From Escherichia phage ECO319P1: a stretch of DNA of 64,000 nt. Within the stretch, counting starts at the first letter, position 1. Each line of letters starts with the position of its first letter. The stretch lies in sequence record OP172790. One strand, given 5' to 3'. Position numbers and translations under genes: made by a program. The notes below the pieces were generated by a model, which saw only the letters and a list, made by a program, of their open reading frames with translations, was not told where the DNA came from and searched no databases. Below are positions 1 to 64,000 of the stretch, piece after piece.

Positions 1-301
1 AAAATCCCGCCTCTGTTACAAGGCATCCGCCACGTTGCATAAGTATTCACTTCTCCGCATAGTTGAGTATGAAATATTCCGTATGATTTAACATTCTTTT
101 GACCTTTTCTTTTCAGTGTAAGCAATTGATTTGTATGGGATAACATCTCACACGTTAATCATAGTGTTAATTCTATGTTAAATTCGTGTGGTTTATGTGG
201 GTTGATATGTTATTGAATTGTATAGAATCCTTATGAATCAATAGGTTAGCGATAGGGCAATCAAGCTCGCATCAATTAAAGTGAACGGGTATCATTATTC
301 C

Positions 302-490
302 TGTGGATAAGTTAAGGATTAATGAGAAGTTATCCACAATCTGAAGAAATCCACCTTCCCGAAATCCCTGTGGATAACTCACTAACTATCTGTTTTATAT
401 AATCTTTTATCACTGAAATAAGTTATACATTTAACGAAAAAGTTAAGCTAGACGTAGACCTGTGGATAACTAACGTTTCAATGTGGATAA
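302..490. promoter_or_regulatory. cluster of five perfect DnaA boxes with adjacent AT-rich tract; candidate origin or DnaA-binding control region
   Basis: TGTGGATAA at 302-310, 369-377, 461-469, 482-490 and TTATCCACA at 330-338; AT-rich stretch about 380-440; no ORF. Confidence 0.6.
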
Positions 491-683
491 GATGAAAGTT
501 ATACATGAGATAATGATTGACAAGTGATAGGAATGTATGTTAATCAAAGACTTATTCATATTATCAAGATAAGACAAGGTGATAAAAGTCTATATAAATC
601 AATAAGTTATAGAATGAATACACTTTATGACTAACTAAAATCCTTTATAAATCAGTGAGTTAGTAAATAGTTTAAAATACTTG

Positions 684-712
684 TTGCAATCCCTAAACGT
701 TATCCCTAATAT
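684..712 (+). promoter_or_regulatory. sigma70-like early promoter candidate
   Basis: TTGCAA (684-689), 17 bp spacer, TAATAT (707-712). Confidence 0.4.
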
Positions 713-928
713 AGCCAGCGTTGACACGGCAACGGGTTAACAAGAAAGATTAATCAGATAATGATTGACTTTCTCTGATAGGTTAGTAATACTATCAACG
801 CTCTTTAATAATCTGGCTTGTTACTGTTAAATCATTATGATTCTTTCAGTTACCTATAATGTGAGCTTAACTGTTTAAATGTACAGTGTACGGGTGAACT
901 AGGAATTGAAAAAGAATTTAAAAAGTGG

Positions 929-958
929 TTGACAGTGTGAAACAAGCTAGGTTAGAAT
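929..958 (+). promoter_or_regulatory. sigma70-like early promoter candidate
   Basis: TTGACA (929-934), 18 bp spacer, TAGAAT (953-958); upstream of the first plus-strand genes. Confidence 0.5.
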
Positions 959-1011
959 GAGCATCAAGTTAACAGAACAACGTTAACGAGTGAGAGACAA
1001 GAAATTATCTC

Positions 1012-1034
1012 TTATTATAATGTGCAATAATTAC
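1012..1034 (-). promoter_or_regulatory. phage promoter element TAATTATTGCACATTATAATAAG, inverted copy firing leftward
   Basis: reverse complement of 1012-1034 is identical to the element at 40331-40353. Confidence 0.5.
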
Positions 1035-1045
1035 GGGGTAACAGT

Positions 1046-1153
1046 ATGGTTACTTACAGCAATGAATTAACGTCTAAACAGATGTTAAAATCAGCCAACA
1101 AATTTTGGTTGATTGTAGGGTTGACAGTCGCCGCATTGATTGTTATCCTGTAA
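1046..1153 (+). CDS. small hydrophobic peptide (35 aa), hypothetical
   Basis: ATG 1046, stop 1151-1153, predicted TM segment FWLIVGLTVAALIVIL; not in ORF track (under 60 aa). Confidence 0.25.
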   Translation: MVTYSNELTSKQMLKSANKFWLIVGLTVAALIVIL

Positions 1154-1775
1154 GCACAAATTGAGGCGTAGTCACTGCCTCGCTGGTTACTAAGCTGCCA
1201 GTATAATTCGCGGGTCTTTAAACACTTGATTGTGTACCTGTGTATCTGGATTGGTGGAGTATAAAGGCAAATAGTACGCCGCAAATCATCGCGGTAAAGT
1301 CTGCTCAATAGTGTTAGCATGGCGGCTAGTATTGCGTCACTGGTGAAACTCCAGCTAGTGTTAACATATGACTATAAACAAAACAGTGCTGAGGCTGGCT
1401 GTGAGCAAATAGGGCAAAACATCGCCTAACATCCGAGCGTTTCCATTCTCACTTTGAGTTGTGAGACTGACAAGGCGTAGACCTGTCGGGGCGTTCCCAG
1501 CAATACGGGAAAATATGGGGCAAGAGTTTTACGCTTGCAGTTTAAGCGGTTCTCTTGTGTCAATGGTGAGAGGTTTTTGACTCACTAACGACAAACTAAA
1601 AACATGGCGATAAGTTAACAGGTTGATTGAGACTCCGTATACAATAAAGCTCCGCCATTGCCCTACTTGCTAGGGGTCAGAAATAACGGCAAGGATGTTT
1701 GAGTTATGCAATTAGTTAGGCGGCTGTTACATACTAACGATTGCATAGCCCGTCAAACATTAACGAGGAATAGTT

Positions 1776-2120
1776 ATGAGTAAGAAACGTGCAATCGGTC
1801 GCATGATTCATAACGGTGTACAAATTAACAAGATTGTTACGCCGAACATGGTTAAGGCAATCAAACGCCGTGAAAACCTTGTTAAAGAATTGAATACGGT
1901 TATTGACAATGTTGATAAACGTTTCACCTTTGAGCAAGTGATGCGAGCTAAAACGGCTCTGCGTAAATTGTATGCTCAAAGTCATGCGCTTGATGAAAAG
2001 CCACTGACTAACAATAAAGATAGTTGGTGTGCGAAAGGCAAGCGTTACGCAACTGGTAAACAAAAAGCTAAACGTTTACCGTCACAACCACGCGTTGAAT
2101 TTTCACGCAAATCTAAATAA
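1776..2120 (+). CDS. hypothetical basic early protein
   Basis: ORF with AGGAA RBS upstream; Lys/Arg-rich. Confidence 0.5.
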   Translation: MSKKRAIGRMIHNGVQINKIVTPNMVKAIKRRENLVKELNTVIDNVDKRFTFEQVMRAKTALRKLYAQSHALDEKPLTNNKDSWCAKGKRYATGKQKAKRLPSQPRVEFSRKSK

Positions 2121-2147
2121 CTTTTTCATACAATCGAGGATTATCAA

Positions 2148-2735
2148 ATGACTACTATCTCTACTTCTGCTCTGGTTCGCGGTCAGTCTAACATCAACAA
2201 CGCTTTTGCTGCACTGACTGGCAAACGCTCTGAAATCATCGCAGAAACTAACCTGCTGCTGGTATCTTCCATCGTTCACGCTCACGAACATGGTGATGTT
2301 ACTGTCCTGAATGCGTGGGCTACTGCTTTCCCTGCTAAATCCACAAGCAACGCGCAAGTAATGGCATTCATCAAGAAATTTGCGCCTGCAAAATGGGTGA
2401 AAGCTGATGGTGCGTTCAAGCTGGATAAAAACAACCGCGTAGCTGAGGGCTTCACTGAGTCCGAGTTAGGCCAACTGCTGCTGTCCTCCTCTTATCATGA
2501 CTTCATGAAAGAGAAGAAAGAGAAAACCGAAAAGGTTTACAACGCCGACCTGATGGCGTGGAATGCTGTTAAATCTCTGGAAGCGTCATTCGAAAAACAG
2601 GGCGTAGCTCTGAGTGCTGAGGCACTGGCACACCTGAACGCTTTCAAAGAAGCGGTTAAACGTGGTGCGGTTGACTTTACTCTGGCTGAGTCTGAGAAGG
2701 CTAACCGTGAGAAAGCTCTGAAGAAATTCGCTTAA
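2148..2735 (+). CDS. hypothetical early protein
   Basis: 195 aa ORF, GAGGA RBS, codon usage typical of expressed genes. Confidence 0.6.
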   Translation: MTTISTSALVRGQSNINNAFAALTGKRSEIIAETNLLLVSSIVHAHEHGDVTVLNAWATAFPAKSTSNAQVMAFIKKFAPAKWVKADGAFKLDKNNRVAEGFTESELGQLLLSSSYHDFMKEKKEKTEKVYNADLMAWNAVKSLEASFEKQGVALSAEALAHLNAFKEAVKRGAVDFTLAESEKANREKALKKFA

Positions 2736-2762
2736 TCTTACAGTGTAATCATCAAGCTCGTG

Positions 2763-2774
2763 ACTACGGTGACG
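2763..2774 (+). repeat. copy 1 of over-represented 12-mer ACTACGGTGACG (intergenic)
   Basis: exact match. Confidence 0.9.
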
Positions 2775-2802
2775 GGCTTTATTGGTAGCATTGGAGGATT
2801 CG

Positions 2803-3180
2803 ATGGCACGACTGACTAAGGCGCAACGTTCTGAACTGCGTCACGTTCGCAATGAAGCATTCAAACGTAACAATATCAAAGGCGCTCAATCTCGCCACCC
2901 TGATAAACCTGTCACTGAGTATAAGCGACGGGCTAATTGTGTACGTCTGGAAAGCGACAAGGCACGACGTCCAGATAAAAGTAACGTTGTCTTTGGTGAT
3001 GTTGAGCCGCCGTCTGAAAAGCCAGACACTAACATTGAATCATTCCGCAACGCTTTCAGTGATAAGCTGGCAGCATTGGGTTGGACTCGTGACGATTGGG
3101 CTTTGTGGAAGCAAGCACGTAACGATAATCCGTCTTTAACTTTGCACGACTATAGAGAATCATTAAAGGTATCAAAATGA
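2803..3180 (+). CDS. hypothetical protein
   Basis: start moved to ATG 2803 preceded by GGAGGA; track ORF began at an upstream TTG. Confidence 0.5.
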   Translation: MARLTKAQRSELRHVRNEAFKRNNIKGAQSRHPDKPVTEYKRRANCVRLESDKARRPDKSNVVFGDVEPPSEKPDTNIESFRNAFSDKLAALGWTRDDWALWKQARNDNPSLTLHDYRESLKVSK

Positions 3181-3359
3181 GTAAGGCCGCACACATTGGC
3201 ATGACTGAGAGCGCACTAGACCGCCGTGAACGTCTGCTTAACGCTTACACCAAACCTAAGCGCCCTGTGAGTGAGAACGTTCGCATCAACAACGAAAACC
3301 AATACACGACTCGTAAAGAGTACGCCACCAAAAATCAAGCGTTCGGTGCTGTATGGTAA
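3177..3359 (+). CDS. hypothetical small protein
   Basis: ATGA overlap with upstream gene. Confidence 0.4.
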   Translation: MSKAAHIGMTESALDRRERLLNAYTKPKRPVSENVRINNENQYTTRKEYATKNQAFGAVW

Positions 3360-3502
3360 ACTATAACGTTGGTCATTTTGATACAGAGAAAATGTCTCTG
3401 AAAGAATTTGTCGCCTATTGCAAGGCGCAAGACTCAATCCACACCTGCCCGACTCGTGAAGTTGCTGAGTTAGGCGCAATCATTGAGGCGTTAGGTTACT
3501 AA
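3353..3502 (+). CDS. hypothetical small protein (49 aa)
   Basis: ATG overlapping upstream stop; under 60 aa. Confidence 0.3.
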   Translation: MVNYNVGHFDTEKMSLKEFVAYCKAQDSIHTCPTREVAELGAIIEALGY

Positions 3503-3621
3503 TGGCTACTCGTAATTCAGAAGTTACTACGGTGACGGCTCGCGTGGTGTCTGGTGTGCTGTCGTTGTCTGCATTCGGTGCGTTCTTTGGTCTGCTGATT
3601 GGTGGATTCATTGGACTTTGA
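3502..3621 (+). CDS. small single-TM membrane peptide (39 aa)
   Basis: hydrophobic C-terminal half; contains 12-mer copy 2. Confidence 0.3.
   Translation: MATRNSEVTTVTARVVSGVLSLSAFGAFFGLLIGGFIGL
3526..3537 (+). repeat. copy 2 of 12-mer ACTACGGTGACG
   Basis: exact match, read as T-T-V-T. Confidence 0.9.
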
Positions 3622-3801
3622 CAAGCATATAAAGCTCGCTGATTTGATGCACGAATCGACGGGCTTTGCTCATTGTGTCGTGCAGCGTGGTGGCGAGTTG
3701 AAAGTGATTGAACATCGTCGTCATAAAAATAAACCTGTACACGGTGTTGTGTACTCGTCTAAACTTGGCAAGGAGAAGCGGGAATTTTTGAGAGGTAAAT
3801 A

Positions 3802-4062
3802 ATGGCGGCTGGTTATCTTGGTGGTGACTGTGTACAAGCGCAGATTGACGCGACTATTGACAGCGCGATTGATTTTGCACGTTCGCAGATTAGCAAAGGT
3901 GAGTCGTTAGAATTTTGTGCGGATTGTGATGAAGAAATTCCAGAGGCTAGACGTAAGATTATTACTGGCTGCCGTTACTGCGTTCTTTGTCAATCCAAAC
4001 ACGACCAAAAGGTTAGCTCTGGCTATAATCGTCGGGGTTCAAAGGATAGTCAAATAAGGTGA
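3802..4062 (+). CDS. TraR/DksA-type C4 zinc-finger protein (probable RNAP-binding regulator)
   Basis: CADC...(x17)...CRYC spacing typical of the DksA/TraR zinc finger. Confidence 0.55.
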   Translation: MAAGYLGGDCVQAQIDATIDSAIDFARSQISKGESLEFCADCDEEIPEARRKIITGCRYCVLCQSKHDQKVSSGYNRRGSKDSQIR

Positions 4063-4283
4063 ACGAAATGCGTATTCCATTACCGTATTATCTCGAAGAG
4101 AAAGAAATTACAGACATTGAGGACTTGAAAGGTACTCGTGTTCTGTACCGTTACCACCGTCAAAGCCGTAAAGTATACGGTAAAATTGACCAATTTTCTT
4201 TCAAAACGGGTAAGGCTTATGTGCTGTGGGAAGATGGTAAACAGCAATGGGTTTGTGCTGTATCTCTTGAGGTAATCGTATGA
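4059..4283 (+). CDS. hypothetical protein
   Basis: ORF overlapping upstream stop. Confidence 0.4.
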   Translation: MNEMRIPLPYYLEEKEITDIEDLKGTRVLYRYHRQSRKVYGKIDQFSFKTGKAYVLWEDGKQQWVCAVSLEVIV

Positions 4284-4687
4284 AGAAGCAATTTGTTAAG
4301 TCAATGTTAATCGCATTGACTATCGCCGGTTGTCACCCTGTACCAGCCAGTGCGTCCCCATTAAAGGGAGAGATGCGCGAGATGGCTCTTGAGTTGTGCG
4401 CTAAGTCTGTCGCTGCTAATGACCTGATGCTTGAGTGCATCGAAATGGTGAGCAGTGACTACTATGACGCCGCCATGCAGGGTGGTCAACGTGTGCTTGA
4501 CAAGCGCATTCCCTCTGACAACGAGATTGTGGCTATCACTCGCCAACATCTTGACTGTGATGTTGCTAGTCCAATCTGTCAGCAAACGCAATACAACTAC
4601 ATGACGTGGTTCAAGTATGGAGCCATGTCTATTATGGACAACGACAAAGAGTTTAAGAGCGAAGTTAAAGCTTATTACTCTGAATGA
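4280..4687 (+). CDS. putative lipoprotein (early)
   Basis: N-terminal signal with lipobox LTIAGC; Cys-rich mature part. Confidence 0.5.
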   Translation: MKKQFVKSMLIALTIAGCHPVPASASPLKGEMREMALELCAKSVAANDLMLECIEMVSSDYYDAAMQGGQRVLDKRIPSDNEIVAITRQHLDCDVASPICQQTQYNYMTWFKYGAMSIMDNDKEFKSEVKAYYSE

Positions 4688-4703
4688 TAGAAGGTAATAC
4701 AAG

Positions 4704-5138
4704 ATGAAGTTCTCGCCTGAAATGTATGAGGCTTACCAAACTATCAAACCAATGATGATGGATTTGTATCCGCTTGCTATGAAGCCGAACGACCCATTGC
4801 CATTGACGATTGAAGCTCAACAGAAAATGCAGACCGACCCATACATTCGTTTCAGTGATAACGAGTTGGCTTGGTTCTTTACTATCTGGCTGGCTCGCCG
4901 TGAGTACACTATGAACATCTGCCGCTTGCAAAAGCTGTATGATGAAAATGGTGTTGAAGTTTGTGATGTTCCTCATGAAGTTCTTGCTGACCGTGCGTAC
5001 CATCTAGCCAGATTCACCCGTACATTGGATATGTCCAATCGTACATGGAAAAGGTTAAAAGCAAAGGCACATGGCTACAGTAAACAGACAACAGGTAAAG
5101 ATGATTTCAACCCTTGGGGCAGACGAAGCGACGTGTGA
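4704..5138 (+). CDS. hypothetical protein
   Basis: 144 aa ORF. Confidence 0.45.
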   Translation: MKFSPEMYEAYQTIKPMMMDLYPLAMKPNDPLPLTIEAQQKMQTDPYIRFSDNELAWFFTIWLARREYTMNICRLQKLYDENGVEVCDVPHEVLADRAYHLARFTRTLDMSNRTWKRLKAKAHGYSKQTTGKDDFNPWGRRSDV

Positions 5139-5362
5139 CCGTTACGAACGTCTAAGCCAACGCCGCTATGAGCGTCGAATCTCTGAGAATTTGGAGAAGC
5201 GATTGCTTGAAGCGGCTAAAGATAGTGTTGATAAGTCGAAAGCCAATGTTATTAATGGGAGTCGTTGGTAATGATTGACCGTAAAGGTTTTGGTATTCGT
5301 ATGCCTGATGGTTCTATCTTCTGGTTCCACAATTCTAATCCACGAGCTAAAAAGGTGTAGTC

Positions 5363-5659
5363 ATGGATATCGTAATGCAAGAGTACGAGGACGCTCTAGT
5401 TACCATGCAGTTAGCGGTAACGGCTGAACAGATAAATGCACGTATGGACAAGCGTATGTCCAAACCTAATCGCGCATTAACAGCCTGCATTAATGAAGTG
5501 TTGAAGCGCATCACCTCTGACCAAGTTCGTCGTGTGATGATTGGTATATCTTTTCAGGGGCAGCCAGTAGCAGGTCTTACAAAGACTGTGCGTGAGTATC
5601 TGGAAGTCAAGGCTAAGATTGAACGCGATGGATATGTGATTTTAAAAATGAAGGATTAA
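5363..5659 (+). CDS. hypothetical protein
   Basis: 98 aa ORF. Confidence 0.45.
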   Translation: MDIVMQEYEDALVTMQLAVTAEQINARMDKRMSKPNRALTACINEVLKRITSDQVRRVMIGISFQGQPVAGLTKTVREYLEVKAKIERDGYVILKMKD

Positions 5660-5662
5660 CTT

Positions 5663-6163
5663 ATGTTAGCTTCTGATGTGCCATTCAACACTGTAATAAT
5701 TAAAATGGGTGAGAAGATTAAGAATGCGAACAATCGCCACCTTGTCTTTGATTTTACTGTCGCCCAATTTCAGCGTCTCTTTGTCCGTGGCACCTGTGCT
5801 TACAGTGATAAAGAGTTTCAGAGTACGTCTGATATGACTATTGAACGTCTCGACCCACTAATCGGTTACGTGCATGGTAACTGTGTACTCGTGTGTAACA
5901 GGCTGAATCAGTTACGCAAGCCAATTGATGAATTCCTCAAAGACGTTCGCGTTGACGACGAGGATAAGATTCGCATGTTAGAGCTTGCACTGAAGACTGT
6001 TAAACGTCGAGTCGTTGAAGCTGGTCGTGCTGAACAAGAAGCTATCATGGCTAAACAAATCCGAGCGTCTAACCTCGCTGCGATGGCGAATGATATGAAG
6101 CGTAAGCGCTTTACTACGGTGACGCCCGCCAATGGAGAGTCCCCAAATGAATCATCATGCTGA
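5663..6163 (+). CDS. hypothetical protein with degenerate HNH-like motif
   Basis: segment YVHGNCVLVCNRLNQLRK resembles the distal half of an HNH motif; first His not evident. Confidence 0.4.
   Translation: MLASDVPFNTVIIKMGEKIKNANNRHLVFDFTVAQFQRLFVRGTCAYSDKEFQSTSDMTIERLDPLIGYVHGNCVLVCNRLNQLRKPIDEFLKDVRVDDEDKIRMLELALKTVKRRVVEAGRAEQEAIMAKQIRASNLAAMANDMKRKRFTTVTPANGESPNESSC
6113..6124 (+). repeat. copy 3 of 12-mer ACTACGGTGACG
   Basis: exact match, read as T-T-V-T. Confidence 0.9.
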
Positions 6164-6383
6164 ACTGCATAACGCAACGCTGTATAAACATGACGGTGGT
6201 GCATGGCTTGAAGGTCGTATTTATAACGACACCCATACCCACGGCAATCATCCGTTCCGTGATGGTACTCCAGTCACCACAACTAATGTGAGTGATGAAG
6301 TTCTGGATGGTGGCAACACCTATATGATTACCCGCAACACGACTTATAAAATGGTCGGTGTGGTTCGTGAGGTGGAGTTATGA
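6132..6383 (+). CDS. hypothetical protein
   Basis: 83 aa ORF, start uncertain. Confidence 0.35.
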   Translation: MESPQMNHHAELHNATLYKHDGGAWLEGRIYNDTHTHGNHPFRDGTPVTTTNVSDEVLDGGNTYMITRNTTYKMVGVVREVEL

Positions 6384-7267
6384 TTAAGCTGCTGCTTAAC
6401 AATGTGGAAATGCACTTGAATCGTAAGCGTTTCCCTGATATGGCCACCGGTATTGAAATCGTTGGTCAAGTTCCTGCCCGTGTTGAAGTGGCAACTATTG
6501 ACGCCCGCTTTGATGGAGTTGCAAGCCCAAATGACATGCTCTTTGACATTGCGCAAGCGGTTGATGTGGTGCGCTCTATTAACAGTACTGCGGTTATTCG
6601 TCTGTTTATTCCGTATCTCCCATACGCAAGACAAGACCGCCGCATGACCAAGCATGACGCTTTCAGTTTGAAAGTGTTCGGTAACCTGTTGAATTCATTG
6701 AAGATTAACACAATCATGTGCTTCGATGCTCATTCAGATGTTGCCGCAGGTATCATTGATAACCTGACTGTGATTGGTCAAGACCGAATCATGGGCATCA
6801 GTGAAGTCAGTCACGCATTGACTGTCAACGACCCGCTGATTGTTGCGCCTGATATGGGTGCTGTGAAGAAGATTCACAAAGTCTGTGCGAGCCTTAACCG
6901 TGCTGATTCACCGATTGTCATGGACAAAGAGCGTGAGCCGTCAACTGGTAAGATTGGTAATCATAAGATTATCTTTGGTACTGAGCGTGTTGATGGTCGT
7001 AACTGCTTGATTGTAGACGACATTTGTGATGGTGGTCGTACATTCATTAGCGCAGCGACTGAGTTAAAAGCTGCTGGGGCTGCAACAGTTAGTCTGTATG
7101 TAACTCACGGCATCTTCTCTCAGGGCATTGACGCTCTGTTAGGTGGTGGTATTGATAAAGTATTCACCACTGACTCTTTAATCGACACTGGAACTCTGGC
7201 ATCTGAAAAGGTGCGTGTGTTTAAGTGTAACGATATTCTTTCTGCCTTTTCGATGGGACGTATCTAA
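6380..7267 (+). CDS. adps: PRPP-synthetase-family kinase; candidate ADP-ribose pyrophosphokinase (Adps-like)
   Basis: Prs motifs PYARQDRR, DAHS and PRPP-binding loop LIVDDICDGGRTF; GAGGTGGAG RBS. Confidence 0.75.
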   Translation: MIKLLLNNVEMHLNRKRFPDMATGIEIVGQVPARVEVATIDARFDGVASPNDMLFDIAQAVDVVRSINSTAVIRLFIPYLPYARQDRRMTKHDAFSLKVFGNLLNSLKINTIMCFDAHSDVAAGIIDNLTVIGQDRIMGISEVSHALTVNDPLIVAPDMGAVKKIHKVCASLNRADSPIVMDKEREPSTGKIGNHKIIFGTERVDGRNCLIVDDICDGGRTFISAATELKAAGAATVSLYVTHGIFSQGIDALLGGGIDKVFTTDSLIDTGTLASEKVRVFKCNDILSAFSMGRI

Positions 7268-8932
7268 ATGAAACTGAATCCTCTGTTTGCTGTTGATGGT
7301 TATAAGTTCTCTCATGGCCCGGCCTATCCGAAAGGCACTAACAAGCTGTATGATGTGTTCACACCTCGCAGCGATAAGTATTTCAACAGTCCGTTCTTTA
7401 AGAACTTGGACATTCGTAGCCCGCTGATTTGGGTTGGTATGCAAACCTTCATTCAGCATTGGTTAGTGGACGAGTTCAATGAGAGCTTCTTCAAAGCTGA
7501 TAAAGGTGCTGCTGTTGCCGAATTCAAGGAATTCCTTGATGCTTACTTCGGCGCAGATGCTGTATCTACAGATAACATCGCTGGTCTTCATGACCTTGGT
7601 TATCTGCCACTTGTAATCAAGACGATTCCTGAAGGTTGCAATGTGGATATGAAGGTTGCGACCTGCACCTTCGTCAACACCCATGACGACTTCGCATGGC
7701 TGGTTGGCTATCTCGAAACTTTGGTCAGTGCTGAACTGTGGCCTGCTGCAACTGCTGCCACTATCGCAATGAACTACAAGGCAATCGGCACCTATTGGGC
7801 TGAACTGACTTGTGAAACCAAAGACCACCTGCTGTGGCAATTCCACGACTTCAGTGCTCGTGGTGACATGGGCATGTGGGCTTGTAGCTTAGTTGGCCTC
7901 GGTCACTTAGCATCTTTCCGTGGTACTGACTCGGTGTTCGCACTGAAACGTACAATGACGCACTATGCTGTGCCTAATGTTCCTGCGACTGGCTACCTGT
8001 ACGGTGGTTCTGTTCCGGCAACTGAGCACTCAGTAATGTGCATGGGAGAAAAAGTAAGTGAACTCGAAACGTTCTCGCGGCTCATTCAAGAAGTATATCC
8101 AACGGGAATCGTCAGTATTGTCTCGGACACATGGGATTACTGGAAGGTTATCACCGAATTCCTCCCGACCCTTGCTGACACGATTAATGAACGTGACGGC
8201 AAAGTGGTCATTCGTCCAGATTCTGGTGACCCTATTGATATCATTTGTGGACGCCTATTTACTGACCTGAATGGTTGTGAACATCTGGGTCATGTACAGA
8301 CTGTGCTCATGTCAAAACCGGGTGCTGTTGGTCTGTACAAAGGAACCTATTATGAGTTCAAACGTGCAAGCGAAGAACTTGTAGTTGTGCCTGAGCATGT
8401 AGTTGCTGGCTCAATCGAAATGATGTGGCGTACCTTTGGTGGCACCATCAATAAGAAAGGCTTCAAGGTTCTGAATCCGAAGATTGGCCTGATTTATGGT
8501 GATTCAATCACTATGGAACGTGCCGAAGAAATCTTTGCTCGCCTCGCCGCGAAGGATTTCGCATCTTCAAACGTTGTGCTGGGCATCGGTTCATACACTT
8601 ATCAGTATGTGACCCGTGACACCTTCGGCTTCGCCATGAAAGCAACTTATGGTGAAGTAGACGGCGTTGGTCGTGAAATCTTTAAAGACCCTGCGACTGA
8701 CGATGGCACTAAGAAGTCCGCCAAAGGTCTGCTGAAACACGCATTCATTGATGGCGTATGGACTCAGACAGACATGGCATCTGCTCGTGAAGAACAAGAC
8801 ACTGAGCTGTTGACAGTGTTCCGCGACGGTGTTGCATATCCACATTGCGACATTGAAGTTGTTCGTCAGCGTGTAGACGCTCTGGTCGATGGTCTGGTTT
8901 ACTATCGCATGAAGAAGGAAGGACTGATTTAA
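7268..8932 (+). CDS. namat: Nampt-family phosphoribosyltransferase; candidate nicotinamide ADP-ribose transferase (Namat-like)
   Basis: N-terminus LFAVDGYKFSHG typical of nicotinamide phosphoribosyltransferases; 554 aa; immediately follows the Prs-like gene. Confidence 0.75.
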   Translation: MKLNPLFAVDGYKFSHGPAYPKGTNKLYDVFTPRSDKYFNSPFFKNLDIRSPLIWVGMQTFIQHWLVDEFNESFFKADKGAAVAEFKEFLDAYFGADAVSTDNIAGLHDLGYLPLVIKTIPEGCNVDMKVATCTFVNTHDDFAWLVGYLETLVSAELWPAATAATIAMNYKAIGTYWAELTCETKDHLLWQFHDFSARGDMGMWACSLVGLGHLASFRGTDSVFALKRTMTHYAVPNVPATGYLYGGSVPATEHSVMCMGEKVSELETFSRLIQEVYPTGIVSIVSDTWDYWKVITEFLPTLADTINERDGKVVIRPDSGDPIDIICGRLFTDLNGCEHLGHVQTVLMSKPGAVGLYKGTYYEFKRASEELVVVPEHVVAGSIEMMWRTFGGTINKKGFKVLNPKIGLIYGDSITMERAEEIFARLAAKDFASSNVVLGIGSYTYQYVTRDTFGFAMKATYGEVDGVGREIFKDPATDDGTKKSAKGLLKHAFIDGVWTQTDMASAREEQDTELLTVFRDGVAYPHCDIEVVRQRVDALVDGLVYYRMKKEGLI

Positions 8933-9126
8933 TGTTCGAAGCCTTAAAGAAATTCTTTAACTGGCTTGACACAAAGACAGCAGACCGTGTGTTTGCTGTT
9001 CTCTTTGCTGTCTTCGCTGTCCTTGACTTGAGCAAAGGTCATTATTGGTCTGCATTGTTCGATGTAGTCCTGATGTTACTGAGCATCTGGTCACTCAAAC
9101 GCAAACTCGCTAAAGGTAAAAACTAA
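8932..9126 (+). CDS. small two-TM membrane protein (holin-like topology)
   Basis: two hydrophobic segments and charged C-terminus KRKLAKGKN. Confidence 0.4.
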   Translation: MFEALKKFFNWLDTKTADRVFAVLFAVFAVLDLSKGHYWSALFDVVLMLLSIWSLKRKLAKGKN

Positions 9127-10053
9127 ATGGAACATATCGCACTGTTCGGTGTGCTCGCTGTTGTACTCGTTCTGAGTATCGGCATTGACTTCTTTGGTCA
9201 CAAAGATGGTCACGAAATGTCGTTCAAAGAGAGTGCCATGTGGTCTCTGTTCTGGATTGCAATGGGCATTGGTGTTGGCGGCTTCATCTGGTTTGACTAC
9301 GGTGACGTTGCCGCTAGTGAGTACTTCGCTGGCTACGCAATGGAAAAGGCTCTGTCAATCGACAACCTGATGGTGTTCATGGCAATCTTTACGTTCTTCG
9401 GAATTAAAGATAGCGCTCGTGAGCATAAGATTCTGTTGTGGGGTATCGCTGGTGCATTGGTATTCCGTGGCATCTTTGTTGCTGCTGGTTCTGCCTTGTT
9501 CCATCTGTGGTGGCCTATTCAGGTATTCTTCGGTCTGGTCGTAATCTGGTCGGCTCGTGGCATCCTTGGTGGTGGAGATGATGATGAAGAAGTGGACTTT
9601 AGCCAGAAATGGTTTGTACGTGCAATCAAGAAGTTCTATCCTGTTAGCACTGACAATACAACTTCTAAGTTTTTCACTCGCATCGGCGGTCGTCGCGCTG
9701 TTACTGTTATGTTCCTGTGCTTGGTCACTATTGAACTGTGTGACGTCATGTTCTCGTTCGATAGCGTACCGGCTGTTATCGGCGTAACCAAAGAGCCTGC
9801 ACTTATCTACGCAGCCATGATTATGGCAGTGCTGGGTTTACGTGCTCTGTTCTTCGTGTTAGGTTCACTGATGAAGCACCTGACCCGTCTCGACTTCTTT
9901 GTTGCGATTGTTCTGGTGTTTGTTGGTGTCAAACTTATCGCGGCTCCGTTCGGCTATGAGATGGACGCTATTAGTAGTCTGTGTGTAGTCCTCGGATTGC
10001 TGGGCGCTGGTGTGGTAACATCTCTGGCTTTCCCAAAGCGTGAAAGTTACTAA
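9127..10053 (+). CDS. terC: TerC-family integral membrane protein
   Basis: multi-TM with EKALSIDNLMVFMAIF signature; contains 12-mer copy 4. Confidence 0.7.
   Translation: MEHIALFGVLAVVLVLSIGIDFFGHKDGHEMSFKESAMWSLFWIAMGIGVGGFIWFDYGDVAASEYFAGYAMEKALSIDNLMVFMAIFTFFGIKDSAREHKILLWGIAGALVFRGIFVAAGSALFHLWWPIQVFFGLVVIWSARGILGGGDDDEEVDFSQKWFVRAIKKFYPVSTDNTTSKFFTRIGGRRAVTVMFLCLVTIELCDVMFSFDSVPAVIGVTKEPALIYAAMIMAVLGLRALFFVLGSLMKHLTRLDFFVAIVLVFVGVKLIAAPFGYEMDAISSLCVVLGLLGAGVVTSLAFPKRESY
9296..9307 (+). repeat. copy 4 of 12-mer ACTACGGTGACG
   Basis: exact match, read as D-Y-G-D. Confidence 0.9.
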
Positions 10054-10110
10054 GTAATATCTTCGGAGTCGCTCAATGAGCGGCTTCTATAGGTGTTTCT
10101 TGGAGGTCAT

Positions 10111-10317
10111 ATGAAATATATGTTATTGATTCTTATAGCTTTTAATTGTTATGGGTATCAAACTGACGAAACTGATATGCTGTTCAGTGCTGAGGATTAT
10201 GCACAAGAGCGTCATGTTCAGCGAGTTAAGCCTCACAAAGAAGACAAGAAAGTTATTGTTGTAACTCAAGAGGAACTCGACCGAGTCCTCAAATCAACCA
10301 AAGAAGGAAGTAAATAA
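10111..10317 (+). CDS. small secreted or membrane protein
   Basis: start at ATG 10111 after GGAGGT RBS; N-terminal hydrophobic segment. Confidence 0.45.
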   Translation: MKYMLLILIAFNCYGYQTDETDMLFSAEDYAQERHVQRVKPHKEDKKVIVVTQEELDRVLKSTKEGSK

Positions 10318-10892
10318 TGGCTGTTGTTCTCCGTAAAAACGCATCCCTGAACCTGTCCAAATCTGTAGCGGCTCTGACCACTTACCGTTTCGGCCTGTCT
10401 TGGGACGAAAGCGCTGACCTCGATGCTGTTGCAATGGTTGTTGATGAAAACGGTAAGCTGTTCCCGCCTGTTGAAAACAACATGGCATACTACGGCAACT
10501 GCACCGCTAACAAATTCGGCAATGCTGAAAACCCTGTTCCAGGTCTGACTCACTCCGGTGATGCTCGTGACGGCTCTGCTGCTGGCGACGACGAAACCAT
10601 CGTTATCGACACCACTAAGCTTCAGAAAGACCGCATCATCATTGCTGTAACCTCTTACAGTGAAAATGGCCCGGTTCCGTTCGCTGCTTCCGTTAATCCG
10701 GTTGCTAAACTGTACGACGACAAAGGCAATGTACTGGTCGAAGTTAAGCTGGACGAAAACGTTGCATTCAGCACCGCTGTTGAGTTCGTAGAGATTGCGA
10801 AAGTTAATGGCGACTGGACTGTAACCAACCTGACCAACCCGGCTGGTAACTCCGAAAACGGCCTGACCGACCTGCTGGCTGCACGTAGCTAA
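10317..10892 (+). CDS. terD: TerD-family protein
   Basis: GLSWDESADLDA and HSGDARDG...GDDE motifs align with E. coli TerD as recalled; length 191 aa. Confidence 0.75.
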   Translation: MAVVLRKNASLNLSKSVAALTTYRFGLSWDESADLDAVAMVVDENGKLFPPVENNMAYYGNCTANKFGNAENPVPGLTHSGDARDGSAAGDDETIVIDTTKLQKDRIIIAVTSYSENGPVPFAASVNPVAKLYDDKGNVLVEVKLDENVAFSTAVEFVEIAKVNGDWTVTNLTNPAGNSENGLTDLLAARS

Positions 10893-11154
10893 TGTGGGGC
10901 AGCGGTCGCAGGGCTAACAGCATGTCCAAAGGGCGTGTTGGGCATACTTCGATTCGCAGACCCTCAACTGGTACTGAAACCCCGTTCGGACAACTCCGGG
11001 CGGGTGACTTCTTTACCCACAACGGGCGTCTGTTCTTAAAGACCAACCTGATTGATGCTGTTGAAGTCCCTGACGGGTCTGACGCAATGATAGGGACTAA
11101 TCAGTTCTCTGAAGAGTTCTTAGTTCAGGTTGAAAATGTGGTAATCCACATCCA

Positions 11155-11180
11155 ATAATTATTGCACATTATTATAAGGA
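11155..11180 (+). promoter_or_regulatory. phage promoter element (TAATTATTGCACATTATTATAAGGAG)
   Basis: one of five copies of the conserved element; directly upstream of a gene. Confidence 0.5.
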
Positions 11181-11187
11181 GTATCTC

Positions 11188-11283
11188 ATGCAACTTCCTA
11201 CTGGATTCATAGTGCTCCTTGTTATCTTGTATACACTGAATGCACTGCAACAAGAAGGATATCTTTCATGGCTCTCATTCTGA
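11188..11283 (+). CDS. small hydrophobic leader peptide (31 aa)
   Basis: strong AAGGAG RBS straight after the promoter element; overlaps the start of the following TerD-family gene. Confidence 0.3.
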   Translation: MQLPTGFIVLLVILYTLNALQQEGYLSWLSF

Positions 11284-11927
11284 AGAAGAACCAATCCACT
11301 GACCTCGTATCTGATAAAGGTACTCCGGTTCTGAACCTCACTGTTGGTGCTAATTGGGGTATGATTAGCAAAACTGGTGATAGCAAAGCGGCTGGCTTCT
11401 TCAACCGTATGGCATCTGCTCTGGGTGCTGGAGATACAGTGAAAACCGCTGTTGACCTTGACCTGTCAATGGTCTTCGCTAACGCCAAAGGCGAACTGGT
11501 AGACATGTGCTACTACGGCAATAAGCGTCTGTTCAGTGGTGCAGTTCTGCACTCTGGTGACGACCTCGTTGGTGACGACGAGCAGAACGAAGATGATAAC
11601 GAACTGATTAAGTTCGAAGGCATGAAGGTTCCGTTCGATGTTACCACTGTGTACGTTGTACTGAACTCCTTCCGCCATCAGATGTTCGATGAAATCCCAT
11701 ACATCGGCATCTCTTTCTACGAAGGTCTGGTGAACAAGGGCTCCAAAGGTCTGCGATTCGCTGAGGCTCGTGTTGAGAAAGAGAAAGAAGCTGCTGGCAA
11801 AGAGTGCTGCATCCTCGCTAAGATTGTCCGTACTGGCAAAGGCTGGAACGTGACTCCGCTGTTCGACTACACCTCGGACACCAATCTGCGCGACCTTGCT
11901 CGCACTGCAATTCGTAAGCACGGCTAA
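11268..11927 (+). CDS. TerD-family paralog
   Basis: VDLDLS and HSGDDLVGDDE motifs. Confidence 0.65.
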   Translation: MALILKKNQSTDLVSDKGTPVLNLTVGANWGMISKTGDSKAAGFFNRMASALGAGDTVKTAVDLDLSMVFANAKGELVDMCYYGNKRLFSGAVLHSGDDLVGDDEQNEDDNELIKFEGMKVPFDVTTVYVVLNSFRHQMFDEIPYIGISFYEGLVNKGSKGLRFAEARVEKEKEAAGKECCILAKIVRTGKGWNVTPLFDYTSDTNLRDLARTAIRKHG

Positions 11928-11986
11928 TCGTGCCAAGCCCACTTTAGGATAGAGGTGGGCAACAACTATAAGGAGAGTAATCCCCG

Positions 11987-12412
11987 ATGAGTTGGTTTAT
12001 GTGCTGGTTAGCACTAACTCTTAACATTTACACGGAGGCAGGTGGAGAGGGTGAGCAAGGTATGAGGATGATTGCTGATGTAGCGGTCACTCGTACTACG
12101 CACAAAGATTACCCAGATAACATTAGCAAAGTTATTCTTCAACCGGGTCAATTTTCTTGGACTTATAACTTAAAGTCGAGGTCTGAGAAAGGATTAGTTG
12201 CTTATAATAAGCGTCTCTTAAAGTCTAAGAGAATGACTAATCCAAAAGAAAGAGAAGCATATGCCATAGCGATGAAAGTCGCGTACAGAGCTTTACAGCC
12301 GGGGTATAAACCCAAGTACAGGTATACTCACTTCTACAGTGGGACAGACAAGCCCAAGTGGGCTAAAAACAAACGTGCCGTCAAACACGGCAACCATTAC
12401 TTTATCAAATAA
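11987..12412 (+). CDS. SleB-like cell wall hydrolase
   Basis: NIYTEAGGEGEQG...VAVTRTTH...QPGQFSW pattern of the Hydrolase_2 family; no signal peptide. Confidence 0.55.
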   Translation: MSWFMCWLALTLNIYTEAGGEGEQGMRMIADVAVTRTTHKDYPDNISKVILQPGQFSWTYNLKSRSEKGLVAYNKRLLKSKRMTNPKEREAYAIAMKVAYRALQPGYKPKYRYTHFYSGTDKPKWAKNKRAVKHGNHYFIK

Positions 12413-12421
12413 GGATTCACA

Positions 12422-12634
12422 ATGTTCTCCTCCAACAAACCAACCTTCTCCTCGGCAATGAAGATGTTCACCAAAGCTCAGGAAGAACTGAAAGCTGCTG
12501 GTGAAGTGAATGCTGCCGAACTGGCAGAAGCCGAAGCCGCTGTAGCTGCTGCGAAAGAAGAACGTGATAACATCAATCGCGTTACCTCTTTCTTCGACAA
12601 CCTGCTGGGTAAAGGCCCGGAGTTGACTAAGTAA
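12422..12634 (+). CDS. hypothetical Ala-rich small protein
   Basis: 70 aa ORF. Confidence 0.4.
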   Translation: MFSSNKPTFSSAMKMFTKAQEELKAAGEVNAAELAEAEAAVAAAKEERDNINRVTSFFDNLLGKGPELTK

Positions 12635-13182
12635 TGCGTAAAGTTGCAATCATTGGAGCCTGTATCGGCTCCTTGTTCCTTCTGAGTGGTTGTGATGATA
12701 ACACTTCCAAGCTGACCGCTGACCAACAGTTCCAACTGAAACAGATGGAAATGCAGCAAGCTGAGAAGATGCGCAACCAACGTCATGAGTTGGAAATGGC
12801 TCGTGCCATGAATCCTGCTCCTGTTATTCAATCTGAGACTCGCTATGTTGAGTCAGAGCCACAGGTGATTTACCGCGATGTTCCAGCACAACCTGCACCT
12901 CAACCCCATTCTGTCAGCCCTGATAGCTATGGGTACAGTAGCAGCAATAGTGATTCTGGGAGCGGTATTGGCTCACACGTCGCAACGGCAGCCGTAGGTG
13001 CTGCTGCTGGCTATTATGCTGGCAAGTACACCTCAACGCCGAAAGGCCAGCAACAAGTACAGACGATGAAGTCTAAGACTAAATCAATGTACGACACTGG
13101 TAAGAAGAAAGCCTACACAGGCTATCGCTTTACCAAAAGCAAAACAACCTCAGCGTATCGCTCATTCAAGAAACGAAAGTAA
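12634..13182 (+). CDS. lipoprotein with Gly/Ala-zipper segment
   Basis: lipobox LLSGC; Pro-rich linker; basic C-terminus. Confidence 0.5.
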   Translation: MRKVAIIGACIGSLFLLSGCDDNTSKLTADQQFQLKQMEMQQAEKMRNQRHELEMARAMNPAPVIQSETRYVESEPQVIYRDVPAQPAPQPHSVSPDSYGYSSSNSDSGSGIGSHVATAAVGAAAGYYAGKYTSTPKGQQQVQTMKSKTKSMYDTGKKKAYTGYRFTKSKTTSAYRSFKKRK

Positions 13183-13194
13183 CGGAGATTCAAC

Positions 13195-13563
13195 ATGAAC
13201 CTGATTGAAGTACTGAAAGACCAACTGGATAAAGAAGGCGCGATTCTGGACAACGCAAAGCGTGACGATAAAAACGTTCGTGCTGCGATTCAAGTCTCGA
13301 AAGAGATTCGTAAAGTGCTGGCTGAAAACATTCGCGGCATCAAAGCGCAGATTAAAGAGTCTGACCGTGCATCGAATGGTGCTAAGTCAAGCCTGCTGCG
13401 TCGCTCTCTGGCGTTCTTCCGTGAACAGTACAACGACCTGTTCGAAGAAATCTACATGCTTCGTGCTCAGAAGGGCATGATTACTTCCTATCTGAAAACT
13501 CAGACGGAACTGGTTGTGTCGCTGGATGCCGAATGGGAGAAAGCGAAACGTGAAGCTCAGTAA
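13195..13563 (+). CDS. hypothetical coiled-coil protein
   Basis: 122 aa charged helical ORF. Confidence 0.45.
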   Translation: MNLIEVLKDQLDKEGAILDNAKRDDKNVRAAIQVSKEIRKVLAENIRGIKAQIKESDRASNGAKSSLLRRSLAFFREQYNDLFEEIYMLRAQKGMITSYLKTQTELVVSLDAEWEKAKREAQ

Positions 13564-13798
13564 GTTCAACATCTTTAAGTTGTGCTTTGTAGCTGTGTTG
13601 GCGGCCTTAATGGCTGCCTTCTTCTACTTCCGTGGCATCGACTTCAAAGACTGTCTCATGGCGAAGTATGACCTTCAGCGTGAAACAACCTTCCGCATCC
13701 TGACTGGTGCTTGCACTACGAAGGGCAAAGACGGAAGTCTGATTTATGTTAAGCAACTTCGTGGCTTCGGCGATGATGTTGTTGACGACCATCAATAA
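13526..13798 (+). CDS. small membrane protein
   Basis: TM segment LCFVAVLAALMAAFFYF; start uncertain (TTG 13514, ATG 13526 or GTG 13550). Confidence 0.3.
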   Translation: MPNGRKRNVKLSKFNIFKLCFVAVLAALMAAFFYFRGIDFKDCLMAKYDLQRETTFRILTGACTTKGKDGSLIYVKQLRGFGDDVVDDHQ

Positions 13799-13808
13799 GA
13801 GGTGACAA

Positions 13809-14681
13809 ATGGTTTGGGCAGTTATTGAAAACCACAAAGGCCAACGGGAAGATTTCCGTAAGCCGTGCTTTGGTTTCATGTCCTACATTCATCAGTGGTA
13901 CGAAACTGACGAGTGGGACGACGAAGAGGACGATTGGGAATACGAATACCTTGAAGGTTTCGAACCCGCCGAACTCAACCTCATGCACTACTTCCCTGAT
14001 TTCCGCAACCATATGCCGAGTCAGGATTTGCCTGAGTTCCGTGAGAAGTATCTGCCTGTGCTGTTGGAAGCTGTGAAGCTTCTGCCTCAGTATTACTCGA
14101 ACGTTGAGTACACTGCTCCAACTGATAGCACTCAGGAGACGTTTACGTTCGCCCTGCAAGATGCGAACATGCAAACGACAATCATCGGTGCTATGATGCT
14201 GCGTAACATTGCTCAGTATTCTGGTATGCGTCGCGTGTTCCGTCTTTGCGTTGACGCTGGCCTTGACCCTGTAACCTGCTTCGTTATGGGTAACATGTAC
14301 AGCAGCAACTACTGCTCGTTTGGTGCTGATGCTGGTAAGTATCTGGCAAACCCTGTTCACTACGGTGACGAGTCAATCTTCCCAGATGAAACTCGCGCTT
14401 GTGATATCCAGGCGTTCATTGACGGTAAGCTCGGTCACATCTACCAAGGTGTGTGGGGCGATACTGAAAATGGTTATGGTCGTTATGGTGAGTATGACGG
14501 TGATACCGCACCTCGCTTTGAACGTACCGGTAATCGTTCAACCATCACTGACACTCTGCTGTTGGCTGATGATTACGTTGACTCACCATTGCTGATGGAT
14601 ATCGAAATCGGTGTTTGTTCATCGGCTCGCTTCAGTGATGAAGAGTTGATTGTTCTTGCTGGTAAAATTACTGGTAAATAA
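13809..14681 (+). CDS. hypothetical protein with acidic N-terminal tract (part of ligase cluster)
   Basis: 290 aa ORF; contains 12-mer copy 5. Confidence 0.5.
   Translation: MVWAVIENHKGQREDFRKPCFGFMSYIHQWYETDEWDDEEDDWEYEYLEGFEPAELNLMHYFPDFRNHMPSQDLPEFREKYLPVLLEAVKLLPQYYSNVEYTAPTDSTQETFTFALQDANMQTTIIGAMMLRNIAQYSGMRRVFRLCVDAGLDPVTCFVMGNMYSSNYCSFGADAGKYLANPVHYGDESIFPDETRACDIQAFIDGKLGHIYQGVWGDTENGYGRYGEYDGDTAPRFERTGNRSTITDTLLLADDYVDSPLLMDIEIGVCSSARFSDEELIVLAGKITGK
14359..14370 (+). repeat. copy 5 of 12-mer ACTACGGTGACG
   Basis: exact match, read as H-Y-G-D. Confidence 0.9.
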
Positions 14682-14692
14682 AGGATAAAACA

Positions 14693-15637
14693 ATGTCAGT
14701 AAAATTCGACGTAGTTTACAAGGATGGATTCAAATTGAAAATGACCTCAATTTGTTTCGGTGTAATGGAGAAGGGGCGCTGGAATGAAATCAACGGGTAT
14801 CGCAATATGCCCGCTGAGAATCATCAGGATGCAGACCAGCGCTTCATTCAGTTCTACACCAACGCTTACATTCACCCGATGTGGGCGTATGAAGAAGGTA
14901 TTAAGCGCGATTGGCCTCGTGGTGAAGATAACCAAGAAGGTCGAAACAAAGCTTCGAAGAACTTCATCAATGAGATGAAAGAACTTCAGAAAGACATGCC
15001 GTTCCTGCAAGGGCTTGTCACCTTCCATCCATTGTTACACGTTGCCCGTGTGCATATCAAAAATCACACGGTTGACCAGATTATGCTGGCATTGTTTTTG
15101 GTACGTAACATGTGCCATTACAGCAACAACTGTTTCACTTACCGCTGGTTACGTGAGACATACAACATGCGTCCAATGCTGGCGGCAGTAATGTGCCATC
15201 AGTTCTCAATGGACTTAGGCTCGTTCGGGCGTCATTCGTTCTCTCCAGCATGTCTGGGTGAGTACAACTGGATTAACCCCCAGACGTTCGGTAAAGAGTC
15301 GTTGCTTCGTTTCATGACCCATACGAAAGAAACAGAATTCGAATATCGTCAGGGCATGTGGAAGGACAGTAAAGGTTATCGTCGTGACGACCACTTTGCT
15401 CGTAACGATGTTATCTTCGACAGCGAAATCGGCGGCTCGAACAAATACTGGAAGATGGTAGCACCATTCAGTATTCCGGGCGACGAAGCGATTAATGCCA
15501 ATCAATGTAAAGACCGTTATAGCGGTATGGTGATTGGTCGCAGTTGGAACCACGAACTGAGCCAAGGTGAAGTAGAGAACTACATCAGTGGTGTTCTCGA
15601 ACTTCTGGCAGAAAACAATATCCCAGCAACTCTCTAA
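14693..15637 (+). CDS. hypothetical protein (part of ligase cluster)
   Basis: 314 aa ORF with RBS; no recognisable motif. Confidence 0.5.
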   Translation: MSVKFDVVYKDGFKLKMTSICFGVMEKGRWNEINGYRNMPAENHQDADQRFIQFYTNAYIHPMWAYEEGIKRDWPRGEDNQEGRNKASKNFINEMKELQKDMPFLQGLVTFHPLLHVARVHIKNHTVDQIMLALFLVRNMCHYSNNCFTYRWLRETYNMRPMLAAVMCHQFSMDLGSFGRHSFSPACLGEYNWINPQTFGKESLLRFMTHTKETEFEYRQGMWKDSKGYRRDDHFARNDVIFDSEIGGSNKYWKMVAPFSIPGDEAINANQCKDRYSGMVIGRSWNHELSQGEVENYISGVLELLAENNIPATL

Positions 15638-15649
15638 GGTAATAAAGAC

Positions 15650-16447
15650 ATGCGTAAGATTTACTTAGGTTCAGACCCAGAGCTGTTTACTCGTGATGCA
15701 AACGGCCTCGTATCATCTGTAGCTGGTAAGCTCGGTGCTGATAAGTATCACAAACGCCATGTCACGGACGACATTCGCATTCAGGAAGATAACGTGCTGG
15801 TTGAATTTGATATCAACCCGCATGGCACATTTGCAGGGTTCAACGATAACATGATGCGTGGTATCGCTGCCTGTAATGACGCTGCGAAATCTGTCGGTCA
15901 CGAAGTTGACCTGACTATCTGCTCTCACGTTTTCAGCGATGCAGAGCTTCGTACTTTCCACAAAGACGCATTCGTGTTTGGCTGTGAGCCAGACTTCAAT
16001 GCCCTGACTGGTTCTCGTAATGCGAAACCGGCTGCTGCGGATGTAGGTCTGCGTACTGCCGGTGGTCATATTCATATCGGTTATAACGAAGACCGCAACG
16101 TTGACTCTGAATCTCAGAAGATTCTGGGTGTAATGTGTGATTACTTCCTCGGTATGCCAGCTATCCTTCTGGATGGTGACGACCGTCGTAAAGAACTGTA
16201 TGGTAAAGCTGGAGCTTGCCGCTTCAAAACCTACGGTATCGAGTATCGTGTTCTGTCCAACTTCTGGACTCTGGACGATAAGATGCGTCTGTGGGCTTGG
16301 GAACAGGCTCATAAAGCATACGACTTCACTGTTGGTGATGCAATGGTGTTGGCGTCAATTGTTGACCCGGAAGAAATTCAGCGTGTCATTAATAACAATG
16401 ACAAGGCAATGGCTGAACATTACATCAAGCTGCTGGAGATTATGTAA
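15650..16447 (+). CDS. predicted COOH-NH2 ligase (GCS2-like, phage type)
   Basis: N-terminal GSDPELF and central GGHIHIGY resemble the phage COOH-NH2 ligase type 2 family as I recall it; not verified by search. Confidence 0.5.
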   Translation: MRKIYLGSDPELFTRDANGLVSSVAGKLGADKYHKRHVTDDIRIQEDNVLVEFDINPHGTFAGFNDNMMRGIAACNDAAKSVGHEVDLTICSHVFSDAELRTFHKDAFVFGCEPDFNALTGSRNAKPAAADVGLRTAGGHIHIGYNEDRNVDSESQKILGVMCDYFLGMPAILLDGDDRRKELYGKAGACRFKTYGIEYRVLSNFWTLDDKMRLWAWEQAHKAYDFTVGDAMVLASIVDPEEIQRVINNNDKAMAEHYIKLLEIM

Positions 16448-17025
16448 TGGCTTTACACGATGATTTTGCAATGTACTATAATGGTACATATGTTGGTTAT
16501 CGTAAAGATGGGGATGTAGTCCCCTTCTACATCGAAGCGGTTGATACTGACCGCTCAATCTTTGATTACTCAGAAGCGTCTGAGTCAGAGATGTTCGGTG
16601 ACCAAGCGCTGAGTGCGTTGACCTTCTACGGAAGTATCGACGGCAACCGTGCAACGATTAACCACGACGACCCGAATCTGGTTCTTGAAATGCCAGATAG
16701 TAAGTACATCCAGTTCCGTGGACGTTACTATTGGGTTCAATGGCGAGCGAACCGTTCCACTAAGAAGGGAATGGGTCAGCGTCGTCTCTCAGGCATTCCG
16801 CAATTCAACCATGAAGTCGCTCGTGCGATGTTCTCGGAGCGGTCTGCACCAAACGTAATCGCAGGATGCTTGTTACGTCAGAATAATGAACTTCACTACA
16901 AGGGTGTGGTGGTCGGTTCAATCAATGGCAACGAAGTTGTGTTGGTTTCCGAAGCTGCTCACCTGTTACGTTTTGTATCACGGGAGATGCAGGAATGCCA
17001 AGTTTCGGTAGCACAAGCGGGCTAA
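16447..17025 (+). CDS. hypothetical protein (part of ligase cluster)
   Basis: 192 aa ORF; overlaps the next gene by 31 nt. Confidence 0.4.
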   Translation: MALHDDFAMYYNGTYVGYRKDGDVVPFYIEAVDTDRSIFDYSEASESEMFGDQALSALTFYGSIDGNRATINHDDPNLVLEMPDSKYIQFRGRYYWVQWRANRSTKKGMGQRRLSGIPQFNHEVARAMFSERSAPNVIAGCLLRQNNELHYKGVVVGSINGNEVVLVSEAAHLLRFVSREMQECQVSVAQAG

Positions 17026-18506
17026 GTGAGTCGTCATTAGCAACCCTCCGCGAAGCGGGGGTGATTGACTCAGAAGGTAACTGGTTAACTGGTAACATGC
17101 CTTCACCTTTTGGTGGAGGTTTGGTTGGTTATAACACTGCTGATGTTATTCCTGACACACCACCACCAAGACCAGCACGGACAAGACACGATGGGCGACC
17201 ATTGCGTTCAAGTTCGTATGCCGACATGTTCGGTGGTCTTCGTGCTCAGCCGGTTGCTATGGATGAAATGCCTGAGACTTCAGGTGATTATTATATTTCT
17301 GGTAATGTAGAGGCCGATTCAGAAATGCAAACTATTGCGCAAATTGTTGGGCACCGTGCAACTTATCCAACTCTTGAGAAGCATCCGCTGATTGTAGGTA
17401 CAAATTTGGCAGGTGTTGAGATTGAGTTGGAGGGCATCACTGCTCGTGCTCCACGTTTCAACTACTGGACAGCAAAAGGTGATGGCTCTCTCCGTAACCG
17501 TGGGATGGAATTTGTTTGTTCATCTCCGTGGGGTGGTCGTGACCTGTACAATGCAGCCATTGAAATTGATGGTTGGTTGTTCACTGCTCAGCCAGAAGAT
17601 ACTTGGCGTTGTTCTACTCACGTACACATTGATGTTCGTGATATGACTGTGCCGCAGTTGAAGCGAATGATTCTGGCATATGCAGTTTACGAACGTATTC
17701 TGTTCAAATGCTCAGGCTTCCATCGTTACAAGAATAACTTCTGTGTAGCGTTGGGCTTCGCTCAGGAGTTGGTAACAACTCTGTCTAATGCGTGGGCACT
17801 TCCTGATAACCAGTTCATCAGTCGTTTGACTGGAAATTGGGATAAGTATTCCAGCATCAACATGCTTCCGATTCAGCAGTTCGGCTCTGTCGAATTCCGT
17901 ATCAGTGAAGCGAAGTGGCGCAAAGGTCGTCTGATTCGTTTGGTTAACCGCTTCCTGTCTCTGAAAGAGATTGCGATGCAGCCATTCGAGGGTTCAGAGT
18001 CTGAATTCATTCAGATGCTGGTCAATACCCCGATTAGCAAAATCATTCGTAAAGGTCTGCCGAAGGTTCTTCCAGATGCAGAGATGGATATCGAGATTGG
18101 TTATAAACTGGCTCACGATATCATTAGCATGGCGGCCTTGCGTCGCCTGTCTATCCGCCCTCTGGTTCCGAATCTGTCAGATGATTCACGACAGTTTAAC
18201 GTTGAAATCTTCGAGCCGGGTTATGAGCATATTATGACTCGTATCAACCGCTCAGATAATAACGTTGAGTTGCCTCGTGAAGCCCCTGCAACTATCAACT
18301 TTAGTTGGTGGTATGAAGTTGAGAATCTGATGCTTCAGATGGGTCATACCTACGAGCGCAGTTGGTTCACAGCATCAAGCAACAACCGTCAGATTCACTC
18401 ACTGTTCGAAGAGTATTGTCGTGAACGTCGTGCTGAGCGTCGTCGTCAGGATGAAATCGTTGAACGTGAAGATGATGAAGACGATACCTCTCCAGAGTTC
18501 TGGTAA
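16995..18506 (+). CDS. predicted amidoligase (glutamine-synthetase-like)
   Basis: GVEIELEG...RNRGMEFV...STHVHIDV pattern; 503 aa. Confidence 0.6.
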   Translation: MPSFGSTSGLSESSLATLREAGVIDSEGNWLTGNMPSPFGGGLVGYNTADVIPDTPPPRPARTRHDGRPLRSSSYADMFGGLRAQPVAMDEMPETSGDYYISGNVEADSEMQTIAQIVGHRATYPTLEKHPLIVGTNLAGVEIELEGITARAPRFNYWTAKGDGSLRNRGMEFVCSSPWGGRDLYNAAIEIDGWLFTAQPEDTWRCSTHVHIDVRDMTVPQLKRMILAYAVYERILFKCSGFHRYKNNFCVALGFAQELVTTLSNAWALPDNQFISRLTGNWDKYSSINMLPIQQFGSVEFRISEAKWRKGRLIRLVNRFLSLKEIAMQPFEGSESEFIQMLVNTPISKIIRKGLPKVLPDAEMDIEIGYKLAHDIISMAALRRLSIRPLVPNLSDDSRQFNVEIFEPGYEHIMTRINRSDNNVELPREAPATINFSWWYEVENLMLQMGHTYERSWFTASSNNRQIHSLFEEYCRERRAERRRQDEIVEREDDEDDTSPEFW

Positions 18507-18565
18507 GAATAAATGTGGGGTGTAAAAGCCCCAACTTCAATGTAAATAGATGAAAGGATTTTTGT

Positions 18566-20536
18566 ATGTGTGGGATTGTTCTCGCTGGTGGTAACTTAAT
18601 CGCTCGTGATGTTGAACTGTTCGGTCGTCTACTGTATGCAGATATCGTTCGTGGTGAGCATTCAACGGGTGTGTTCGCAGGGTTTCGTCCTTTTGGTCAT
18701 GACCCAATCCTGAAACTTCGTAAAGCCGCTGTTCCGGCAGATATCTTCTTACGCCGCAAAGAGTTATGGGGTGAAGTGCGTGAACACGCAGTTCCTTCAA
18801 AGACTGTTGCAAATTCTTTCACAACTGCCTATCCGAAATTTATGGTAGGCCACAACCGTTATGCAACTCAGGGTGCAATTAACGATACGAACGCTCACCC
18901 GTTCAACCACGGTAAAATCACTCTGGTTCACAATGGTACATTGACTGACCAGTCTCTGCTCCCAGACCATAAGAACTTCGCTGTTGACAGTGAAAACGTC
19001 GCATGGTCAATCAACAAAATCGGTATTGATGAAACTATTCAGAAATTGAATGGTGCATTCACTCTGGTTTGGCATAACGCCGAAGACAGCACGGTGAACA
19101 TCATCCGTAACGAAGAACGTCCATTCCATCTGGTTGAAACAACTGGTGGTGATTGGTTCGGTGCTTCGGAAGAAGACATGCTTCTGTGGTTAATTAACCG
19201 CAAGAAGTTTGCTCCAACAATCAAACGTCACTTTGAATGTGAAGTAGGTGTTCAGTACGTCTTTGACGTATCCGAAGGCTTCAAGTTCAAGGAGGAACGG
19301 AAGCATACGCTTCCAACCTTTCGCTCATATTCCTACACTGGAAGAACTGGTGGTTATTGGTATGACCAGTGGGATGATGACTATGGGTACGGAAACGGAC
19401 GAGGAACTTCAACAACTTCTCGCAACCAATCCAATAGCCAGAGCTTTAGCTCAAGCTCTTCTAGCGTAACACCGGACAGCCGTTACAAGCAGTTCAATGA
19501 TATGCTGGAAAGCCACGGCATCAACGTCAAAATGGGTGAGCAACTCCGCTTCGAGAGCTTCCAGTTTGACCAGTATCCTAAGTCTCTGGGCAAGGGTAAA
19601 ATGACCGGGTATACTGGCACTGGCGAGTATATTGAGGTTCAGGCTCACGGCACTGATATGGGCATCTTTGTTGAAGGTGCTGAGTACGATGGTAAGATTA
19701 TCTCGTGCTATGAGCAGAATTACATTCTGACAATTATCGTTCAAGACCCAAAACCTGCTCATGTTAATCAGACACTGACCCTCGGTGATTTGGTTAACTC
19801 GGCGGCAAAGGAAACTCCAATTCCTGATACAGGGATTAGTCAGGAAGAGTTGAACGAAGAGTACTACGGTGACGAGGAAGAAGACGACGGCAACGAAGTC
19901 GAAGTAACCTTGAACGGTGAGGTGTACTCAAAAAAGGAATGGGAGGGAAACGACTCATTAAATACTTGCGCAAACTGTTCCTCTCCAATCCCCTTCGACG
20001 ACGTGATTGATACGGTTGTCGATAATGGCGCTGCATTCTGCCATGATTGCGCAAAGCATTACAACCTGTTACCCCCTGAGACGGAGGAGCCAATTGCTCC
20101 TAACCGTTTCGTCTGCCAAAGCTGTGCCAACGAATTGCCGGAAGATTTAGAATCGGCAAAGCCGGGTGTCTGCATTCCTTGTCTTTGCGCTGTAACTAAA
20201 GACAACAATACGGAAATGGCACGTCAACAGTTAATCGAAAAGTACGACCGTTGGGAATCCAATTTGATGCCAGAGGAAGTGGTCACTCCACTGCTTCCGA
20301 AACCAACTGAAGTCTCTCTCGGTGAAATTTCACTGATTCGCAAGAAGTTGAAAAACAACTTGCTGGTTACTGTTAAGCAGTGGATGAAGATGAACAACTG
20401 TGGTTGGTGTCAAAAGCCAATCCAGTGGGTTGATGCTGAAGCCACTGAATTTGTTGGTCAGCAGCCATGCTGTCCGGGATGCTCCAAGAAATTAGAGATG
20501 GGCATCCTTCCAAAACCTATCAATAAGGATAAATGA
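18566..20536 (+). CDS. class II glutamine amidotransferase (Ntn) domain fused to Ser-rich linker and three C-terminal zinc ribbons
   Basis: MCGI N-terminal nucleophile, GHNRYATQG, VHNGTL; CxxC pairs in the C-terminal 200 aa; contains 12-mer copy 6. Confidence 0.7.
   Translation: MCGIVLAGGNLIARDVELFGRLLYADIVRGEHSTGVFAGFRPFGHDPILKLRKAAVPADIFLRRKELWGEVREHAVPSKTVANSFTTAYPKFMVGHNRYATQGAINDTNAHPFNHGKITLVHNGTLTDQSLLPDHKNFAVDSENVAWSINKIGIDETIQKLNGAFTLVWHNAEDSTVNIIRNEERPFHLVETTGGDWFGASEEDMLLWLINRKKFAPTIKRHFECEVGVQYVFDVSEGFKFKEERKHTLPTFRSYSYTGRTGGYWYDQWDDDYGYGNGRGTSTTSRNQSNSQSFSSSSSSVTPDSRYKQFNDMLESHGINVKMGEQLRFESFQFDQYPKSLGKGKMTGYTGTGEYIEVQAHGTDMGIFVEGAEYDGKIISCYEQNYILTIIVQDPKPAHVNQTLTLGDLVNSAAKETPIPDTGISQEELNEEYYGDEEEDDGNEVEVTLNGEVYSKKEWEGNDSLNTCANCSSPIPFDDVIDTVVDNGAAFCHDCAKHYNLLPPETEEPIAPNRFVCQSCANELPEDLESAKPGVCIPCLCAVTKDNNTEMARQQLIEKYDRWESNLMPEEVVTPLLPKPTEVSLGEISLIRKKLKNNLLVTVKQWMKMNNCGWCQKPIQWVDAEATEFVGQQPCCPGCSKKLEMGILPKPINKDK
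19863..19874 (+). repeat. copy 6 of 12-mer ACTACGGTGACG
   Basis: exact match, read as Y-Y-G-D. Confidence 0.9.
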
Positions 20537-20537
20537 T

Positions 20538-20771
20538 ATGGATAATTCAATGAGTGAAGTGAAGGTTTTGCGTCTGGATTCACCTGTGGTGGTTCGAAAA
20601 GTTCCAATGACTGACTTCGGTAGTGATATGCTCCGAGCCATTCGTCGCTTCCAAACTGAGGCGTATGAACGTGCAAAAGGTCAGAAGGTGGAAATCCCTT
20701 ATCCTGTGTGTATTCACATGATGATGTCGGATTACTGCAAGCTGAAAGGCATCCAAGTAACCAATGGCTGA
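20538..20771 (+). CDS. hypothetical protein
   Basis: 77 aa ORF. Confidence 0.4.
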   Translation: MDNSMSEVKVLRLDSPVVVRKVPMTDFGSDMLRAIRRFQTEAYERAKGQKVEIPYPVCIHMMMSDYCKLKGIQVTNG

Positions 20772-20976
20772 TAAAGATGTCGAAAAGGCTCGCAAGGAAA
20801 GCGAGTCTTGGCACAACCGTCAGATTGGAAACTTGTTAGAAGAAGAGTGGGAGTACGCAAAACAAATGGGTACTCAGGAGGGCCAAGAGGCCATCTGGTA
20901 TCTCACTCTTTCTTATGAAACACTGGAAGCAGAAATCATGGAACACAAACGTGATATCCGTGAACTTCATCTTTGA
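20764..20976 (+). CDS. hypothetical protein
   Basis: 70 aa ORF. Confidence 0.4.
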   Translation: MADKDVEKARKESESWHNRQIGNLLEEEWEYAKQMGTQEGQEAIWYLTLSYETLEAEIMEHKRDIRELHL

Positions 20977-21046
20977 GTGAGTTATTTATAGGGTGTCGGT
21001 GAAGCGCCCTATGTGAAATTCATTCTCAACTAAAAGGTACTTATCA

Positions 21047-22246
21047 ATGGCACGTTTAGCAATCTACTCCCACGCTCCTTCTGATTCTGTTAATGCACTT
21101 AAAGCGCACTTATCAGTGGAAGGCGTTGACCTGATTAAAATCAAGCGTCAGAACAGCCGCTTCGCTGGTCGTGAAGGCGATGTAATCATTAACTATGGTT
21201 CATCCTCTTTCCCAATGGAACGTGTTGGTCGTGGTCGTCTGCTGAACAATCCGGGAGCAATCTCTCTGGCTTCTAACAAACTTCGTGCATTCGAGGTGTT
21301 CCAGAACGCTGGGGTTAAGACTGTAGAGTGGACTAATCAACACTCAATCGCTCAAGGTTGGGTAGAACAAGGTGGTATGGTTTATGCAAGAACAACGCTT
21401 CAAGGACATTCTGGTGCCGGTATCGTTATTGGCTACGGAAATCCTGCCGGAGTGGGAGATGCGGGCGACGTACAGGTTACTAGCACCCTTCCTCGCGCAC
21501 AACTGTACACCAAAGCAATCCTGCAAGAACGTCGAGAGTTCCGAATCCATGTAATGGATGGTAAGATTACTTACGTTCAGCAGAAACGTCGTCGTGATGG
21601 TTTCCGTGAGAATGAAACCTACAGCAATCTGGTTCGTAACCACCACACTGGTTGGATTTATGCAACTCAGAACGCTGATGTGTGTGACGAAGCGAAGCGC
21701 GAAGCAATCAAAGCAATCGAAGCTTTAGGTCTGGACTTCGGTGCAGTAGATGTAATCACACGCCGTGGTGAAGCATGGGTTCTCGAAGTCAACACTGCTC
21801 CGGGCATGTCTGGCACTAACCTCGAAACTTATGCAAACAACTTCACTCGCCTGATGAACGGTGAACCCGTTGAAGGTGTAGTGGTTGATATGTCTATCCC
21901 TGTGGAGACGAACAATGATAACCGCAACACCCGTAATGAACGCCAGTCTGGCAATCGCAATACACAACCTCAACCAGAACAACCTCAACCAGAACAACCG
22001 ACGCCAACCCCTGTCGCTACCCCAGCGCCAACAGCACCAGCCGAAGCGCCGGTTTCCTCAGCGACAACCCGCAACACCAATGGTACTGCATTAATTGATA
22101 ACGGTGTTTACAAACTGTTGGTTGATGGTAATGCCACTGTTGGTAAATTCGTTCAAGATTGTGCCCACTTCGAAATTCTTGGCTGGGAGGTTCCGGTCGA
22201 GCATGAAGATGCAACTATTGGGGAACTCCTGTGCACTTTGAACTAA
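21047..22246 (+). CDS. ATP-grasp ligase (RimK/glutathione-synthetase-like) with Pro/Glu-rich linker and extra C-terminal domain
   Basis: GAVDVITRRGEAWVLEVNTAPGMSG ATP-grasp core; QPQPEQPQPEQPTPTP linker. Confidence 0.65.
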   Translation: MARLAIYSHAPSDSVNALKAHLSVEGVDLIKIKRQNSRFAGREGDVIINYGSSSFPMERVGRGRLLNNPGAISLASNKLRAFEVFQNAGVKTVEWTNQHSIAQGWVEQGGMVYARTTLQGHSGAGIVIGYGNPAGVGDAGDVQVTSTLPRAQLYTKAILQERREFRIHVMDGKITYVQQKRRRDGFRENETYSNLVRNHHTGWIYATQNADVCDEAKREAIKAIEALGLDFGAVDVITRRGEAWVLEVNTAPGMSGTNLETYANNFTRLMNGEPVEGVVVDMSIPVETNNDNRNTRNERQSGNRNTQPQPEQPQPEQPTPTPVATPAPTAPAEAPVSSATTRNTNGTALIDNGVYKLLVDGNATVGKFVQDCAHFEILGWEVPVEHEDATIGELLCTLN

Positions 22247-22476
22247 GTAATGGTGACAGTGTAGAACTGCGGGGAAACTCACAGGCTGCACGTTTCATCT
22301 ACTTGGCTATGCCCTTCCAAGGACTCCAGTTTGCGGAGGGGCAAGAGAAGCCAAGAATTACAATGACCCCAGAGGTCAAGGCAATCATCCGGTTGTCTGA
22401 AAAGTTTCGTGCTCGCTTAATTGAGCGGGCTTTGAAAGTCGAGGACTTGTTCCAAGACGAAGACATTCCCTTTTAA
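22231..22476 (+). CDS. hypothetical protein
   Basis: 81 aa ORF. Confidence 0.35.
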   Translation: MHFELSNGDSVELRGNSQAARFIYLAMPFQGLQFAEGQEKPRITMTPEVKAIIRLSEKFRARLIERALKVEDLFQDEDIPF

Positions 22477-22484
22477 GGTGTGAA

Positions 22485-23018
22485 ATGGAAACTGCACATA
22501 GTTTAATTCATAATGGATTCTTAAAAGTACATTCAACAACTGTTGATGGTAAAACTTATGAGTATCTGGAAAGCAAGCCGACTGTCTCTACGCTTCTTGT
22601 GGAACAACAAGGGAACCCTCTGGATGATATCCTCACCATTGGTGTTCAACATCGTATTGGTGCATCTGCTGGGGAGTTGAAAGAAAATGCTATCTACACA
22701 CTCGCCTCTGGTTACGTTGATGGTAATGAGACCACAACTGATGCTGCGCATCGTGAAGCCGAGGAAGAATTTGGGGCACGGGGTCATGTTTTTAAATTGG
22801 GAGCAGGATATAACTCGCCTGGAATCTCAACTCAAATTACGGAAATGTTCTGGATGAATGTCCAAGAATGGCATGAGCCGATTGACCCCGGCGAAGGTGT
22901 GAAGCCTATCAAGTTAACTCTTGGTCAGGTTCTGCACATGGTTAAATCCCCGTTCACAGTGCTCAGTATGCCACTGACGAACACAATCCTGCTTTATGCT
23001 GCAATGCGTGGTGTCTAA
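22485..23018 (+). CDS. Nudix hydrolase (ADP-ribose pyrophosphatase-like)
   Basis: Nudix box GYVDGNETTTDAAHREAEEEFGA. Confidence 0.7.
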   Translation: METAHSLIHNGFLKVHSTTVDGKTYEYLESKPTVSTLLVEQQGNPLDDILTIGVQHRIGASAGELKENAIYTLASGYVDGNETTTDAAHREAEEEFGARGHVFKLGAGYNSPGISTQITEMFWMNVQEWHEPIDPGEGVKPIKLTLGQVLHMVKSPFTVLSMPLTNTILLYAAMRGV

Positions 23019-23245
23019 TGTCTGAACAATACCGCCCGAAACTGATGGTAATGGGTGTTCCACACCGTGTTACCTATACCAACTACAAAGGTGAAACTCG
23101 GGAACGAACCATAATCCCGATTAACATGTGGTTTGGTCACACTGACTTCCATAAAGAAGACCAGTGGTTACTCCGCGCACTTGACAAAGAGAAAGGTCAA
23201 GTACGTGATTTCGCCCTTAACGATATGACTCCCAACTGGAAATAA
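23018..23245 (+). CDS. hypothetical protein
   Basis: 75 aa ORF. Confidence 0.35.
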   Translation: MSEQYRPKLMVMGVPHRVTYTNYKGETRERTIIPINMWFGHTDFHKEDQWLLRALDKEKGQVRDFALNDMTPNWK

Positions 23246-23249
23246 TCAA

Positions 23250-23435
23250 ATGAAAATTCAAGTTACGCTGTGCTCTGGTATTAAACATGAAGCTGATGCT
23301 GATAATATTACTACTGACCCTTCTTGGGTTGTTCTTTCCAAGAAGATTGAAAAGCGTGATACGATTGTTGCCGTATTCCCGGCACACACTGTTGTTGAAG
23401 TTGTTAATAAAACTCATGTTAAGGAAGTGAAATAA
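23250..23435 (+). CDS. hypothetical protein
   Basis: 61 aa ORF. Confidence 0.3.
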   Translation: MKIQVTLCSGIKHEADADNITTDPSWVVLSKKIEKRDTIVAVFPAHTVVEVVNKTHVKEVK

Positions 23436-23947
23436 TGTTGAAACTGATTCCTGCTCGTGGTGGTGTTCGTCATACTTTTGCAAACGGTAGCATCATTAAA
23501 ATTAAACGTGGTGCTGCTCTGACTGGTGAAATCCGAATCGAGTCAGCGCCTCGTGGTAATCGTGCTGTCCTGTACAGCCCAACTGGCGATATCATTCGCT
23601 CTCGTGAGAACACCTTCGCTCTGACCTCTCACAACATCCGTAGCCAGTTCTGGAGCGAGACTTATGGTTGTGCTCTGCATCTGGTTGTACCGGAGCCAAC
23701 TGTTGCTCCTGCTGTCTCTCAGGAACCTGTTGATGATAAGACCAAAGTCATTGACGAGTTCGATGTTGATGGTAAATACATCGTCTGGTGTCCGGGTTCT
23801 GAACTGCCACCTCGCGTAGTTCTGGAAGGTCGTAAACAAGCGAAAGCTGTTGCGATTAGCATGGCTCAACGCCACGGAAAAGAATTCCATTGGTGTCGCC
23901 TGATGGGTTCCGCTAAACCAGTGACCACTATTACTGTAACGGAGTAA
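23435..23947 (+). CDS. hypothetical protein
   Basis: 170 aa ORF. Confidence 0.45.
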   Translation: MLKLIPARGGVRHTFANGSIIKIKRGAALTGEIRIESAPRGNRAVLYSPTGDIIRSRENTFALTSHNIRSQFWSETYGCALHLVVPEPTVAPAVSQEPVDDKTKVIDEFDVDGKYIVWCPGSELPPRVVLEGRKQAKAVAISMAQRHGKEFHWCRLMGSAKPVTTITVTE

Positions 23948-23952
23948 CAGAC

Positions 23953-24918
23953 TTGAAATTCGAGAAATTCCAATCTCTCGTAAATGAGTCTATGAAGAAC
24001 GTTGGAGGTTTCCTTCGGGATTCCTCCTTCGGGAAACGTAAGGCCATTGTTACCGAGAAAATCCACGGTGCTAACTTCTCTGTCTACTTCGGTTGTAAAG
24101 ACAATGTGGTTGGTATCAACTTCGCTTCTCGTTCTCAGATGCTGTGCCCTGAAACTAACTTCATGAATTGCCAACGCTACTTCACTGAAGAAAAGATTCA
24201 GGAATTGCTGGAACATGCTTCCACAATCATGGCTCTGGACAAATGTGAACTTCGTATCATCGGTGAAATTTACGGTGGCATGGATATCGCTGGAATCAAA
24301 CCCGTTCAGCGAGAAGTCCACTACTCCGGTGATATTGGCTTCCGTGTGTTCCATGCACAAATTGCCAACAACGAAACTGGTGAAGTCTTTGACTACAACT
24401 GGAAGAATGTGAAAGCTCTTGCCAAAGATTTTGGCTTTGAGGTCGCACCAATTGTGGCTGAAGGTCTGACCTTTGAACAGGCTTATGCACTTGACCAGAA
24501 GGTTAAGTCTGCTCTGTCTGACAAAGACCAGATTTGTGAAGGTTACTGTATCCGCGTTGATGCAGATGAAGAAGGTCAAGCACCTTTAATCTTCAAGAAG
24601 CGTAATACTGAGTTCCTTGAAACCAAGGGCACTGTGAAGGCTCCTCAGAATACTGTAGAGCAGACGCAACTCGGTATGGAAGCAATGGCACGTATTGGTG
24701 CATTCATCACACCACAGCGTGTTTCTAACGTCAATAGCCACCACGGTTTCGATAGTCCAAAAGACTTCCAGAAACTGATGGAAGCTGTACTTGATGATGT
24801 GCTCAATGAGTACAAAGCCGAGTATGACGTAGACCTTCGCAATGAGTTGGTCTGGAAAGAAATTAAGCGTTCAGTTGGAGCACAGGTAGTGCCGCTGGTA
24901 CGTGAAGTTCTGCTGTAA
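23953..24918 (+). CDS. RNA ligase-like nucleotidyltransferase (Rnl2-type)
   Basis: motif I lysine in TEKIHGANF; TTG start after GGAG RBS. Confidence 0.6.
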   Translation: MKFEKFQSLVNESMKNVGGFLRDSSFGKRKAIVTEKIHGANFSVYFGCKDNVVGINFASRSQMLCPETNFMNCQRYFTEEKIQELLEHASTIMALDKCELRIIGEIYGGMDIAGIKPVQREVHYSGDIGFRVFHAQIANNETGEVFDYNWKNVKALAKDFGFEVAPIVAEGLTFEQAYALDQKVKSALSDKDQICEGYCIRVDADEEGQAPLIFKKRNTEFLETKGTVKAPQNTVEQTQLGMEAMARIGAFITPQRVSNVNSHHGFDSPKDFQKLMEAVLDDVLNEYKAEYDVDLRNELVWKEIKRSVGAQVVPLVREVLL

Positions 24919-24944
24919 TTATTGCACATTAATATAGGTTAAGG
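24916..24944 (+). promoter_or_regulatory. phage promoter element (TAATTATTGCACATTAATATAGG)
   Basis: conserved element copy. Confidence 0.5.
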
Positions 24945-24952
24945 ATAATCTT

Positions 24953-25561
24953 ATGTTTTTACTTCTGAATGGCTCCAACATCACTGGTATTTCTTCAAAC
25001 GTTGCTGACTTGGTTGCTCATATTAAGAACCTTCATGATTCGGAAAAGTTGAAGTTTGAAACTCCGAATGCTATTCCAGCTTATACAGTGAATAGCTACA
25101 ACAACGCTACGAATTATGCAGCACAGATGATTCGTAACTTGAAGATTATGAAAGTTGTGGGTGACAACCTGTTGCCAATCAACAACAATCCATATCTCCA
25201 ACTGATGAACTGGCAAGGTCATATTCTGGTTGATGGTGTTACTGATATTACAAGTCAGTACTTCACTGTTGAGCAGACAACTTATGACGGCCCACAGAAA
25301 GTGTTTGCAACGGTTGCTAAGAAGGGCTTGAAGTCTTCAGGTATGGATGTTATTGTTGACCCTAATCAGGTCGGTCGTGGCGTTCGTACACCAGAGCAGT
25401 ATGAAGAGTTGTGTGGAACCTTTGCGAAAGTTAAGGTGTCACTGAATATCAATGCAAATGGTTGGTATGGTGCTACACTGTTCATGAGTGCTGACTCTCT
25501 GACAAACTATCGAGTTGAAACTCAGCAGGTCACTGGCTTCAAAGCAGTGTTCGCAGAGTAA
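24953..25561 (+). CDS. hypothetical protein
   Basis: 202 aa ORF bracketed by promoter element and hairpin. Confidence 0.5.
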   Translation: MFLLLNGSNITGISSNVADLVAHIKNLHDSEKLKFETPNAIPAYTVNSYNNATNYAAQMIRNLKIMKVVGDNLLPINNNPYLQLMNWQGHILVDGVTDITSQYFTVEQTTYDGPQKVFATVAKKGLKSSGMDVIVDPNQVGRGVRTPEQYEELCGTFAKVKVSLNINANGWYGATLFMSADSLTNYRVETQQVTGFKAVFAE

Positions 25562-25569
25562 TTTGCAAG

Positions 25570-25600
25570 AAGGCTTCTACGGGAGCCTTGTTTCGAATTT
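25570..25600 (+). terminator. candidate intrinsic terminator
   Basis: stem AAGGCT/AGCCTT with 8-nt loop followed by GTTTCGAATTT. Confidence 0.4.
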
Positions 25601-25616
25601 GTAAAAGGAAAACAGA

Positions 25617-25973
25617 ATGTTAGTAAAAGATGAAAGAGGTAGTATCAATTTTATCGACGAAGAAGATAACTTCGTTGGTTTCAGAAGCTACCAGTGCTGC
25701 TGTGAAAACTTCGGTTGGCATATTACTGACTCGAACGACGAGCACATAAACATTGTGGAAAATGACCCAGAGTTTCTCCGTGGATTCCTCTTCAACACTG
25801 ACAAAGAGCCGACTGAATCTGCTGACTCTGATTATGGTGATGGTGGTAGCGTTAGCTTCCAACTGATAAACAGTATGACAGGTGAAACACTTTGCCTGAC
25901 CCTGTATAACCACCACAACGGTTATTATAGTCACGGATGGCAATCATCCTTTGGTGGAAGTGGCTCCCTCTAA
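25617..25973 (+). CDS. hypothetical protein
   Basis: 118 aa ORF. Confidence 0.4.
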   Translation: MLVKDERGSINFIDEEDNFVGFRSYQCCCENFGWHITDSNDEHINIVENDPEFLRGFLFNTDKEPTESADSDYGDGGSVSFQLINSMTGETLCLTLYNHHNGYYSHGWQSSFGGSGSL

Positions 25974-25982
25974 AAATTTACT

Positions 25983-26015
25983 AAAGGGTTCTTTTTAAGA
26001 ATCCTTTGTTGAATT
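25983..26015 (+). terminator. candidate hairpin terminator
   Basis: 9-bp stem AAAGGGTTC/GAATCCTTT then TTGTTGAATT. Confidence 0.35.
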
Positions 26016-26039
26016 AACCCAAACTGAATAGGATTTAAA

Positions 26040-26474
26040 ATGAAAGAGTTTATGAACCCAAAAGCTGACCACGTATTCATTGCAACTTATGGCTCACTGC
26101 GTCGTAACATGCAGAACTTCCGAGTCAATGCAAGTGGTGGCGGTGAGTTCATCGGTATGGGTAAGACTGATGATAAATACAATCTGTATCGTTATTCAGG
26201 TTGTTATTTCCCAAGCGTCTCACTGAAACACAGCAGCAATGATAAGCAAGTTGTTGTGGATGTATTTGAAGCTCCGGTGGATGGCATGGAAGGGGCATAT
26301 GATATGCTCGAAGGTTATCCGAGCTTCTACAATCGCACTCAGATTCCGGTGACTCTGGAAGATGGTCGTAGCGTTATGGCGTGGATTTATCACATCGACA
26401 CAGAACAATCTGAACTGATTGAATCTGGTGACTGGTGTGAACATAATGTCGAAGACTACTACAAATCACTGTAA
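26040..26474 (+). CDS. gamma-glutamyl cyclotransferase-like (AIG2/GGCT fold) protein
   Basis: N-terminal YGSL motif and YDMLEGYPSFYNR segment. Confidence 0.55.
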   Translation: MKEFMNPKADHVFIATYGSLRRNMQNFRVNASGGGEFIGMGKTDDKYNLYRYSGCYFPSVSLKHSSNDKQVVVDVFEAPVDGMEGAYDMLEGYPSFYNRTQIPVTLEDGRSVMAWIYHIDTEQSELIESGDWCEHNVEDYYKSL

Positions 26475-26495
26475 GTTTTGATATAGAGGTATCCG

Positions 26496-27005
26496 ATGAA
26501 GAAGATTATTGCTGTTGATATCGAACAGGCTGAAGGTGTAGGCTTTGTTGTCTACAACGAAGGAAGTGAGGTTCCCGTGAAAGCGGGAGTCTTTAAGATT
26601 GGTGATGGTGTTAAGATTAAGAATAATGATATTCTTTCTAATACCACAGCAGGCACCCTACAGGGTTTTAGCTACAGTTCAGCGAAAAACTTACTGGCTC
26701 ATATTCATTGGCTGGCTGGTGCTCCTCCGATTAAAACCCTTTTGTCAAACATTGTCCTCGACCGACCTCAGAAGTTTTGGTTAGTTGCGGGTGATATGGA
26801 GAGTACAGGGCAGCCAGCCCATGCTCACTATACAACTGGCGGTCTTCGTGACGTCCGAGCGGGGACTCATGCTCCTCGTGTTCGCTACTGGTCTGAGCAA
26901 GAAGCCATCCAGCAAGCGACTCAAATGACTAATACCTACGGAATCAGGCACTTAGTCTTTGAGGCCACATTTGGTTGTAATTCTGACAACCACTTTGCAC
27001 TATAA
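26496..27005 (+). CDS. hypothetical protein
   Basis: 169 aa ORF. Confidence 0.45.
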   Translation: MKKIIAVDIEQAEGVGFVVYNEGSEVPVKAGVFKIGDGVKIKNNDILSNTTAGTLQGFSYSSAKNLLAHIHWLAGAPPIKTLLSNIVLDRPQKFWLVAGDMESTGQPAHAHYTTGGLRDVRAGTHAPRVRYWSEQEAIQQATQMTNTYGIRHLVFEATFGCNSDNHFAL

Positions 27006-27054
27006 TCGGATACGGTGCAACTAGGAATAATTTTCTGACACGGAATAATGGAAT

Positions 27055-28854
27055 ATGTCAAAAGTATACGGAGCTAAACGGATTATCGGTGACTCACCTT
27101 GCCCAACTTGTACAGCGGCAGGTCGTGACAGAACCGGTAATCACTTGCAACACTGGATTAACGATGATACAGGCGAAGAGTGGGTTTATTGCGGACGTGA
27201 TGGTTACTATGAAAAGGTAACTGATGCAAACCGTGCTGACCTTGAATCTGTTCGTCATGTTCATCGTGAATTAACTGATGAAGAACGTGCAGCGGTTCTC
27301 GCTGAGGTTGACGAGTTGCCAATTCAGGAACTCACATCTCGTGGTATCCGAAAGGAAATCGCTGAACGTTATGGTGTTCGTGTTGGCCTGTCCAGCACTA
27401 ACCGTGAACAAATCTCTCACTTCTATCCGAAAGAGAAAGATGGTGAGGTGGTCGCTTATAAAGTTCGTAGTCTTGAGCCGAAGTATTTCTATGCGGTTGG
27501 TTCAGGTAGCGGATGTGATTTCTTTGGCATGTCTCAGGCTCGTCTGGGTGATGTGTACAGTGGCAAACTGTTCGTATTCGAAGATGAACTGAGTGCAATG
27601 TCAGGTTTCCAAGCTCTCATTGACGCATCCAAGTCAACTTACAAACCAGCATGTGTGGCTTTGCCAGATGGTGCAGGTTCGGCAGCAAGTGCATTTGCAC
27701 GTTGTCGTCAGTTTGTTGAGTCATTCCAAGATATCGTGGTCTGTATGGATAACGATGAAGCGGGTGATGATGCAGTTAACAAGCTGAGAGCGATGTATCC
27801 AAACATCAAGATTGCTCGTATTCCGAAGGGTATCTACGGTGACGGTAAGCATATCAAAGACGCCAATGACATGATTATGGCTAAGCGTTCTTTGGAGTTA
27901 AACAACTGCTTACGCTTCAATGCTGCAAAAGAATCTCCAGCAGGTTCAACAACTGTAGCGGAATGTATTGAAGATGCGCTGAAGAAACCTGAATGGGGTC
28001 TGAGTTATCCGTGGAAAGGTCTTACTGACTTAACCTTTGGTTTACGTTATGGTGAGGTGATTGCAATTGGTGGTGGTGTAGGTGGTGGTAAAACATTACT
28101 GGCACACGAACTGAGTGCTCACTTAATCAACGTTCACAAAGAGAAAGTTGGTGCATTCATGTTGGAAGAAACTGTAGGTAATACCATCAAGAACATTGCT
28201 GGTAAATCTGCAAATATTCCATTCCATCGTCCAGATGCTGAGTTCGACCCAGAACTGCTGAAAAGCGAAGCACTGAAATACGATGGTCACTTGTTCCTGT
28301 ATCGTAACTTCGGTCAAAACGATTGGGAAGATATCAAACGTTGTATGCGTTTCTGGGTTGTTGAACATGGTGTCAAGTTCATCTTCCTCGATAACATCAC
28401 AGCATTGGTATCACACTTGACAGCAACTGAGATTAACACTGAAGTTGCGAAGATTGCTGTTGAGTTGGCAGGTATGTGTAACGAGTTGGACTTCACTTGT
28501 TTTGTATTTAGCCACTTGAACCCACCGAAAGGTGGTGCTCCTCACGAGGAAGGTGGTCAAGTACAAGAGGTGCAGTTCACGGGTTCCCGTGCTCTGATGC
28601 GTTTCTCTCAGTTAATTCTGGGCTTTGAACGCAACAAGCAGGCAGATGGTGATGCTCGTAACCTTTCTCAGATTCGTCTGTTGAAAGACCGTAACTTCGG
28701 GCAGACAGGTCTTGTACCAACATCTTATAATCCAGTGACAGGCCGCTTAACACAGCGTCGTGATGAAGATTATGACCCGAAAAATCCGTTCCGCTTACCG
28801 GGTGAGCATGAGGACGACATGCAGGAAGATAATGGAAAGGATAAACCATTTTGA
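27055..28854 (+). CDS. bifunctional primase-helicase (T7 gp4-like)
   Basis: N-terminal Zn-binding Cys cluster, Toprim acidic motifs (FEDE, MDNDEAGDD), Walker A GGGVGGGKT. Confidence 0.85.
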   Translation: MSKVYGAKRIIGDSPCPTCTAAGRDRTGNHLQHWINDDTGEEWVYCGRDGYYEKVTDANRADLESVRHVHRELTDEERAAVLAEVDELPIQELTSRGIRKEIAERYGVRVGLSSTNREQISHFYPKEKDGEVVAYKVRSLEPKYFYAVGSGSGCDFFGMSQARLGDVYSGKLFVFEDELSAMSGFQALIDASKSTYKPACVALPDGAGSAASAFARCRQFVESFQDIVVCMDNDEAGDDAVNKLRAMYPNIKIARIPKGIYGDGKHIKDANDMIMAKRSLELNNCLRFNAAKESPAGSTTVAECIEDALKKPEWGLSYPWKGLTDLTFGLRYGEVIAIGGGVGGGKTLLAHELSAHLINVHKEKVGAFMLEETVGNTIKNIAGKSANIPFHRPDAEFDPELLKSEALKYDGHLFLYRNFGQNDWEDIKRCMRFWVVEHGVKFIFLDNITALVSHLTATEINTEVAKIAVELAGMCNELDFTCFVFSHLNPPKGGAPHEEGGQVQEVQFTGSRALMRFSQLILGFERNKQADGDARNLSQIRLLKDRNFGQTGLVPTSYNPVTGRLTQRRDEDYDPKNPFRLPGEHEDDMQEDNGKDKPF

Positions 28855-29345
28855 TTAAACTTGCAGCCACGGATATTGAAACGAATGGATTGTACTTTGA
28901 TGTAAATCTATTTCACTGTGCATGGATTGTGGAGCCATTAACCGGAAAACGGTTTGGCTTCCGTCCAGACCAACTTAAAGAATACGTTGAGAAGTTAATG
29001 ACTTATGACATTCTCATTGGTCACAACGTAATCGACTATGACTTCCCAACTATTAAGAAACTTTGTCCGGGATTTGAATGTCCGGCTGTTTTTGATACGT
29101 TGGTTCTTAGTCGTATGTTGGAACCAGACAGACCACAAGGTCACTCGTTGAAATCTTGGGGTGTAGCTCTTGGTTTGCTGAAAGGTGATTATGGTGAACA
29201 GGAAGATGCGTGGGACGTATTCACAGAGGACATGTATGTTTACTGTGAACGAGACGTTGACGTAACGGTTCTGCTCTATAAACACCTGTGTGAAAAGGCC
29301 GGTTTTGACTGGCAAAATCCACCATCAAATACTTTCAAATTCTGA
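28851..29345 (+). CDS. 3'-5' exonuclease domain of T7-type DNA polymerase, encoded as a separate gene
   Basis: Exo I DIETNGL, Exo II HNVIDYDF, Exo III YCERDVD; close to my recollection of T7 gp5 N-terminus; TTG start overlapping upstream stop. Confidence 0.75.
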   Translation: MIKLAATDIETNGLYFDVNLFHCAWIVEPLTGKRFGFRPDQLKEYVEKLMTYDILIGHNVIDYDFPTIKKLCPGFECPAVFDTLVLSRMLEPDRPQGHSLKSWGVALGLLKGDYGEQEDAWDVFTEDMYVYCERDVDVTVLLYKHLCEKAGFDWQNPPSNTFKF

Positions 29346-29361
29346 GTAAGGATACTCTGCG

Positions 29362-29383
29362 TTGGGTACTATAATATGTACCC
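29362..29383 (+). promoter_or_regulatory. variant promoter-like element inside a short palindrome
   Basis: TTGGGTACTATAATAT resembles the TTGCACATTATAATA core; GGGTAC/GTACCC inverted repeat around TATAAT. Confidence 0.3.
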
Positions 29384-29488
29384 TCGCTATTTTATTATGG
29401 ATAGCCTAATGGAAATCGCTGGAATCATGTTCCAGTATGATAGCGACCTTGATATTATTTTCGTAACTGATGAAATGGAGATTCTATA

Positions 29489-30043
29489 ATGTTACTTTCT
29501 GCACCCCAACTGCATAACTTAATCGACGATGGTGTTATTGATGCGTTACATGAAAACGTTAACTCAGCAAGTATCGACGTTCGTATTGGCTCTGAAATTC
29601 TGGTGGAAGCTAAGGTCAGCGAACTCACCGCTCCCGTGGACATCGCAGCTAAGGAATCTCCTCAGTTCGACAAAGTGACAATCCCCGAAGAAGGCGTTGT
29701 TATTAAGCCGGGTCAGTGCTTCTTGGCTCACACCGTTGAGACATTTAACCTGCCCGACACTATCAGTGGTCAATTCATTGAACGTTCCACTGTTGCTCGT
29801 TGTTTCCTTGAACACATGCAGGCTGGTTGGGCTGATGCTGGTTGGCATGGCGCTCAGCTCACTCTTGAGTTCAAGAACATGAACGAACACCACTCCCTGT
29901 TAATCAAGCCGGGTATGCGTATCGGTCAGATGGTATTCTTCCAGCACGAAACTGTTGGTGAGGATTCCTATGCTGTAAAAGGCAACTACAACAACCAACG
30001 TGGTGCAACTCAAGCTTACTCAGGAGAAGGTCATAATGTATAA
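29489..30043 (+). CDS. dcd: dCTP deaminase
   Basis: dUTPase-fold Dcd-like N-terminus; 184 aa. Confidence 0.7.
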   Translation: MLLSAPQLHNLIDDGVIDALHENVNSASIDVRIGSEILVEAKVSELTAPVDIAAKESPQFDKVTIPEEGVVIKPGQCFLAHTVETFNLPDTISGQFIERSTVARCFLEHMQAGWADAGWHGAQLTLEFKNMNEHHSLLIKPGMRIGQMVFFQHETVGEDSYAVKGNYNNQRGATQAYSGEGHNV

Positions 30044-30320
30044 GATTATTAAGTTCTACAGCGACACTTGTGCGCCTTGTAAAGCAATGGCTCCAATCTT
30101 TGACGACATTGCAGAAGAACTGTCCACAGATACTGTGGTATTCGGTTCAACCAACATCGGTGAAAGTGACAACCGCGCTGTTGCTCAGTCATTCGGTGTT
30201 CGTGGTCTTCCGACTGTTGTGATTCTGAAAGATGATGAAGCAGTTGGCATCAAAACTGGTGCTCAGACTAAAGATTCACTGAAGAAATTCATTACCGACA
30301 CAATTGGGGAGGCCAGCTAA
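30036..30320 (+). CDS. thioredoxin
   Basis: CAPC active site; start at ATG 30036 after GGAGAAGG RBS. Confidence 0.7.
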   Translation: MYKIIKFYSDTCAPCKAMAPIFDDIAEELSTDTVVFGSTNIGESDNRAVAQSFGVRGLPTVVILKDDEAVGIKTGAQTKDSLKKFITDTIGEAS

Positions 30321-30589
30321 TGGCCTTACTTAATCACATCCACCGCGACATGCTTAATCGTGTTATCAAACATGAAGATATTGTCGTCTGGTCAAATGGT
30401 AAGTACAACCAAAAGATGCGCTTAGCGCGTGTGGTTGATACTACACCTCAGAAGGTTCGCATCCAGTTGATTGACTCCCAGACAACCACACTGGCTCGCC
30501 CTCGGAATTTAATCGTTATCAGTGCTCAGATTGCTGCTAATCTGGAAGGTAACGTTGGTGCTAACATGGATATGGAGGCCACCCGATGA
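30320..30589 (+). CDS. hypothetical protein
   Basis: 89 aa ORF. Confidence 0.4.
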   Translation: MALLNHIHRDMLNRVIKHEDIVVWSNGKYNQKMRLARVVDTTPQKVRIQLIDSQTTTLARPRNLIVISAQIAANLEGNVGANMDMEATR

Positions 30590-31038
30590 TTCCTACGAAA
30601 CCTAAATCTTCAAGCAAGTCAAGTACAGACACTCTGCAAAGTTTGACTGGCAACCTGACTCTGCTTTACATCAAAGCAAAGAACTATCACTGGAATACAA
30701 CCGGCCCGAACTTCTACGGAGACCATCACACCTTTGATGGGATTCAGGATGGAGCATTGGACTGGATTGATACAGTTGGTGAACGTATTCGTGCACTGCA
30801 ACAGGGCATCTGTGCTTGTGCTGCTGCGTATCTTGAAGATGCGTGGTTCCCAGAAGGTGACTTTGAGTTAGACGCCGAGGGAATGAAAGCGGATATGGTT
30901 AAAACTCTTGACTGTATCAGTGCTCATATCATGGACATGATTAAGAGCGGCGAATTCGATGAAGTAACCTCTAACATCCTTCAGGATTTATGTGCATTCA
31001 TTGATAAGCAGAATTACTTTGTACGTAGTTCTCTGTAA
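30586..31038 (+). CDS. Dps-like ferritin-fold protein
   Basis: LYIKAKNYHWNTTGPNFYGDHHTFDGIQDG...VGERIRAL pattern of Dps. Confidence 0.55.
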   Translation: MIPTKPKSSSKSSTDTLQSLTGNLTLLYIKAKNYHWNTTGPNFYGDHHTFDGIQDGALDWIDTVGERIRALQQGICACAAAYLEDAWFPEGDFELDAEGMKADMVKTLDCISAHIMDMIKSGEFDEVTSNILQDLCAFIDKQNYFVRSSL

Positions 31039-31044
31039 GTAATA

Positions 31045-31070
31045 GGCTGGCGGATGCTGGCCTTTTCTGT
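31045..31070 (+). terminator. intrinsic terminator
   Basis: 7-bp stem (two G-U pairs), GGAT loop, TTTT tail. Confidence 0.5.
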
Positions 31071-31088
31071 CTATACAAGGAGTGTATA

Positions 31089-33212
31089 ATGGTTCGTGTA
31101 ACTAAACGTGATGGTAAGAACGTCGAGTTTGATATTAACCGTGTGATTAATGCCATTATGGCTGCTCAAAGCAATTTGGGTAAATCAAACTTTGATGAAG
31201 CACTGTCGATTGCAATGGCTGTGCAAGACCGATACATCAACGAAGAAAGTGTAACGATTGCTGATATTCAGAGTATGGTTGAAGACCTGCTGATGGTGAA
31301 AGACCCAGAGGTGGCTCGTAAGTATATCGAATATCGTGCAAAGCGTGACCGTGCTCGTGAGGAACAGTCCCCATTGGCGGTTGCCATTCGTGGATTAGTG
31401 GAGCAGACGGATGAATCAATCCTCAAAGAAAACGCTAACAAGGACGCAAAAGTCTTCCCTGTACAGCGAGATTTACTGGCAGGCGTGGTGTCTAAGCACT
31501 TCGCTCGCAATTACCTTCTTCCTCGTGATATTGTTGATGCTCACGAGAGAGGCGAAATTCATTACCACGATTTGGACTACTCTCCATTCCTACCTATGAC
31601 CAACTGTTGTTTGGTTGACCTCAAGGGTATGTTGAAGAATGGTTTCAAGTTAGGTAACGCTCAGATTGAGTCACCGAAATCTATTGGTGTGGCATGTGCA
31701 GTAATGGCTCAGATTACCGCTCAAGTTGCTTCTCACCAGTACGGTGGGACGACGTTCGCTAATATTGACCAAGTACTCGCACCGTATGCAGAGACAACCT
31801 TTAATAAGCACATGCAACGTGGTTATGATTGGGGGGTTTCAGATACGGAAGCCTATGCCAAAGAACTCACTGTTAAAGAAATTTATGATGGGATTCAAGC
31901 ATATGAATACGAAATTAATACCCTCTTCACCACAAATGGACAGCAACCATTCGTTACTGTTACATTCGGTATGGGAACTAGCTGGTTCGAACGAGAAATC
32001 CAGAAAGCAATCCTCAAGGTTCGTATTAAGGGTCTCGGCGCGGAAGGTCTCACTGCGGTTTTCCCGAAACTCGTAATGTTCATGGACGAGGGTATCAACC
32101 TTAAACCGGAAGACCCGAATTATGATATTAAGCAGCTTGCACTTGAATGCTCCTCCAAGCGTCTGTATCCAGATATTATCAGCGCGAAAGCTAACAGAGC
32201 TATCACTGGCTCAAACGTACCTGTTAGTCCTATGGGGTGTCGTTCTTTCCTCAGTGTGTGGAAGGACGGAGATGGAAATGAGGTGCTCGACGGACGCAAC
32301 AACCTCGGCGTTGTTAGTCTCAACCTTCCTCGTATTGCCATCGAATCAGGGAAGGATTTCAACAAATTCCTCACTATCCTTGACGAACGCCTTACACTTG
32401 CTAAAAGAGCACTTGATACCCGCATTGAACGCTTACGTGGTGTTAAAGCTGCTGTTGCCCCAATTCTCTACACCGAGGGAGCGTTTGGAGTTCGTCTCCA
32501 ACCCGATGATGATATCATCAATATCTTCAAGCACGGTCGAAGCTCTATTAGCTTGGGATACATCGGACTCCATGAAGTCGGACTTCTGATGTGGGATAAG
32601 TCCCCTTCGGATGATGAAGAAGTTGCACGTTCTTGTCGAGCAATTATTCGTCATTTAGCTAATGCTACTGAGAGGTGGAAGGAAGAGTCTGAAGAGGGCT
32701 GGGGTTATAGCTTATACGCTACACCTTCAGAGTCTCTGTGTGACCGATTCTGTCGTTTGGATAAAGAACAATTTGGGGAGATTGCTGGTGTCACTGACAA
32801 AGATTATTACACTAATAGTTTCCATCAGGATGTTTATAAGCATTCTAACCCTTTCGACAAGATTGACCATGAAGCGCCTTATCACTTTATTTCAAGTGCG
32901 GGTCATATTAGCTATGCTGAGTTTCCGAATGTTCGTAACAACCTCCAAGGTTTGGAAACAGTTTGGGACTACGCAATGAGCCATCTGGACTACTTCGGGA
33001 CAAACACTCCGAGCGATAAATGCTTGAAGTGCCACTTCGAAGGTGAGTTCAAGATTAACAGTGAAGGTTTCCACTGTCCGAATTGCGGCAATCATGACAG
33101 CAAATCAATGTCAGTGATTCGTCGTGTATGTGGGTATTTGGGTTCTCCAAATGCTCGTGGATTTAACCACGGAAAGAACGAGGAGGTCATTCGTCGTGTC
33201 AAACATGTCTGA
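31089..33212 (+). CDS. nrdD: anaerobic ribonucleoside-triphosphate reductase
   Basis: ATP-cone N-terminus, C-terminal glycyl-radical motif RRVCGYLGS and Zn ribbon CLKC...CPNC. Confidence 0.9.
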   Translation: MVRVTKRDGKNVEFDINRVINAIMAAQSNLGKSNFDEALSIAMAVQDRYINEESVTIADIQSMVEDLLMVKDPEVARKYIEYRAKRDRAREEQSPLAVAIRGLVEQTDESILKENANKDAKVFPVQRDLLAGVVSKHFARNYLLPRDIVDAHERGEIHYHDLDYSPFLPMTNCCLVDLKGMLKNGFKLGNAQIESPKSIGVACAVMAQITAQVASHQYGGTTFANIDQVLAPYAETTFNKHMQRGYDWGVSDTEAYAKELTVKEIYDGIQAYEYEINTLFTTNGQQPFVTVTFGMGTSWFEREIQKAILKVRIKGLGAEGLTAVFPKLVMFMDEGINLKPEDPNYDIKQLALECSSKRLYPDIISAKANRAITGSNVPVSPMGCRSFLSVWKDGDGNEVLDGRNNLGVVSLNLPRIAIESGKDFNKFLTILDERLTLAKRALDTRIERLRGVKAAVAPILYTEGAFGVRLQPDDDIINIFKHGRSSISLGYIGLHEVGLLMWDKSPSDDEEVARSCRAIIRHLANATERWKEESEEGWGYSLYATPSESLCDRFCRLDKEQFGEIAGVTDKDYYTNSFHQDVYKHSNPFDKIDHEAPYHFISSAGHISYAEFPNVRNNLQGLETVWDYAMSHLDYFGTNTPSDKCLKCHFEGEFKINSEGFHCPNCGNHDSKSMSVIRRVCGYLGSPNARGFNHGKNEEVIRRVKHV

Positions 33213-33237
33213 TGAACATCCGGATTTTTAGTATCGA

Positions 33238-33266
33238 GGGGCTCCTGCGGGAGCCTTTTCTTTTTG
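33238..33266 (+). terminator. intrinsic terminator after nrdD
   Basis: GGCTCC-TGCG-GGAGCC hairpin followed by TTTTCTTTTT. Confidence 0.7.
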
Positions 33267-33276
33267 GAGGTTTAAA

Positions 33277-33429
33277 TGATTGTTCGTAACCGATTGACTG
33301 GTCAATTCGAAAATGCCACTTTCAAAGATGGCTGTTGGGGTTTCCATGAAACTGACGTACAAGAAGGGCTGCCTGATTGCAGCACTGAAGAACAAAGAAG
33401 TGGAAGCGATAGCTCACCAAGCTAATTGC
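33277..33429 (+). CDS. small upstream ORF (50 aa) overlapping the macro gene start
   Basis: strong GGAGG RBS 5 nt upstream of ATG 33277; different frame from macro gene. Confidence 0.3.
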
Positions 33430-33816
33430 TTTTGCACCATGAAGTCTGGCATAGCACCACAGATTGCTAATGCTTGGCCTCAAGTCCGTGAAGTCGATAA
33501 GTTGACTAACTACGGTGACAAGGATAAGATGGGTTCATACTCACTTGCCACTGTTCCCGAAGGTTTTGTGTTCAACATCTATGGTCAATACCATTGGAAT
33601 CGGAGAAACGCTGGTTATGGCACTTCTTATGAGCATCTTGGGATGGGGCTGTCTAGCGTCGCTGACTTTATGGTTAATCATAAGGTTCAAACTTTGGGTC
33701 TGCCTCGAATTGGTTGTGGACTTGCTGGAGGCGATTGGGGGATTGTAGAACACCTAATCAAACACCACTTTGCACACACCGACATTGAAGTAATTGTCTA
33801 CGAACTGGAGAAGTAA
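33346..33816 (+). CDS. macro domain protein
   Basis: KLTYKKGCLIAALKNKEVEAIAHQAN aligns with the macro N-terminal G...AN motif; start placed at ATG 33346. Confidence 0.65.
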   Translation: MKLTYKKGCLIAALKNKEVEAIAHQANCFCTMKSGIAPQIANAWPQVREVDKLTNYGDKDKMGSYSLATVPEGFVFNIYGQYHWNRRNAGYGTSYEHLGMGLSSVADFMVNHKVQTLGLPRIGCGLAGGDWGIVEHLIKHHFAHTDIEVIVYELEK

Positions 33817-34943
33817 TGTTAAAGTTAAAAGTACTGGAAGAACTCGGTAAGCCATACAAAATCTTCACAGACCATGTGGAGAGCAGTGCTATTGAGCAGT
33901 TTGTTGCAGTGATGCAGCAGCCTGATGTGAAACAAGGTGCATTAATGCCTGATGTTCATGCAGGTTATGTTCTGCCAATTGGTGGTGTAGTTGCTACTGA
34001 GTGGACAATCTACCCATCGTTTGTCGGTTACGACATTGGTTGTGGTGTCTGCACCATGCCAACGGATATCAGTGCTCTCGACTTACTGGAAAACCCAGCT
34101 AAGTATAAAGCAGCAGTTGAAAAGGTTGTACCTGTGGGCTTCACTGTCCATCAGCAACCATTCGACTTAGCTGAACTGGAACGCCACATTGGTCGTGCTC
34201 CAGAAAGTATTCGTGACATTGCTGAGAGCCATCTGACTCAGGTTGGTACTCTTGGTGGTGGTAATCACTTTGTTGAAATCGGTATCGCTGAGAAAGATGG
34301 TCGTGTTCACATCAGCATTCACTCAGGCTCTCGTGGCATGGGTGCTCGTGTTGCTGAGAAATACATGCAGCTTTCAGGTGGTGAAGGTATCAACCCAATT
34401 GACACTCGTGAACCACTTGGTCGTGAGTATCTGGCTGCTATGAATTACTGCTTACGTTGGGCATTGTTCAACCGTAAGATGATGGTTAAGAATATTATGG
34501 AAGAGTTAGGTCTGGAGTTTAACACCTATCGTACACCTGATATCTTCATCAACCGTAATCATAACCACGCAGAATTCAAGGATGGTTTGTGGATTCATCG
34601 TAAGGGAGCTACACATGCTGAAGATGGAATGTTCGGCGTTATCCCAGCTAACATGCGTGATGGAGTTTACATTGTACGTGGGCGCGGTAACCCTGACTCT
34701 CTTTGCTCTTCTTCTCACGGCGCTGGTCGTGTCATGTCTCGGTCAAAAGCCAAAAAGACTTTCTCTCTGGAAGACTTCCAGTATCAGATGGGTAATGTCG
34801 ATGCTGATGGGTTTACTATTGATGAAAAGCGTATTGACGAAGCACCGGGTGCATATAAAGACATTCACGAAGTGATGAAAAATCAGACTGACTTGATTGA
34901 CATCATTGACCATGTTAAACCAGTTGTAAACGTTAAGGGTTAA
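33816..34943 (+). CDS. rtcB: RtcB-type RNA ligase
   Basis: GGNHF, HNHAEF and SSSHGAGR motifs. Confidence 0.8.
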   Translation: MLKLKVLEELGKPYKIFTDHVESSAIEQFVAVMQQPDVKQGALMPDVHAGYVLPIGGVVATEWTIYPSFVGYDIGCGVCTMPTDISALDLLENPAKYKAAVEKVVPVGFTVHQQPFDLAELERHIGRAPESIRDIAESHLTQVGTLGGGNHFVEIGIAEKDGRVHISIHSGSRGMGARVAEKYMQLSGGEGINPIDTREPLGREYLAAMNYCLRWALFNRKMMVKNIMEELGLEFNTYRTPDIFINRNHNHAEFKDGLWIHRKGATHAEDGMFGVIPANMRDGVYIVRGRGNPDSLCSSSHGAGRVMSRSKAKKTFSLEDFQYQMGNVDADGFTIDEKRIDEAPGAYKDIHEVMKNQTDLIDIIDHVKPVVNVKG

Positions 34944-34945
34944 TT

Positions 34946-35194
34946 ATGAGCTTCACAACAATGCCAACTTGTCCACGCTGTAGCTTCAAGATGCACATCA
35001 GTGCTCGCGGTCAGTATAGTTGTTCCAATTGTGGACACCGTAAGGATATTCCGGGAAGTTCTTCTAACAGTGGAACTCCGGCATATGACCCTTGGGTTAT
35101 GAGTCAGTACGACTCTACTCCGAGCTATGACCCAACACCATCTTACTCAAGTGACTGCTCAAGCTCTGACTTTGGCAGTTGCTCTTTCGACTAA
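34946..35194 (+). CDS. small zinc-ribbon protein with Ser/Pro-rich tail
   Basis: CPRC...CSNC. Confidence 0.4.
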   Translation: MSFTTMPTCPRCSFKMHISARGQYSCSNCGHRKDIPGSSSNSGTPAYDPWVMSQYDSTPSYDPTPSYSSDCSSSDFGSCSFD

Positions 35195-35203
35195 GGCGGA
35201 ATA

Positions 35204-35704
35204 ATGAATTACCATCAATATTACCCAACGGATATGCTAAATGGGCCGGGAATCAGGAACGTACTCTTCGTCAGTGGTTGCACACACGGATGCAAAGGTT
35301 GTTACAATGAGTCTACTTGGAATCCAAAATCGGGTATGGCCTTCACAAAAGAGTTGGAAGACCAGATTATCCGAGACCTCCAAGATACGCGAATCAAGCG
35401 TGATGGACTCACCCTCTCCGGAGGTGACCCGCTTCATGAAAGAAATATTCTACCCCTCATTCAGTTAGTACAGCGAGTGAGAAAAGAGTGCCCCGATAAG
35501 ACAATCTGGATGTGGACTGGATATACGCTTCCTGAACTGGAGGCTATGCGTGACCACACTCAGGTTCACAGTGACCGGTATTATCTGGCAACACTTGTTG
35601 ATGTTCTTGTTGATGGTAAGTTTGTTCAAGAGTTGCATGACCCTACGCTGAAGTTTGTTGGGTCGTCCAATCAAAACATTATCGAAATTAAAAATGTATC
35701 GTAA
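35204..35704 (+). CDS. nrdG: anaerobic RNR activating enzyme (radical SAM)
   Basis: C-x3-C-x2-C cluster in GCTHGCKGC near N-terminus; 166 aa. Confidence 0.75.
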   Translation: MNYHQYYPTDMLNGPGIRNVLFVSGCTHGCKGCYNESTWNPKSGMAFTKELEDQIIRDLQDTRIKRDGLTLSGGDPLHERNILPLIQLVQRVRKECPDKTIWMWTGYTLPELEAMRDHTQVHSDRYYLATLVDVLVDGKFVQELHDPTLKFVGSSNQNIIEIKNVS

Positions 35705-35867
35705 CCTGCAACGTCGAAATCCAGAATGTGACTGGTGTTTTTGTCTCTTACAAGTTGTAAGGGGTGAAGATTATAATGACTATTATAAATGTCCGCAATG
35801 TGGTGAGACTACTCCAATGCCTCAACCCAACTTCGACGATTACGACGATTTAGATTACTTAAATTAA
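35694..35867 (+). CDS. small zinc-ribbon protein
   Basis: CDWCFC...CPQC; start uncertain. Confidence 0.3.
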   Translation: MYRNLQRRNPECDWCFCLLQVVRGEDYNDYYKCPQCGETTPMPQPNFDDYDDLDYLN

Positions 35868-35881
35868 GGGAGAAGAGATTC

Positions 35882-36027
35882 ATGGAAGATAAACAATCAA
35901 TTGCGGAATGGTGCTATACTCAGCGTGACTTGGCTTTTGCAGAAGGTCGTGTTGATGATGGCAATAATTATCAACGCCTCGGCGCAATGTGGCAAGAGCG
36001 CGAGGAGAAGAAAGCTAAGGAGGCATA
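35882..36027 (+). CDS. hypothetical small protein (48 aa)
   Basis: GGGAGAAGAG RBS; under 60 aa. Confidence 0.3.
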
Positions 36028-36369
36028 ATGCCTAGCTCTCCGGGATACGTCCGCAATTATAAACAAGAACGCTTGACAGCCATTAAACGCGGTGAAACAA
36101 GCGTAGGTGCCAAGTCTAAGGATGCAATGCGACACAAAGCTCGTCGTCTTGTTGAGAAACGACTTGGTAAGAAGTTGCCAACATCAGTTCAGGTTGACCA
36201 TAAGAAAACACTGAAATCTGGTGGTGGTAATACGAGTTCAAACTTACGAGTCCGTGATGCACATAGCAATATGTCGGCGGGTGGTAAGTCAGGTTCTCGT
36301 GCTGGTAAGGCTGCTGGTGGTCGCAAAGGTGCTAGCAAACGTTTACCGGTAAAGAAACCTAGCAAATAA
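36028..36369 (+). CDS. basic protein with HNH-like segment
   Basis: VDHKKTLKSGGGNTSSNLRVRDAHSN; Lys/Arg-rich. Confidence 0.4.
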   Translation: MPSSPGYVRNYKQERLTAIKRGETSVGAKSKDAMRHKARRLVEKRLGKKLPTSVQVDHKKTLKSGGGNTSSNLRVRDAHSNMSAGGKSGSRAGKAAGGRKGASKRLPVKKPSK

Positions 36370-36372
36370 GGA

Positions 36373-36397
36373 AGCTGCCTTCGGGCGGCTTTTGTTG
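36373..36397 (+). terminator. intrinsic terminator (UUCG tetraloop)
   Basis: AGCTGCC-TTCG-GGCGGCT then TTTTGTTG. Confidence 0.65.
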
Positions 36398-36539
36398 TCT
36401 ATGAGATTCAAGTTCTGTAAATGTTGTAACAAGTGGCTTATGCCATTTGATTTTAAACTCTCTGAGAATTCGGATGATGGACGCTTTCCGATTTGCAAAG
36501 AGTGTGTTGAAGATTTATACTTAACTCAGGTAGAAAACT

Positions 36540-36815
36540 ATGAAAGATATTATGCGTGATATGGAAATCCGTACTTACTCCACTAAAGGTCATTTTGTTG
36601 AAGCGGAAGCTCTGACAATTCTGTACCCGAGTGAAGTTGACCTGTTCGTTGAGGCATTTGTTGATGCCACTGAAAGTGAGTTAAGCTTTGCAGCTAAGCT
36701 GTATCGCTCGCAAGGTAAGCTGGACACCAACGACCATGTAGCACGTACACTCCGCACTAACATCGCAATCCGTGACCCTAAGACTGGTCGCTTTCTGCCG
36801 TGGAGCAAGAAATAA
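36540..36815 (+). CDS. hypothetical protein
   Basis: 91 aa ORF. Confidence 0.35.
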   Translation: MKDIMRDMEIRTYSTKGHFVEAEALTILYPSEVDLFVEAFVDATESELSFAAKLYRSQGKLDTNDHVARTLRTNIAIRDPKTGRFLPWSKK

Positions 36816-37123
36816 TGATTGGCGAAATCATCACTACAGCACGAGTAATGAATCAGAGCCGCGACACAAGAAGTGTTGCGCTCAAAGTTGCTGAAGAAAC
36901 TGGTGAGTTGGCTCAAGCAGTCAACAAGAATCAGGGATATGATGAAATCGTTAGTGAAGTTGCTGACGTTATCATCGCAGTGACAGATGTGGGCTGGCAA
37001 GCTTTCCTCGATAAGTGGGGTAAATATGCACTTGACAATGATGTTAAAGAAAAATACGAAGCCGACTTAATGACCGCTATTGGTGAGAAACTGAACAAAT
37101 GGGTTCAGGTGTACGGCGAGTAA
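36815..37123 (+). CDS. MazG-like nucleotide pyrophosphohydrolase
   Basis: EETGELAQAV...VSEVADVIIAV helix pair; ATG overlaps upstream stop. Confidence 0.55.
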   Translation: MIGEIITTARVMNQSRDTRSVALKVAEETGELAQAVNKNQGYDEIVSEVADVIIAVTDVGWQAFLDKWGKYALDNDVKEKYEADLMTAIGEKLNKWVQVYGE

Positions 37124-37137
37124 ACTAAGGAGAAGAT

Positions 37138-38973
37138 ATGGAAATCACATCAAGCTGGGACAAACCGTTCCAACTCGAACAGAAAGTGGCTCACATTATT
37201 AGCCAACAAGCAAAGCATGGATGCGACTTCAATAGTCGTAATGCTCATTGGTATGTTCATCTGTTAACTGAACGTATCATCAACATTGATTTGCAGTTGG
37301 TTCCAACTCTGCCACCTATGATGCACAAAGGCACTGAATACAAGGCTCCGTTCAAGATGAATGGTAAGCCGAAGGTGTTTGTCCAGAAGTATATGGACGC
37401 TCAAGGTCTGACAGAGGATATGGTAGGTGGCCCGTTTACAGCGGTGTGGTTTACCCCGTTCGACCCAAGTAAAACTTCACGTCTAAAAGATGTGATGTTG
37501 GACATGGGGTGGATGCCTACTGAATGGAACCAGAAGAAGATGCCGTTTCAACTTTGGACGTATAAAAAGCGTCTGGAGAAGACGACCTTCCGCAAGTTCA
37601 TGGAAGAGCAGACAAGTACCGACGAACGTGAACTATTTCTTCCCTTAGTTAATGGTTTTGTTGCTCAACATTTTGTTGGGAAATCAAAAGGTTACATGAA
37701 AGCAATCCTCAGTGCTCTGGGGTTTGATTTAAAGCGTGTACCGAATTTTGACCAGATTAAGAAGCGTCTTTTGTTGAGTCAGTTCTGGCCGACTTCTCCA
37801 AAAATCACTGAAGATTCATTTGAGTCAGTAAGTGAGGAAGAAGGTCATTCACTGAAACTCCTGAAAGAGCGTATGGTGTGGTCGCACCGTCGTTCACTGA
37901 TTCAGGGTTTGATTGAACTGACTCGTCAGGATGGTAAAATCTCTGGTGAAGCTAACCCATGTGCAACTCCGACAGCACGTATGAGACACAAGGGTATTGT
38001 AAACATTCCAGCCGCAGGTGCTCCTTTCGGTGAAGAGTGTCGCTCATTGTTCCGTGGTAATAAACGTACTGGAACAAAAGCAAAGATTATTCATAAACTT
38101 ACTGCACAGATGGTTGAATCTGGTAAGTTTCGTCGTAAACCGTTCACTAATATCATGCAGGTTTCAAATGGTAAAGGTGGATGGGAAGACGAAGGTCATG
38201 TATCATTCCTGATTCCAGCGGGGCAAGATGCTTTCGTTGGTGGTGATGGTGCAGGTCTTGAACTTCGAATGTTGACTCACTACCTGATTGCAGTATCCAA
38301 AATGCTTCTGAAAGACGCTGAGGAAGCGGGTAATGATAAGTTAATCCGTTACTACGGTGCCGCTTTACAGTCAGCATATGAGTATCGTGAGGTTCTTCTG
38401 AATGGTGATATTCACAGTCACAACCAGAAGCTCGCAGGTCTGCCAACTCGTAAGTCAGCTAAGACGTTTATCTACGCATTCTTATATGGTGCTGGTGATG
38501 CGAACTTGGGTGGTCAACTTGGTGCAGGCCGTGAAGAGGGTGCAGCTTTACGTGCTCGATTCTTGAAAGAATGTCCTTGTATTCCAGTTCTGATTGAGTG
38601 GGTTCAGGATTTTGCCAAGAAGAATGGTTGGGTTCCGGCAATTGATGGTCGTAAACTTATCATGCGTCGTGACCCTTTCAGTGGCGAAGTTATGGCTCAC
38701 AAAGCACTGAATACAATGTTACAAGCAGCAGGTTCAATCGTGATGAAATATGCAGGTTGTTATCTGACTTCTTGGAATGCTCGTGATTGCTTAGATGCAC
38801 ATCAGGTTATCATGATGCACGATGAATATCAGTTCACTTGCAAATGGGAAGATGTTGAAGCTTTACGTCGTAACATTGACTCGTGTGTTAAGAAAGCTGG
38901 TGAATATTTGAAAATGGAATGTCCATTAGCGTCTGACTCAATGTTAGGTGCAAACTGGCTTCATACCCACTAA
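37138..38973 (+). CDS. family A DNA polymerase, polymerase domain only (T7 gp5-like)
   Basis: motif A DGAGLELRM, motif B KTFIYAFLYGAG, motif C HDEYQF. Confidence 0.85.
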   Translation: MEITSSWDKPFQLEQKVAHIISQQAKHGCDFNSRNAHWYVHLLTERIINIDLQLVPTLPPMMHKGTEYKAPFKMNGKPKVFVQKYMDAQGLTEDMVGGPFTAVWFTPFDPSKTSRLKDVMLDMGWMPTEWNQKKMPFQLWTYKKRLEKTTFRKFMEEQTSTDERELFLPLVNGFVAQHFVGKSKGYMKAILSALGFDLKRVPNFDQIKKRLLLSQFWPTSPKITEDSFESVSEEEGHSLKLLKERMVWSHRRSLIQGLIELTRQDGKISGEANPCATPTARMRHKGIVNIPAAGAPFGEECRSLFRGNKRTGTKAKIIHKLTAQMVESGKFRRKPFTNIMQVSNGKGGWEDEGHVSFLIPAGQDAFVGGDGAGLELRMLTHYLIAVSKMLLKDAEEAGNDKLIRYYGAALQSAYEYREVLLNGDIHSHNQKLAGLPTRKSAKTFIYAFLYGAGDANLGGQLGAGREEGAALRARFLKECPCIPVLIEWVQDFAKKNGWVPAIDGRKLIMRRDPFSGEVMAHKALNTMLQAAGSIVMKYAGCYLTSWNARDCLDAHQVIMMHDEYQFTCKWEDVEALRRNIDSCVKKAGEYLKMECPLASDSMLGANWLHTH

Positions 38974-38982
38974 GGTGATAAC

Positions 38983-39156
38983 ATGCACGGATATGGTGAC
39001 AACAGAAAGGTAGACTGGATGTGGTGCTCTTGTAAGAAGTGCATGAAGTCCAGTAGCTACAAACTTTCAAACGACTACAAGGCTGAGAAGAAGCTCGGTC
39101 GTAGTAAAGCTCGTCAAATTGCTAAACAAGAATGTCAGGAGTTAAGTTATGAGTAA
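38983..39156 (+). CDS. small Cys-rich protein (57 aa)
   Basis: CSCKKC motif; under 60 aa. Confidence 0.3.
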   Translation: MHGYGDNRKVDWMWCSCKKCMKSSSYKLSNDYKAEKKLGRSKARQIAKQECQELSYE

Positions 39157-39391
39157 GACACTCACTAAAACCACTTGGGAAGTCGTCACAACGTTTTCTT
39201 GGGGTAACCAAGTCAAATCCTCATACCCAACAAGAAGTCAAGCCAGAAGTGGTCTGAAGAGCGCTAAAGCTACTTATGTGAATGGTAAACCACCTTCATA
39301 TATTGAATCAGTTGATTTATTCCGAGTTAAGACTCTCACTGATGTTGTTGGTACTGGCGAAGCAGTTGCATTTTATAAGAAGGCGCGTTAA
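39149..39391 (+). CDS. hypothetical protein
   Basis: 80 aa ORF. Confidence 0.35.
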   Translation: MSKTLTKTTWEVVTTFSWGNQVKSSYPTRSQARSGLKSAKATYVNGKPPSYIESVDLFRVKTLTDVVGTGEAVAFYKKAR

Positions 39392-39541
39392 TATGGAAAA
39401 GAAATTTTATTGGTTACACAGTTTCCTCGTTTCCTCTGGCAAAGAGCGTAAGCTGATTCAAAAGATTTACGACGATGAAAAGGTTGCTAATGAAAACCTA
39501 GTGCTGATGGGTGGCGCTTTAAATAAACTTGTGGAGGTATA

Positions 39542-39751
39542 ATGCAGTACATTGATAAATATAGTGGTGAGAAGGGTGAAGAAACCCTGTTTATCTTTAA
39601 AACAGATTGTCTGGAGCAAGGTCAGTTGATTAACTTCACTGAACTGGCTAACCTGAAAGAAGAGATTGACCGCTTGTATGGTGATGAACAGTCTCGTATC
39701 CTGAACGAATCACTTCTTGGTGATTACACTTGTGATGGTTGCACAATATGA
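39542..39751 (+). CDS. hypothetical protein
   Basis: 69 aa ORF. Confidence 0.3.
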   Translation: MQYIDKYSGEKGEETLFIFKTDCLEQGQLINFTELANLKEEIDRLYGDEQSRILNESLLGDYTCDGCTI

Positions 39752-39951
39752 GTCTTGCAAAAGAGTTCATGGACTTTATCGTTGACAATGAAATACCACT
39801 ATCAGACAGGGCTGCTGCCCTGATTGGTAAGCTTGGTGTTGCTGACGAAGAACTTGAGTGGCTTTCCTGTCTCAATGCTGCTGGTGTTGATAATTGGGAA
39901 GGCTGTGACTATGCTGCTGACTTGCTGAGGGAGAGAACAGATGAATGTTAA
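39739..39951 (+). CDS. hypothetical protein
   Basis: 70 aa ORF. Confidence 0.3.
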   Translation: MHNMSLAKEFMDFIVDNEIPLSDRAAALIGKLGVADEELEWLSCLNAAGVDNWEGCDYAADLLRERTDEC

Positions 39952-40333
39952 ACTAAGTAAGAAAGGTCAGGCTCTTCTGGCTACTCGTAAACAGGCACTT
40001 CAAGATGTGATTAATAAGTCCTTTGAGAAGATGCCGTTCGATATCACAATTCTCGCAAGTACAGTGCGTACTGAAGAGGAGCAACGAGCTAACATAGCCA
40101 AAGGTGTGTCTTGGACAATGAAGTCTAAGCACCTCACTGGAGAGGCCGTGGACATGGCTCCTTATCCGGTTGACTGGAACAACCTTGAACGGTTTGTACA
40201 GATGGCTGAAGTGGTTCTGACTACTGCCAAAGAAATGGGTATTCCCATTGTCTGGGGTGGTACTTGGAAAGAAACCACTGAAGGTTGGAAACAGAATAAA
40301 CGGTTCGATGGGCCTCATTTCGAACTGAAATAA
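39941..40333 (+). CDS. peptidase M15 (VanY-like) endolysin
   Basis: SKHLTGEAVD and DGPHFE zinc-binding motifs. Confidence 0.7.
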   Translation: MNVKLSKKGQALLATRKQALQDVINKSFEKMPFDITILASTVRTEEEQRANIAKGVSWTMKSKHLTGEAVDMAPYPVDWNNLERFVQMAEVVLTTAKEMGIPIVWGGTWKETTEGWKQNKRFDGPHFELK

Positions 40334-40355
40334 TTATTGCACATTATAATAAGAG
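40331..40355 (+). promoter_or_regulatory. phage promoter element (TAATTATTGCACATTATAATAAGAG)
   Basis: conserved element copy. Confidence 0.55.
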
Positions 40356-40360
40356 TCACT

Positions 40361-40816
40361 ATGGCAAGAAAACCCACTGTAATTGATAACTCATTCCTTG
40401 TTGATATGTTCAATTCTATTGACGGTATCGGAGATTTGGGAAGTTGGATGCAAGATGTAATTTATGGAAGTGCTCGTCTTGGTCATTCTAACCCATCAGC
40501 AGCAGTGGCAATTTTCAAGGCTTTAGCGACTCTTCCAGTTATTAGCTTTGACACTGTAAAGCACTTCGTAAACAACAGGTCAGAGGTAATTGACCAACGT
40601 ACATTCAGTGACAGACATGTTTATGCCTTCATGAACAGAGTCTTATCAGCACGGAAAGGTATTGAGTTTTACTATGAACGTAAGACTGGTCAGAAATTTC
40701 ATAGCATTGAACCAGTGGAAGATGTTGATTCTACTGATTTTGTCTATGCTGATGGTGTAAAAGCCAGTGAATTAGTTTACGAAAATGTTGTAAGAAATCA
40801 TGGAACCGAACACTAA
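40361..40816 (+). CDS. hypothetical protein
   Basis: start at ATG 40361 downstream of promoter element. Confidence 0.5.
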   Translation: MARKPTVIDNSFLVDMFNSIDGIGDLGSWMQDVIYGSARLGHSNPSAAVAIFKALATLPVISFDTVKHFVNNRSEVIDQRTFSDRHVYAFMNRVLSARKGIEFYYERKTGQKFHSIEPVEDVDSTDFVYADGVKASELVYENVVRNHGTEH

Positions 40817-40891
40817 TGTATAGTGTCTAATGAGCGAAGGACGTTTTAACTGAGCCTTCACAATTGAGTTTTATATAAGGAAATATATCAT

Positions 40892-41659
40892 ATGTCTACT
40901 GCAATCCCTTCTACCTCCTCTTCTAAAAAATCTCGCACTGTTTATGATGCAATTGAAAACGATGTTTACGACGCACGTATCGTCCGCTTCATTGGTCTGG
41001 GTGTTCAGGAACAACCTGAATGGCAGGGTGAGAAGAAATCTCCAGCCTTTAAATGCTCCATCTCTTTTGAACTGATTGATATCGACGCAACTGGTCGCAC
41101 TTTCGAAGGTGATGAAGATAAAGTCGGTAAGCCGATTGACCCTCGTCCTTCTTGCATGTTCAAAGATTACTACCTGTTCCCAGGCGCTAAACGTGGCGGT
41201 GTGTTCGACCTGTGTAAAGCAATCGACCCATCAATCACTGAAGTTCCTCGTAATCTGGAATGGTTCATGGATAAGCTGGGTGAAGTTGTGAGTGTTGGTG
41301 TTGGTTCTTATACTACCAAAGCTGGTGTAACTCGTAACAAAGTTACTTCTGTTGGTGCTGTAAGTTCTCGTAACAAGCCTAAAGTTGGTGAAGCACGTTC
41401 TGAACTGGTTGGTTTCAACCCGTATGTAGATTCTCCGGAAATGGTTCAGGCCTACGGTAAAGTTTACAAATTCCAGCGTGACATGCTGACTGAAGCACAC
41501 GATAAAGCGAATATCCCGTTTGCTGGTAAAGAGCCAGTTAACGACAGCGGTGATGGTGAGCGTCCAAGCAACACTGAAACTCGTGAAGAGCAGAAGTACT
41601 CCAAGACTTCTAATCAAACTCCTAACGATGTTCCTTTCGACGACGATATCCCGTTCTAA
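40892..41659 (+). CDS. ssb: single-stranded DNA-binding protein with host-type acidic tail
   Basis: C-terminus ends DDDIPF as in E. coli SSB; followed by terminator. Confidence 0.6.
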   Translation: MSTAIPSTSSSKKSRTVYDAIENDVYDARIVRFIGLGVQEQPEWQGEKKSPAFKCSISFELIDIDATGRTFEGDEDKVGKPIDPRPSCMFKDYYLFPGAKRGGVFDLCKAIDPSITEVPRNLEWFMDKLGEVVSVGVGSYTTKAGVTRNKVTSVGAVSSRNKPKVGEARSELVGFNPYVDSPEMVQAYGKVYKFQRDMLTEAHDKANIPFAGKEPVNDSGDGERPSNTETREEQKYSKTSNQTPNDVPFDDDIPF

Positions 41660-41684
41660 TTTAACGCGTTGCACCGTTAAGACT

Positions 41685-41707
41685 GAGGCCTTCGGGCCTC
41701 TTTATTT
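41685..41707 (+). terminator. intrinsic terminator (UUCG tetraloop)
   Basis: GAGGCC-TTCG-GGCCTC then TTTATTT. Confidence 0.7.
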
Positions 41708-41731
41708 GGATTGTAATAACAAGGATGTGTT

Positions 41732-42289
41732 ATGGCAAAGCGACTAAGTGCTCCAGTTCCAAAGAAGGAACATTATAAAGACTTCGATGAATTATATCGT
41801 GAGTATTGGGCACCACTTCAGAAACAATTCTTCTACATGGAAAAGGATTATCAGCTTGCTGAGGATTTAGCTCAGGAAACGATGCTCCGAGTGTGGCAGT
41901 ATTGGGACAGAATCCAGTGGGATAAACTTGGTGGTGTGATTGGTACAATTGCCAACAACGTCCGGTACGGTTATGTTCGAAAAGAATTTGACCGAGTTGA
42001 TACAGAGATGTACGACAACATTCTGGATTTTGAATGTCATGATGATGGCTTAACTGACCCAATTCGTGATGTATTAAATAATGAGGCAAGCACTTTTGTT
42101 CAGTATGCTTTTGAGAAGCTTAAACCACAGGAACGTGAGTTGTTCTCGGATGTTTATCTGAAGAACCTGAAAACAAAAGATGTTGCAAAGAAACATGGTA
42201 TGACTACTGGCCATATCTATGTTCAATTGTTCCGTATTCGAACTCAACTGGTTACTAACCTTGAGCGTCACGATATTGGAACAAACTAA
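41732..42289 (+). CDS. phage sigma factor (sigma70 family, ECF-like size)
   Basis: region 2-like AEDLAQETMLRVWQYW and region 4 HTH-like LKTKDVAKKHGMTTGHIYVQLFRIR. Confidence 0.6.
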   Translation: MAKRLSAPVPKKEHYKDFDELYREYWAPLQKQFFYMEKDYQLAEDLAQETMLRVWQYWDRIQWDKLGGVIGTIANNVRYGYVRKEFDRVDTEMYDNILDFECHDDGLTDPIRDVLNNEASTFVQYAFEKLKPQERELFSDVYLKNLKTKDVAKKHGMTTGHIYVQLFRIRTQLVTNLERHDIGTN

Positions 42290-42301
42290 GGAGAATATAA
42301 C

Positions 42302-42502
42302 ATGGAAGTTGTATACCAGAACGGCATGTATGAAGTAAAAGTTAATCGGTACGATAATGAGTACCTAGTTGTTAACGTGAAGACTGATGTGGTTGAGGCT
42401 CGTGAATCGGCATTGCCCACAGCAGAATACAAAGCTGATGCTCTTCGTGAAGTTACGCTGAAACGTAATGAAGTTAAGGGTAAAGCGGAGGCAGCACAAT
42501 AA
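42302..42502 (+). CDS. hypothetical protein
   Basis: 66 aa ORF. Confidence 0.35.
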   Translation: MEVVYQNGMYEVKVNRYDNEYLVVNVKTDVVEARESALPTAEYKADALREVTLKRNEVKGKAEAAQ

Positions 42503-43398
42503 TGCGAGTCCTCCTTGATTGCGACATTCTAAGATATCAAATCGGTTCAGTGAAAGCTGCTCACCCATTCTTAAAGGGAGAGTTTGTTCCTGCTCCTGAG
42601 TCGGAGATTTGTCGGTTGGTCGAGGATTTGATTCAGCATGTGATTAAGATTAATAAGGCAGACAGTTATGTCTGTCCTTTATCCGGTAAAGGTAATTTCC
42701 GATTGGACATTGCCAAACAGGAACCCTATAAGGGTAATCGAGACCCAAACGTAACACGACCTTTTCACTATGACACTGTTGGTGACTACATCATTAAGAA
42801 CCACCCTCACGTAATTGTTGATGGGATGGAAGCAGATGATTGGCTAGGCATCGAGCAGCGTAAAGACCCAGAGAATACTTGTATTGCGTCAAGGGATAAA
42901 GACCTTGGAACCGTATTTGGTTATCACTACCGTTGGGCTTGTGGCGAATATCAGCCAGAAAGAACAATTCACTGGATAACTCCATACGAAGCAACTGAGT
43001 TCTTCTTCCACCAAATGCTCACAGGCGACAACACAGATAATATTCTTGGGTGTGGTAAGCGTGAGATGGTTAAGTGGGGAGGCAAAATGATGCTTCGCCG
43101 CAAGGGTGTTGGTAAGGGTGCTGCTGATAAGATTTTAGCAACTTGCTCAACCGTACAAGAAATGTATGATGCTGTTAAGGCTGAATACGAAAAAATTTTT
43201 AGTGACGAGCACGAGGATGTGATGCTCGAAAATGCCAGATTGCTCTACATTGGGCAAACACCAGACAAACTGTTTGAGTGGGACTGGCTTGACTACCAAC
43301 TAAGTAAGGATACTAACGATGAACTTTTACCAACTGAACAGCCTGAATGCACCGGACACCCTACTGATGGTGAATCTGAGCCTTATCACGAAGATTGA
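42502..43398 (+). CDS. 5'-3' exonuclease / flap endonuclease
   Basis: N-terminal VLLDCDILRY and SRDKDLGTV motifs. Confidence 0.65.
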   Translation: MRVLLDCDILRYQIGSVKAAHPFLKGEFVPAPESEICRLVEDLIQHVIKINKADSYVCPLSGKGNFRLDIAKQEPYKGNRDPNVTRPFHYDTVGDYIIKNHPHVIVDGMEADDWLGIEQRKDPENTCIASRDKDLGTVFGYHYRWACGEYQPERTIHWITPYEATEFFFHQMLTGDNTDNILGCGKREMVKWGGKMMLRRKGVGKGAADKILATCSTVQEMYDAVKAEYEKIFSDEHEDVMLENARLLYIGQTPDKLFEWDWLDYQLSKDTNDELLPTEQPECTGHPTDGESEPYHED

Positions 43399-43738
43399 AG
43401 AGTTTGATGAATTCTTCCGAATCTATCTGGTAAGCGGTGATGTGGAAGAGATTGAGCATGATTCATTTATGAGTGCATTGAATGCTTCCGAGACTGGCTA
43501 CTTCAAGTATCAGGTTCAAGCAAAAGAAGTAAACACAGCGATGATGGGCGTCTCCGATGATGATATTGAAGACATGACCAATCTGAGTACTGTAGAAGTT
43601 GTTCCAGAGAGTGCTCTTTCTGATGGTAACACAGGTAATGCATATGCAGAAGGTAGTAGCGCAGTAGATGTTCGTGATGTGATTAATAACATGTCCAAAG
43701 ATGAACTTATTGCACTTCTGTCCAAATTGCAGAAGTAA
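43319..43738 (+). CDS. hypothetical acidic protein
   Basis: 139 aa ORF, overlaps upstream gene by 80 nt. Confidence 0.4.
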   Translation: MNFYQLNSLNAPDTLLMVNLSLITKIEEFDEFFRIYLVSGDVEEIEHDSFMSALNASETGYFKYQVQAKEVNTAMMGVSDDDIEDMTNLSTVEVVPESALSDGNTGNAYAEGSSAVDVRDVINNMSKDELIALLSKLQK

Positions 43739-43746
43739 TCAAATAA

Positions 43747-43772
43747 GGCTGTCTTCGGACGGCCTTTCTTTT
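43747..43772 (+). terminator. intrinsic terminator (UUCG tetraloop)
   Basis: GGCTGTC-TTCG-GACGGCC then TTTCTTTT. Confidence 0.7.
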
Positions 43773-43792
43773 ACCCAAAATTTGAGTGTATT

Positions 43793-44881
43793 ATGAAAAA
43801 AGAGCTATTTGCTGTTGATAAGAACGACAACATTAAACATTGGACTGTCGAAACTAATGGTGCTGAGATTATTGTCTGTCATGGACGATACCAAGGCAAG
43901 ATGCAGAAGAAAGTGACAGTCTGTAAAGCTAAGAATATTGGGAGGGCGAATGAAACAACACCCGAAGACCAAGCGATTCTGGAAGCAGAAGCTAAGTACA
44001 CCAAGCAAATCGACAAGTGCTATCGGGCGACTATTGAAGAGGCAAGACGAGTCGGTCAAGTCCTTCCTATGCTCGCTCATAATTTCCTTGACCACGGGCA
44101 TCGTATTAGCTTTCCTTGCTATGTCAGTGCTAAGCTGGATGGTGTACGATGCGTTGCAACTGTGGAAGATGGTGCTGTCACACTAACAAGTCGTGGTGGT
44201 AAGGAATATCCTTGCCCAGAGGCAATTCATGATGAACTGGTTCACCTTAGTTATCTCACTGGAATTACTAAGTTTGATGGCGAGCTTTATATTCATGGTA
44301 CGAAGCTTCAACACATTGTGTCGGCTGTTAAAAAACCTAACGACTTGACTCCGAAGTTGAAGTATTGTATCTTTGACTTACCGAACACTGATAAGTGGGA
44401 AGACCGTTGGTTAAAGCTCAAAGACATTAAGAATAAATATCGTCTTGACCACATGGAAATCGTTGATTGTATCAAAGTTGAGAACAAACTCTCAGCGGAA
44501 ATGATGCTTCACAAATACATGGGTCAAGGTTACGAGGGTCTGATGCTTCGTAATCTGGATGGGAAGTATGAATACAACCATCGTTCAGCAGATTTACAGA
44601 AGTGGAAAATCATGCAAGACCTCGAAGCCAAGGTAATTAGTGTTGCAGAAGATAAGAATGGTGAGGGTGTCCTGACTTGCCATATAGCGGGTGAACCCGA
44701 TAAAATCTTCGATGTTAAAATGCGTGGGACACATGAGGAACGTCTGGTTGACAATCAGAAGAAGTTGATTGGCAAGTGGATTGTTGTTATTTATCAGGCA
44801 TTTACAGAAGCAGGGTTGCCTCAGTTCCCGGTAGGCAGCCATGTCCGTGAATGTGATGAAGAGGGGAACCCAATTGAATAA
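43793..44881 (+). CDS. ATP-dependent DNA ligase
   Basis: motif I KLDGVR; 362 aa. Confidence 0.8.
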   Translation: MKKELFAVDKNDNIKHWTVETNGAEIIVCHGRYQGKMQKKVTVCKAKNIGRANETTPEDQAILEAEAKYTKQIDKCYRATIEEARRVGQVLPMLAHNFLDHGHRISFPCYVSAKLDGVRCVATVEDGAVTLTSRGGKEYPCPEAIHDELVHLSYLTGITKFDGELYIHGTKLQHIVSAVKKPNDLTPKLKYCIFDLPNTDKWEDRWLKLKDIKNKYRLDHMEIVDCIKVENKLSAEMMLHKYMGQGYEGLMLRNLDGKYEYNHRSADLQKWKIMQDLEAKVISVAEDKNGEGVLTCHIAGEPDKIFDVKMRGTHEERLVDNQKKLIGKWIVVIYQAFTEAGLPQFPVGSHVRECDEEGNPIE

Positions 44882-45197
44882 TGTAGCCGAAGGTGTTCTG
44901 AGAGAATTAGAACGTGCTGTAGCAATCGCAGAAGTTGATGGTGTTCATGAGAAAGTTGCTCTGATTACACTGTTAACTTCAGTGAAACGTGTTGTTCGTG
45001 AAATGCGGACTCACTCTACAACGTGTCCTTCCTGTGGTCAACCTAATATGGGTGCTCACTATTGTGTCGGTTCAATGCAAACTGCAAAGACTGGACTGAG
45101 GGATTTGCTCGGTAAAGAAGGTTATTATCGAGACAGTTCTGAGATACTCAAGGACGTTTGGCCCGGTTGTGATACGAGTAAGATTGGAGCTTGGTAA
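44841..45197 (+). CDS. hypothetical Cys-containing protein
   Basis: 118 aa ORF; start uncertain. Confidence 0.35.
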   Translation: MSVNVMKRGTQLNNVAEGVLRELERAVAIAEVDGVHEKVALITLLTSVKRVVREMRTHSTTCPSCGQPNMGAHYCVGSMQTAKTGLRDLLGKEGYYRDSSEILKDVWPGCDTSKIGAW

Positions 45198-45409
45198 TGG
45201 CTCGAAAACCACGTAAACCAAAAGTTAAACCGATTATCAATGTTTGGGACATGGATGAAGAAACGATTCAGAAGGTTATTACGCATCTGGAGAAGGATTT
45301 CCCGCTCTCAGGAATGTTAATCCGTTACAAAGCAGAGATTGGTCGTCGTAATGACGGCCTTTCCGTTGAAGATTTCTATAAAGTTAAGGAAGACGATGAA
45401 GATTTATAA
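45191..45409 (+). CDS. hypothetical protein
   Basis: 72 aa ORF. Confidence 0.35.
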   Translation: MVMARKPRKPKVKPIINVWDMDEETIQKVITHLEKDFPLSGMLIRYKAEIGRRNDGLSVEDFYKVKEDDEDL

Positions 45410-45953
45410 TGCCGGTCATATGCTTACCCGTGGTGCTCAGTTCCAACGTCAAGTTGAAAAAGATGAACTGAATAGTGTTGCTGATGATTTACAGTGGTAC
45501 GACCCGAAGGAAAATAAAGAAATCAACGATAAGGCTAATCTGGATAATAACGATGGACTCGCTGAGAAGATTGTTCGCCAAGACACAAATGCTCTGTTTT
45601 GGGCTGATACTGTGGTCATTGAGCCCCTACCTGAAGCTCTTGGAACTCATGTCGAACTCGGACAGCTCAAAGGCATGCGGGATATGGCGATTGCGATTGT
45701 TAATCTTATCAATAACGCTACCTCCGTCGATGATGCTTTTATGCAAATCGGTGCTCTCTGTGACAAACAAATAACTCGTTCTGTATACCCACACTATGAG
45801 GATATCCGCAGATTCAAAGGGGCGAATGAGTCCGAAGACCGTCGTTCTTGGGGTATCAATCAATATGTGTATGGTGTATGCCTTGACTTAACAGACGGTA
45901 AGGGTTTATACGACTGGAGCGAGGTTCTGAGGGAACTTAGCAATGAAGATTGA
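45396..45953 (+). CDS. nucleoside 2-deoxyribosyltransferase-like protein
   Basis: N-terminus MKIYNAGHM resembles the NDT-family start; AAGGA RBS 6 nt upstream of ATG 45396. Confidence 0.45.
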   Translation: MKIYNAGHMLTRGAQFQRQVEKDELNSVADDLQWYDPKENKEINDKANLDNNDGLAEKIVRQDTNALFWADTVVIEPLPEALGTHVELGQLKGMRDMAIAIVNLINNATSVDDAFMQIGALCDKQITRSVYPHYEDIRRFKGANESEDRRSWGINQYVYGVCLDLTDGKGLYDWSEVLRELSNED

Positions 45954-46347
45954 TATCTACCGCAAGAGAGAGGGGGAAAACGTCGTAGGCTTTCCTATGG
46001 CGTTTGCCAGAAAGGTTTATGAGGGTTGCCCCATTTTCCAACACCGGGATTTCTCCGAGTTTTTCTTTTCAACATCAATGACAATTCGTAATACCCTTCG
46101 TTGGGAGTACGTTGTTACAGATGATGATGGCAATGTGACGGCCTCTATGGCTGTCTACAAAGACTTTGATATGCATGTAGGCGAATGCCTTAGTGTATTG
46201 GTAGCGTTCAGCACAGACGACCACAGCTTGTTTAAAGCGTACCGTTGGTTGATGAAGCTGGCAAAAGAAGAGATGTGCCCTTTCGTAGCTTATACACGGA
46301 AGACTGGTGATTTTACAATGGATTTAGTTTACAGGAAGGTTTCATGA
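45943..46347 (+). CDS. hypothetical protein
   Basis: 134 aa ORF. Confidence 0.4.
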   Translation: MKIDIYRKREGENVVGFPMAFARKVYEGCPIFQHRDFSEFFFSTSMTIRNTLRWEYVVTDDDGNVTASMAVYKDFDMHVGECLSVLVAFSTDDHSLFKAYRWLMKLAKEEMCPFVAYTRKTGDFTMDLVYRKVS

Positions 46348-46613
46348 GCGCATTAGATACTATGGTAGGTGGTTCACATTATCAAGCTGAAGGTGGTATT
46401 CAGCCAATTCAGTTCTATCATGCAAATCCACAGCTTGACTTTCAACAGTGTAATATGATTAAATACGCATATCGACACAAAGATAAGAACGGTTTGCAGG
46501 ACTTACTGAAGGTTATTCACTATGCGCTGCTCGAAGCTGAGTTTGACTACGGTGACGACAAAGATAAGTTCGAAGCGTTTAAGGAGCAAGTACGTGGCCT
46601 CGTCAAAATCTAA
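46344..46613 (+). CDS. hypothetical phage protein
   Basis: 89 aa ORF; contains 12-mer copy 7. Confidence 0.4.
   Translation: MSALDTMVGGSHYQAEGGIQPIQFYHANPQLDFQQCNMIKYAYRHKDKNGLQDLLKVIHYALLEAEFDYGDDKDKFEAFKEQVRGLVKI
46546..46557 (+). repeat. copy 7 of 12-mer ACTACGGTGACG
   Basis: exact match, read as D-Y-G-D. Confidence 0.9.
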
Positions 46614-46706
46614 AAAGAAAGAAAAGAAAGAGGAGGCTCCGAAGGAGTTCTCCCCTGAAGTGATAGAAGCTGTACGAAAAGAACTCGAATCGCTTCCATT
46701 TTAATC

Positions 46707-46732
46707 AAATAATTATTGCACATTATAATAGA
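46707..46732 (+). promoter_or_regulatory. phage promoter element (AATAATTATTGCACATTATAATAGAG)
   Basis: conserved element copy. Confidence 0.55.
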
Positions 46733-46772
46733 GTTCTTTCTTAACACAATTCAAAAGGATTTGTCAATACTT

Positions 46773-47393
46773 ATGTTAAAATTTATTTGGTCTATTATAG
46801 CCACTGTAGGTGTACTTGCTTCCTGTTACATATCTGATGCTTCTCCTATCATCACAACAGCTTCTGTCATTGGTGTCTTATTTGTTCTTGGTGTAGCTTT
46901 CAAGAATGCTTGGACAAACCTGTTAGGTGCTGCATTAACGCTGATATATGGATACCTTTCTTACAGTGCAGGTTATTATGCTAACGCACTGATAAATGTG
47001 ACAGTGCTATTCCCACTACAGTTAATAGCTTTCTGGTTCTGGAAGAAGACAGAAGGTAAGACGTTTACATTAACTGAAGATTGGAAGAAAGCAATCATAG
47101 TGTTATCTGGTATAGGTATCCTCATTTCCTGCACACTGACTAAATCCTATGGTTCACATCTTTGGCTTCATGATGGAATCTCAGCGGTATTAGTTATTGT
47201 TGCTACTTTCCTCCTGATGTTAAAAGTGAAAGAACAGTGGTATGCTTGGATTCCTTATAATGCACTTGAAGTGTTTATGTGGTTCATGGCTGCTTCTTTA
47301 AATCCTGATATGTTGGCTATCTTTGTGATGCGTAGCATCTTCTTTGCTAACTCTCTGATTGGTGCTTACGAGTGGTTCGGTAAGAAATCTTAA
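46773..47393 (+). CDS. pnuC: PnuC-like nicotinamide riboside transporter candidate
   Basis: multi-TM protein of about 206 aa with W...N..G and LINVT segments; start at ATG 46773, not the TTG inside the promoter element. Confidence 0.5.
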   Translation: MLKFIWSIIATVGVLASCYISDASPIITTASVIGVLFVLGVAFKNAWTNLLGAALTLIYGYLSYSAGYYANALINVTVLFPLQLIAFWFWKKTEGKTFTLTEDWKKAIIVLSGIGILISCTLTKSYGSHLWLHDGISAVLVIVATFLLMLKVKEQWYAWIPYNALEVFMWFMAASLNPDMLAIFVMRSIFFANSLIGAYEWFGKKS

Positions 47394-47450
47394 TAACATT
47401 CACTATTATATAATGTCATGGTTTTAATCCTCATATGTAATGGTGAATTT

Positions 47451-47579
47451 ATGAAAGTCAAAGATTATAATGAAGAACGTTGGGAACGCAACTCTGAATC
47501 AAACAAAGAGCGTAAGATTGCTAAGAAACGTTTTAAAGAGAAACATAATCCTTGGGCTAGTTTGAGTAATAAAAAATAA
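47451..47579 (+). CDS. small basic protein (42 aa)
   Basis: ORF followed directly by a terminator. Confidence 0.3.
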   Translation: MKVKDYNEERWERNSESNKERKIAKKRFKEKHNPWASLSNKK

Positions 47580-47583
47580 GTTA

Positions 47584-47609
47584 GGGCTGCCTTCGGGCGG
47601 CCTTTTTTC
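47584..47609 (+). terminator. intrinsic terminator (UUCG tetraloop)
   Basis: GGCTGCC-TTCG-GGCGGCC then TTTTTT. Confidence 0.75.
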
Positions 47610-47626
47610 GTTTATGGAGGCCAAGG

Positions 47627-48064
47627 ATGGCAAGAAAGTTTAAGAAGCGCTATGCACCAAAGAAGCAGAATCTAATCAAGGGAACACCTTATGATTCACT
47701 GTTCGAGAAGGAAATTCACGAGAGGCTCCTTCAAGACGCACGTTTTCACGATAAATCGGATAGAGTTGACTATAAAGTTCCCCATTATTACGAACCCGAC
47801 TTCGTGCTTGAAAAGGACGGTAAGACCTTTTATATTGAGACGAAAGGGAGATTTCGTGATTCGAGCGAGGCTAGGAAATATCTATTTGTTCGGGAGAATT
47901 TGCCGGAAGATGCAGAGCTAGTCTTCATTTGGGAGAAAGCCAACACTGTATTCCCGTTCGCTAAGAAGCGCAAAGACGGAACTAAGGCGACTCACGGAGA
48001 GTGGGCAGACAAGAATGGTTTTCGTAATTGGGTACAGACGGAGTTTACAGTGGAGAAATTATGA
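47627..48064 (+). CDS. endonuclease I-like Holliday junction resolvase (T7 gp3-like)
   Basis: YYEPDFVLEKDGKTFYIETKG PD-(D/E)xK core. Confidence 0.65.
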   Translation: MARKFKKRYAPKKQNLIKGTPYDSLFEKEIHERLLQDARFHDKSDRVDYKVPHYYEPDFVLEKDGKTFYIETKGRFRDSSEARKYLFVRENLPEDAELVFIWEKANTVFPFAKKRKDGTKATHGEWADKNGFRNWVQTEFTVEKL

Positions 48065-48504
48065 TTAAATATATTGTCGCTGTTCTTGCAATAGTGGCAT
48101 CATACACAGGGACATTCTATCTGGGAGTAAGTCACGGTGTGATTGAAACTCAGAATGGGATGTTAAAGAAGAATACTGAACAGTTAGAAGATTTGATTTC
48201 TAATGTTCAAACAGTTGACACGAAACTGAATAACAATGCTATGGTTCAAGAAGAAATCAAAGCGAAGCTCAGTTTGAGACAGAATGAAGTAACGAAGGAG
48301 GTTATTAAATATGCTCAAAGGCCTGATGCTAACGATGTTGTGCTTGATGATGATTGGGTGCGGGTCTACAACGATTCCAACGCCTCAGCAGGAACCGGAG
48401 ATACCAGTTCCAGCCAAGTACAAGGTCAAACCGGAAGAGCCAGTAGCGATGCCTCTAAGCCCCTCAAAATTGAAGTCTCTGGAAGTAGTAAAGGACAACA
48501 ATGA
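48061..48504 (+). CDS. i-spanin (Rz-like)
   Basis: N-terminal TM anchor, coiled-coil periplasmic region; embedded o-spanin ORF. Confidence 0.55.
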   Translation: MIKYIVAVLAIVASYTGTFYLGVSHGVIETQNGMLKKNTEQLEDLISNVQTVDTKLNNNAMVQEEIKAKLSLRQNEVTKEVIKYAQRPDANDVVLDDDWVRVYNDSNASAGTGDTSSSQVQGQTGRASSDASKPLKIEVSGSSKGQQ

Positions 48505-48580
48505 TGCTTGGGCACGGCTGAGACAGCGATATCTTGATTTGCTCGAATGGACTGAATCTGTTAAGCATACCAGAAAATAA
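48311..48580 (+). CDS. o-spanin (Rz1-like lipoprotein), overlapping the i-spanin
   Basis: signal with MMIGC lipobox-like site, Pro-rich mature region. Confidence 0.5.
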   Translation: MLKGLMLTMLCLMMIGCGSTTIPTPQQEPEIPVPAKYKVKPEEPVAMPLSPSKLKSLEVVKDNNDAWARLRQRYLDLLEWTESVKHTRK

Positions 48581-48583
48581 GAA

Positions 48584-48608
48584 AGGGGCGCAATGCCCCT
48601 ATTCTTTT
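48584..48608. terminator. bidirectional intrinsic terminator between convergent gene blocks
   Basis: AGGGGC-GCAAT-GCCCCT hairpin with U-rich tract on both strands. Confidence 0.7.
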
Positions 48609-51600
48609 ATTTAATGTCTGGTGCATCAATACCAAACTCACCAATTGCCCCTTCCCCAATCGTAGCGGCTTTCTGACGTTTACGCTCCTCAGCCATCAAT
48701 TCTTTCAACTTCTTAGTTGTGTGAACAACCATATCAGAAGTATTACTCGAACCAAACACTGCAAGACGAGCACGAACACCCAAATCACCCATATACGTTG
48801 AAGTCTGGTCAGGACGACGTTTCAATGCATCATTAACTGCTCGCATATCAGACTGAGACAACCACAGGTCTGGATTGTTAGGGAACTCTTCTTTACGTTT
48901 TAGTGCATCACGAATCGCATCACGGGTCAGGCGAATTGCTTTCGCATCATCACGAAGACCTACACGGTTCAGACTACCTGCCAACGTATTAACAGAGGTA
49001 TCAAACATCTGATAACCAATGTCAGAAGTAGAACTCAGGTTTTCAGGAATATTGTTAACCAGAGCCTCAGAGATAGCACCCACTTCATCTGGATTCTTAC
49101 CCTTCATCTCAGCTTCAATAGCTTTCTTCATACTCTCTTCCACATTCCCACCTTTCACCTCAGCCTTGTCGATAGCTTCATTGAGTTTAGCTTCATCAGC
49201 TTTCTTCTTCGCAGCTTCCATACGTTCAGCTTTGGCTTTAGCTTTTTCCTGAGCAAGTTCAACACGACGAGTCTGAGCATCATTTGCTTTCTTAACATTA
49301 TCACGGAACAACTCAAGGTTATTCACCTGACGACGCCAGTTAGCAACTTCAGTAGGCTGTGCCGTATTTGGCTTAGCAAGAGCAGCTTGTAAGGCTTCCA
49401 GTTCATTATCAATGTAGCTGTGCATTTTATTCATGACACTCTTCATGCCAGAATCACTCAGGCCTACACCTTTGTTACCACGATTACGAGTACGTGTAGC
49501 TTTCTCGATTTCCTGACGGATTTCACGAGGAATTGAAACATTACCTTCACCATCTACAAACAGGTCACGAGCATATTCATTCAACTCATTGTAACTGTCT
49601 TGAGCAGTTGGTTTTGGTTTAGCCTCTGGCTTAGCAGCTTTTGACTTAGTTTCAGTCTTAGCTGGAGCTTCCTCAGCGAGCAAACGCTTAACAAAGTTAC
49701 CAACCTGACGAGCAGTATACATCTGACCTTCTGGTGCATTATCCTCAGCCATACGTACAGCACGGGAGAACAATTCATCAGTAACCATGTCAGAAGCAGA
49801 ACGCATATCAGTTTTAAGCTGTGCTACAGCCTCATCACGCTGTTTAATTGTCTTGGCCTGAGTAGACTCTTCAACATTATCAACAACACGTTGAGCGGCT
49901 GCTTTCGCATCTTCTGCCAGCTTAACCTTATACTCAGCAACAACAGAAGGCAGAGCCTCTTTAACACTGGAGTAACCACGCTCTTCCATTGTACGAGTCA
50001 GAGCATCCATACCACCGTGATAGTCGATAGCAGCATAAATACCTTGTTCAGAGATACCTGAGTTTGGCTGTGCAGCATAACGTTTGATGTTCTGCTCAGT
50101 GCTTTCACGGAACTCTTTAGCTTTACGCCATTCTGGAGTACGTGGCATTGCAGAAGAAACATCTTTGTTACGAACTTTTGAGAACTCAGCTTCACGTTGT
50201 TTCAGTGGTAGCATTACCTTCTCTTTATAGTCCACAGGTTCGCTAGGAGCCTCTGTACGGGCTTCTGGAGCTTCGGTAGTAGAAGTGCCTTCTGTAGCGG
50301 CTGGAGCTTCTTGTGGAGCCTCTGGTGCAGTCTCAACAGGTTCTTCTGCTGGAGCACGACGCTGAGAATCAACACGAGCATCCTGAGCCATCTGTTCTTG
50401 ACGAGCAGCACGTTCAGCAGCTACCACTTCTGGGTCAACTACAGGCTCATTCACAGGCGCTTCACGGCTTGGAGTACGTGCCATAGTATCATCCATAGGT
50501 GCACGAGGTGTTGGCTCTACAGGAGCTTCTACAGGCGTTTCTACAGGTGCTACAGGTTCTACTGGAGCAGTTTCCATTGGAGCAGTCGTATCTGCTGGGT
50601 TGATACCCATATCACGCAGGTTATTAGCTGCTTCATCAGCGGCTGCTGCTGTGTTACCTTGTTCCAAATGTTCCTGCATACGTGCTTGAGAAGTATTCTG
50701 TGCATTTTCGATGAATTCATCAGCCTCAGAACGTGCTTGGTCAAACGCCTTACGATTACGCATAGGGCGGAGTGCACCACGAGCCAGACGGGTTACTGTA
50801 CGTACTGGAGGAAGGCCAAACTTCATCAGGAGAGCATCAGAAGCTAAATCACCAGCAACAGCACCTTTACTATTCTCTTTACCTTCCTGTTTCAGAGTAT
50901 TTGGATTATACTCATGAATACTTGGATTCTGCGCATGGAATACATCAGAGTAAGTATAAGCTGCTTTTGCAGTCTTAACAGGGTTGAATGCAGTACCATC
51001 AAAGTTTTTCAGGTCTTTCAGCATACCAACTTCATTCAAAGCTCGCATTAGGGTGATAGAGTTGTTACGAAGTGAACCATCATCTAGTTTATGCAAAGAT
51101 TTACCAGAAGAGTATTTACTAATACCATCATCCAAGGCTTTAGCAGCATTCAGTGCAACGTTATAGTTAGGGTCAATACGACCATCAGAATATAGAGAAC
51201 TGTTTTTATCCTGAATTAAGTTAGTCAGGTTGTTACGAAGAGAACGAATAGGAGACAGAATCTCAGCATAACCTTCATCGAAAGAGTTACGGAGGTTTTT
51301 CATCTGAATTTCAGAGTTATAACCTTGTTCTTTAGCTTTCTCTTTACCGAACATCAATGGAGACATATCAGCGTACAGAGTACCACCTGCCTGTTCCAAT
51401 TCACGCTCTGATTTACCCATAATATCACGGGCTAAGTTACGACCACCAACTTCCACATCCATTGCTTTAGCAGTTAATGGAGCACCTTTACGCTGAGCAA
51501 GAGCCAAAGCTGAGAGGGCTGCATCATCTGCACCTGCCGCACTCATAGACACATCAACCATATCATTGATTTTTGCACTAGAGTCTGCTGTGATTGGCAT

Positions 51601-52521
51601 ATCCATCAATTCATTGAACTGGTTACCATATTCGTTAGCATGCTCTGCTGCGTTGTTACCAAAGTCTGAATGAACACCACCAGTTTCCTGATTGATTACA
51701 TTCACATCACTCTGAACACGACGACCATCATCATTGATTGGTCGCTGGAAACGCTGAGCAAAACCACCCATATTACGGGCTGCCATATTAGCACCATGTA
51801 AACCAGCACCTGCAACAGCACCAATACCAAATGCTTCACCTACGTTTTCGTCCCAAGGACGACCCATAGCGATGTTCTGATAAGCTGTCATAGCTGCGTT
51901 ACTTGAACCAGCCTGTGCTGCCTGAGCACCTAATTCACCTGCCACACGAGCAGTAGGACGGGTCAGACCACGAGCAATATTAACACCTTTACTTGCCAGA
52001 CCTGCTGTAGCATAGTCTGTAACACCAGATGCAATACCAGTCGTTAATGCGTTACCCATGTCGTAATTCTGACCAGCTTCCTGCTGTTGAGCAAGAGTAT
52101 CTGCTGTTGCCAGACCACCAAGAGCCACAGCACCTGCTTCTGGAGCCGCAATACCCGCTGCAACTACTGGAGCATAAGTACCAACATCAGCCGCAAAACC
52201 TGAAATAGTACCTAATTTACTACGCTCTTGCTGGTACTCTTTACTTGCAATTTTAGCTTTAGCCAGTTCATAGTCAGACGCATCTTGGTCTGTTACAGTG
52301 GCTGCTAGTACGTTACGACCCATACGTGACCAACCAGACGTCATAGTGTCCCAGATGGAACCATCATCTGCTGGCTGTGCTTGAGGAGCTTCTTGAGGGG
52401 CTTGCTGAGGGGCTGGAGTATCACTATAACCGTTTTGGTTGTTAATGTACTCAATCATCTGGTCTTGAGACGTTCCTTCCGGGAAGTTGTAAGTCTGACC
52501 ATTAAAAGTAGCACTAGGCAT
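48607..52521 (-). CDS. large virion protein (1304 aa), internal/ejection-protein-like
   Basis: GGAG RBS; long Gly/Ala-rich and coiled-coil regions; last gene of minus-strand block. Confidence 0.55.
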   Translation of the reverse strand: MPSATFNGQTYNFPEGTSQDQMIEYINNQNGYSDTPAPQQAPQEAPQAQPADDGSIWDTMTSGWSRMGRNVLAATVTDQDASDYELAKAKIASKEYQQERSKLGTISGFAADVGTYAPVVAAGIAAPEAGAVALGGLATADTLAQQQEAGQNYDMGNALTTGIASGVTDYATAGLASKGVNIARGLTRPTARVAGELGAQAAQAGSSNAAMTAYQNIAMGRPWDENVGEAFGIGAVAGAGLHGANMAARNMGGFAQRFQRPINDDGRRVQSDVNVINQETGGVHSDFGNNAAEHANEYGNQFNELMDMPITADSSAKINDMVDVSMSAAGADDAALSALALAQRKGAPLTAKAMDVEVGGRNLARDIMGKSERELEQAGGTLYADMSPLMFGKEKAKEQGYNSEIQMKNLRNSFDEGYAEILSPIRSLRNNLTNLIQDKNSSLYSDGRIDPNYNVALNAAKALDDGISKYSSGKSLHKLDDGSLRNNSITLMRALNEVGMLKDLKNFDGTAFNPVKTAKAAYTYSDVFHAQNPSIHEYNPNTLKQEGKENSKGAVAGDLASDALLMKFGLPPVRTVTRLARGALRPMRNRKAFDQARSEADEFIENAQNTSQARMQEHLEQGNTAAAADEAANNLRDMGINPADTTAPMETAPVEPVAPVETPVEAPVEPTPRAPMDDTMARTPSREAPVNEPVVDPEVVAAERAARQEQMAQDARVDSQRRAPAEEPVETAPEAPQEAPAATEGTSTTEAPEARTEAPSEPVDYKEKVMLPLKQREAEFSKVRNKDVSSAMPRTPEWRKAKEFRESTEQNIKRYAAQPNSGISEQGIYAAIDYHGGMDALTRTMEERGYSSVKEALPSVVAEYKVKLAEDAKAAAQRVVDNVEESTQAKTIKQRDEAVAQLKTDMRSASDMVTDELFSRAVRMAEDNAPEGQMYTARQVGNFVKRLLAEEAPAKTETKSKAAKPEAKPKPTAQDSYNELNEYARDLFVDGEGNVSIPREIRQEIEKATRTRNRGNKGVGLSDSGMKSVMNKMHSYIDNELEALQAALAKPNTAQPTEVANWRRQVNNLELFRDNVKKANDAQTRRVELAQEKAKAKAERMEAAKKKADEAKLNEAIDKAEVKGGNVEESMKKAIEAEMKGKNPDEVGAISEALVNNIPENLSSTSDIGYQMFDTSVNTLAGSLNRVGLRDDAKAIRLTRDAIRDALKRKEEFPNNPDLWLSQSDMRAVNDALKRRPDQTSTYMGDLGVRARLAVFGSSNTSDMVVHTTKKLKELMAEERKRQKAATIGEGAIGEFGIDAPDIK

Positions 52522-52567
52522 GTTAATCTCCTTTGGAAGGGGCTGTTACACCCCTTTAGATTTTAGA

Positions 52568-54217
52568 TTAATGAAACGTCACGTTGTTACGAGACGCTTT
52601 TGGTTCCCAATTCCCGATACCAGAGCCATTAGCTTGGAACTTAACTGCTGCACGAGCACGGTCGGCACCAATCTTAGGAATAAGGTTTTCGTACATTGAC
52701 TGAAGGTTGTCAACAACAACTTGGTGTTCAGTGTTGATACCACGGTTAGAAGATGCAATAGCACGTTCAATCTCACCAGAGGTAGGAGCACCACGTACAC
52801 CACGAACAACTGCGTTAGAAGCCTGACCCCACCAAGTACGTGGGCCTGCAATATCAGACGCATCATGACGGTCGATTTTACCCAAACCACCCTGCATTGC
52901 TTTACCATATGATTCCTCATACTGGTCATAAGCTGCTGCTGCACCTGCGGTATCACCTGCTTCAAGTAACTGTTTCGCTTTCTGGGCTGCTTCTTGAGCA
53001 ACTGCCATACGAGAACGTTTAAGGTTACTATCATCGGTAAATTTCTTACCTTGCTGGAGAACCATACGTGCTTCTGGGTTTGTAATACCCCACTCTGGGT
53101 CTTCACCTGCTGCTGCCTGTTTAGCTGCATACTTCGATTTCTCAAAGTTGAGACGCTCACGAGACAGACCAAGCTGAGCATTAGAGTTCGCAATTGAGTT
53201 ACGAATCTGCGCTTCAGTGAGAGCATCTTTACGCTGTTCACGACCAAGCTGATACTGACGCATTTCAGGAGAACCTTCGTACAGTGCATTATCAAGCTGC
53301 TGCATCTGGAGTCTCTGCTGAATCATCTTCATCTGTTTCTCTTGTGGAGAAGTCAGAACTTTAGAATCACCAGTACGTTTCCACTCTTCGATTTCAACAG
53401 GGTCATAGCCTTGCTTAGCCAAATCTTCAGCCCAATAGCTTCGACGTTCTTCACCATACATCTGGTTGAACGCTTCACCTGCTGCACCAAAAGATGTTGC
53501 CAAATCATTACCGCTTAACAGGTTCAGACCAAAAGAGATAAGACCCATGTTAAAAGAGTTAGATTTGTACCAAGCAGGAATCTTGTTCTGGTCAAAAGCA
53601 GCCTGTTTACCTTGAGCATTCAAATTCATATCCTGAACTTGAGTCTGAGTAGGAGGAGTTGGTAATGGTGTATTTACATTACCTGAGAAGCCACCAACAC
53701 CTTTTGATTTATTTTCATTCAGTGCTGAGATGTGACCAACGGGGTCTTGACCTGCATCTGGGACTTGTTTATATCCCTGAGCCTGTAAATCAGCCTGTTT
53801 CTGCTGACTCTCTTGGATACCCGCTTGAATCTCATTCTGCTTATCCTGTGCCTGAGTTGCTGGAGTACTTAAAGCACCTTGCATATCCTTTGCTTTATAG
53901 CTTTTATAAGCTGCAAGCTCCTCTGGAGAGGCTGGATACTGACCACCATGTTCTGCTGCATAATCACGTTCAGCCATAGAATCTGATACATAGTTTGCTG
54001 TTGGGCCGACTACATAATCAGACAATGGTTGAGCAACATACCTGTTTGTCAAATCATTTGCATATAAATACGCATCTTTAGGTACATTAAGAACAGCCTT
54101 ACCAGCATCAATCAAGCTGTTAAGTGTAGACTTACTATTAGAAGTCTGAGGGTTATAGTTACCAGAAATGGTATCAATCATACCACTTGCGGAAACACCA
54201 TCATACATGCCAGCCAT
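52568..54217 (-). CDS. virion protein (549 aa)
   Basis: AAGGAGG RBS; Gln-rich coiled-coil. Confidence 0.5.
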   Translation of the reverse strand: MAGMYDGVSASGMIDTISGNYNPQTSNSKSTLNSLIDAGKAVLNVPKDAYLYANDLTNRYVAQPLSDYVVGPTANYVSDSMAERDYAAEHGGQYPASPEELAAYKSYKAKDMQGALSTPATQAQDKQNEIQAGIQESQQKQADLQAQGYKQVPDAGQDPVGHISALNENKSKGVGGFSGNVNTPLPTPPTQTQVQDMNLNAQGKQAAFDQNKIPAWYKSNSFNMGLISFGLNLLSGNDLATSFGAAGEAFNQMYGEERRSYWAEDLAKQGYDPVEIEEWKRTGDSKVLTSPQEKQMKMIQQRLQMQQLDNALYEGSPEMRQYQLGREQRKDALTEAQIRNSIANSNAQLGLSRERLNFEKSKYAAKQAAAGEDPEWGITNPEARMVLQQGKKFTDDSNLKRSRMAVAQEAAQKAKQLLEAGDTAGAAAAYDQYEESYGKAMQGGLGKIDRHDASDIAGPRTWWGQASNAVVRGVRGAPTSGEIERAIASSNRGINTEHQVVVDNLQSMYENLIPKIGADRARAAVKFQANGSGIGNWEPKASRNNVTFH

Positions 54218-54750
54218 TACTGACCTCCTTGCATCTGAGCAGCCTGTTCAGGGGTAACACCCTCTGGAGGAACACCTTGAGGCTCCTGCTGCTGAGGTTG
54301 CTGACCTGAGAATTGGTTGATAATACCCATAATCTGCTGCTGTTCTTGTTCTGCTTTTGCTTTTTCCATGAGAGGTTTCTCATTACGCTGGAAATGGGCA
54401 GCAGAGTCTTGTACAAACTGACGAAGACGTTGTTCAGCGATTGGCTGTGGCATATAACCCTGTTTAACCTGTTCACGAAGACCAGTGGCAAGCTGTGTTA
54501 ATTCATCCATGACACCACCAAAATACGGGTCATTCTGTTTGAAGTGGTCAAAGTTTTGATAGAAAGTAGATTCTTTATAGGAATTATCTTCTTCTGGCTT
54601 TGGTGACTGTCCCGTAGGAACACCACTTGGGGGTTGATTGGTTTGGGGACGATTGATAGGAAGGCCAGAAGCCTGAGCAATTTCGTCAGCACGTTGACGA
54701 CGCTGAGCCTCTAGTTCTCCCATTCGTTCCAAATAAGCATTAGTGGCCAT
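54217..54750 (-). CDS. Gln-rich structural or assembly protein
   Basis: 177 aa ORF. Confidence 0.45.
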   Translation of the reverse strand: MATNAYLERMGELEAQRRQRADEIAQASGLPINRPQTNQPPSGVPTGQSPKPEEDNSYKESTFYQNFDHFKQNDPYFGGVMDELTQLATGLREQVKQGYMPQPIAEQRLRQFVQDSAAHFQRNEKPLMEKAKAEQEQQQIMGIINQFSGQQPQQQEPQGVPPEGVTPEQAAQMQGGQ

Positions 54751-54760
54751 CTAATTCTCC

Positions 54761-55609
54761 TTATTTGATTCTTAACGGGGAATACATTGGTTGACTATAA
54801 ATATCATTCATAGTTCTAGTTAGTAGCTGATTTTCCATTTTATTACCACGGAAGTTGGCCCTGTACGCTGGAGCAAGTTGTGGGGCACTAACACGCTGCT
54901 GTTCTTGCTCATTTGGTTTCACACTATTAATAACACGAGAAACCTGACTCCAAGTATTTGGGTCACTTAGTGCAGAACCACTAGAAGCACCAGTTGATGT
55001 AGGAACAGTGCCAAGAGCGCTTGCGGATGCTGGAGCACTTGCTGCACCATAAGTACCACCTGATGCTGCTGCACCTTGAGTTGTTAACATAGCAGGCGTG
55101 AAAGAAGATGCACCAGCAGTAGAACCAGCAGCACCGACACCAGCATGACCCATGCTAAGCAAAGACGAGGTTGCTGGCGCTGAGCTTGCCAATGCACCAC
55201 CTGTGGTAGAAACACCACCGGCTGCTGTAGGAGCCATATAAGCACCTGCACCCACACCGCCAACTGCACTAGCACCTGTACCTGCTGCTCCAGCACCACC
55301 CGCCCCTGCTGCACCTGCCGTACCAGCAGCACCCGCACCATAAGCACCAGCCGCAGCCCAACCACCAAAGATTGTACCAACAACTGCTGCTGCTGTTTCT
55401 TGTGGGTGTTTACCTACCCAACCACCAATCCCACCCTTACCAAGCATCTGACTATCATTTCGCTCGTTCTGACCCGGAATCTTCTTCAGCGTATCAAAAC
55501 CATGCTTTGGGTCTTTGATAATATCACGAGTTACTTGAAAAGGTTGTTCAATAAGTTCACCTGCACGATGAATACCACCTTTAAACAGACCACCTAAATC
55601 GAATCCCAT
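54761..55609 (-). CDS. Gly/Ala-rich virion protein
   Basis: start at ATG 55609 after GGAGG; track start was a TTG inside the RBS. Confidence 0.5.
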   Translation of the reverse strand: MGFDLGGLFKGGIHRAGELIEQPFQVTRDIIKDPKHGFDTLKKIPGQNERNDSQMLGKGGIGGWVGKHPQETAAAVVGTIFGGWAAAGAYGAGAAGTAGAAGAGGAGAAGTGASAVGGVGAGAYMAPTAAGGVSTTGGALASSAPATSSLLSMGHAGVGAAGSTAGASSFTPAMLTTQGAAASGGTYGAASAPASASALGTVPTSTGASSGSALSDPNTWSQVSRVINSVKPNEQEQQRVSAPQLAPAYRANFRGNKMENQLLTRTMNDIYSQPMYSPLRIK

Positions 55610-55621
55610 TATAACCTCCAA

Positions 55622-55645
55622 AAGAGGGCCGAAGCCCCCTTATTA
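55622..55645 (-). terminator. intergenic hairpin (UUCG loop), partial terminator or processing site
   Basis: GGGGGC-TTCG-GCCCTC then TTTTGG on the minus strand. Confidence 0.45.
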
Positions 55646-56881
55646 TTTGCGTTTACGTTTACTGTTCTTAGGTTTGACACCGACTTTATCGTAGTCAACT
55701 GCGAGAGCACCAGTTTTCTTGTCTTTAACAACAGCTTCAGGTTTGTCCTTCATGACCTGCTGAGCAAGTACGCCAGAACCCTTACCTTTCATGCCTTGTT
55801 TCTTACCAGATTCGTTCCACTCCCAATCATACGTTGAAGTACCATCAGCAGTTTCACCAGTTTTCTTCACATTCTTCTTCATAGAAGCATCTGACCACCA
55901 ACCAGCTTGAGCACCAGCACCGATAACACCAGCACCAGTAGAAGCAGCGCCAAGAATGTTACCAAACATACCACCACCGCCACCAGAAGCTGTAGTCTTA
56001 CCAGTGGAGTTGGAAGTACCACCCATCCCACCAATAGAACCAACCATATTCAGGTAGTTCTGTAGGTTCTGCCAACCAGCCTGAGATTGACCGTACTGGT
56101 TGAAGTAATCATTCAGTGCCTTGTTCTGCTCTTGAGTCTGACCAATGTTAGCTGCACCAAACTGGTTTTCAAGCATCTGTTGATAGATACTCTGGCTCCC
56201 CGCTGCAAGTTGGCCCTGATTCATACCTAACTGACCAAGAGAGTTGGCAGCATTCAAATTAGTCTGCTGATTACCCTGCAAAGTGCCAAGAGCTTGGTTA
56301 TAAGCATTAGTACGAGCAGTATTCTGAATATCAGCAGTACCTTTCGCTAATGCCTCGTTAGCTTTACCAGACATTACACCCTGAGCAACACCGGCACGAG
56401 AAGAACCCATATTACCAGATGCTGTAGCCTGCTGGTTGAGCTGATTAACCTGACCCTCGTATGCCTGATTTACATCTTGAGCAAGTTGTGCAGTCTGTGA
56501 TTTTACAGTGTCACTGTCATACAACTGACCTGCAAGTTCATTAACCTGCTGACCTGTAATACCACCTGAAGTCATACCACCAAGTGCATTTGATGCATTA
56601 TTGACGTTAGAAGCACCACTAGAAGTGATATTATTAATCTGGTTTGCAACATTCTGCAAGTTACCAGAGCTAGCCATATTCTGTAGGGCACTTTTCATAT
56701 CGTCTGTCAAATCTGGATAGTTTTTATCAATCCAGTTACCATCAAGACCACCAGTTTTCTCATACTCTTTTTGAGCTTCTGAAAGAATATCTTTTAGCTG
56801 GTCTTGGGCAGGTGCCCACGGATTATTCTCGGTCTTGGACTCGGTTTTCTGAGTCTGGGATTTTTTCTTACCCATTTTCAA
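55643..56881 (-). CDS. Gly/Asn/Gln-rich virion protein
   Basis: 412 aa ORF. Confidence 0.5.
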   Translation of the reverse strand: MKMGKKKSQTQKTESKTENNPWAPAQDQLKDILSEAQKEYEKTGGLDGNWIDKNYPDLTDDMKSALQNMASSGNLQNVANQINNITSSGASNVNNASNALGGMTSGGITGQQVNELAGQLYDSDTVKSQTAQLAQDVNQAYEGQVNQLNQQATASGNMGSSRAGVAQGVMSGKANEALAKGTADIQNTARTNAYNQALGTLQGNQQTNLNAANSLGQLGMNQGQLAAGSQSIYQQMLENQFGAANIGQTQEQNKALNDYFNQYGQSQAGWQNLQNYLNMVGSIGGMGGTSNSTGKTTASGGGGGMFGNILGAASTGAGVIGAGAQAGWWSDASMKKNVKKTGETADGTSTYDWEWNESGKKQGMKGKGSGVLAQQVMKDKPEAVVKDKKTGALAVDYDKVGVKPKNSKRKRK

Positions 56882-56887
56882 TTCTCC

Positions 56888-57154
56888 TTATTTCTGGTCT
56901 GGATATGGAAGTACAATCGGTGGCTTACCAGATGCAACCAGAAGTACGTTAACGTTATCCACGATGATATTAATCGAGTTAGTAACCCAAATGAGAGCCT
57001 GAGAAATACTCTCAAACTCCCTGTCAAGGTCACGTTTAAAATGATTTTCATCAAGGAACAGTGGTTTATAGATACGATAGGGTTGCTTTGTACGGTCAAC
57101 CGCTGTAGTATCTGCATAGGCATATAAAGCTGCCCTTGAGTTTGTAGGTGTCAT
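56888..57154 (-). CDS. hypothetical structural protein
   Basis: 88 aa ORF. Confidence 0.35.
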   Translation of the reverse strand: MTPTNSRAALYAYADTTAVDRTKQPYRIYKPLFLDENHFKRDLDREFESISQALIWVTNSINIIVDNVNVLLVASGKPPIVLPYPDQK

Positions 57155-58890
57155 TAACGATTCCCCTCTCTGAAGTAATCCACATCATAACCAATCATAT
57201 TCCACTCACCTTCCGCTGTATCAAGAATACGGATTGCAGGGTAACGATAGTTGCTGAAGCAGTCTACCTTGTGGTCAGTTTCAATGTCGAAGTCCTGCCA
57301 AGAATCCCATACAGGTGAACCATTCGGGCTATTAGAACCACCAATGAAGAATCGTACAGTACCTTTACCACCCATCTGGGGGTAAATCGTTCTCCACCAT
57401 TTGTGGTACGAGATATCTGGCTCTTGTTCATCGAAATCCAGTGCATCACGTCGTACTTCACAATAAACAGGTCGAGAAGTTACTGTAGTCTTAGCAGGGT
57501 CTAATGGGTTCCAACCCGGCCCACCAATCTTGGTGTAATCATAATAATCTTGCTTATAACCTGTATCAAGCATGTAGAAACATCTGTCCATCGAAGCACC
57601 AAACATCTGGTGTCGGGTAAATGTTTGTGCATACTGGTTCCAAACATCCTCTTTGATATCTTCTGAGTTCCATGCATAGTCATTAACACCGGAAGGGTCA
57701 TAATGCTCCCATGTACGGGAATCAGTCTCTGGACTAATACCAAGTGCGATATCATAGATGTTAGGTAGGTCTGCAAAAGTCCAAGTGTTATACTCCCAAG
57801 ACCAGATGGCTGCTTTGTCACAAGCATATTTATCTTCTGGAGCACTACCTGCTACTGCTGCTGGAGCATTCGTGGATACATAGGTAATCCAAATCTCTTT
57901 TCGAGTAGGGTAGGAATAAACACGAGTTGCATTAAAGTTCGTACTTGAAATCTGATTCATGAGGTAGTCTTTAATACGACCGGTTGCAACAGATTGACGA
58001 GTAGAACCGTTGTGTACGAAAATATCCTCTTCACTGATAACGAAGTGTTGACCTTCAAATTCTACACAACAGTTAGCTGCCAGAATACCAGAGTCAGAGA
58101 AGATTTTACGGAAGTTGAATACCATTGTACCACCTACATAGTCCATGATAAATGTATCACGGTTAGTGTAGATAACGAAGGAGTCACGAAGTGGACGTCC
58201 ATCAATGATGTGAGATTGTGAGTCAGTCAGGTCGTTAAAGCCGCCATCCTTGGTTTCATCATCTTCAATCCAGTCTGGTGGTAAAGTACCAACATATGCT
58301 GTATTCGACCAACGAACACGCTGAGGATAATTAACACCAGCTTCAGTGATGCCCATGCAAAGCAAGTAGGTTTTATAAGCACGAATACGATTTGTCTTCC
58401 AGTCAATTTTTGCCCCACCAGCTTTCTTAGGTTGTCCCCAACCCGGTAGGTCATGAAAGTTCTTTTCGCTTGGTGCAATACCCTGTGGGTCACTTTTGTT
58501 AGTGTTGAAGATAACTGTGTTGGACAGAGTTGTATACTCCCAAGGCTCACCCGGTTCAACTTCATAACGAACTGGATTATTATCTGAACCTAATTTGGAG
58601 ATATTCTTATGTGATACACCCTCTGCACGGTAAATAGAACCTTTGTTATCCGCAGGATTCCAAGTACCGTAAACAAGAGACTCCGTAATTGGCTGTTGTA
58701 CAACCCCTAGAGGAATCTCTTGTGGCATATCACGAAGAAGAGCAGCTTTAGCGCCTCCGATTTTCTGAACTCGATTAGCTTCAAACCGGACGTTATTAGC
58801 CCAAGACCAATCTGAAGGTGTCAAGTCATATGGTGGGATATCAGTTGTTACACCAGTTTTCCCAACATTACGTAAGCGCATAATTGTCAT
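57154..58890 (-). CDS. tail or baseplate protein
   Basis: 578 aa ORF in structural block. Confidence 0.5.
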   Translation of the reverse strand: MTIMRLRNVGKTGVTTDIPPYDLTPSDWSWANNVRFEANRVQKIGGAKAALLRDMPQEIPLGVVQQPITESLVYGTWNPADNKGSIYRAEGVSHKNISKLGSDNNPVRYEVEPGEPWEYTTLSNTVIFNTNKSDPQGIAPSEKNFHDLPGWGQPKKAGGAKIDWKTNRIRAYKTYLLCMGITEAGVNYPQRVRWSNTAYVGTLPPDWIEDDETKDGGFNDLTDSQSHIIDGRPLRDSFVIYTNRDTFIMDYVGGTMVFNFRKIFSDSGILAANCCVEFEGQHFVISEEDIFVHNGSTRQSVATGRIKDYLMNQISSTNFNATRVYSYPTRKEIWITYVSTNAPAAVAGSAPEDKYACDKAAIWSWEYNTWTFADLPNIYDIALGISPETDSRTWEHYDPSGVNDYAWNSEDIKEDVWNQYAQTFTRHQMFGASMDRCFYMLDTGYKQDYYDYTKIGGPGWNPLDPAKTTVTSRPVYCEVRRDALDFDEQEPDISYHKWWRTIYPQMGGKGTVRFFIGGSNSPNGSPVWDSWQDFDIETDHKVDCFSNYRYPAIRILDTAEGEWNMIGYDVDYFREGNR

Positions 58891-58900
58891 TCTTTACTCC

Positions 58901-59779
58901 TTATGCAGTACGACGGAACATGTAAACCACAATATATGGTTGGATGTTGTTGTGTTTTTGGTTACCACCCGTGGTCTGTACACCACCAGTAATCTGGAGT
59001 GAGTGTTCATGAGCACCATCAGTTGTAGTACGATAAATACCACCATTACCACCGTGAGAACGAGCATCATAGTTAATGTAACGTTCTTTATAGTTAAATG
59101 CTTCCAAACCATCATCACCCATGAACAAGTGATAGTGAGCACCGTTAGAAAGTGCACGACCACCAATATCATGTGGGTGTGAGTGAGCAGGCATTTCACC
59201 AGTAGTTAGTGTGTGATAATATTTACCACCTTGTGCCAGAACAGTGTTGTAGTTAATAGAATCAGTACCATCGTTACCAACACCATAACCAACAAGAACA
59301 CGACCCGGAGCAAACTGCTGCCAAGTACCGAAACCAAACAGGTCGGCTGGGTTTGTTGCAGTCGCTGAAATGTAGATAGAACCTACAGGCCATGATGCCA
59401 CCATACCACCATTACGTTCCAGATAACGACGAGATACCGCATCATCAAGACCAGCATCACCAGCACGAGGCAGTGGGACACCAGTTACAACGTTTTTATT
59501 GGTATTGATACCATCTTTGTTGAAGTTAATGGTCTTAGAAGTACCAGTCATTAAGAAAGTTTTGTTACAGCTAACGGAGTCAGCATCGAACTTCAAGTTT
59601 GCGTCTAACAAGTTCATAGTATCAGAACTGATAGTAAGCTTCTTATTAAAGCTTGAGAAAGTGTTAGTCAGAGTGGTTTTGATAAGACGAATGTGGTCGT
59701 CACCCTCTTTGATTAAGTCACCGCTCAGAGGCCAAGAAGTATTAAGTTCGCTGACAAATCCAGCCTTCTCTACCGTCAT
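58901..59779 (-). CDS. tail fiber protein
   Basis: Gly-rich; HSHPH motif near C-terminus. Confidence 0.5.
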   Translation of the reverse strand: MTVEKAGFVSELNTSWPLSGDLIKEGDDHIRLIKTTLTNTFSSFNKKLTISSDTMNLLDANLKFDADSVSCNKTFLMTGTSKTINFNKDGINTNKNVVTGVPLPRAGDAGLDDAVSRRYLERNGGMVASWPVGSIYISATATNPADLFGFGTWQQFAPGRVLVGYGVGNDGTDSINYNTVLAQGGKYYHTLTTGEMPAHSHPHDIGGRALSNGAHYHLFMGDDGLEAFNYKERYINYDARSHGGNGGIYRTTTDGAHEHSLQITGGVQTTGGNQKHNNIQPYIVVYMFRRTA

Positions 59780-60027
59780 TTATGTTTCTCCCGTTGGTTC
59801 AAATTATTTACTAAATCAGAGAGTGTTTTAATAGTTTCTGATTGAACTGCCTGAGTCTTATCAATCCTATTCAGAATCTCCCTCGTTGTGTTAACGATGC
59901 TCCCCTGTTCAGCCTGTGTGCTTTTGAGAATCTGTACATCCACATATGTGTTTATACCGACACCAATCGAAGCGACAGATAACGAGGTGGCTACACCGAT
60001 AAGAATATTTCTTAGTGCGTCTTCCAT
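59776..60027 (-). CDS. small single-TM protein
   Basis: TM segment ILIGVATSLSVASIGVGI. Confidence 0.4.
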   Translation of the reverse strand: MEDALRNILIGVATSLSVASIGVGINTYVDVQILKSTQAEQGSIVNTTREILNRIDKTQAVQSETIKTLSDLVNNLNQREKHK

Positions 60028-60088
60028 TTCATTTTTTCCTTAATTAACCGCCAATAACATTTCTATTAGTGACGGTTAAGGGAAAAGA

Positions 60089-60565
60089 TTACTTATTACT
60101 CTCTGGGTCAGGGTCTTCTGGGAATTCAGAACGTTTCCACTCTGCATACTTATCAATGAAGTCTTTATACTTAATTAAGAAGTCTGCATACTTAACACCA
60201 AAATCTGTATACTGAGTTGTGAACCCATCAATCATCTTCTGAGTGTTGGTAATCATACCGCTCAATGTGGTAATCTGAGTGTTAGTTTCAGTGACCTGTT
60301 TATCAATCACAGCAACCTGAGCCTGAATGTATTTCAGAGATTCAGCAGCAAAGTCTGCCTGTTCTTGTGCAGATTCAGCAGCCTCCTGAGCCTCTGATAC
60401 CCAAACAGCCAAATCTTTTACACCAGAAAGGTCACGAGAAGTCCAACCAAATTGACCTGCGTTTGGAAGAGAAGCTTCTGTAATCATGACTGCTGAGTTT
60501 GGGTCAGTTGCCATTGGGTTAACACGGAGTACACGACGTACCCCGTTAGAACTATACAAAGCCAT
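60089..60565 (-). CDS. structural protein
   Basis: 158 aa ORF. Confidence 0.45.
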   Translation of the reverse strand: MALYSSNGVRRVLRVNPMATDPNSAVMITEASLPNAGQFGWTSRDLSGVKDLAVWVSEAQEAAESAQEQADFAAESLKYIQAQVAVIDKQVTETNTQITTLSGMITNTQKMIDGFTTQYTDFGVKYADFLIKYKDFIDKYAEWKRSEFPEDPDPESNK

Positions 60566-63483
60566 TATAAGCCTCCTTGTTCGTACATATCATCTCCCGG
60601 TTTGAGATGCTTGTACATCATATATAAGCTAAGTCCGCGGTAAATCTCACCAGACCAGAAACCAAAGAACATGCCATTGTTTTCAGGGCCATTACCAGTG
60701 TTCAAGCGCAAACCCGGACTCCAAGAGCCATTCATTACATGGTTTGGAATACCAGTAATGTGATAGTTTGAAGTCAGTTCATTAACCAACATCTCAATCA
60801 ACCTATCATCGTGTTCAACTTTAGAACCAGCTAAGTGGGCAATACAAGCGCCAGCTAACCACAAACCACACATATGTCCAGTAAAGTCAGTTGGGTCACA
60901 AACAACCTTACCATCTGTAGTGAAATCTGTTGGAGAGACGCCACCATTGGCTTTCATTGTTTTGTACAGGAACTTAGTCCAGTTCTCAACATATGTAACC
61001 AGTTTTGGTGGTACAGGATACTTCTTGATTACCAATTCATACCAAGCACGAGCAGCACTGAAATAAGCACGAGGTTGATAACCAGCCCAAGCATGACCAT
61101 CACCCCAATGGTACATAGTCCAAGTGTTTGGAGTACCATATTTGTAGTTATCCCATCTATCCCAAATATATGCTGATGCACCCGGCCCAAGTTGACCATA
61201 TTTGTTATAGAACCACTGTTGTGATTGATATAAGAACTCAACCATGTTATTCAATTTACGACCATCAACATCACCCGGATTGTCAATCCAAATCATTGGG
61301 TGTTGGTAACCCGGATAAGGCATACCATGCCAACCATCAAACTGACCAGATGCTGATTCATTGTTGTAAATGTTTGAGAATGGAATTGTACCCGGAGTAC
61401 AGAACAGACCACCATCCACAGCGTTAGTAACACGACAATCACCAAGTTTGAAAGTGAAAGCATCACTACCCGCAACAGTTAGGGTGTACATCATGAGAAC
61501 ACGAGTGTTTCCATAGTTGTAAGTGCCCGGTAAGCTGTTTACACAATACCAAGTGGCATAAGCGAGTGGTGCATTATCAAGTTTCTTAGACAAGTTCATC
61601 TGAGTAACTTTCTCCTCACCATTCCACTTTGTAGGTCGAGTAGGCGGAACCCAAGGCTGACCCGGATGTTCAATATCCCAATTAGGTGGCTTCTGCTCAT
61701 TTTCCTGATAATTATTCAAAGTAATCTTTGTCCAATCAAGAGGCGCCTGAGTCCACTGTTCATTAGTGTTTGCAATATCCCAACCCCAAGTCCAATTCTG
61801 AGAATCAGTTACAGAAACTCGCATCGGAGAGTTACACTTGATTGCAATGCTTTCAGGTTTAATCTTCTCCTCTTCAGTCAGCCAGAAGCCAATAACAGTA
61901 CCATCATTGTCAGTTGGCATATTACAGTGGGATACGATAGAGCTACGACCATCCACGACACCAGTTTCATATTGCAGAATTGATTGAGCGTCACCGTAGT
62001 CAACAATGATTCGCTTGTCAGCCATGATGAAGTCTTTACCATTGGCATCAACCAGTTGGTAGAAGTCAGTCATTTTGGTTTCGATTGATACGGGAACAAA
62101 GCCCGGAGAGTACGGAAGTTTTGCCTGCCATGTTTCCCACTGAGATTCTGGGGTTTGGCGAGAGTTTGCAACTTTGATTTTAACAGAAGCTTCAAGGTAA
62201 GTACCAGTTCTGTCTTGACCAGACATTGTGGTTAGTACACTTGATTTATTGTTAACATCAAACCAAACCGATTGCTGTTCAAGGGTGTGTTGTGCAGCCC
62301 TGTCAGCAGCAACATCAATGTAACCTTGAGAATCTCGACCATAAGTAATGTTCACACCATCCGGATAAGTATAATCGTAAGAGATACCGTCAGTGTAAGG
62401 TGAGAGTGCACCAACTTCTTTACGGAAGAAATAGTCATTACTATCAATTCGAGAATACTCGTCAACAGTAACCATTGCACATTTCCAAACCATCTCATAC
62501 TTAGATTTATCTGGGTCACTATCATCAGCAATCTTCCACATCACATACGCAGCATCAAGGAACCACTGTTCTGCATCCGAAGCATTACCAAAGTTCAAAG
62601 TACCTTCAACTGGAACGTTCATTGGGCGGTTATGCCAAGGTTTGTTACGACCCATCAAATAGCCACCATGTTCAACAGGTTGACGGTTACACCAGTTAGC
62701 TTTGTGCTGACCGTTAACAGAAGTGTTCTTCAGTTTGACTGTACCAATCTCCGACAGTGGGTGACCCTCTGAAAGAACATTACCATCCCAATCAATCTTC
62801 TGACCAGTATAAGCAATTACCCAATCAACGTCATATTGAACACCCTTCTTGTTCCAGTCAGTTGTTACACCATCATCTTTCAAACCATAAACAGTAGCAA
62901 CAATTGATTTCCAACCTAAAGCACCATCAAATGCAAAGGTAAACTTATCAAGGTATTCACCCCAAAGAGGAGCACCATGAGGAATCTTAGTCTGTCCATT
63001 TGTCCAGTTAAGCATCTCACCTTGGAAGCCACCATGAGTTGGGTATCCATCTTCAGCCAGAGGCCAGTTAGCCAGAACAGGCTCTTTACCGTTTATAATC
63101 CAGTTACAGATATAACGTTTAGGAGTGTCAGGAATAGGGTTATCACCTGCACTGTTATAGAAATGGTCAATATACGCATCAAAACACTCCTTAGCTGCTG
63201 TACGATACTCCTCTAAGCCTGTGGCCATGTAAGCATACGCAAAACCAAGAATCTGTAGGGATTGACCTTCAGTAGTTGCGTCACCATTAGGTTGAGCTTC
63301 CATCTGAGCACGGGCAATGAAGTGTCGGTTATTGGAGAGGATTTTCTCCGGGTTGAAAACATAATGCTCTTTACTTGCATCATTAGTGAGGCCAGTATTA
63401 ACATCAAGGAATTTTTTGTGCCCACGCATCATCGAGAGCACATCACTCTGCTCAAAATTGCTATTGAAAAAGCTATTAAGCAT
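60565..63483 (-). CDS. tailspike / receptor-binding protein (972 aa)
   Basis: start at ATG 63483 after GGAGG, two nt past upstream stop; Trp/Tyr/Asn-rich. Confidence 0.55.
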   Translation of the reverse strand: MLNSFFNSNFEQSDVLSMMRGHKKFLDVNTGLTNDASKEHYVFNPEKILSNNRHFIARAQMEAQPNGDATTEGQSLQILGFAYAYMATGLEEYRTAAKECFDAYIDHFYNSAGDNPIPDTPKRYICNWIINGKEPVLANWPLAEDGYPTHGGFQGEMLNWTNGQTKIPHGAPLWGEYLDKFTFAFDGALGWKSIVATVYGLKDDGVTTDWNKKGVQYDVDWVIAYTGQKIDWDGNVLSEGHPLSEIGTVKLKNTSVNGQHKANWCNRQPVEHGGYLMGRNKPWHNRPMNVPVEGTLNFGNASDAEQWFLDAAYVMWKIADDSDPDKSKYEMVWKCAMVTVDEYSRIDSNDYFFRKEVGALSPYTDGISYDYTYPDGVNITYGRDSQGYIDVAADRAAQHTLEQQSVWFDVNNKSSVLTTMSGQDRTGTYLEASVKIKVANSRQTPESQWETWQAKLPYSPGFVPVSIETKMTDFYQLVDANGKDFIMADKRIIVDYGDAQSILQYETGVVDGRSSIVSHCNMPTDNDGTVIGFWLTEEEKIKPESIAIKCNSPMRVSVTDSQNWTWGWDIANTNEQWTQAPLDWTKITLNNYQENEQKPPNWDIEHPGQPWVPPTRPTKWNGEEKVTQMNLSKKLDNAPLAYATWYCVNSLPGTYNYGNTRVLMMYTLTVAGSDAFTFKLGDCRVTNAVDGGLFCTPGTIPFSNIYNNESASGQFDGWHGMPYPGYQHPMIWIDNPGDVDGRKLNNMVEFLYQSQQWFYNKYGQLGPGASAYIWDRWDNYKYGTPNTWTMYHWGDGHAWAGYQPRAYFSAARAWYELVIKKYPVPPKLVTYVENWTKFLYKTMKANGGVSPTDFTTDGKVVCDPTDFTGHMCGLWLAGACIAHLAGSKVEHDDRLIEMLVNELTSNYHITGIPNHVMNGSWSPGLRLNTGNGPENNGMFFGFWSGEIYRGLSLYMMYKHLKPGDDMYEQGGL

Positions 63484-64000
63484 CGAACCAACCTCCATTA
63501 TAGAAGCCGAACCACTTAGCACCAGAATCTTTCGTTAACAGTGTGATAACATCAATCTTGCCATTATCATATGACAGGACAGGTTCACGACCATTGTTCC
63601 AGCGAACTGTGGTAGGCCATTTAATTTTGTTAGCACCAGTACCCTGTTGAACCATGAGTGTAATCTGACGACACAGGTCAGGTTCATTGGTTGGTGAGTC
63701 AATTGTCAAAGTCGTAGTTGAAGCTGTCAGTTTCAGAAGTTGTACTGTAGCATCTGTTACGTGAACAGTATGTGATGTACCTTCTGCTTTATCTTCATAA
63801 TACTTATACACTGAAAGCATCTGATATTTCATAATCTCTGCTCGCCAAGCATCAATCTGATTATACTGATTGTTTACTGCAACTTGGATATTTCTTGCTT
63901 CATCAACATACTTATGAATTTCGTTAACATCAACGTTGATTGTGTCAGCGAGTTTCTTCATATCTTCGTACTGTTGGTCAATCTTAACAACAATAGCTTC
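63476..64000 (-). CDS. tail fiber/adaptor protein, 5' end probably beyond window
   Basis: ORF open to the window edge. Confidence 0.4.
   Translation of the reverse strand, partial: EAIVVKIDQQYEDMKKLADTINVDVNEIHKYVDEARNIQVAVNNQYNQIDAWRAEIMKYQMLSVYKYYEDKAEGTSHTVHVTDATVQLLKLTASTTTLTIDSPTNEPDLCRQITLMVQQGTGANKIKWPTTVRWNNGREPVLSYDNGKIDVITLLTKDSGAKWFGFYNGGWFDA

What the first reader, a model, noticed from the sequence alone, without database searches (positions are those of the whole stretch)
46773..47393. PnuC-like transporter driven by a phage promoter element
A multi-TM protein with PnuC-like segments sits immediately after one of the conserved promoter elements. A nicotinamide riboside transporter would supply substrate for NAD+ salvage and complements the Prs/Nampt pair 40 kb away, pointing to a dispersed NAD+ economy encoded by the phage.
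Basis: partly seen in the sequence, partly recalled or inferred. Interest (0 to 1): 0.6.

Follow-up and report, generated by a model that had tools for sequence, protein, structure and literature searches.

The report
Phage PnuC-type nucleoside transporter gene
This is a real phage gene for a PnuC-family membrane transporter, already annotated in close relatives. It most likely imports the NAD+ precursor nicotinamide riboside, but its conserved neighbour is a deoxyribosyltransferase-like enzyme rather than the NadR enzyme known from other phages, so its substrate and its link to the phage's NAD+ genes are still open.

Summary
ORF 46773-47393 (+) encodes a 206-aa, eight-helix protein of the PnuC family: Pfam PF04973 at 2.5e-25, TIGR01528 above its cutoff, and an AlphaFold model matching PDB 4QTN with TM-score 0.84. 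It is under purifying selection. A 19-nt element precedes it and occurs five times in the window against 0.06 expected.

The window is a Crifsvirus (7-11-like podophage), about 89% identical to Cronobacter phages A24 and GAP52. The orthologue has carried a PnuC-type transporter annotation in GenBank since the 2012 GAP52 genome. A phage PnuC (Bas30_87) was shown in 2026 to import nicotinamide riboside as part of NARP3.

The "Prs/Nampt" pair (6380-8932) is NARP1 (Adps plus Namat), which rebuilds NAD+ from ADP-ribose and nicotinamide, not from NR or NMN. No NadR-like kinase/adenylyltransferase is encoded, so this is not NARP3.

This divergent, apparently phage-only PnuC subfamily (69 phage records) lies beside or within about 1.4 kb of a nucleoside-2-deoxyribosyltransferase-like gene in every case whose coordinates I checked. 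One such phage lacks NARP1. The upstream element is not the experimentally defined 7-11 late promoter type; a late-type promoter match overlaps the pnuC stop codon and reads downstream.

The gene is ordinary. The NDT-like pairing is an untested lead.

The parts
46708..46730 (+). Conserved intergenic element AATAATTATTGCACATTATAATA: a 10-bp palindrome AATAATTATT, then GCAC, then a -10-like TATAAT at 46724-46729. It is a candidate phage promoter or operator for pnuC.
   Evidence: Five copies in the window against 0.06 expected. All are sense to the local genes, and four lie about 10-45 nt upstream of a start codon. Conserved upstream of pnuC in A24 and GAP52. Not called as a sigma-70 promoter. 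[quoted passage not shown]
46773..47393 (+). pnuC-like gene: a 206-aa PnuC/Pnu-family facilitator with an N-terminal TM helix plus a 3+1+3 core.
   Evidence: The WxxWxxxN motif is present (W156, W159, N163), as are the gate tryptophans W90 and W201. Q83 matches Bas30_87 Q94.
47380..47405 (+). Match to the 7-11/GAP52 late promoter consensus recognised by the phage sigma factor (GTAAGA-N16-ACTA). It overlaps the pnuC stop codon and reads into the downstream small ORF, endonuclease I and spanin genes.
   Evidence: Seven matches in the window against 0.97 expected, all sense to the local genes. It corresponds to predicted promoter P86 of GAP52 in Table S4 of PMC8948821.
47418..47579 (+). Small ORF (53 aa, phrog_35703, unknown function) between pnuC and the terminator.
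   Evidence: Annotated in A24 and GAP52.
47583..47604 (+). Intrinsic-terminator-like hairpin (9-bp stem, TTCG loop, T run).
   Evidence: It belongs to a family of four similar hairpins in the window (family D10).
45396..45953 (+). Nucleoside-2-deoxyribosyltransferase-like gene (185 aa, phrog_1817). It is the conserved genomic partner of this PnuC subfamily.
45943..46347 (+). Intervening gene (134 aa, phrog_3986, unknown function).
46344..46613 (+). Intervening gene (89 aa) that is a DUF3310 domain only. Relatives label it 'nucleotide kinase', but no kinase domain is present.
   Evidence: Pfam PF11753 at 2.1e-10. The PHROG matches cover only the C-terminal part of the kinase-fusion families.
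6380..7267 (+). Adps-like gene (PRPP-synthetase-like): first gene of NARP1.
7268..8932 (+). Namat-like gene (Nampt-like): second gene of NARP1.
   Evidence: 45% identical to SPbetaL1 Namat. The A24 and GAP52 orthologues are listed as 'Adps-associated'.
41732..42289 (+). Phage sigma factor (regions 2 and 4). It corresponds, by position and annotation, to the sigma factor of 7-11 (gp47) that reads late promoters.
   Evidence: PMC8948821.

Best explanation
The gene encodes a functional PnuC-family facilitator in the host inner membrane.

Transcription: it is probably transcribed from the conserved element just upstream and belongs to the non-late gene set. A late-type promoter starts only at its 3' end.

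Mechanism (inferred from the characterised Pnu transporters): a trimeric, SWEET-like uniporter lets an uncharged or cationic nucleoside-type vitamin diffuse inward. Net uptake is driven by intracellular conversion of the substrate.

Substrate: the most likely substrate is nicotinamide riboside. That would give the infected cell a net new supply of pyridine nucleotide precursor, while the phage's NARP1 pair (Adps plus Namat) recycles ADP-ribose and nicotinamide. Because no phage NadR-like enzyme exists, NR would have to be processed by host NadR, by the conserved neighbouring NDT-like enzyme, or by both.

Shown here: family membership, fold, motifs, conservation, linkage to the NDT-like gene, the NARP1 identity of the distant pair, and the absence of a NadR-like gene.

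Inferred only: the substrate, the direction of transport, the time of expression, and any role in countering NAD+-depleting defence.
For: - HMM, structure and motif evidence for the PnuC family.
- Two NR-coordinating residues that were validated by mutagenesis in Bas30_87 (Q94, N180) are kept as Q83 and N163, together with the WxxWxxxN motif (motif from PMC5749112).
- A phage PnuC-like protein binds NR (Kd about 0.66 uM) and is required for NARP3 function (PMC13464706).
- Purifying selection: pN/pS 0.12.
- The module co-occurs with NARP1 in Crifsvirus, Privateervirus and Cetovirus phages and in phage vB_CsaP_009; for Libingvirus BUCT695 only its Adps is listed.
- Enterobacterial hosts have NadR and PnuC (E. 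coli pnuC; nadR from PMC13464706).
Against: - The subfamily is only 24-30% identical to validated NR transporters.
- Two of the four NR-contacting residues of N. mucosa PnuC are replaced: Q to T145 and Y to F190.
- Bas30_87 N45 is G34 here.
- The Q83 position is S or T in the Vibrio-phage members of the same subfamily.
- A phage PnuC alone, working with host NadR, did not counter Sir2-HerA.
- The invariable partner is an NDT-like enzyme. That enzyme also occurs without any PnuC or NAD+ gene found nearby, inside nucleotide/replication modules of Clostridium phages and Bacillus prophages, which points to (deoxy)nucleoside metabolism.
- PJNS034 has the pair without NARP1.
Confidence: 0.55

Rival explanations
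1. It is a PnuN-type transporter. It imports deoxynucleosides or another nucleoside rather than NR, and the adjacent NDT-like enzyme converts them by base exchange or N-glycosidic cleavage. That would make the pair a two-gene nucleoside salvage module feeding phage DNA synthesis, unrelated to NARP1.
For: - The Pnu family contains non-NR members: PnuT, PnuX and the predicted deoxynucleoside transporter PnuN (PMC7749635 and PMC5749112).
- The PnuC subfamily is found in 69 phage records. Its taxon counts equal those of the NDT-like gene in Vibrio (51), Proteus (8), Cronobacter (6), Pantoea (1) and Escherichia (1).
- In every case with listed coordinates the two genes lie 9-60 nt apart, overlap, or are within 1.4 kb of each other.
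- The pair sits in two unrelated genomic contexts: the Grimontviridae replication module and the tRNA region of the Vibrio T5-like phages.
- The NDT-like family sits beside RNR, ligase, dUTPase and dNMP kinase genes in other phages.
- PJNS034 has the pair but no NAD+ genes.
- The subfamily has its own residues at likely cavity positions: T145 and E/Q166.
Against: - No sequence comparison with a PnuN could be made.
- TIGR01528, the PnuC equivalog model, is passed.
- The NDT-like enzyme has several invariant arginines, which suggests a phosphorylated substrate rather than a nucleoside.
- The window encodes no deoxynucleoside kinase to trap the product.
- Enteric hosts already have the NupC and NupG nucleoside transporters (my own knowledge).
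Confidence: 0.28
2. The PnuC-like and NDT-like proteins form an NAD+-directed pathway that differs from NARP3. NR (or NMN made from it) would be handled by the NDT-superfamily enzyme, for example releasing nicotinamide for Namat or exchanging the base, so that the module feeds NARP1 or host salvage.
For: - In the tRNA region of T5-like phages, enteric members carry NadR-like plus PnuC, while Vibrio members carry NDT-like plus PnuC. This looks like a partner swap at a similar kind of position.
- The module co-occurs with NARP1 in four lineages, plus BUCT695, for which only Adps is listed.
Against: - PJNS034 lacks NARP1.
- Nicotinamide crosses membranes without a transporter (my own knowledge), so importing NR only to release it seems wasteful.
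- No biochemical precedent was found: a search for PnuC together with deoxyribosyltransferase returned 0 papers.
Confidence: 0.12
3. It is a different kind of membrane protein (holin, spanin-associated or superinfection-exclusion protein) that merely resembles PnuC.
For: It lies two to three genes upstream of the spanin genes, and it is small and very hydrophobic.
Against: - All three HMM libraries assign it to PnuC and give no holin hit.
- It has eight helices, and a full-length structural match to 4QTN is the only significant fold hit.
- The family motifs are intact.
- A late promoter separates it from the lysis genes.
Confidence: 0.02

Closest known systems
Annotated orthologues in Cronobacter phages GAP52 (D858_gp085, YP_006987679) and A24 (PQC34_gp081)
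   Same: They are 93-94% identical in amino-acid sequence. The flanking gene order is the same, apart from an endonuclease VII insertion in GAP52. The same upstream element is present.
   Different: Nothing of substance. The window is a further species-level relative of these phages, at about 89% nucleotide identity.
NARP3 of Escherichia phage TrudiRoth (Bas30_87 PnuC-like plus Bas30_86 NadR-like; Sci Adv 2026, PMC13464706)
   Same: Both are phage-encoded PnuC-family transporters. Q94 and N180 of Bas30_87 are conserved here as Q83 and N163. Both have the 4QTN-like fold.
   Different: - Identity is only 28%.
- N45 of Bas30_87 is not conserved.
- No NadR-like gene lies next to the window's pnuC or anywhere else in the genome.
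- The partner gene here is NDT-like.
- The genome also carries NARP1.
Bacterial PnuC (N. mucosa 4QTN; E. coli b0751)
   Same: Same family, same fold (TM-score 0.84), the WxxWxxxN motif and the gate tryptophans.
   Different: - Identity is 25-30%.
- The phage protein is shorter (206 aa) than the 239-aa E. coli protein.
- Q171 and Y217 of the N. mucosa protein (chain numbering) are replaced by T and F.
- The pattern-based scan of 185,579 bacterial and archaeal species genomes found this subfamily only on one 2-kb contig. I read that contig as phage contamination, although this was not verified.
PnuN, the predicted deoxynucleoside transporter of Lactobacillus (Rodionov and Gelfand 2005, as cited in PMC7749635)
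   Same: A Pnu-family protein associated by genomic context with deoxynucleoside metabolism.
   Different: PnuN is only a prediction.
NARP1 (Adps plus Namat; Osterman et al. 2024)
   Same: The window's Prs-like and Nampt-like pair belongs to NARP1.
   Different: PnuC is not part of NARP1, and NR is not one of NARP1's substrates.

Membership tests
Pnu/PnuC transporter family (PF04973, TIGR01528) | Profile-HMM match above the curated thresholds over the full length | tested here: met
   PF04973 scores 89.9 bits against a cutoff of 27.3. TIGR01528 scores 66.4 bits against a cutoff of 42.45. phrog_1880 hits at 6.6e-48.
Pnu/PnuC transporter family (PF04973, TIGR01528) | SWEET-like 3+1+3 helix core (plus an optional N-terminal helix), as in 4QTN | tested here: met
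   The AF2 model has pLDDT 91.2 and eight helices. In Foldseek, 4QTN (E 1.7e-9, TMq 0.84) is the only significant hit.
Pnu/PnuC transporter family (PF04973, TIGR01528) | WxxW(x)3D/N motif in TM6, and gate tryptophans at the ends of TM3 and TM7 (PMC5749112) | tested here: met
   W156, W159 and N163 form the motif; W90 and W201 are the gate tryptophans. All are invariant in the subfamily alignment.
NR-specific PnuC (function) | The NR-coordinating residues: N. mucosa Q, Q, N, Y; Bas30_87 N45, Q94, N180 | tested here: inconclusive
   Q83 and N163 are kept. T145 replaces Q, F190 replaces Y, and G34 replaces Bas30_87 N45. The Q83 position is S or T in the Vibrio-phage members.
NR-specific PnuC (function) | NR binding or uptake | not testable with these tools
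   This needs uptake, ITC or MST assays.
NARP3 (phage PnuC plus NadR two-gene pathway) | An adjacent NadR-like bifunctional NR kinase / NMN adenylyltransferase | tested here: not met
   tblastn with Bas30_86 and with the Bacillus-phage NadR-like protein found nothing in the window (Bas30_86 E>1; both queries, nothing at E<=0.01) or in the whole A24 genome (nothing at E<=0.01). The neighbouring genes are NDT-like, phrog_3986 and DUF3310.
NARP1 (applies to the distant Prs/Nampt pair, not to PnuC) | An Adps-clade PRPS-like gene immediately next to a Namat-clade Nampt-like gene | tested here: met
   The two genes are contiguous (6380-7267 and 7268-8932). They are 45% and 33-34% identical to SPbetaL1 Namat and Adps. 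The A24 and GAP52 orthologues are listed in Osterman's tables. The enzymatic activity could not be tested.
PnuN-type (deoxynucleoside) Pnu transporters | Genomic association with deoxynucleoside-metabolism genes | tested here: met
   An NDT-like gene is always adjacent or within about 1.4 kb. This is context only.
PnuN-type (deoxynucleoside) Pnu transporters | Closer in sequence to PnuN than to NR-type PnuC | not tested
Holin | A holin-family HMM match and 1-4 TM helices | tested here: not met
   There is no holin hit in Pfam, NCBIfam or PHROGs, and the protein has eight helices.
7-11-type late promoter recognised by the phage sigma factor | GTAAKN-N16-ACTA upstream of the gene | tested here: not met
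   The element upstream of pnuC is AATAATTATTGCACATTATAATA. The nearest consensus match lies at 47380-47405, at the gene's 3' end.

The most novel reading that the evidence does not exclude
The NDT-like plus PnuC-like pair may be a distinct, phage-specific two-gene uptake-and-conversion module. It is seen in 69 phage genomes, spanning Grimontviridae, the Vibrio T5-like phages and the PJNS034/TacPo2 group.

In this module a deoxyribosyltransferase-superfamily enzyme, instead of a kinase such as NadR, would act as the intracellular partner of a Pnu transporter. That would be either a fourth route of phage NAD+ precursor supply or a phage pathway for importing and re-basing deoxynucleosides released by lysed neighbouring cells.
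Probability: 0.4. Interest if true: 0.6.

Novelty: new member of a known kind. Interest (0 to 1): 0.33.

Why it matters
The gene itself adds nothing new. Phage PnuC genes have been annotated for years, and one was functionally dissected in 2026.

Three points do matter:

1. The automatic reading 'PnuC feeds the Prs/Nampt pair' is biochemically wrong, because that pair is NARP1.
2. This phage combines NARP1 with a PnuC that lacks the NadR partner, and that partner was required for counter-defence in the one system tested so far.
3. The strictly conserved NDT-like neighbour gives a concrete, cheap experiment. It could either extend the list of phage NAD+-restoring pathways or give the first evidence for substrate diversification (PnuN-like) of Pnu transporters in viruses.

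Tried and rejected
- **Holin or other membrane family:** rejected by the HMMs and the fold.
- **NARP3 membership:** rejected, because no NadR-like gene exists.
- **A trapping kinase between the NDT-like gene and pnuC:** the gene labelled 'nucleotide kinase' in relatives is only a DUF3310 domain.
- **A canonical sigma-70 promoter upstream:** not called by the scan, and no conserved -35 is present.
- **A 7-11 late promoter upstream:** not present.
- **phmmer of the NDT-like protein against the PDB:** no hit. A family profile was needed.
- **Scan of bacterial genomes with the wide PnuC alignment:** failed because there was no conserved stretch to search with. The subfamily alignment found a single 2-kb contig, which I read as phage contamination without verifying it.
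- **IMG/VR scan:** found nothing.
- **Literature search for PnuC together with deoxyribosyltransferase:** 0 papers.
- **The NSMB 2014 PnuC structure paper:** not held. The NR-contact residues were therefore taken from PMC13464706 and mapped by a constant +25 offset onto the 4QTN chain numbering. That offset is my inference.
- **The idea that the NDT-PnuC pair depends on NARP1:** weakened, because PJNS034 lacks NARP1.
- **Whether the NDT-like gene always has a PnuC nearby:** no. It stands alone in Clostridium phage phi8074-B1 and in Bacillus prophages, and it is also found in Staphylococcus phages, where the PnuC subfamily is absent.

Full report
**What is there**

The window is most of the genome of a 7-11-like podophage of the genus Crifsvirus (Grimontviridae). 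The 3.3 kb around the finding is 88-90% identical over its whole length to Cronobacter phages A24 and GAP52, and the gene order is the same.

ORF 46773-47393 (+) starts with ATG and encodes 206 aa. It matches these profiles:
- Pfam PF04973 NMN_transporter (E 2.5e-25, 89.9 bits, nearly full profile).
- The NCBIfam PnuC equivalog TIGR01528 (66.4 bits against a cutoff of 42.45).
- PHROG 1880, 'PnuC-like' (6.6e-48).

The only solved structure it matches by sequence is the N. mucosa NR transporter PnuC, 4QTN (1.5e-14). An AlphaFold2 model built on 16 homologues has pLDDT 91.2 and eight long helices. Foldseek against the PDB returns 4QTN (E 1.7e-9, TM 0.84) and nothing else below E 0.5.

The Pnu-family motif WxxW(x)3D/N (PMC5749112) is present as W156-W159-N163. 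The proposed gate tryptophans are W90 and W201. Compared with the A24 orthologue, pN/pS is 0.12.

**The upstream element and the transcription unit**

ATTATTGCACATTATAATA occurs five times in the window (1013 on the minus strand; 11158, 24918, 40333 and 46712 on the plus strand). The expectation is 0.06.

All copies are sense to the local genes, and four of them lie about 10-45 nt upstream of a start codon. Three further copies sit at the corresponding positions in A24. The copy upstream of pnuC is conserved in A24 and GAP52. In GAP52 an endonuclease VII gene is inserted between two copies of the element.

The element has a 10-bp palindrome (AATAATTATT) and a -10-like hexamer, but no conserved -35, and the sigma-70 scan does not call it.

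It is not the promoter type mapped experimentally in phage 7-11 and predicted for GAP52. That type is GTAAKN-N16-ACTA and is read by the phage sigma factor (PMC8948821). The late consensus occurs seven times in the window against about 1 expected, always in the sense orientation. One copy (47380-47405) overlaps the pnuC stop codon and corresponds to GAP52 'P86'.

So pnuC is the last gene before a late-promoter match. That promoter would serve the small ORF 47418-47579 and, beyond the terminator-like hairpin at 47583-47604, the endonuclease I and spanin genes. Calling the upstream element a 'phage promoter' is reasonable, but it is untested and its class is unknown.

**The NAD+ context**

The Prs-like gene (6380-7267) and the Nampt-like gene (7268-8932) are real. 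They are NARP1:
- The Nampt-like protein is 45% identical to SPbetaL1 Namat (E about 1e-121 to 1e-131 depending on the search), and the Prs-like protein is 33-34% identical to SPbetaL1 Adps. These are the enzymes used for the biochemistry in Osterman et al..
- T4-type NadV proteins are only about 27% identical.
- The A24 and GAP52 orthologues appear in that paper's tables as Adps and 'Adps-associated' Namat.

NARP1 converts ADP-ribose plus ATP to ADPR-PP, and then ADPR-PP plus nicotinamide to NAD+ (10.1101/2024.02.11.579819). NR and NMN are not substrates of this pathway, so PnuC does not 'supply' this pair.

Turning NR into NAD+ needs NR kinase and NMN adenylyltransferase, the two activities of NadR. 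tblastn with two phage NadR-like proteins finds nothing in the window or in the complete A24 genome.

The 2026 NARP3 paper showed three things about the phage PnuC-like Bas30_87:
- It binds NR.
- It acts together with the adjacent NadR-like Bas30_86.
- Neither gene alone rescues phage from Sir2-HerA (PMC13464706).

The window's gene is therefore not NARP3. An 'orphan PnuC plus host NadR' arrangement has, if anything, negative experimental precedent as a counter-defence.

**The conserved partner**

The closest homologues of the window protein (38-49% identical) are in these phages:
- Proteus phages of the genus Privateervirus.
- Aeromonas phage BUCT695.
- Cronobacter phage vB_CsaP_009.
- Pantoea phage TacPo2.
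- E. coli phage PJNS034.
- About 50 Vibrio T5-like phages (Ceto-like and pVp-1).

That makes 69 records at E<=1e-20. A pattern-based scan of 185,579 bacterial and archaeal species genomes found the subfamily only on one 2-kb contig, which I take to be phage contamination without having verified it.

In every case I inspected, a gene of PHROG 1817 ('nucleoside 2-deoxyribosyltransferase') lies immediately upstream. It often overlaps the pnuC start or is separated from it by fewer than 60 nt. Elsewhere one to four small or mobile genes intervene, as in the window.

Counts per host genus of the NDT-like gene equal those of the PnuC subfamily for Vibrio, Proteus, Cronobacter, Pantoea and Escherichia.

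The pair occurs in two unrelated genomic settings: the replication module of Grimontviridae and the tRNA region of the Vibrio Demerecviridae. In the enteric Demerecviridae and in Bacillus Tsamsavirus, the PnuC partner is NadR-like instead. A Clostridium MAG contig that looks like a phage carries a different PnuC lineage 1.1 kb from an NDT-like gene.

The converse does not hold. The NDT-like gene also occurs without the PnuC subfamily in Staphylococcus phages. It stands without any PnuC nearby in Clostridium phage phi8074-B1 and in Bacillus prophages, where it sits in nucleotide/replication modules.

The NDT-like protein (45396-45953) has these features:
- It keeps the Tyr, Asp and Glu expected for NDT/DNPH1-type N-glycosyl enzymes (Y4, D63, E87).
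- It has several invariant arginines.
- A family profile hits PDB 7M5H at 9.5e-7.
- The C-terminal half has no structural match.

**Substrate**

The main arguments for NR:
- The family-level assignment to PnuC.
- Retention of Q83 and N163, which correspond to Bas30_87 Q94 and N180; both were essential for NR binding.
- Co-occurrence with NARP1 in several lineages.

The arguments against certainty:
- Identity to validated NR transporters is only 24-30%. E. coli and N. mucosa PnuC are equally distant from each other, so this argument is weak.
- Two N. mucosa contact residues are replaced (T145, F190).
- The Q83 position varies within the subfamily (S or T in the Vibrio phages).
- E/Q166 is specific to the subfamily.
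- The Pnu family includes thiamine (PnuT), riboflavin (PnuX) and predicted deoxynucleoside (PnuN) transporters.
- PJNS034 carries the NDT-PnuC pair with no Adps, Namat or NadR.

My estimates are: NR import about 0.55; a PnuN-like (deoxy)nucleoside importer coupled to the NDT-like enzyme about 0.28; an NAD+-directed but non-NadR pathway through the NDT-like enzyme about 0.12.

**Comparison with what is known, and verdict**

The gene is an orthologue of a gene that has carried a PnuC-type transporter annotation in GenBank since the 2012 GAP52 genome. Phage PnuC-NadR operons were noted by Osterman et al. and characterised as NARP3 in 2026.

The finding is therefore a new member of a known kind and is of low intrinsic surprise.

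The residual interest lies in the conserved NDT-like/PnuC-like pairing. I found no literature on it, and it is directly testable.

Noticed in passing
window 2762, 3525, 6112, 9295, 14358, 19862, 46545 (+) and 61989 (-): The 13-mer GACTACGGTGACG (at most 1 mismatch) occurs 8 times against 0.05 expected. In the four copies where the frame could be read, it lies inside unrelated ORFs and is read in frame as (D/Y)YGD. Whether it is a DNA-level site or a recurrent peptide motif is unexplained.
   Followed up: partly
window 26977, 29346, 35757, 40790, 47380 (+); 54821, 60067 (-): There are seven matches to the experimentally derived 7-11/GAP52 late promoter consensus GTAAKN-N16-ACTA, against about 1 expected. 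All are sense to the local genes, so the late transcription map of 7-11 seems to carry over to this phage.
   Followed up: partly
window 1013-1031 (-), 11158, 24918, 40333, 46712 (+); L001 4414-4430 and about 4750-4775: The 19-nt element contains a perfect 10-bp palindrome, AATAATTATT. In GAP52 an endonuclease VII gene sits between two copies of the element, which suggests the element can act as an insertion or recombination point for mobile genes.
   Followed up: partly
window 9127-10053 (+): A TerC-family integral membrane protein (PF03741, 1.6e-40) is encoded just downstream of the NARP1 pair. Its role in a phage is unclear.
   Followed up: no
window 6380-7267 versus 7268-8932: The Adps-like protein is only 72% identical to its A24 orthologue, while the adjacent Namat-like protein is 95% identical. 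This points to a recombination breakpoint between the two NARP1 genes.
   Followed up: no
window 46344-46613 (+): This 89-aa protein is a DUF3310 domain only. The 'nucleotide kinase' and 'dNMP kinase' labels on its orthologues in A24, GAP52 and BUCT695 come from PHROG families in which DUF3310 is fused to a kinase.
   Followed up: yes
L021 134-463 (Bacillus andreraoultii prophage): A 109-aa PQ-loop/SemiSWEET-like membrane protein (weak Pfam hit) lies about 4.5 kb upstream of the NDT-like gene, in a cluster with dUTPase, dNMP kinase and DHH-phosphoesterase genes. It may be another small SWEET-type transporter in a phage nucleotide-metabolism module.
   Followed up: no
window 13809-22246 (+) (A24 gp030-gp038 region): There is a run of genes annotated in A24 as glutamine amidotransferase, COOH-NH2 ligase and RimK-like ATP-grasp enzymes, with a gamma-glutamyl cyclotransferase gene further along. 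This could be a nucleotide, DNA or peptide modification pathway.
   Followed up: no
window 36374, 41685, 43748, 47586 (+): A family of four near-identical terminator-like hairpins (GCTGCCTTCGGGCGGC followed by a T run) punctuates the early/middle gene cluster.
   Followed up: no
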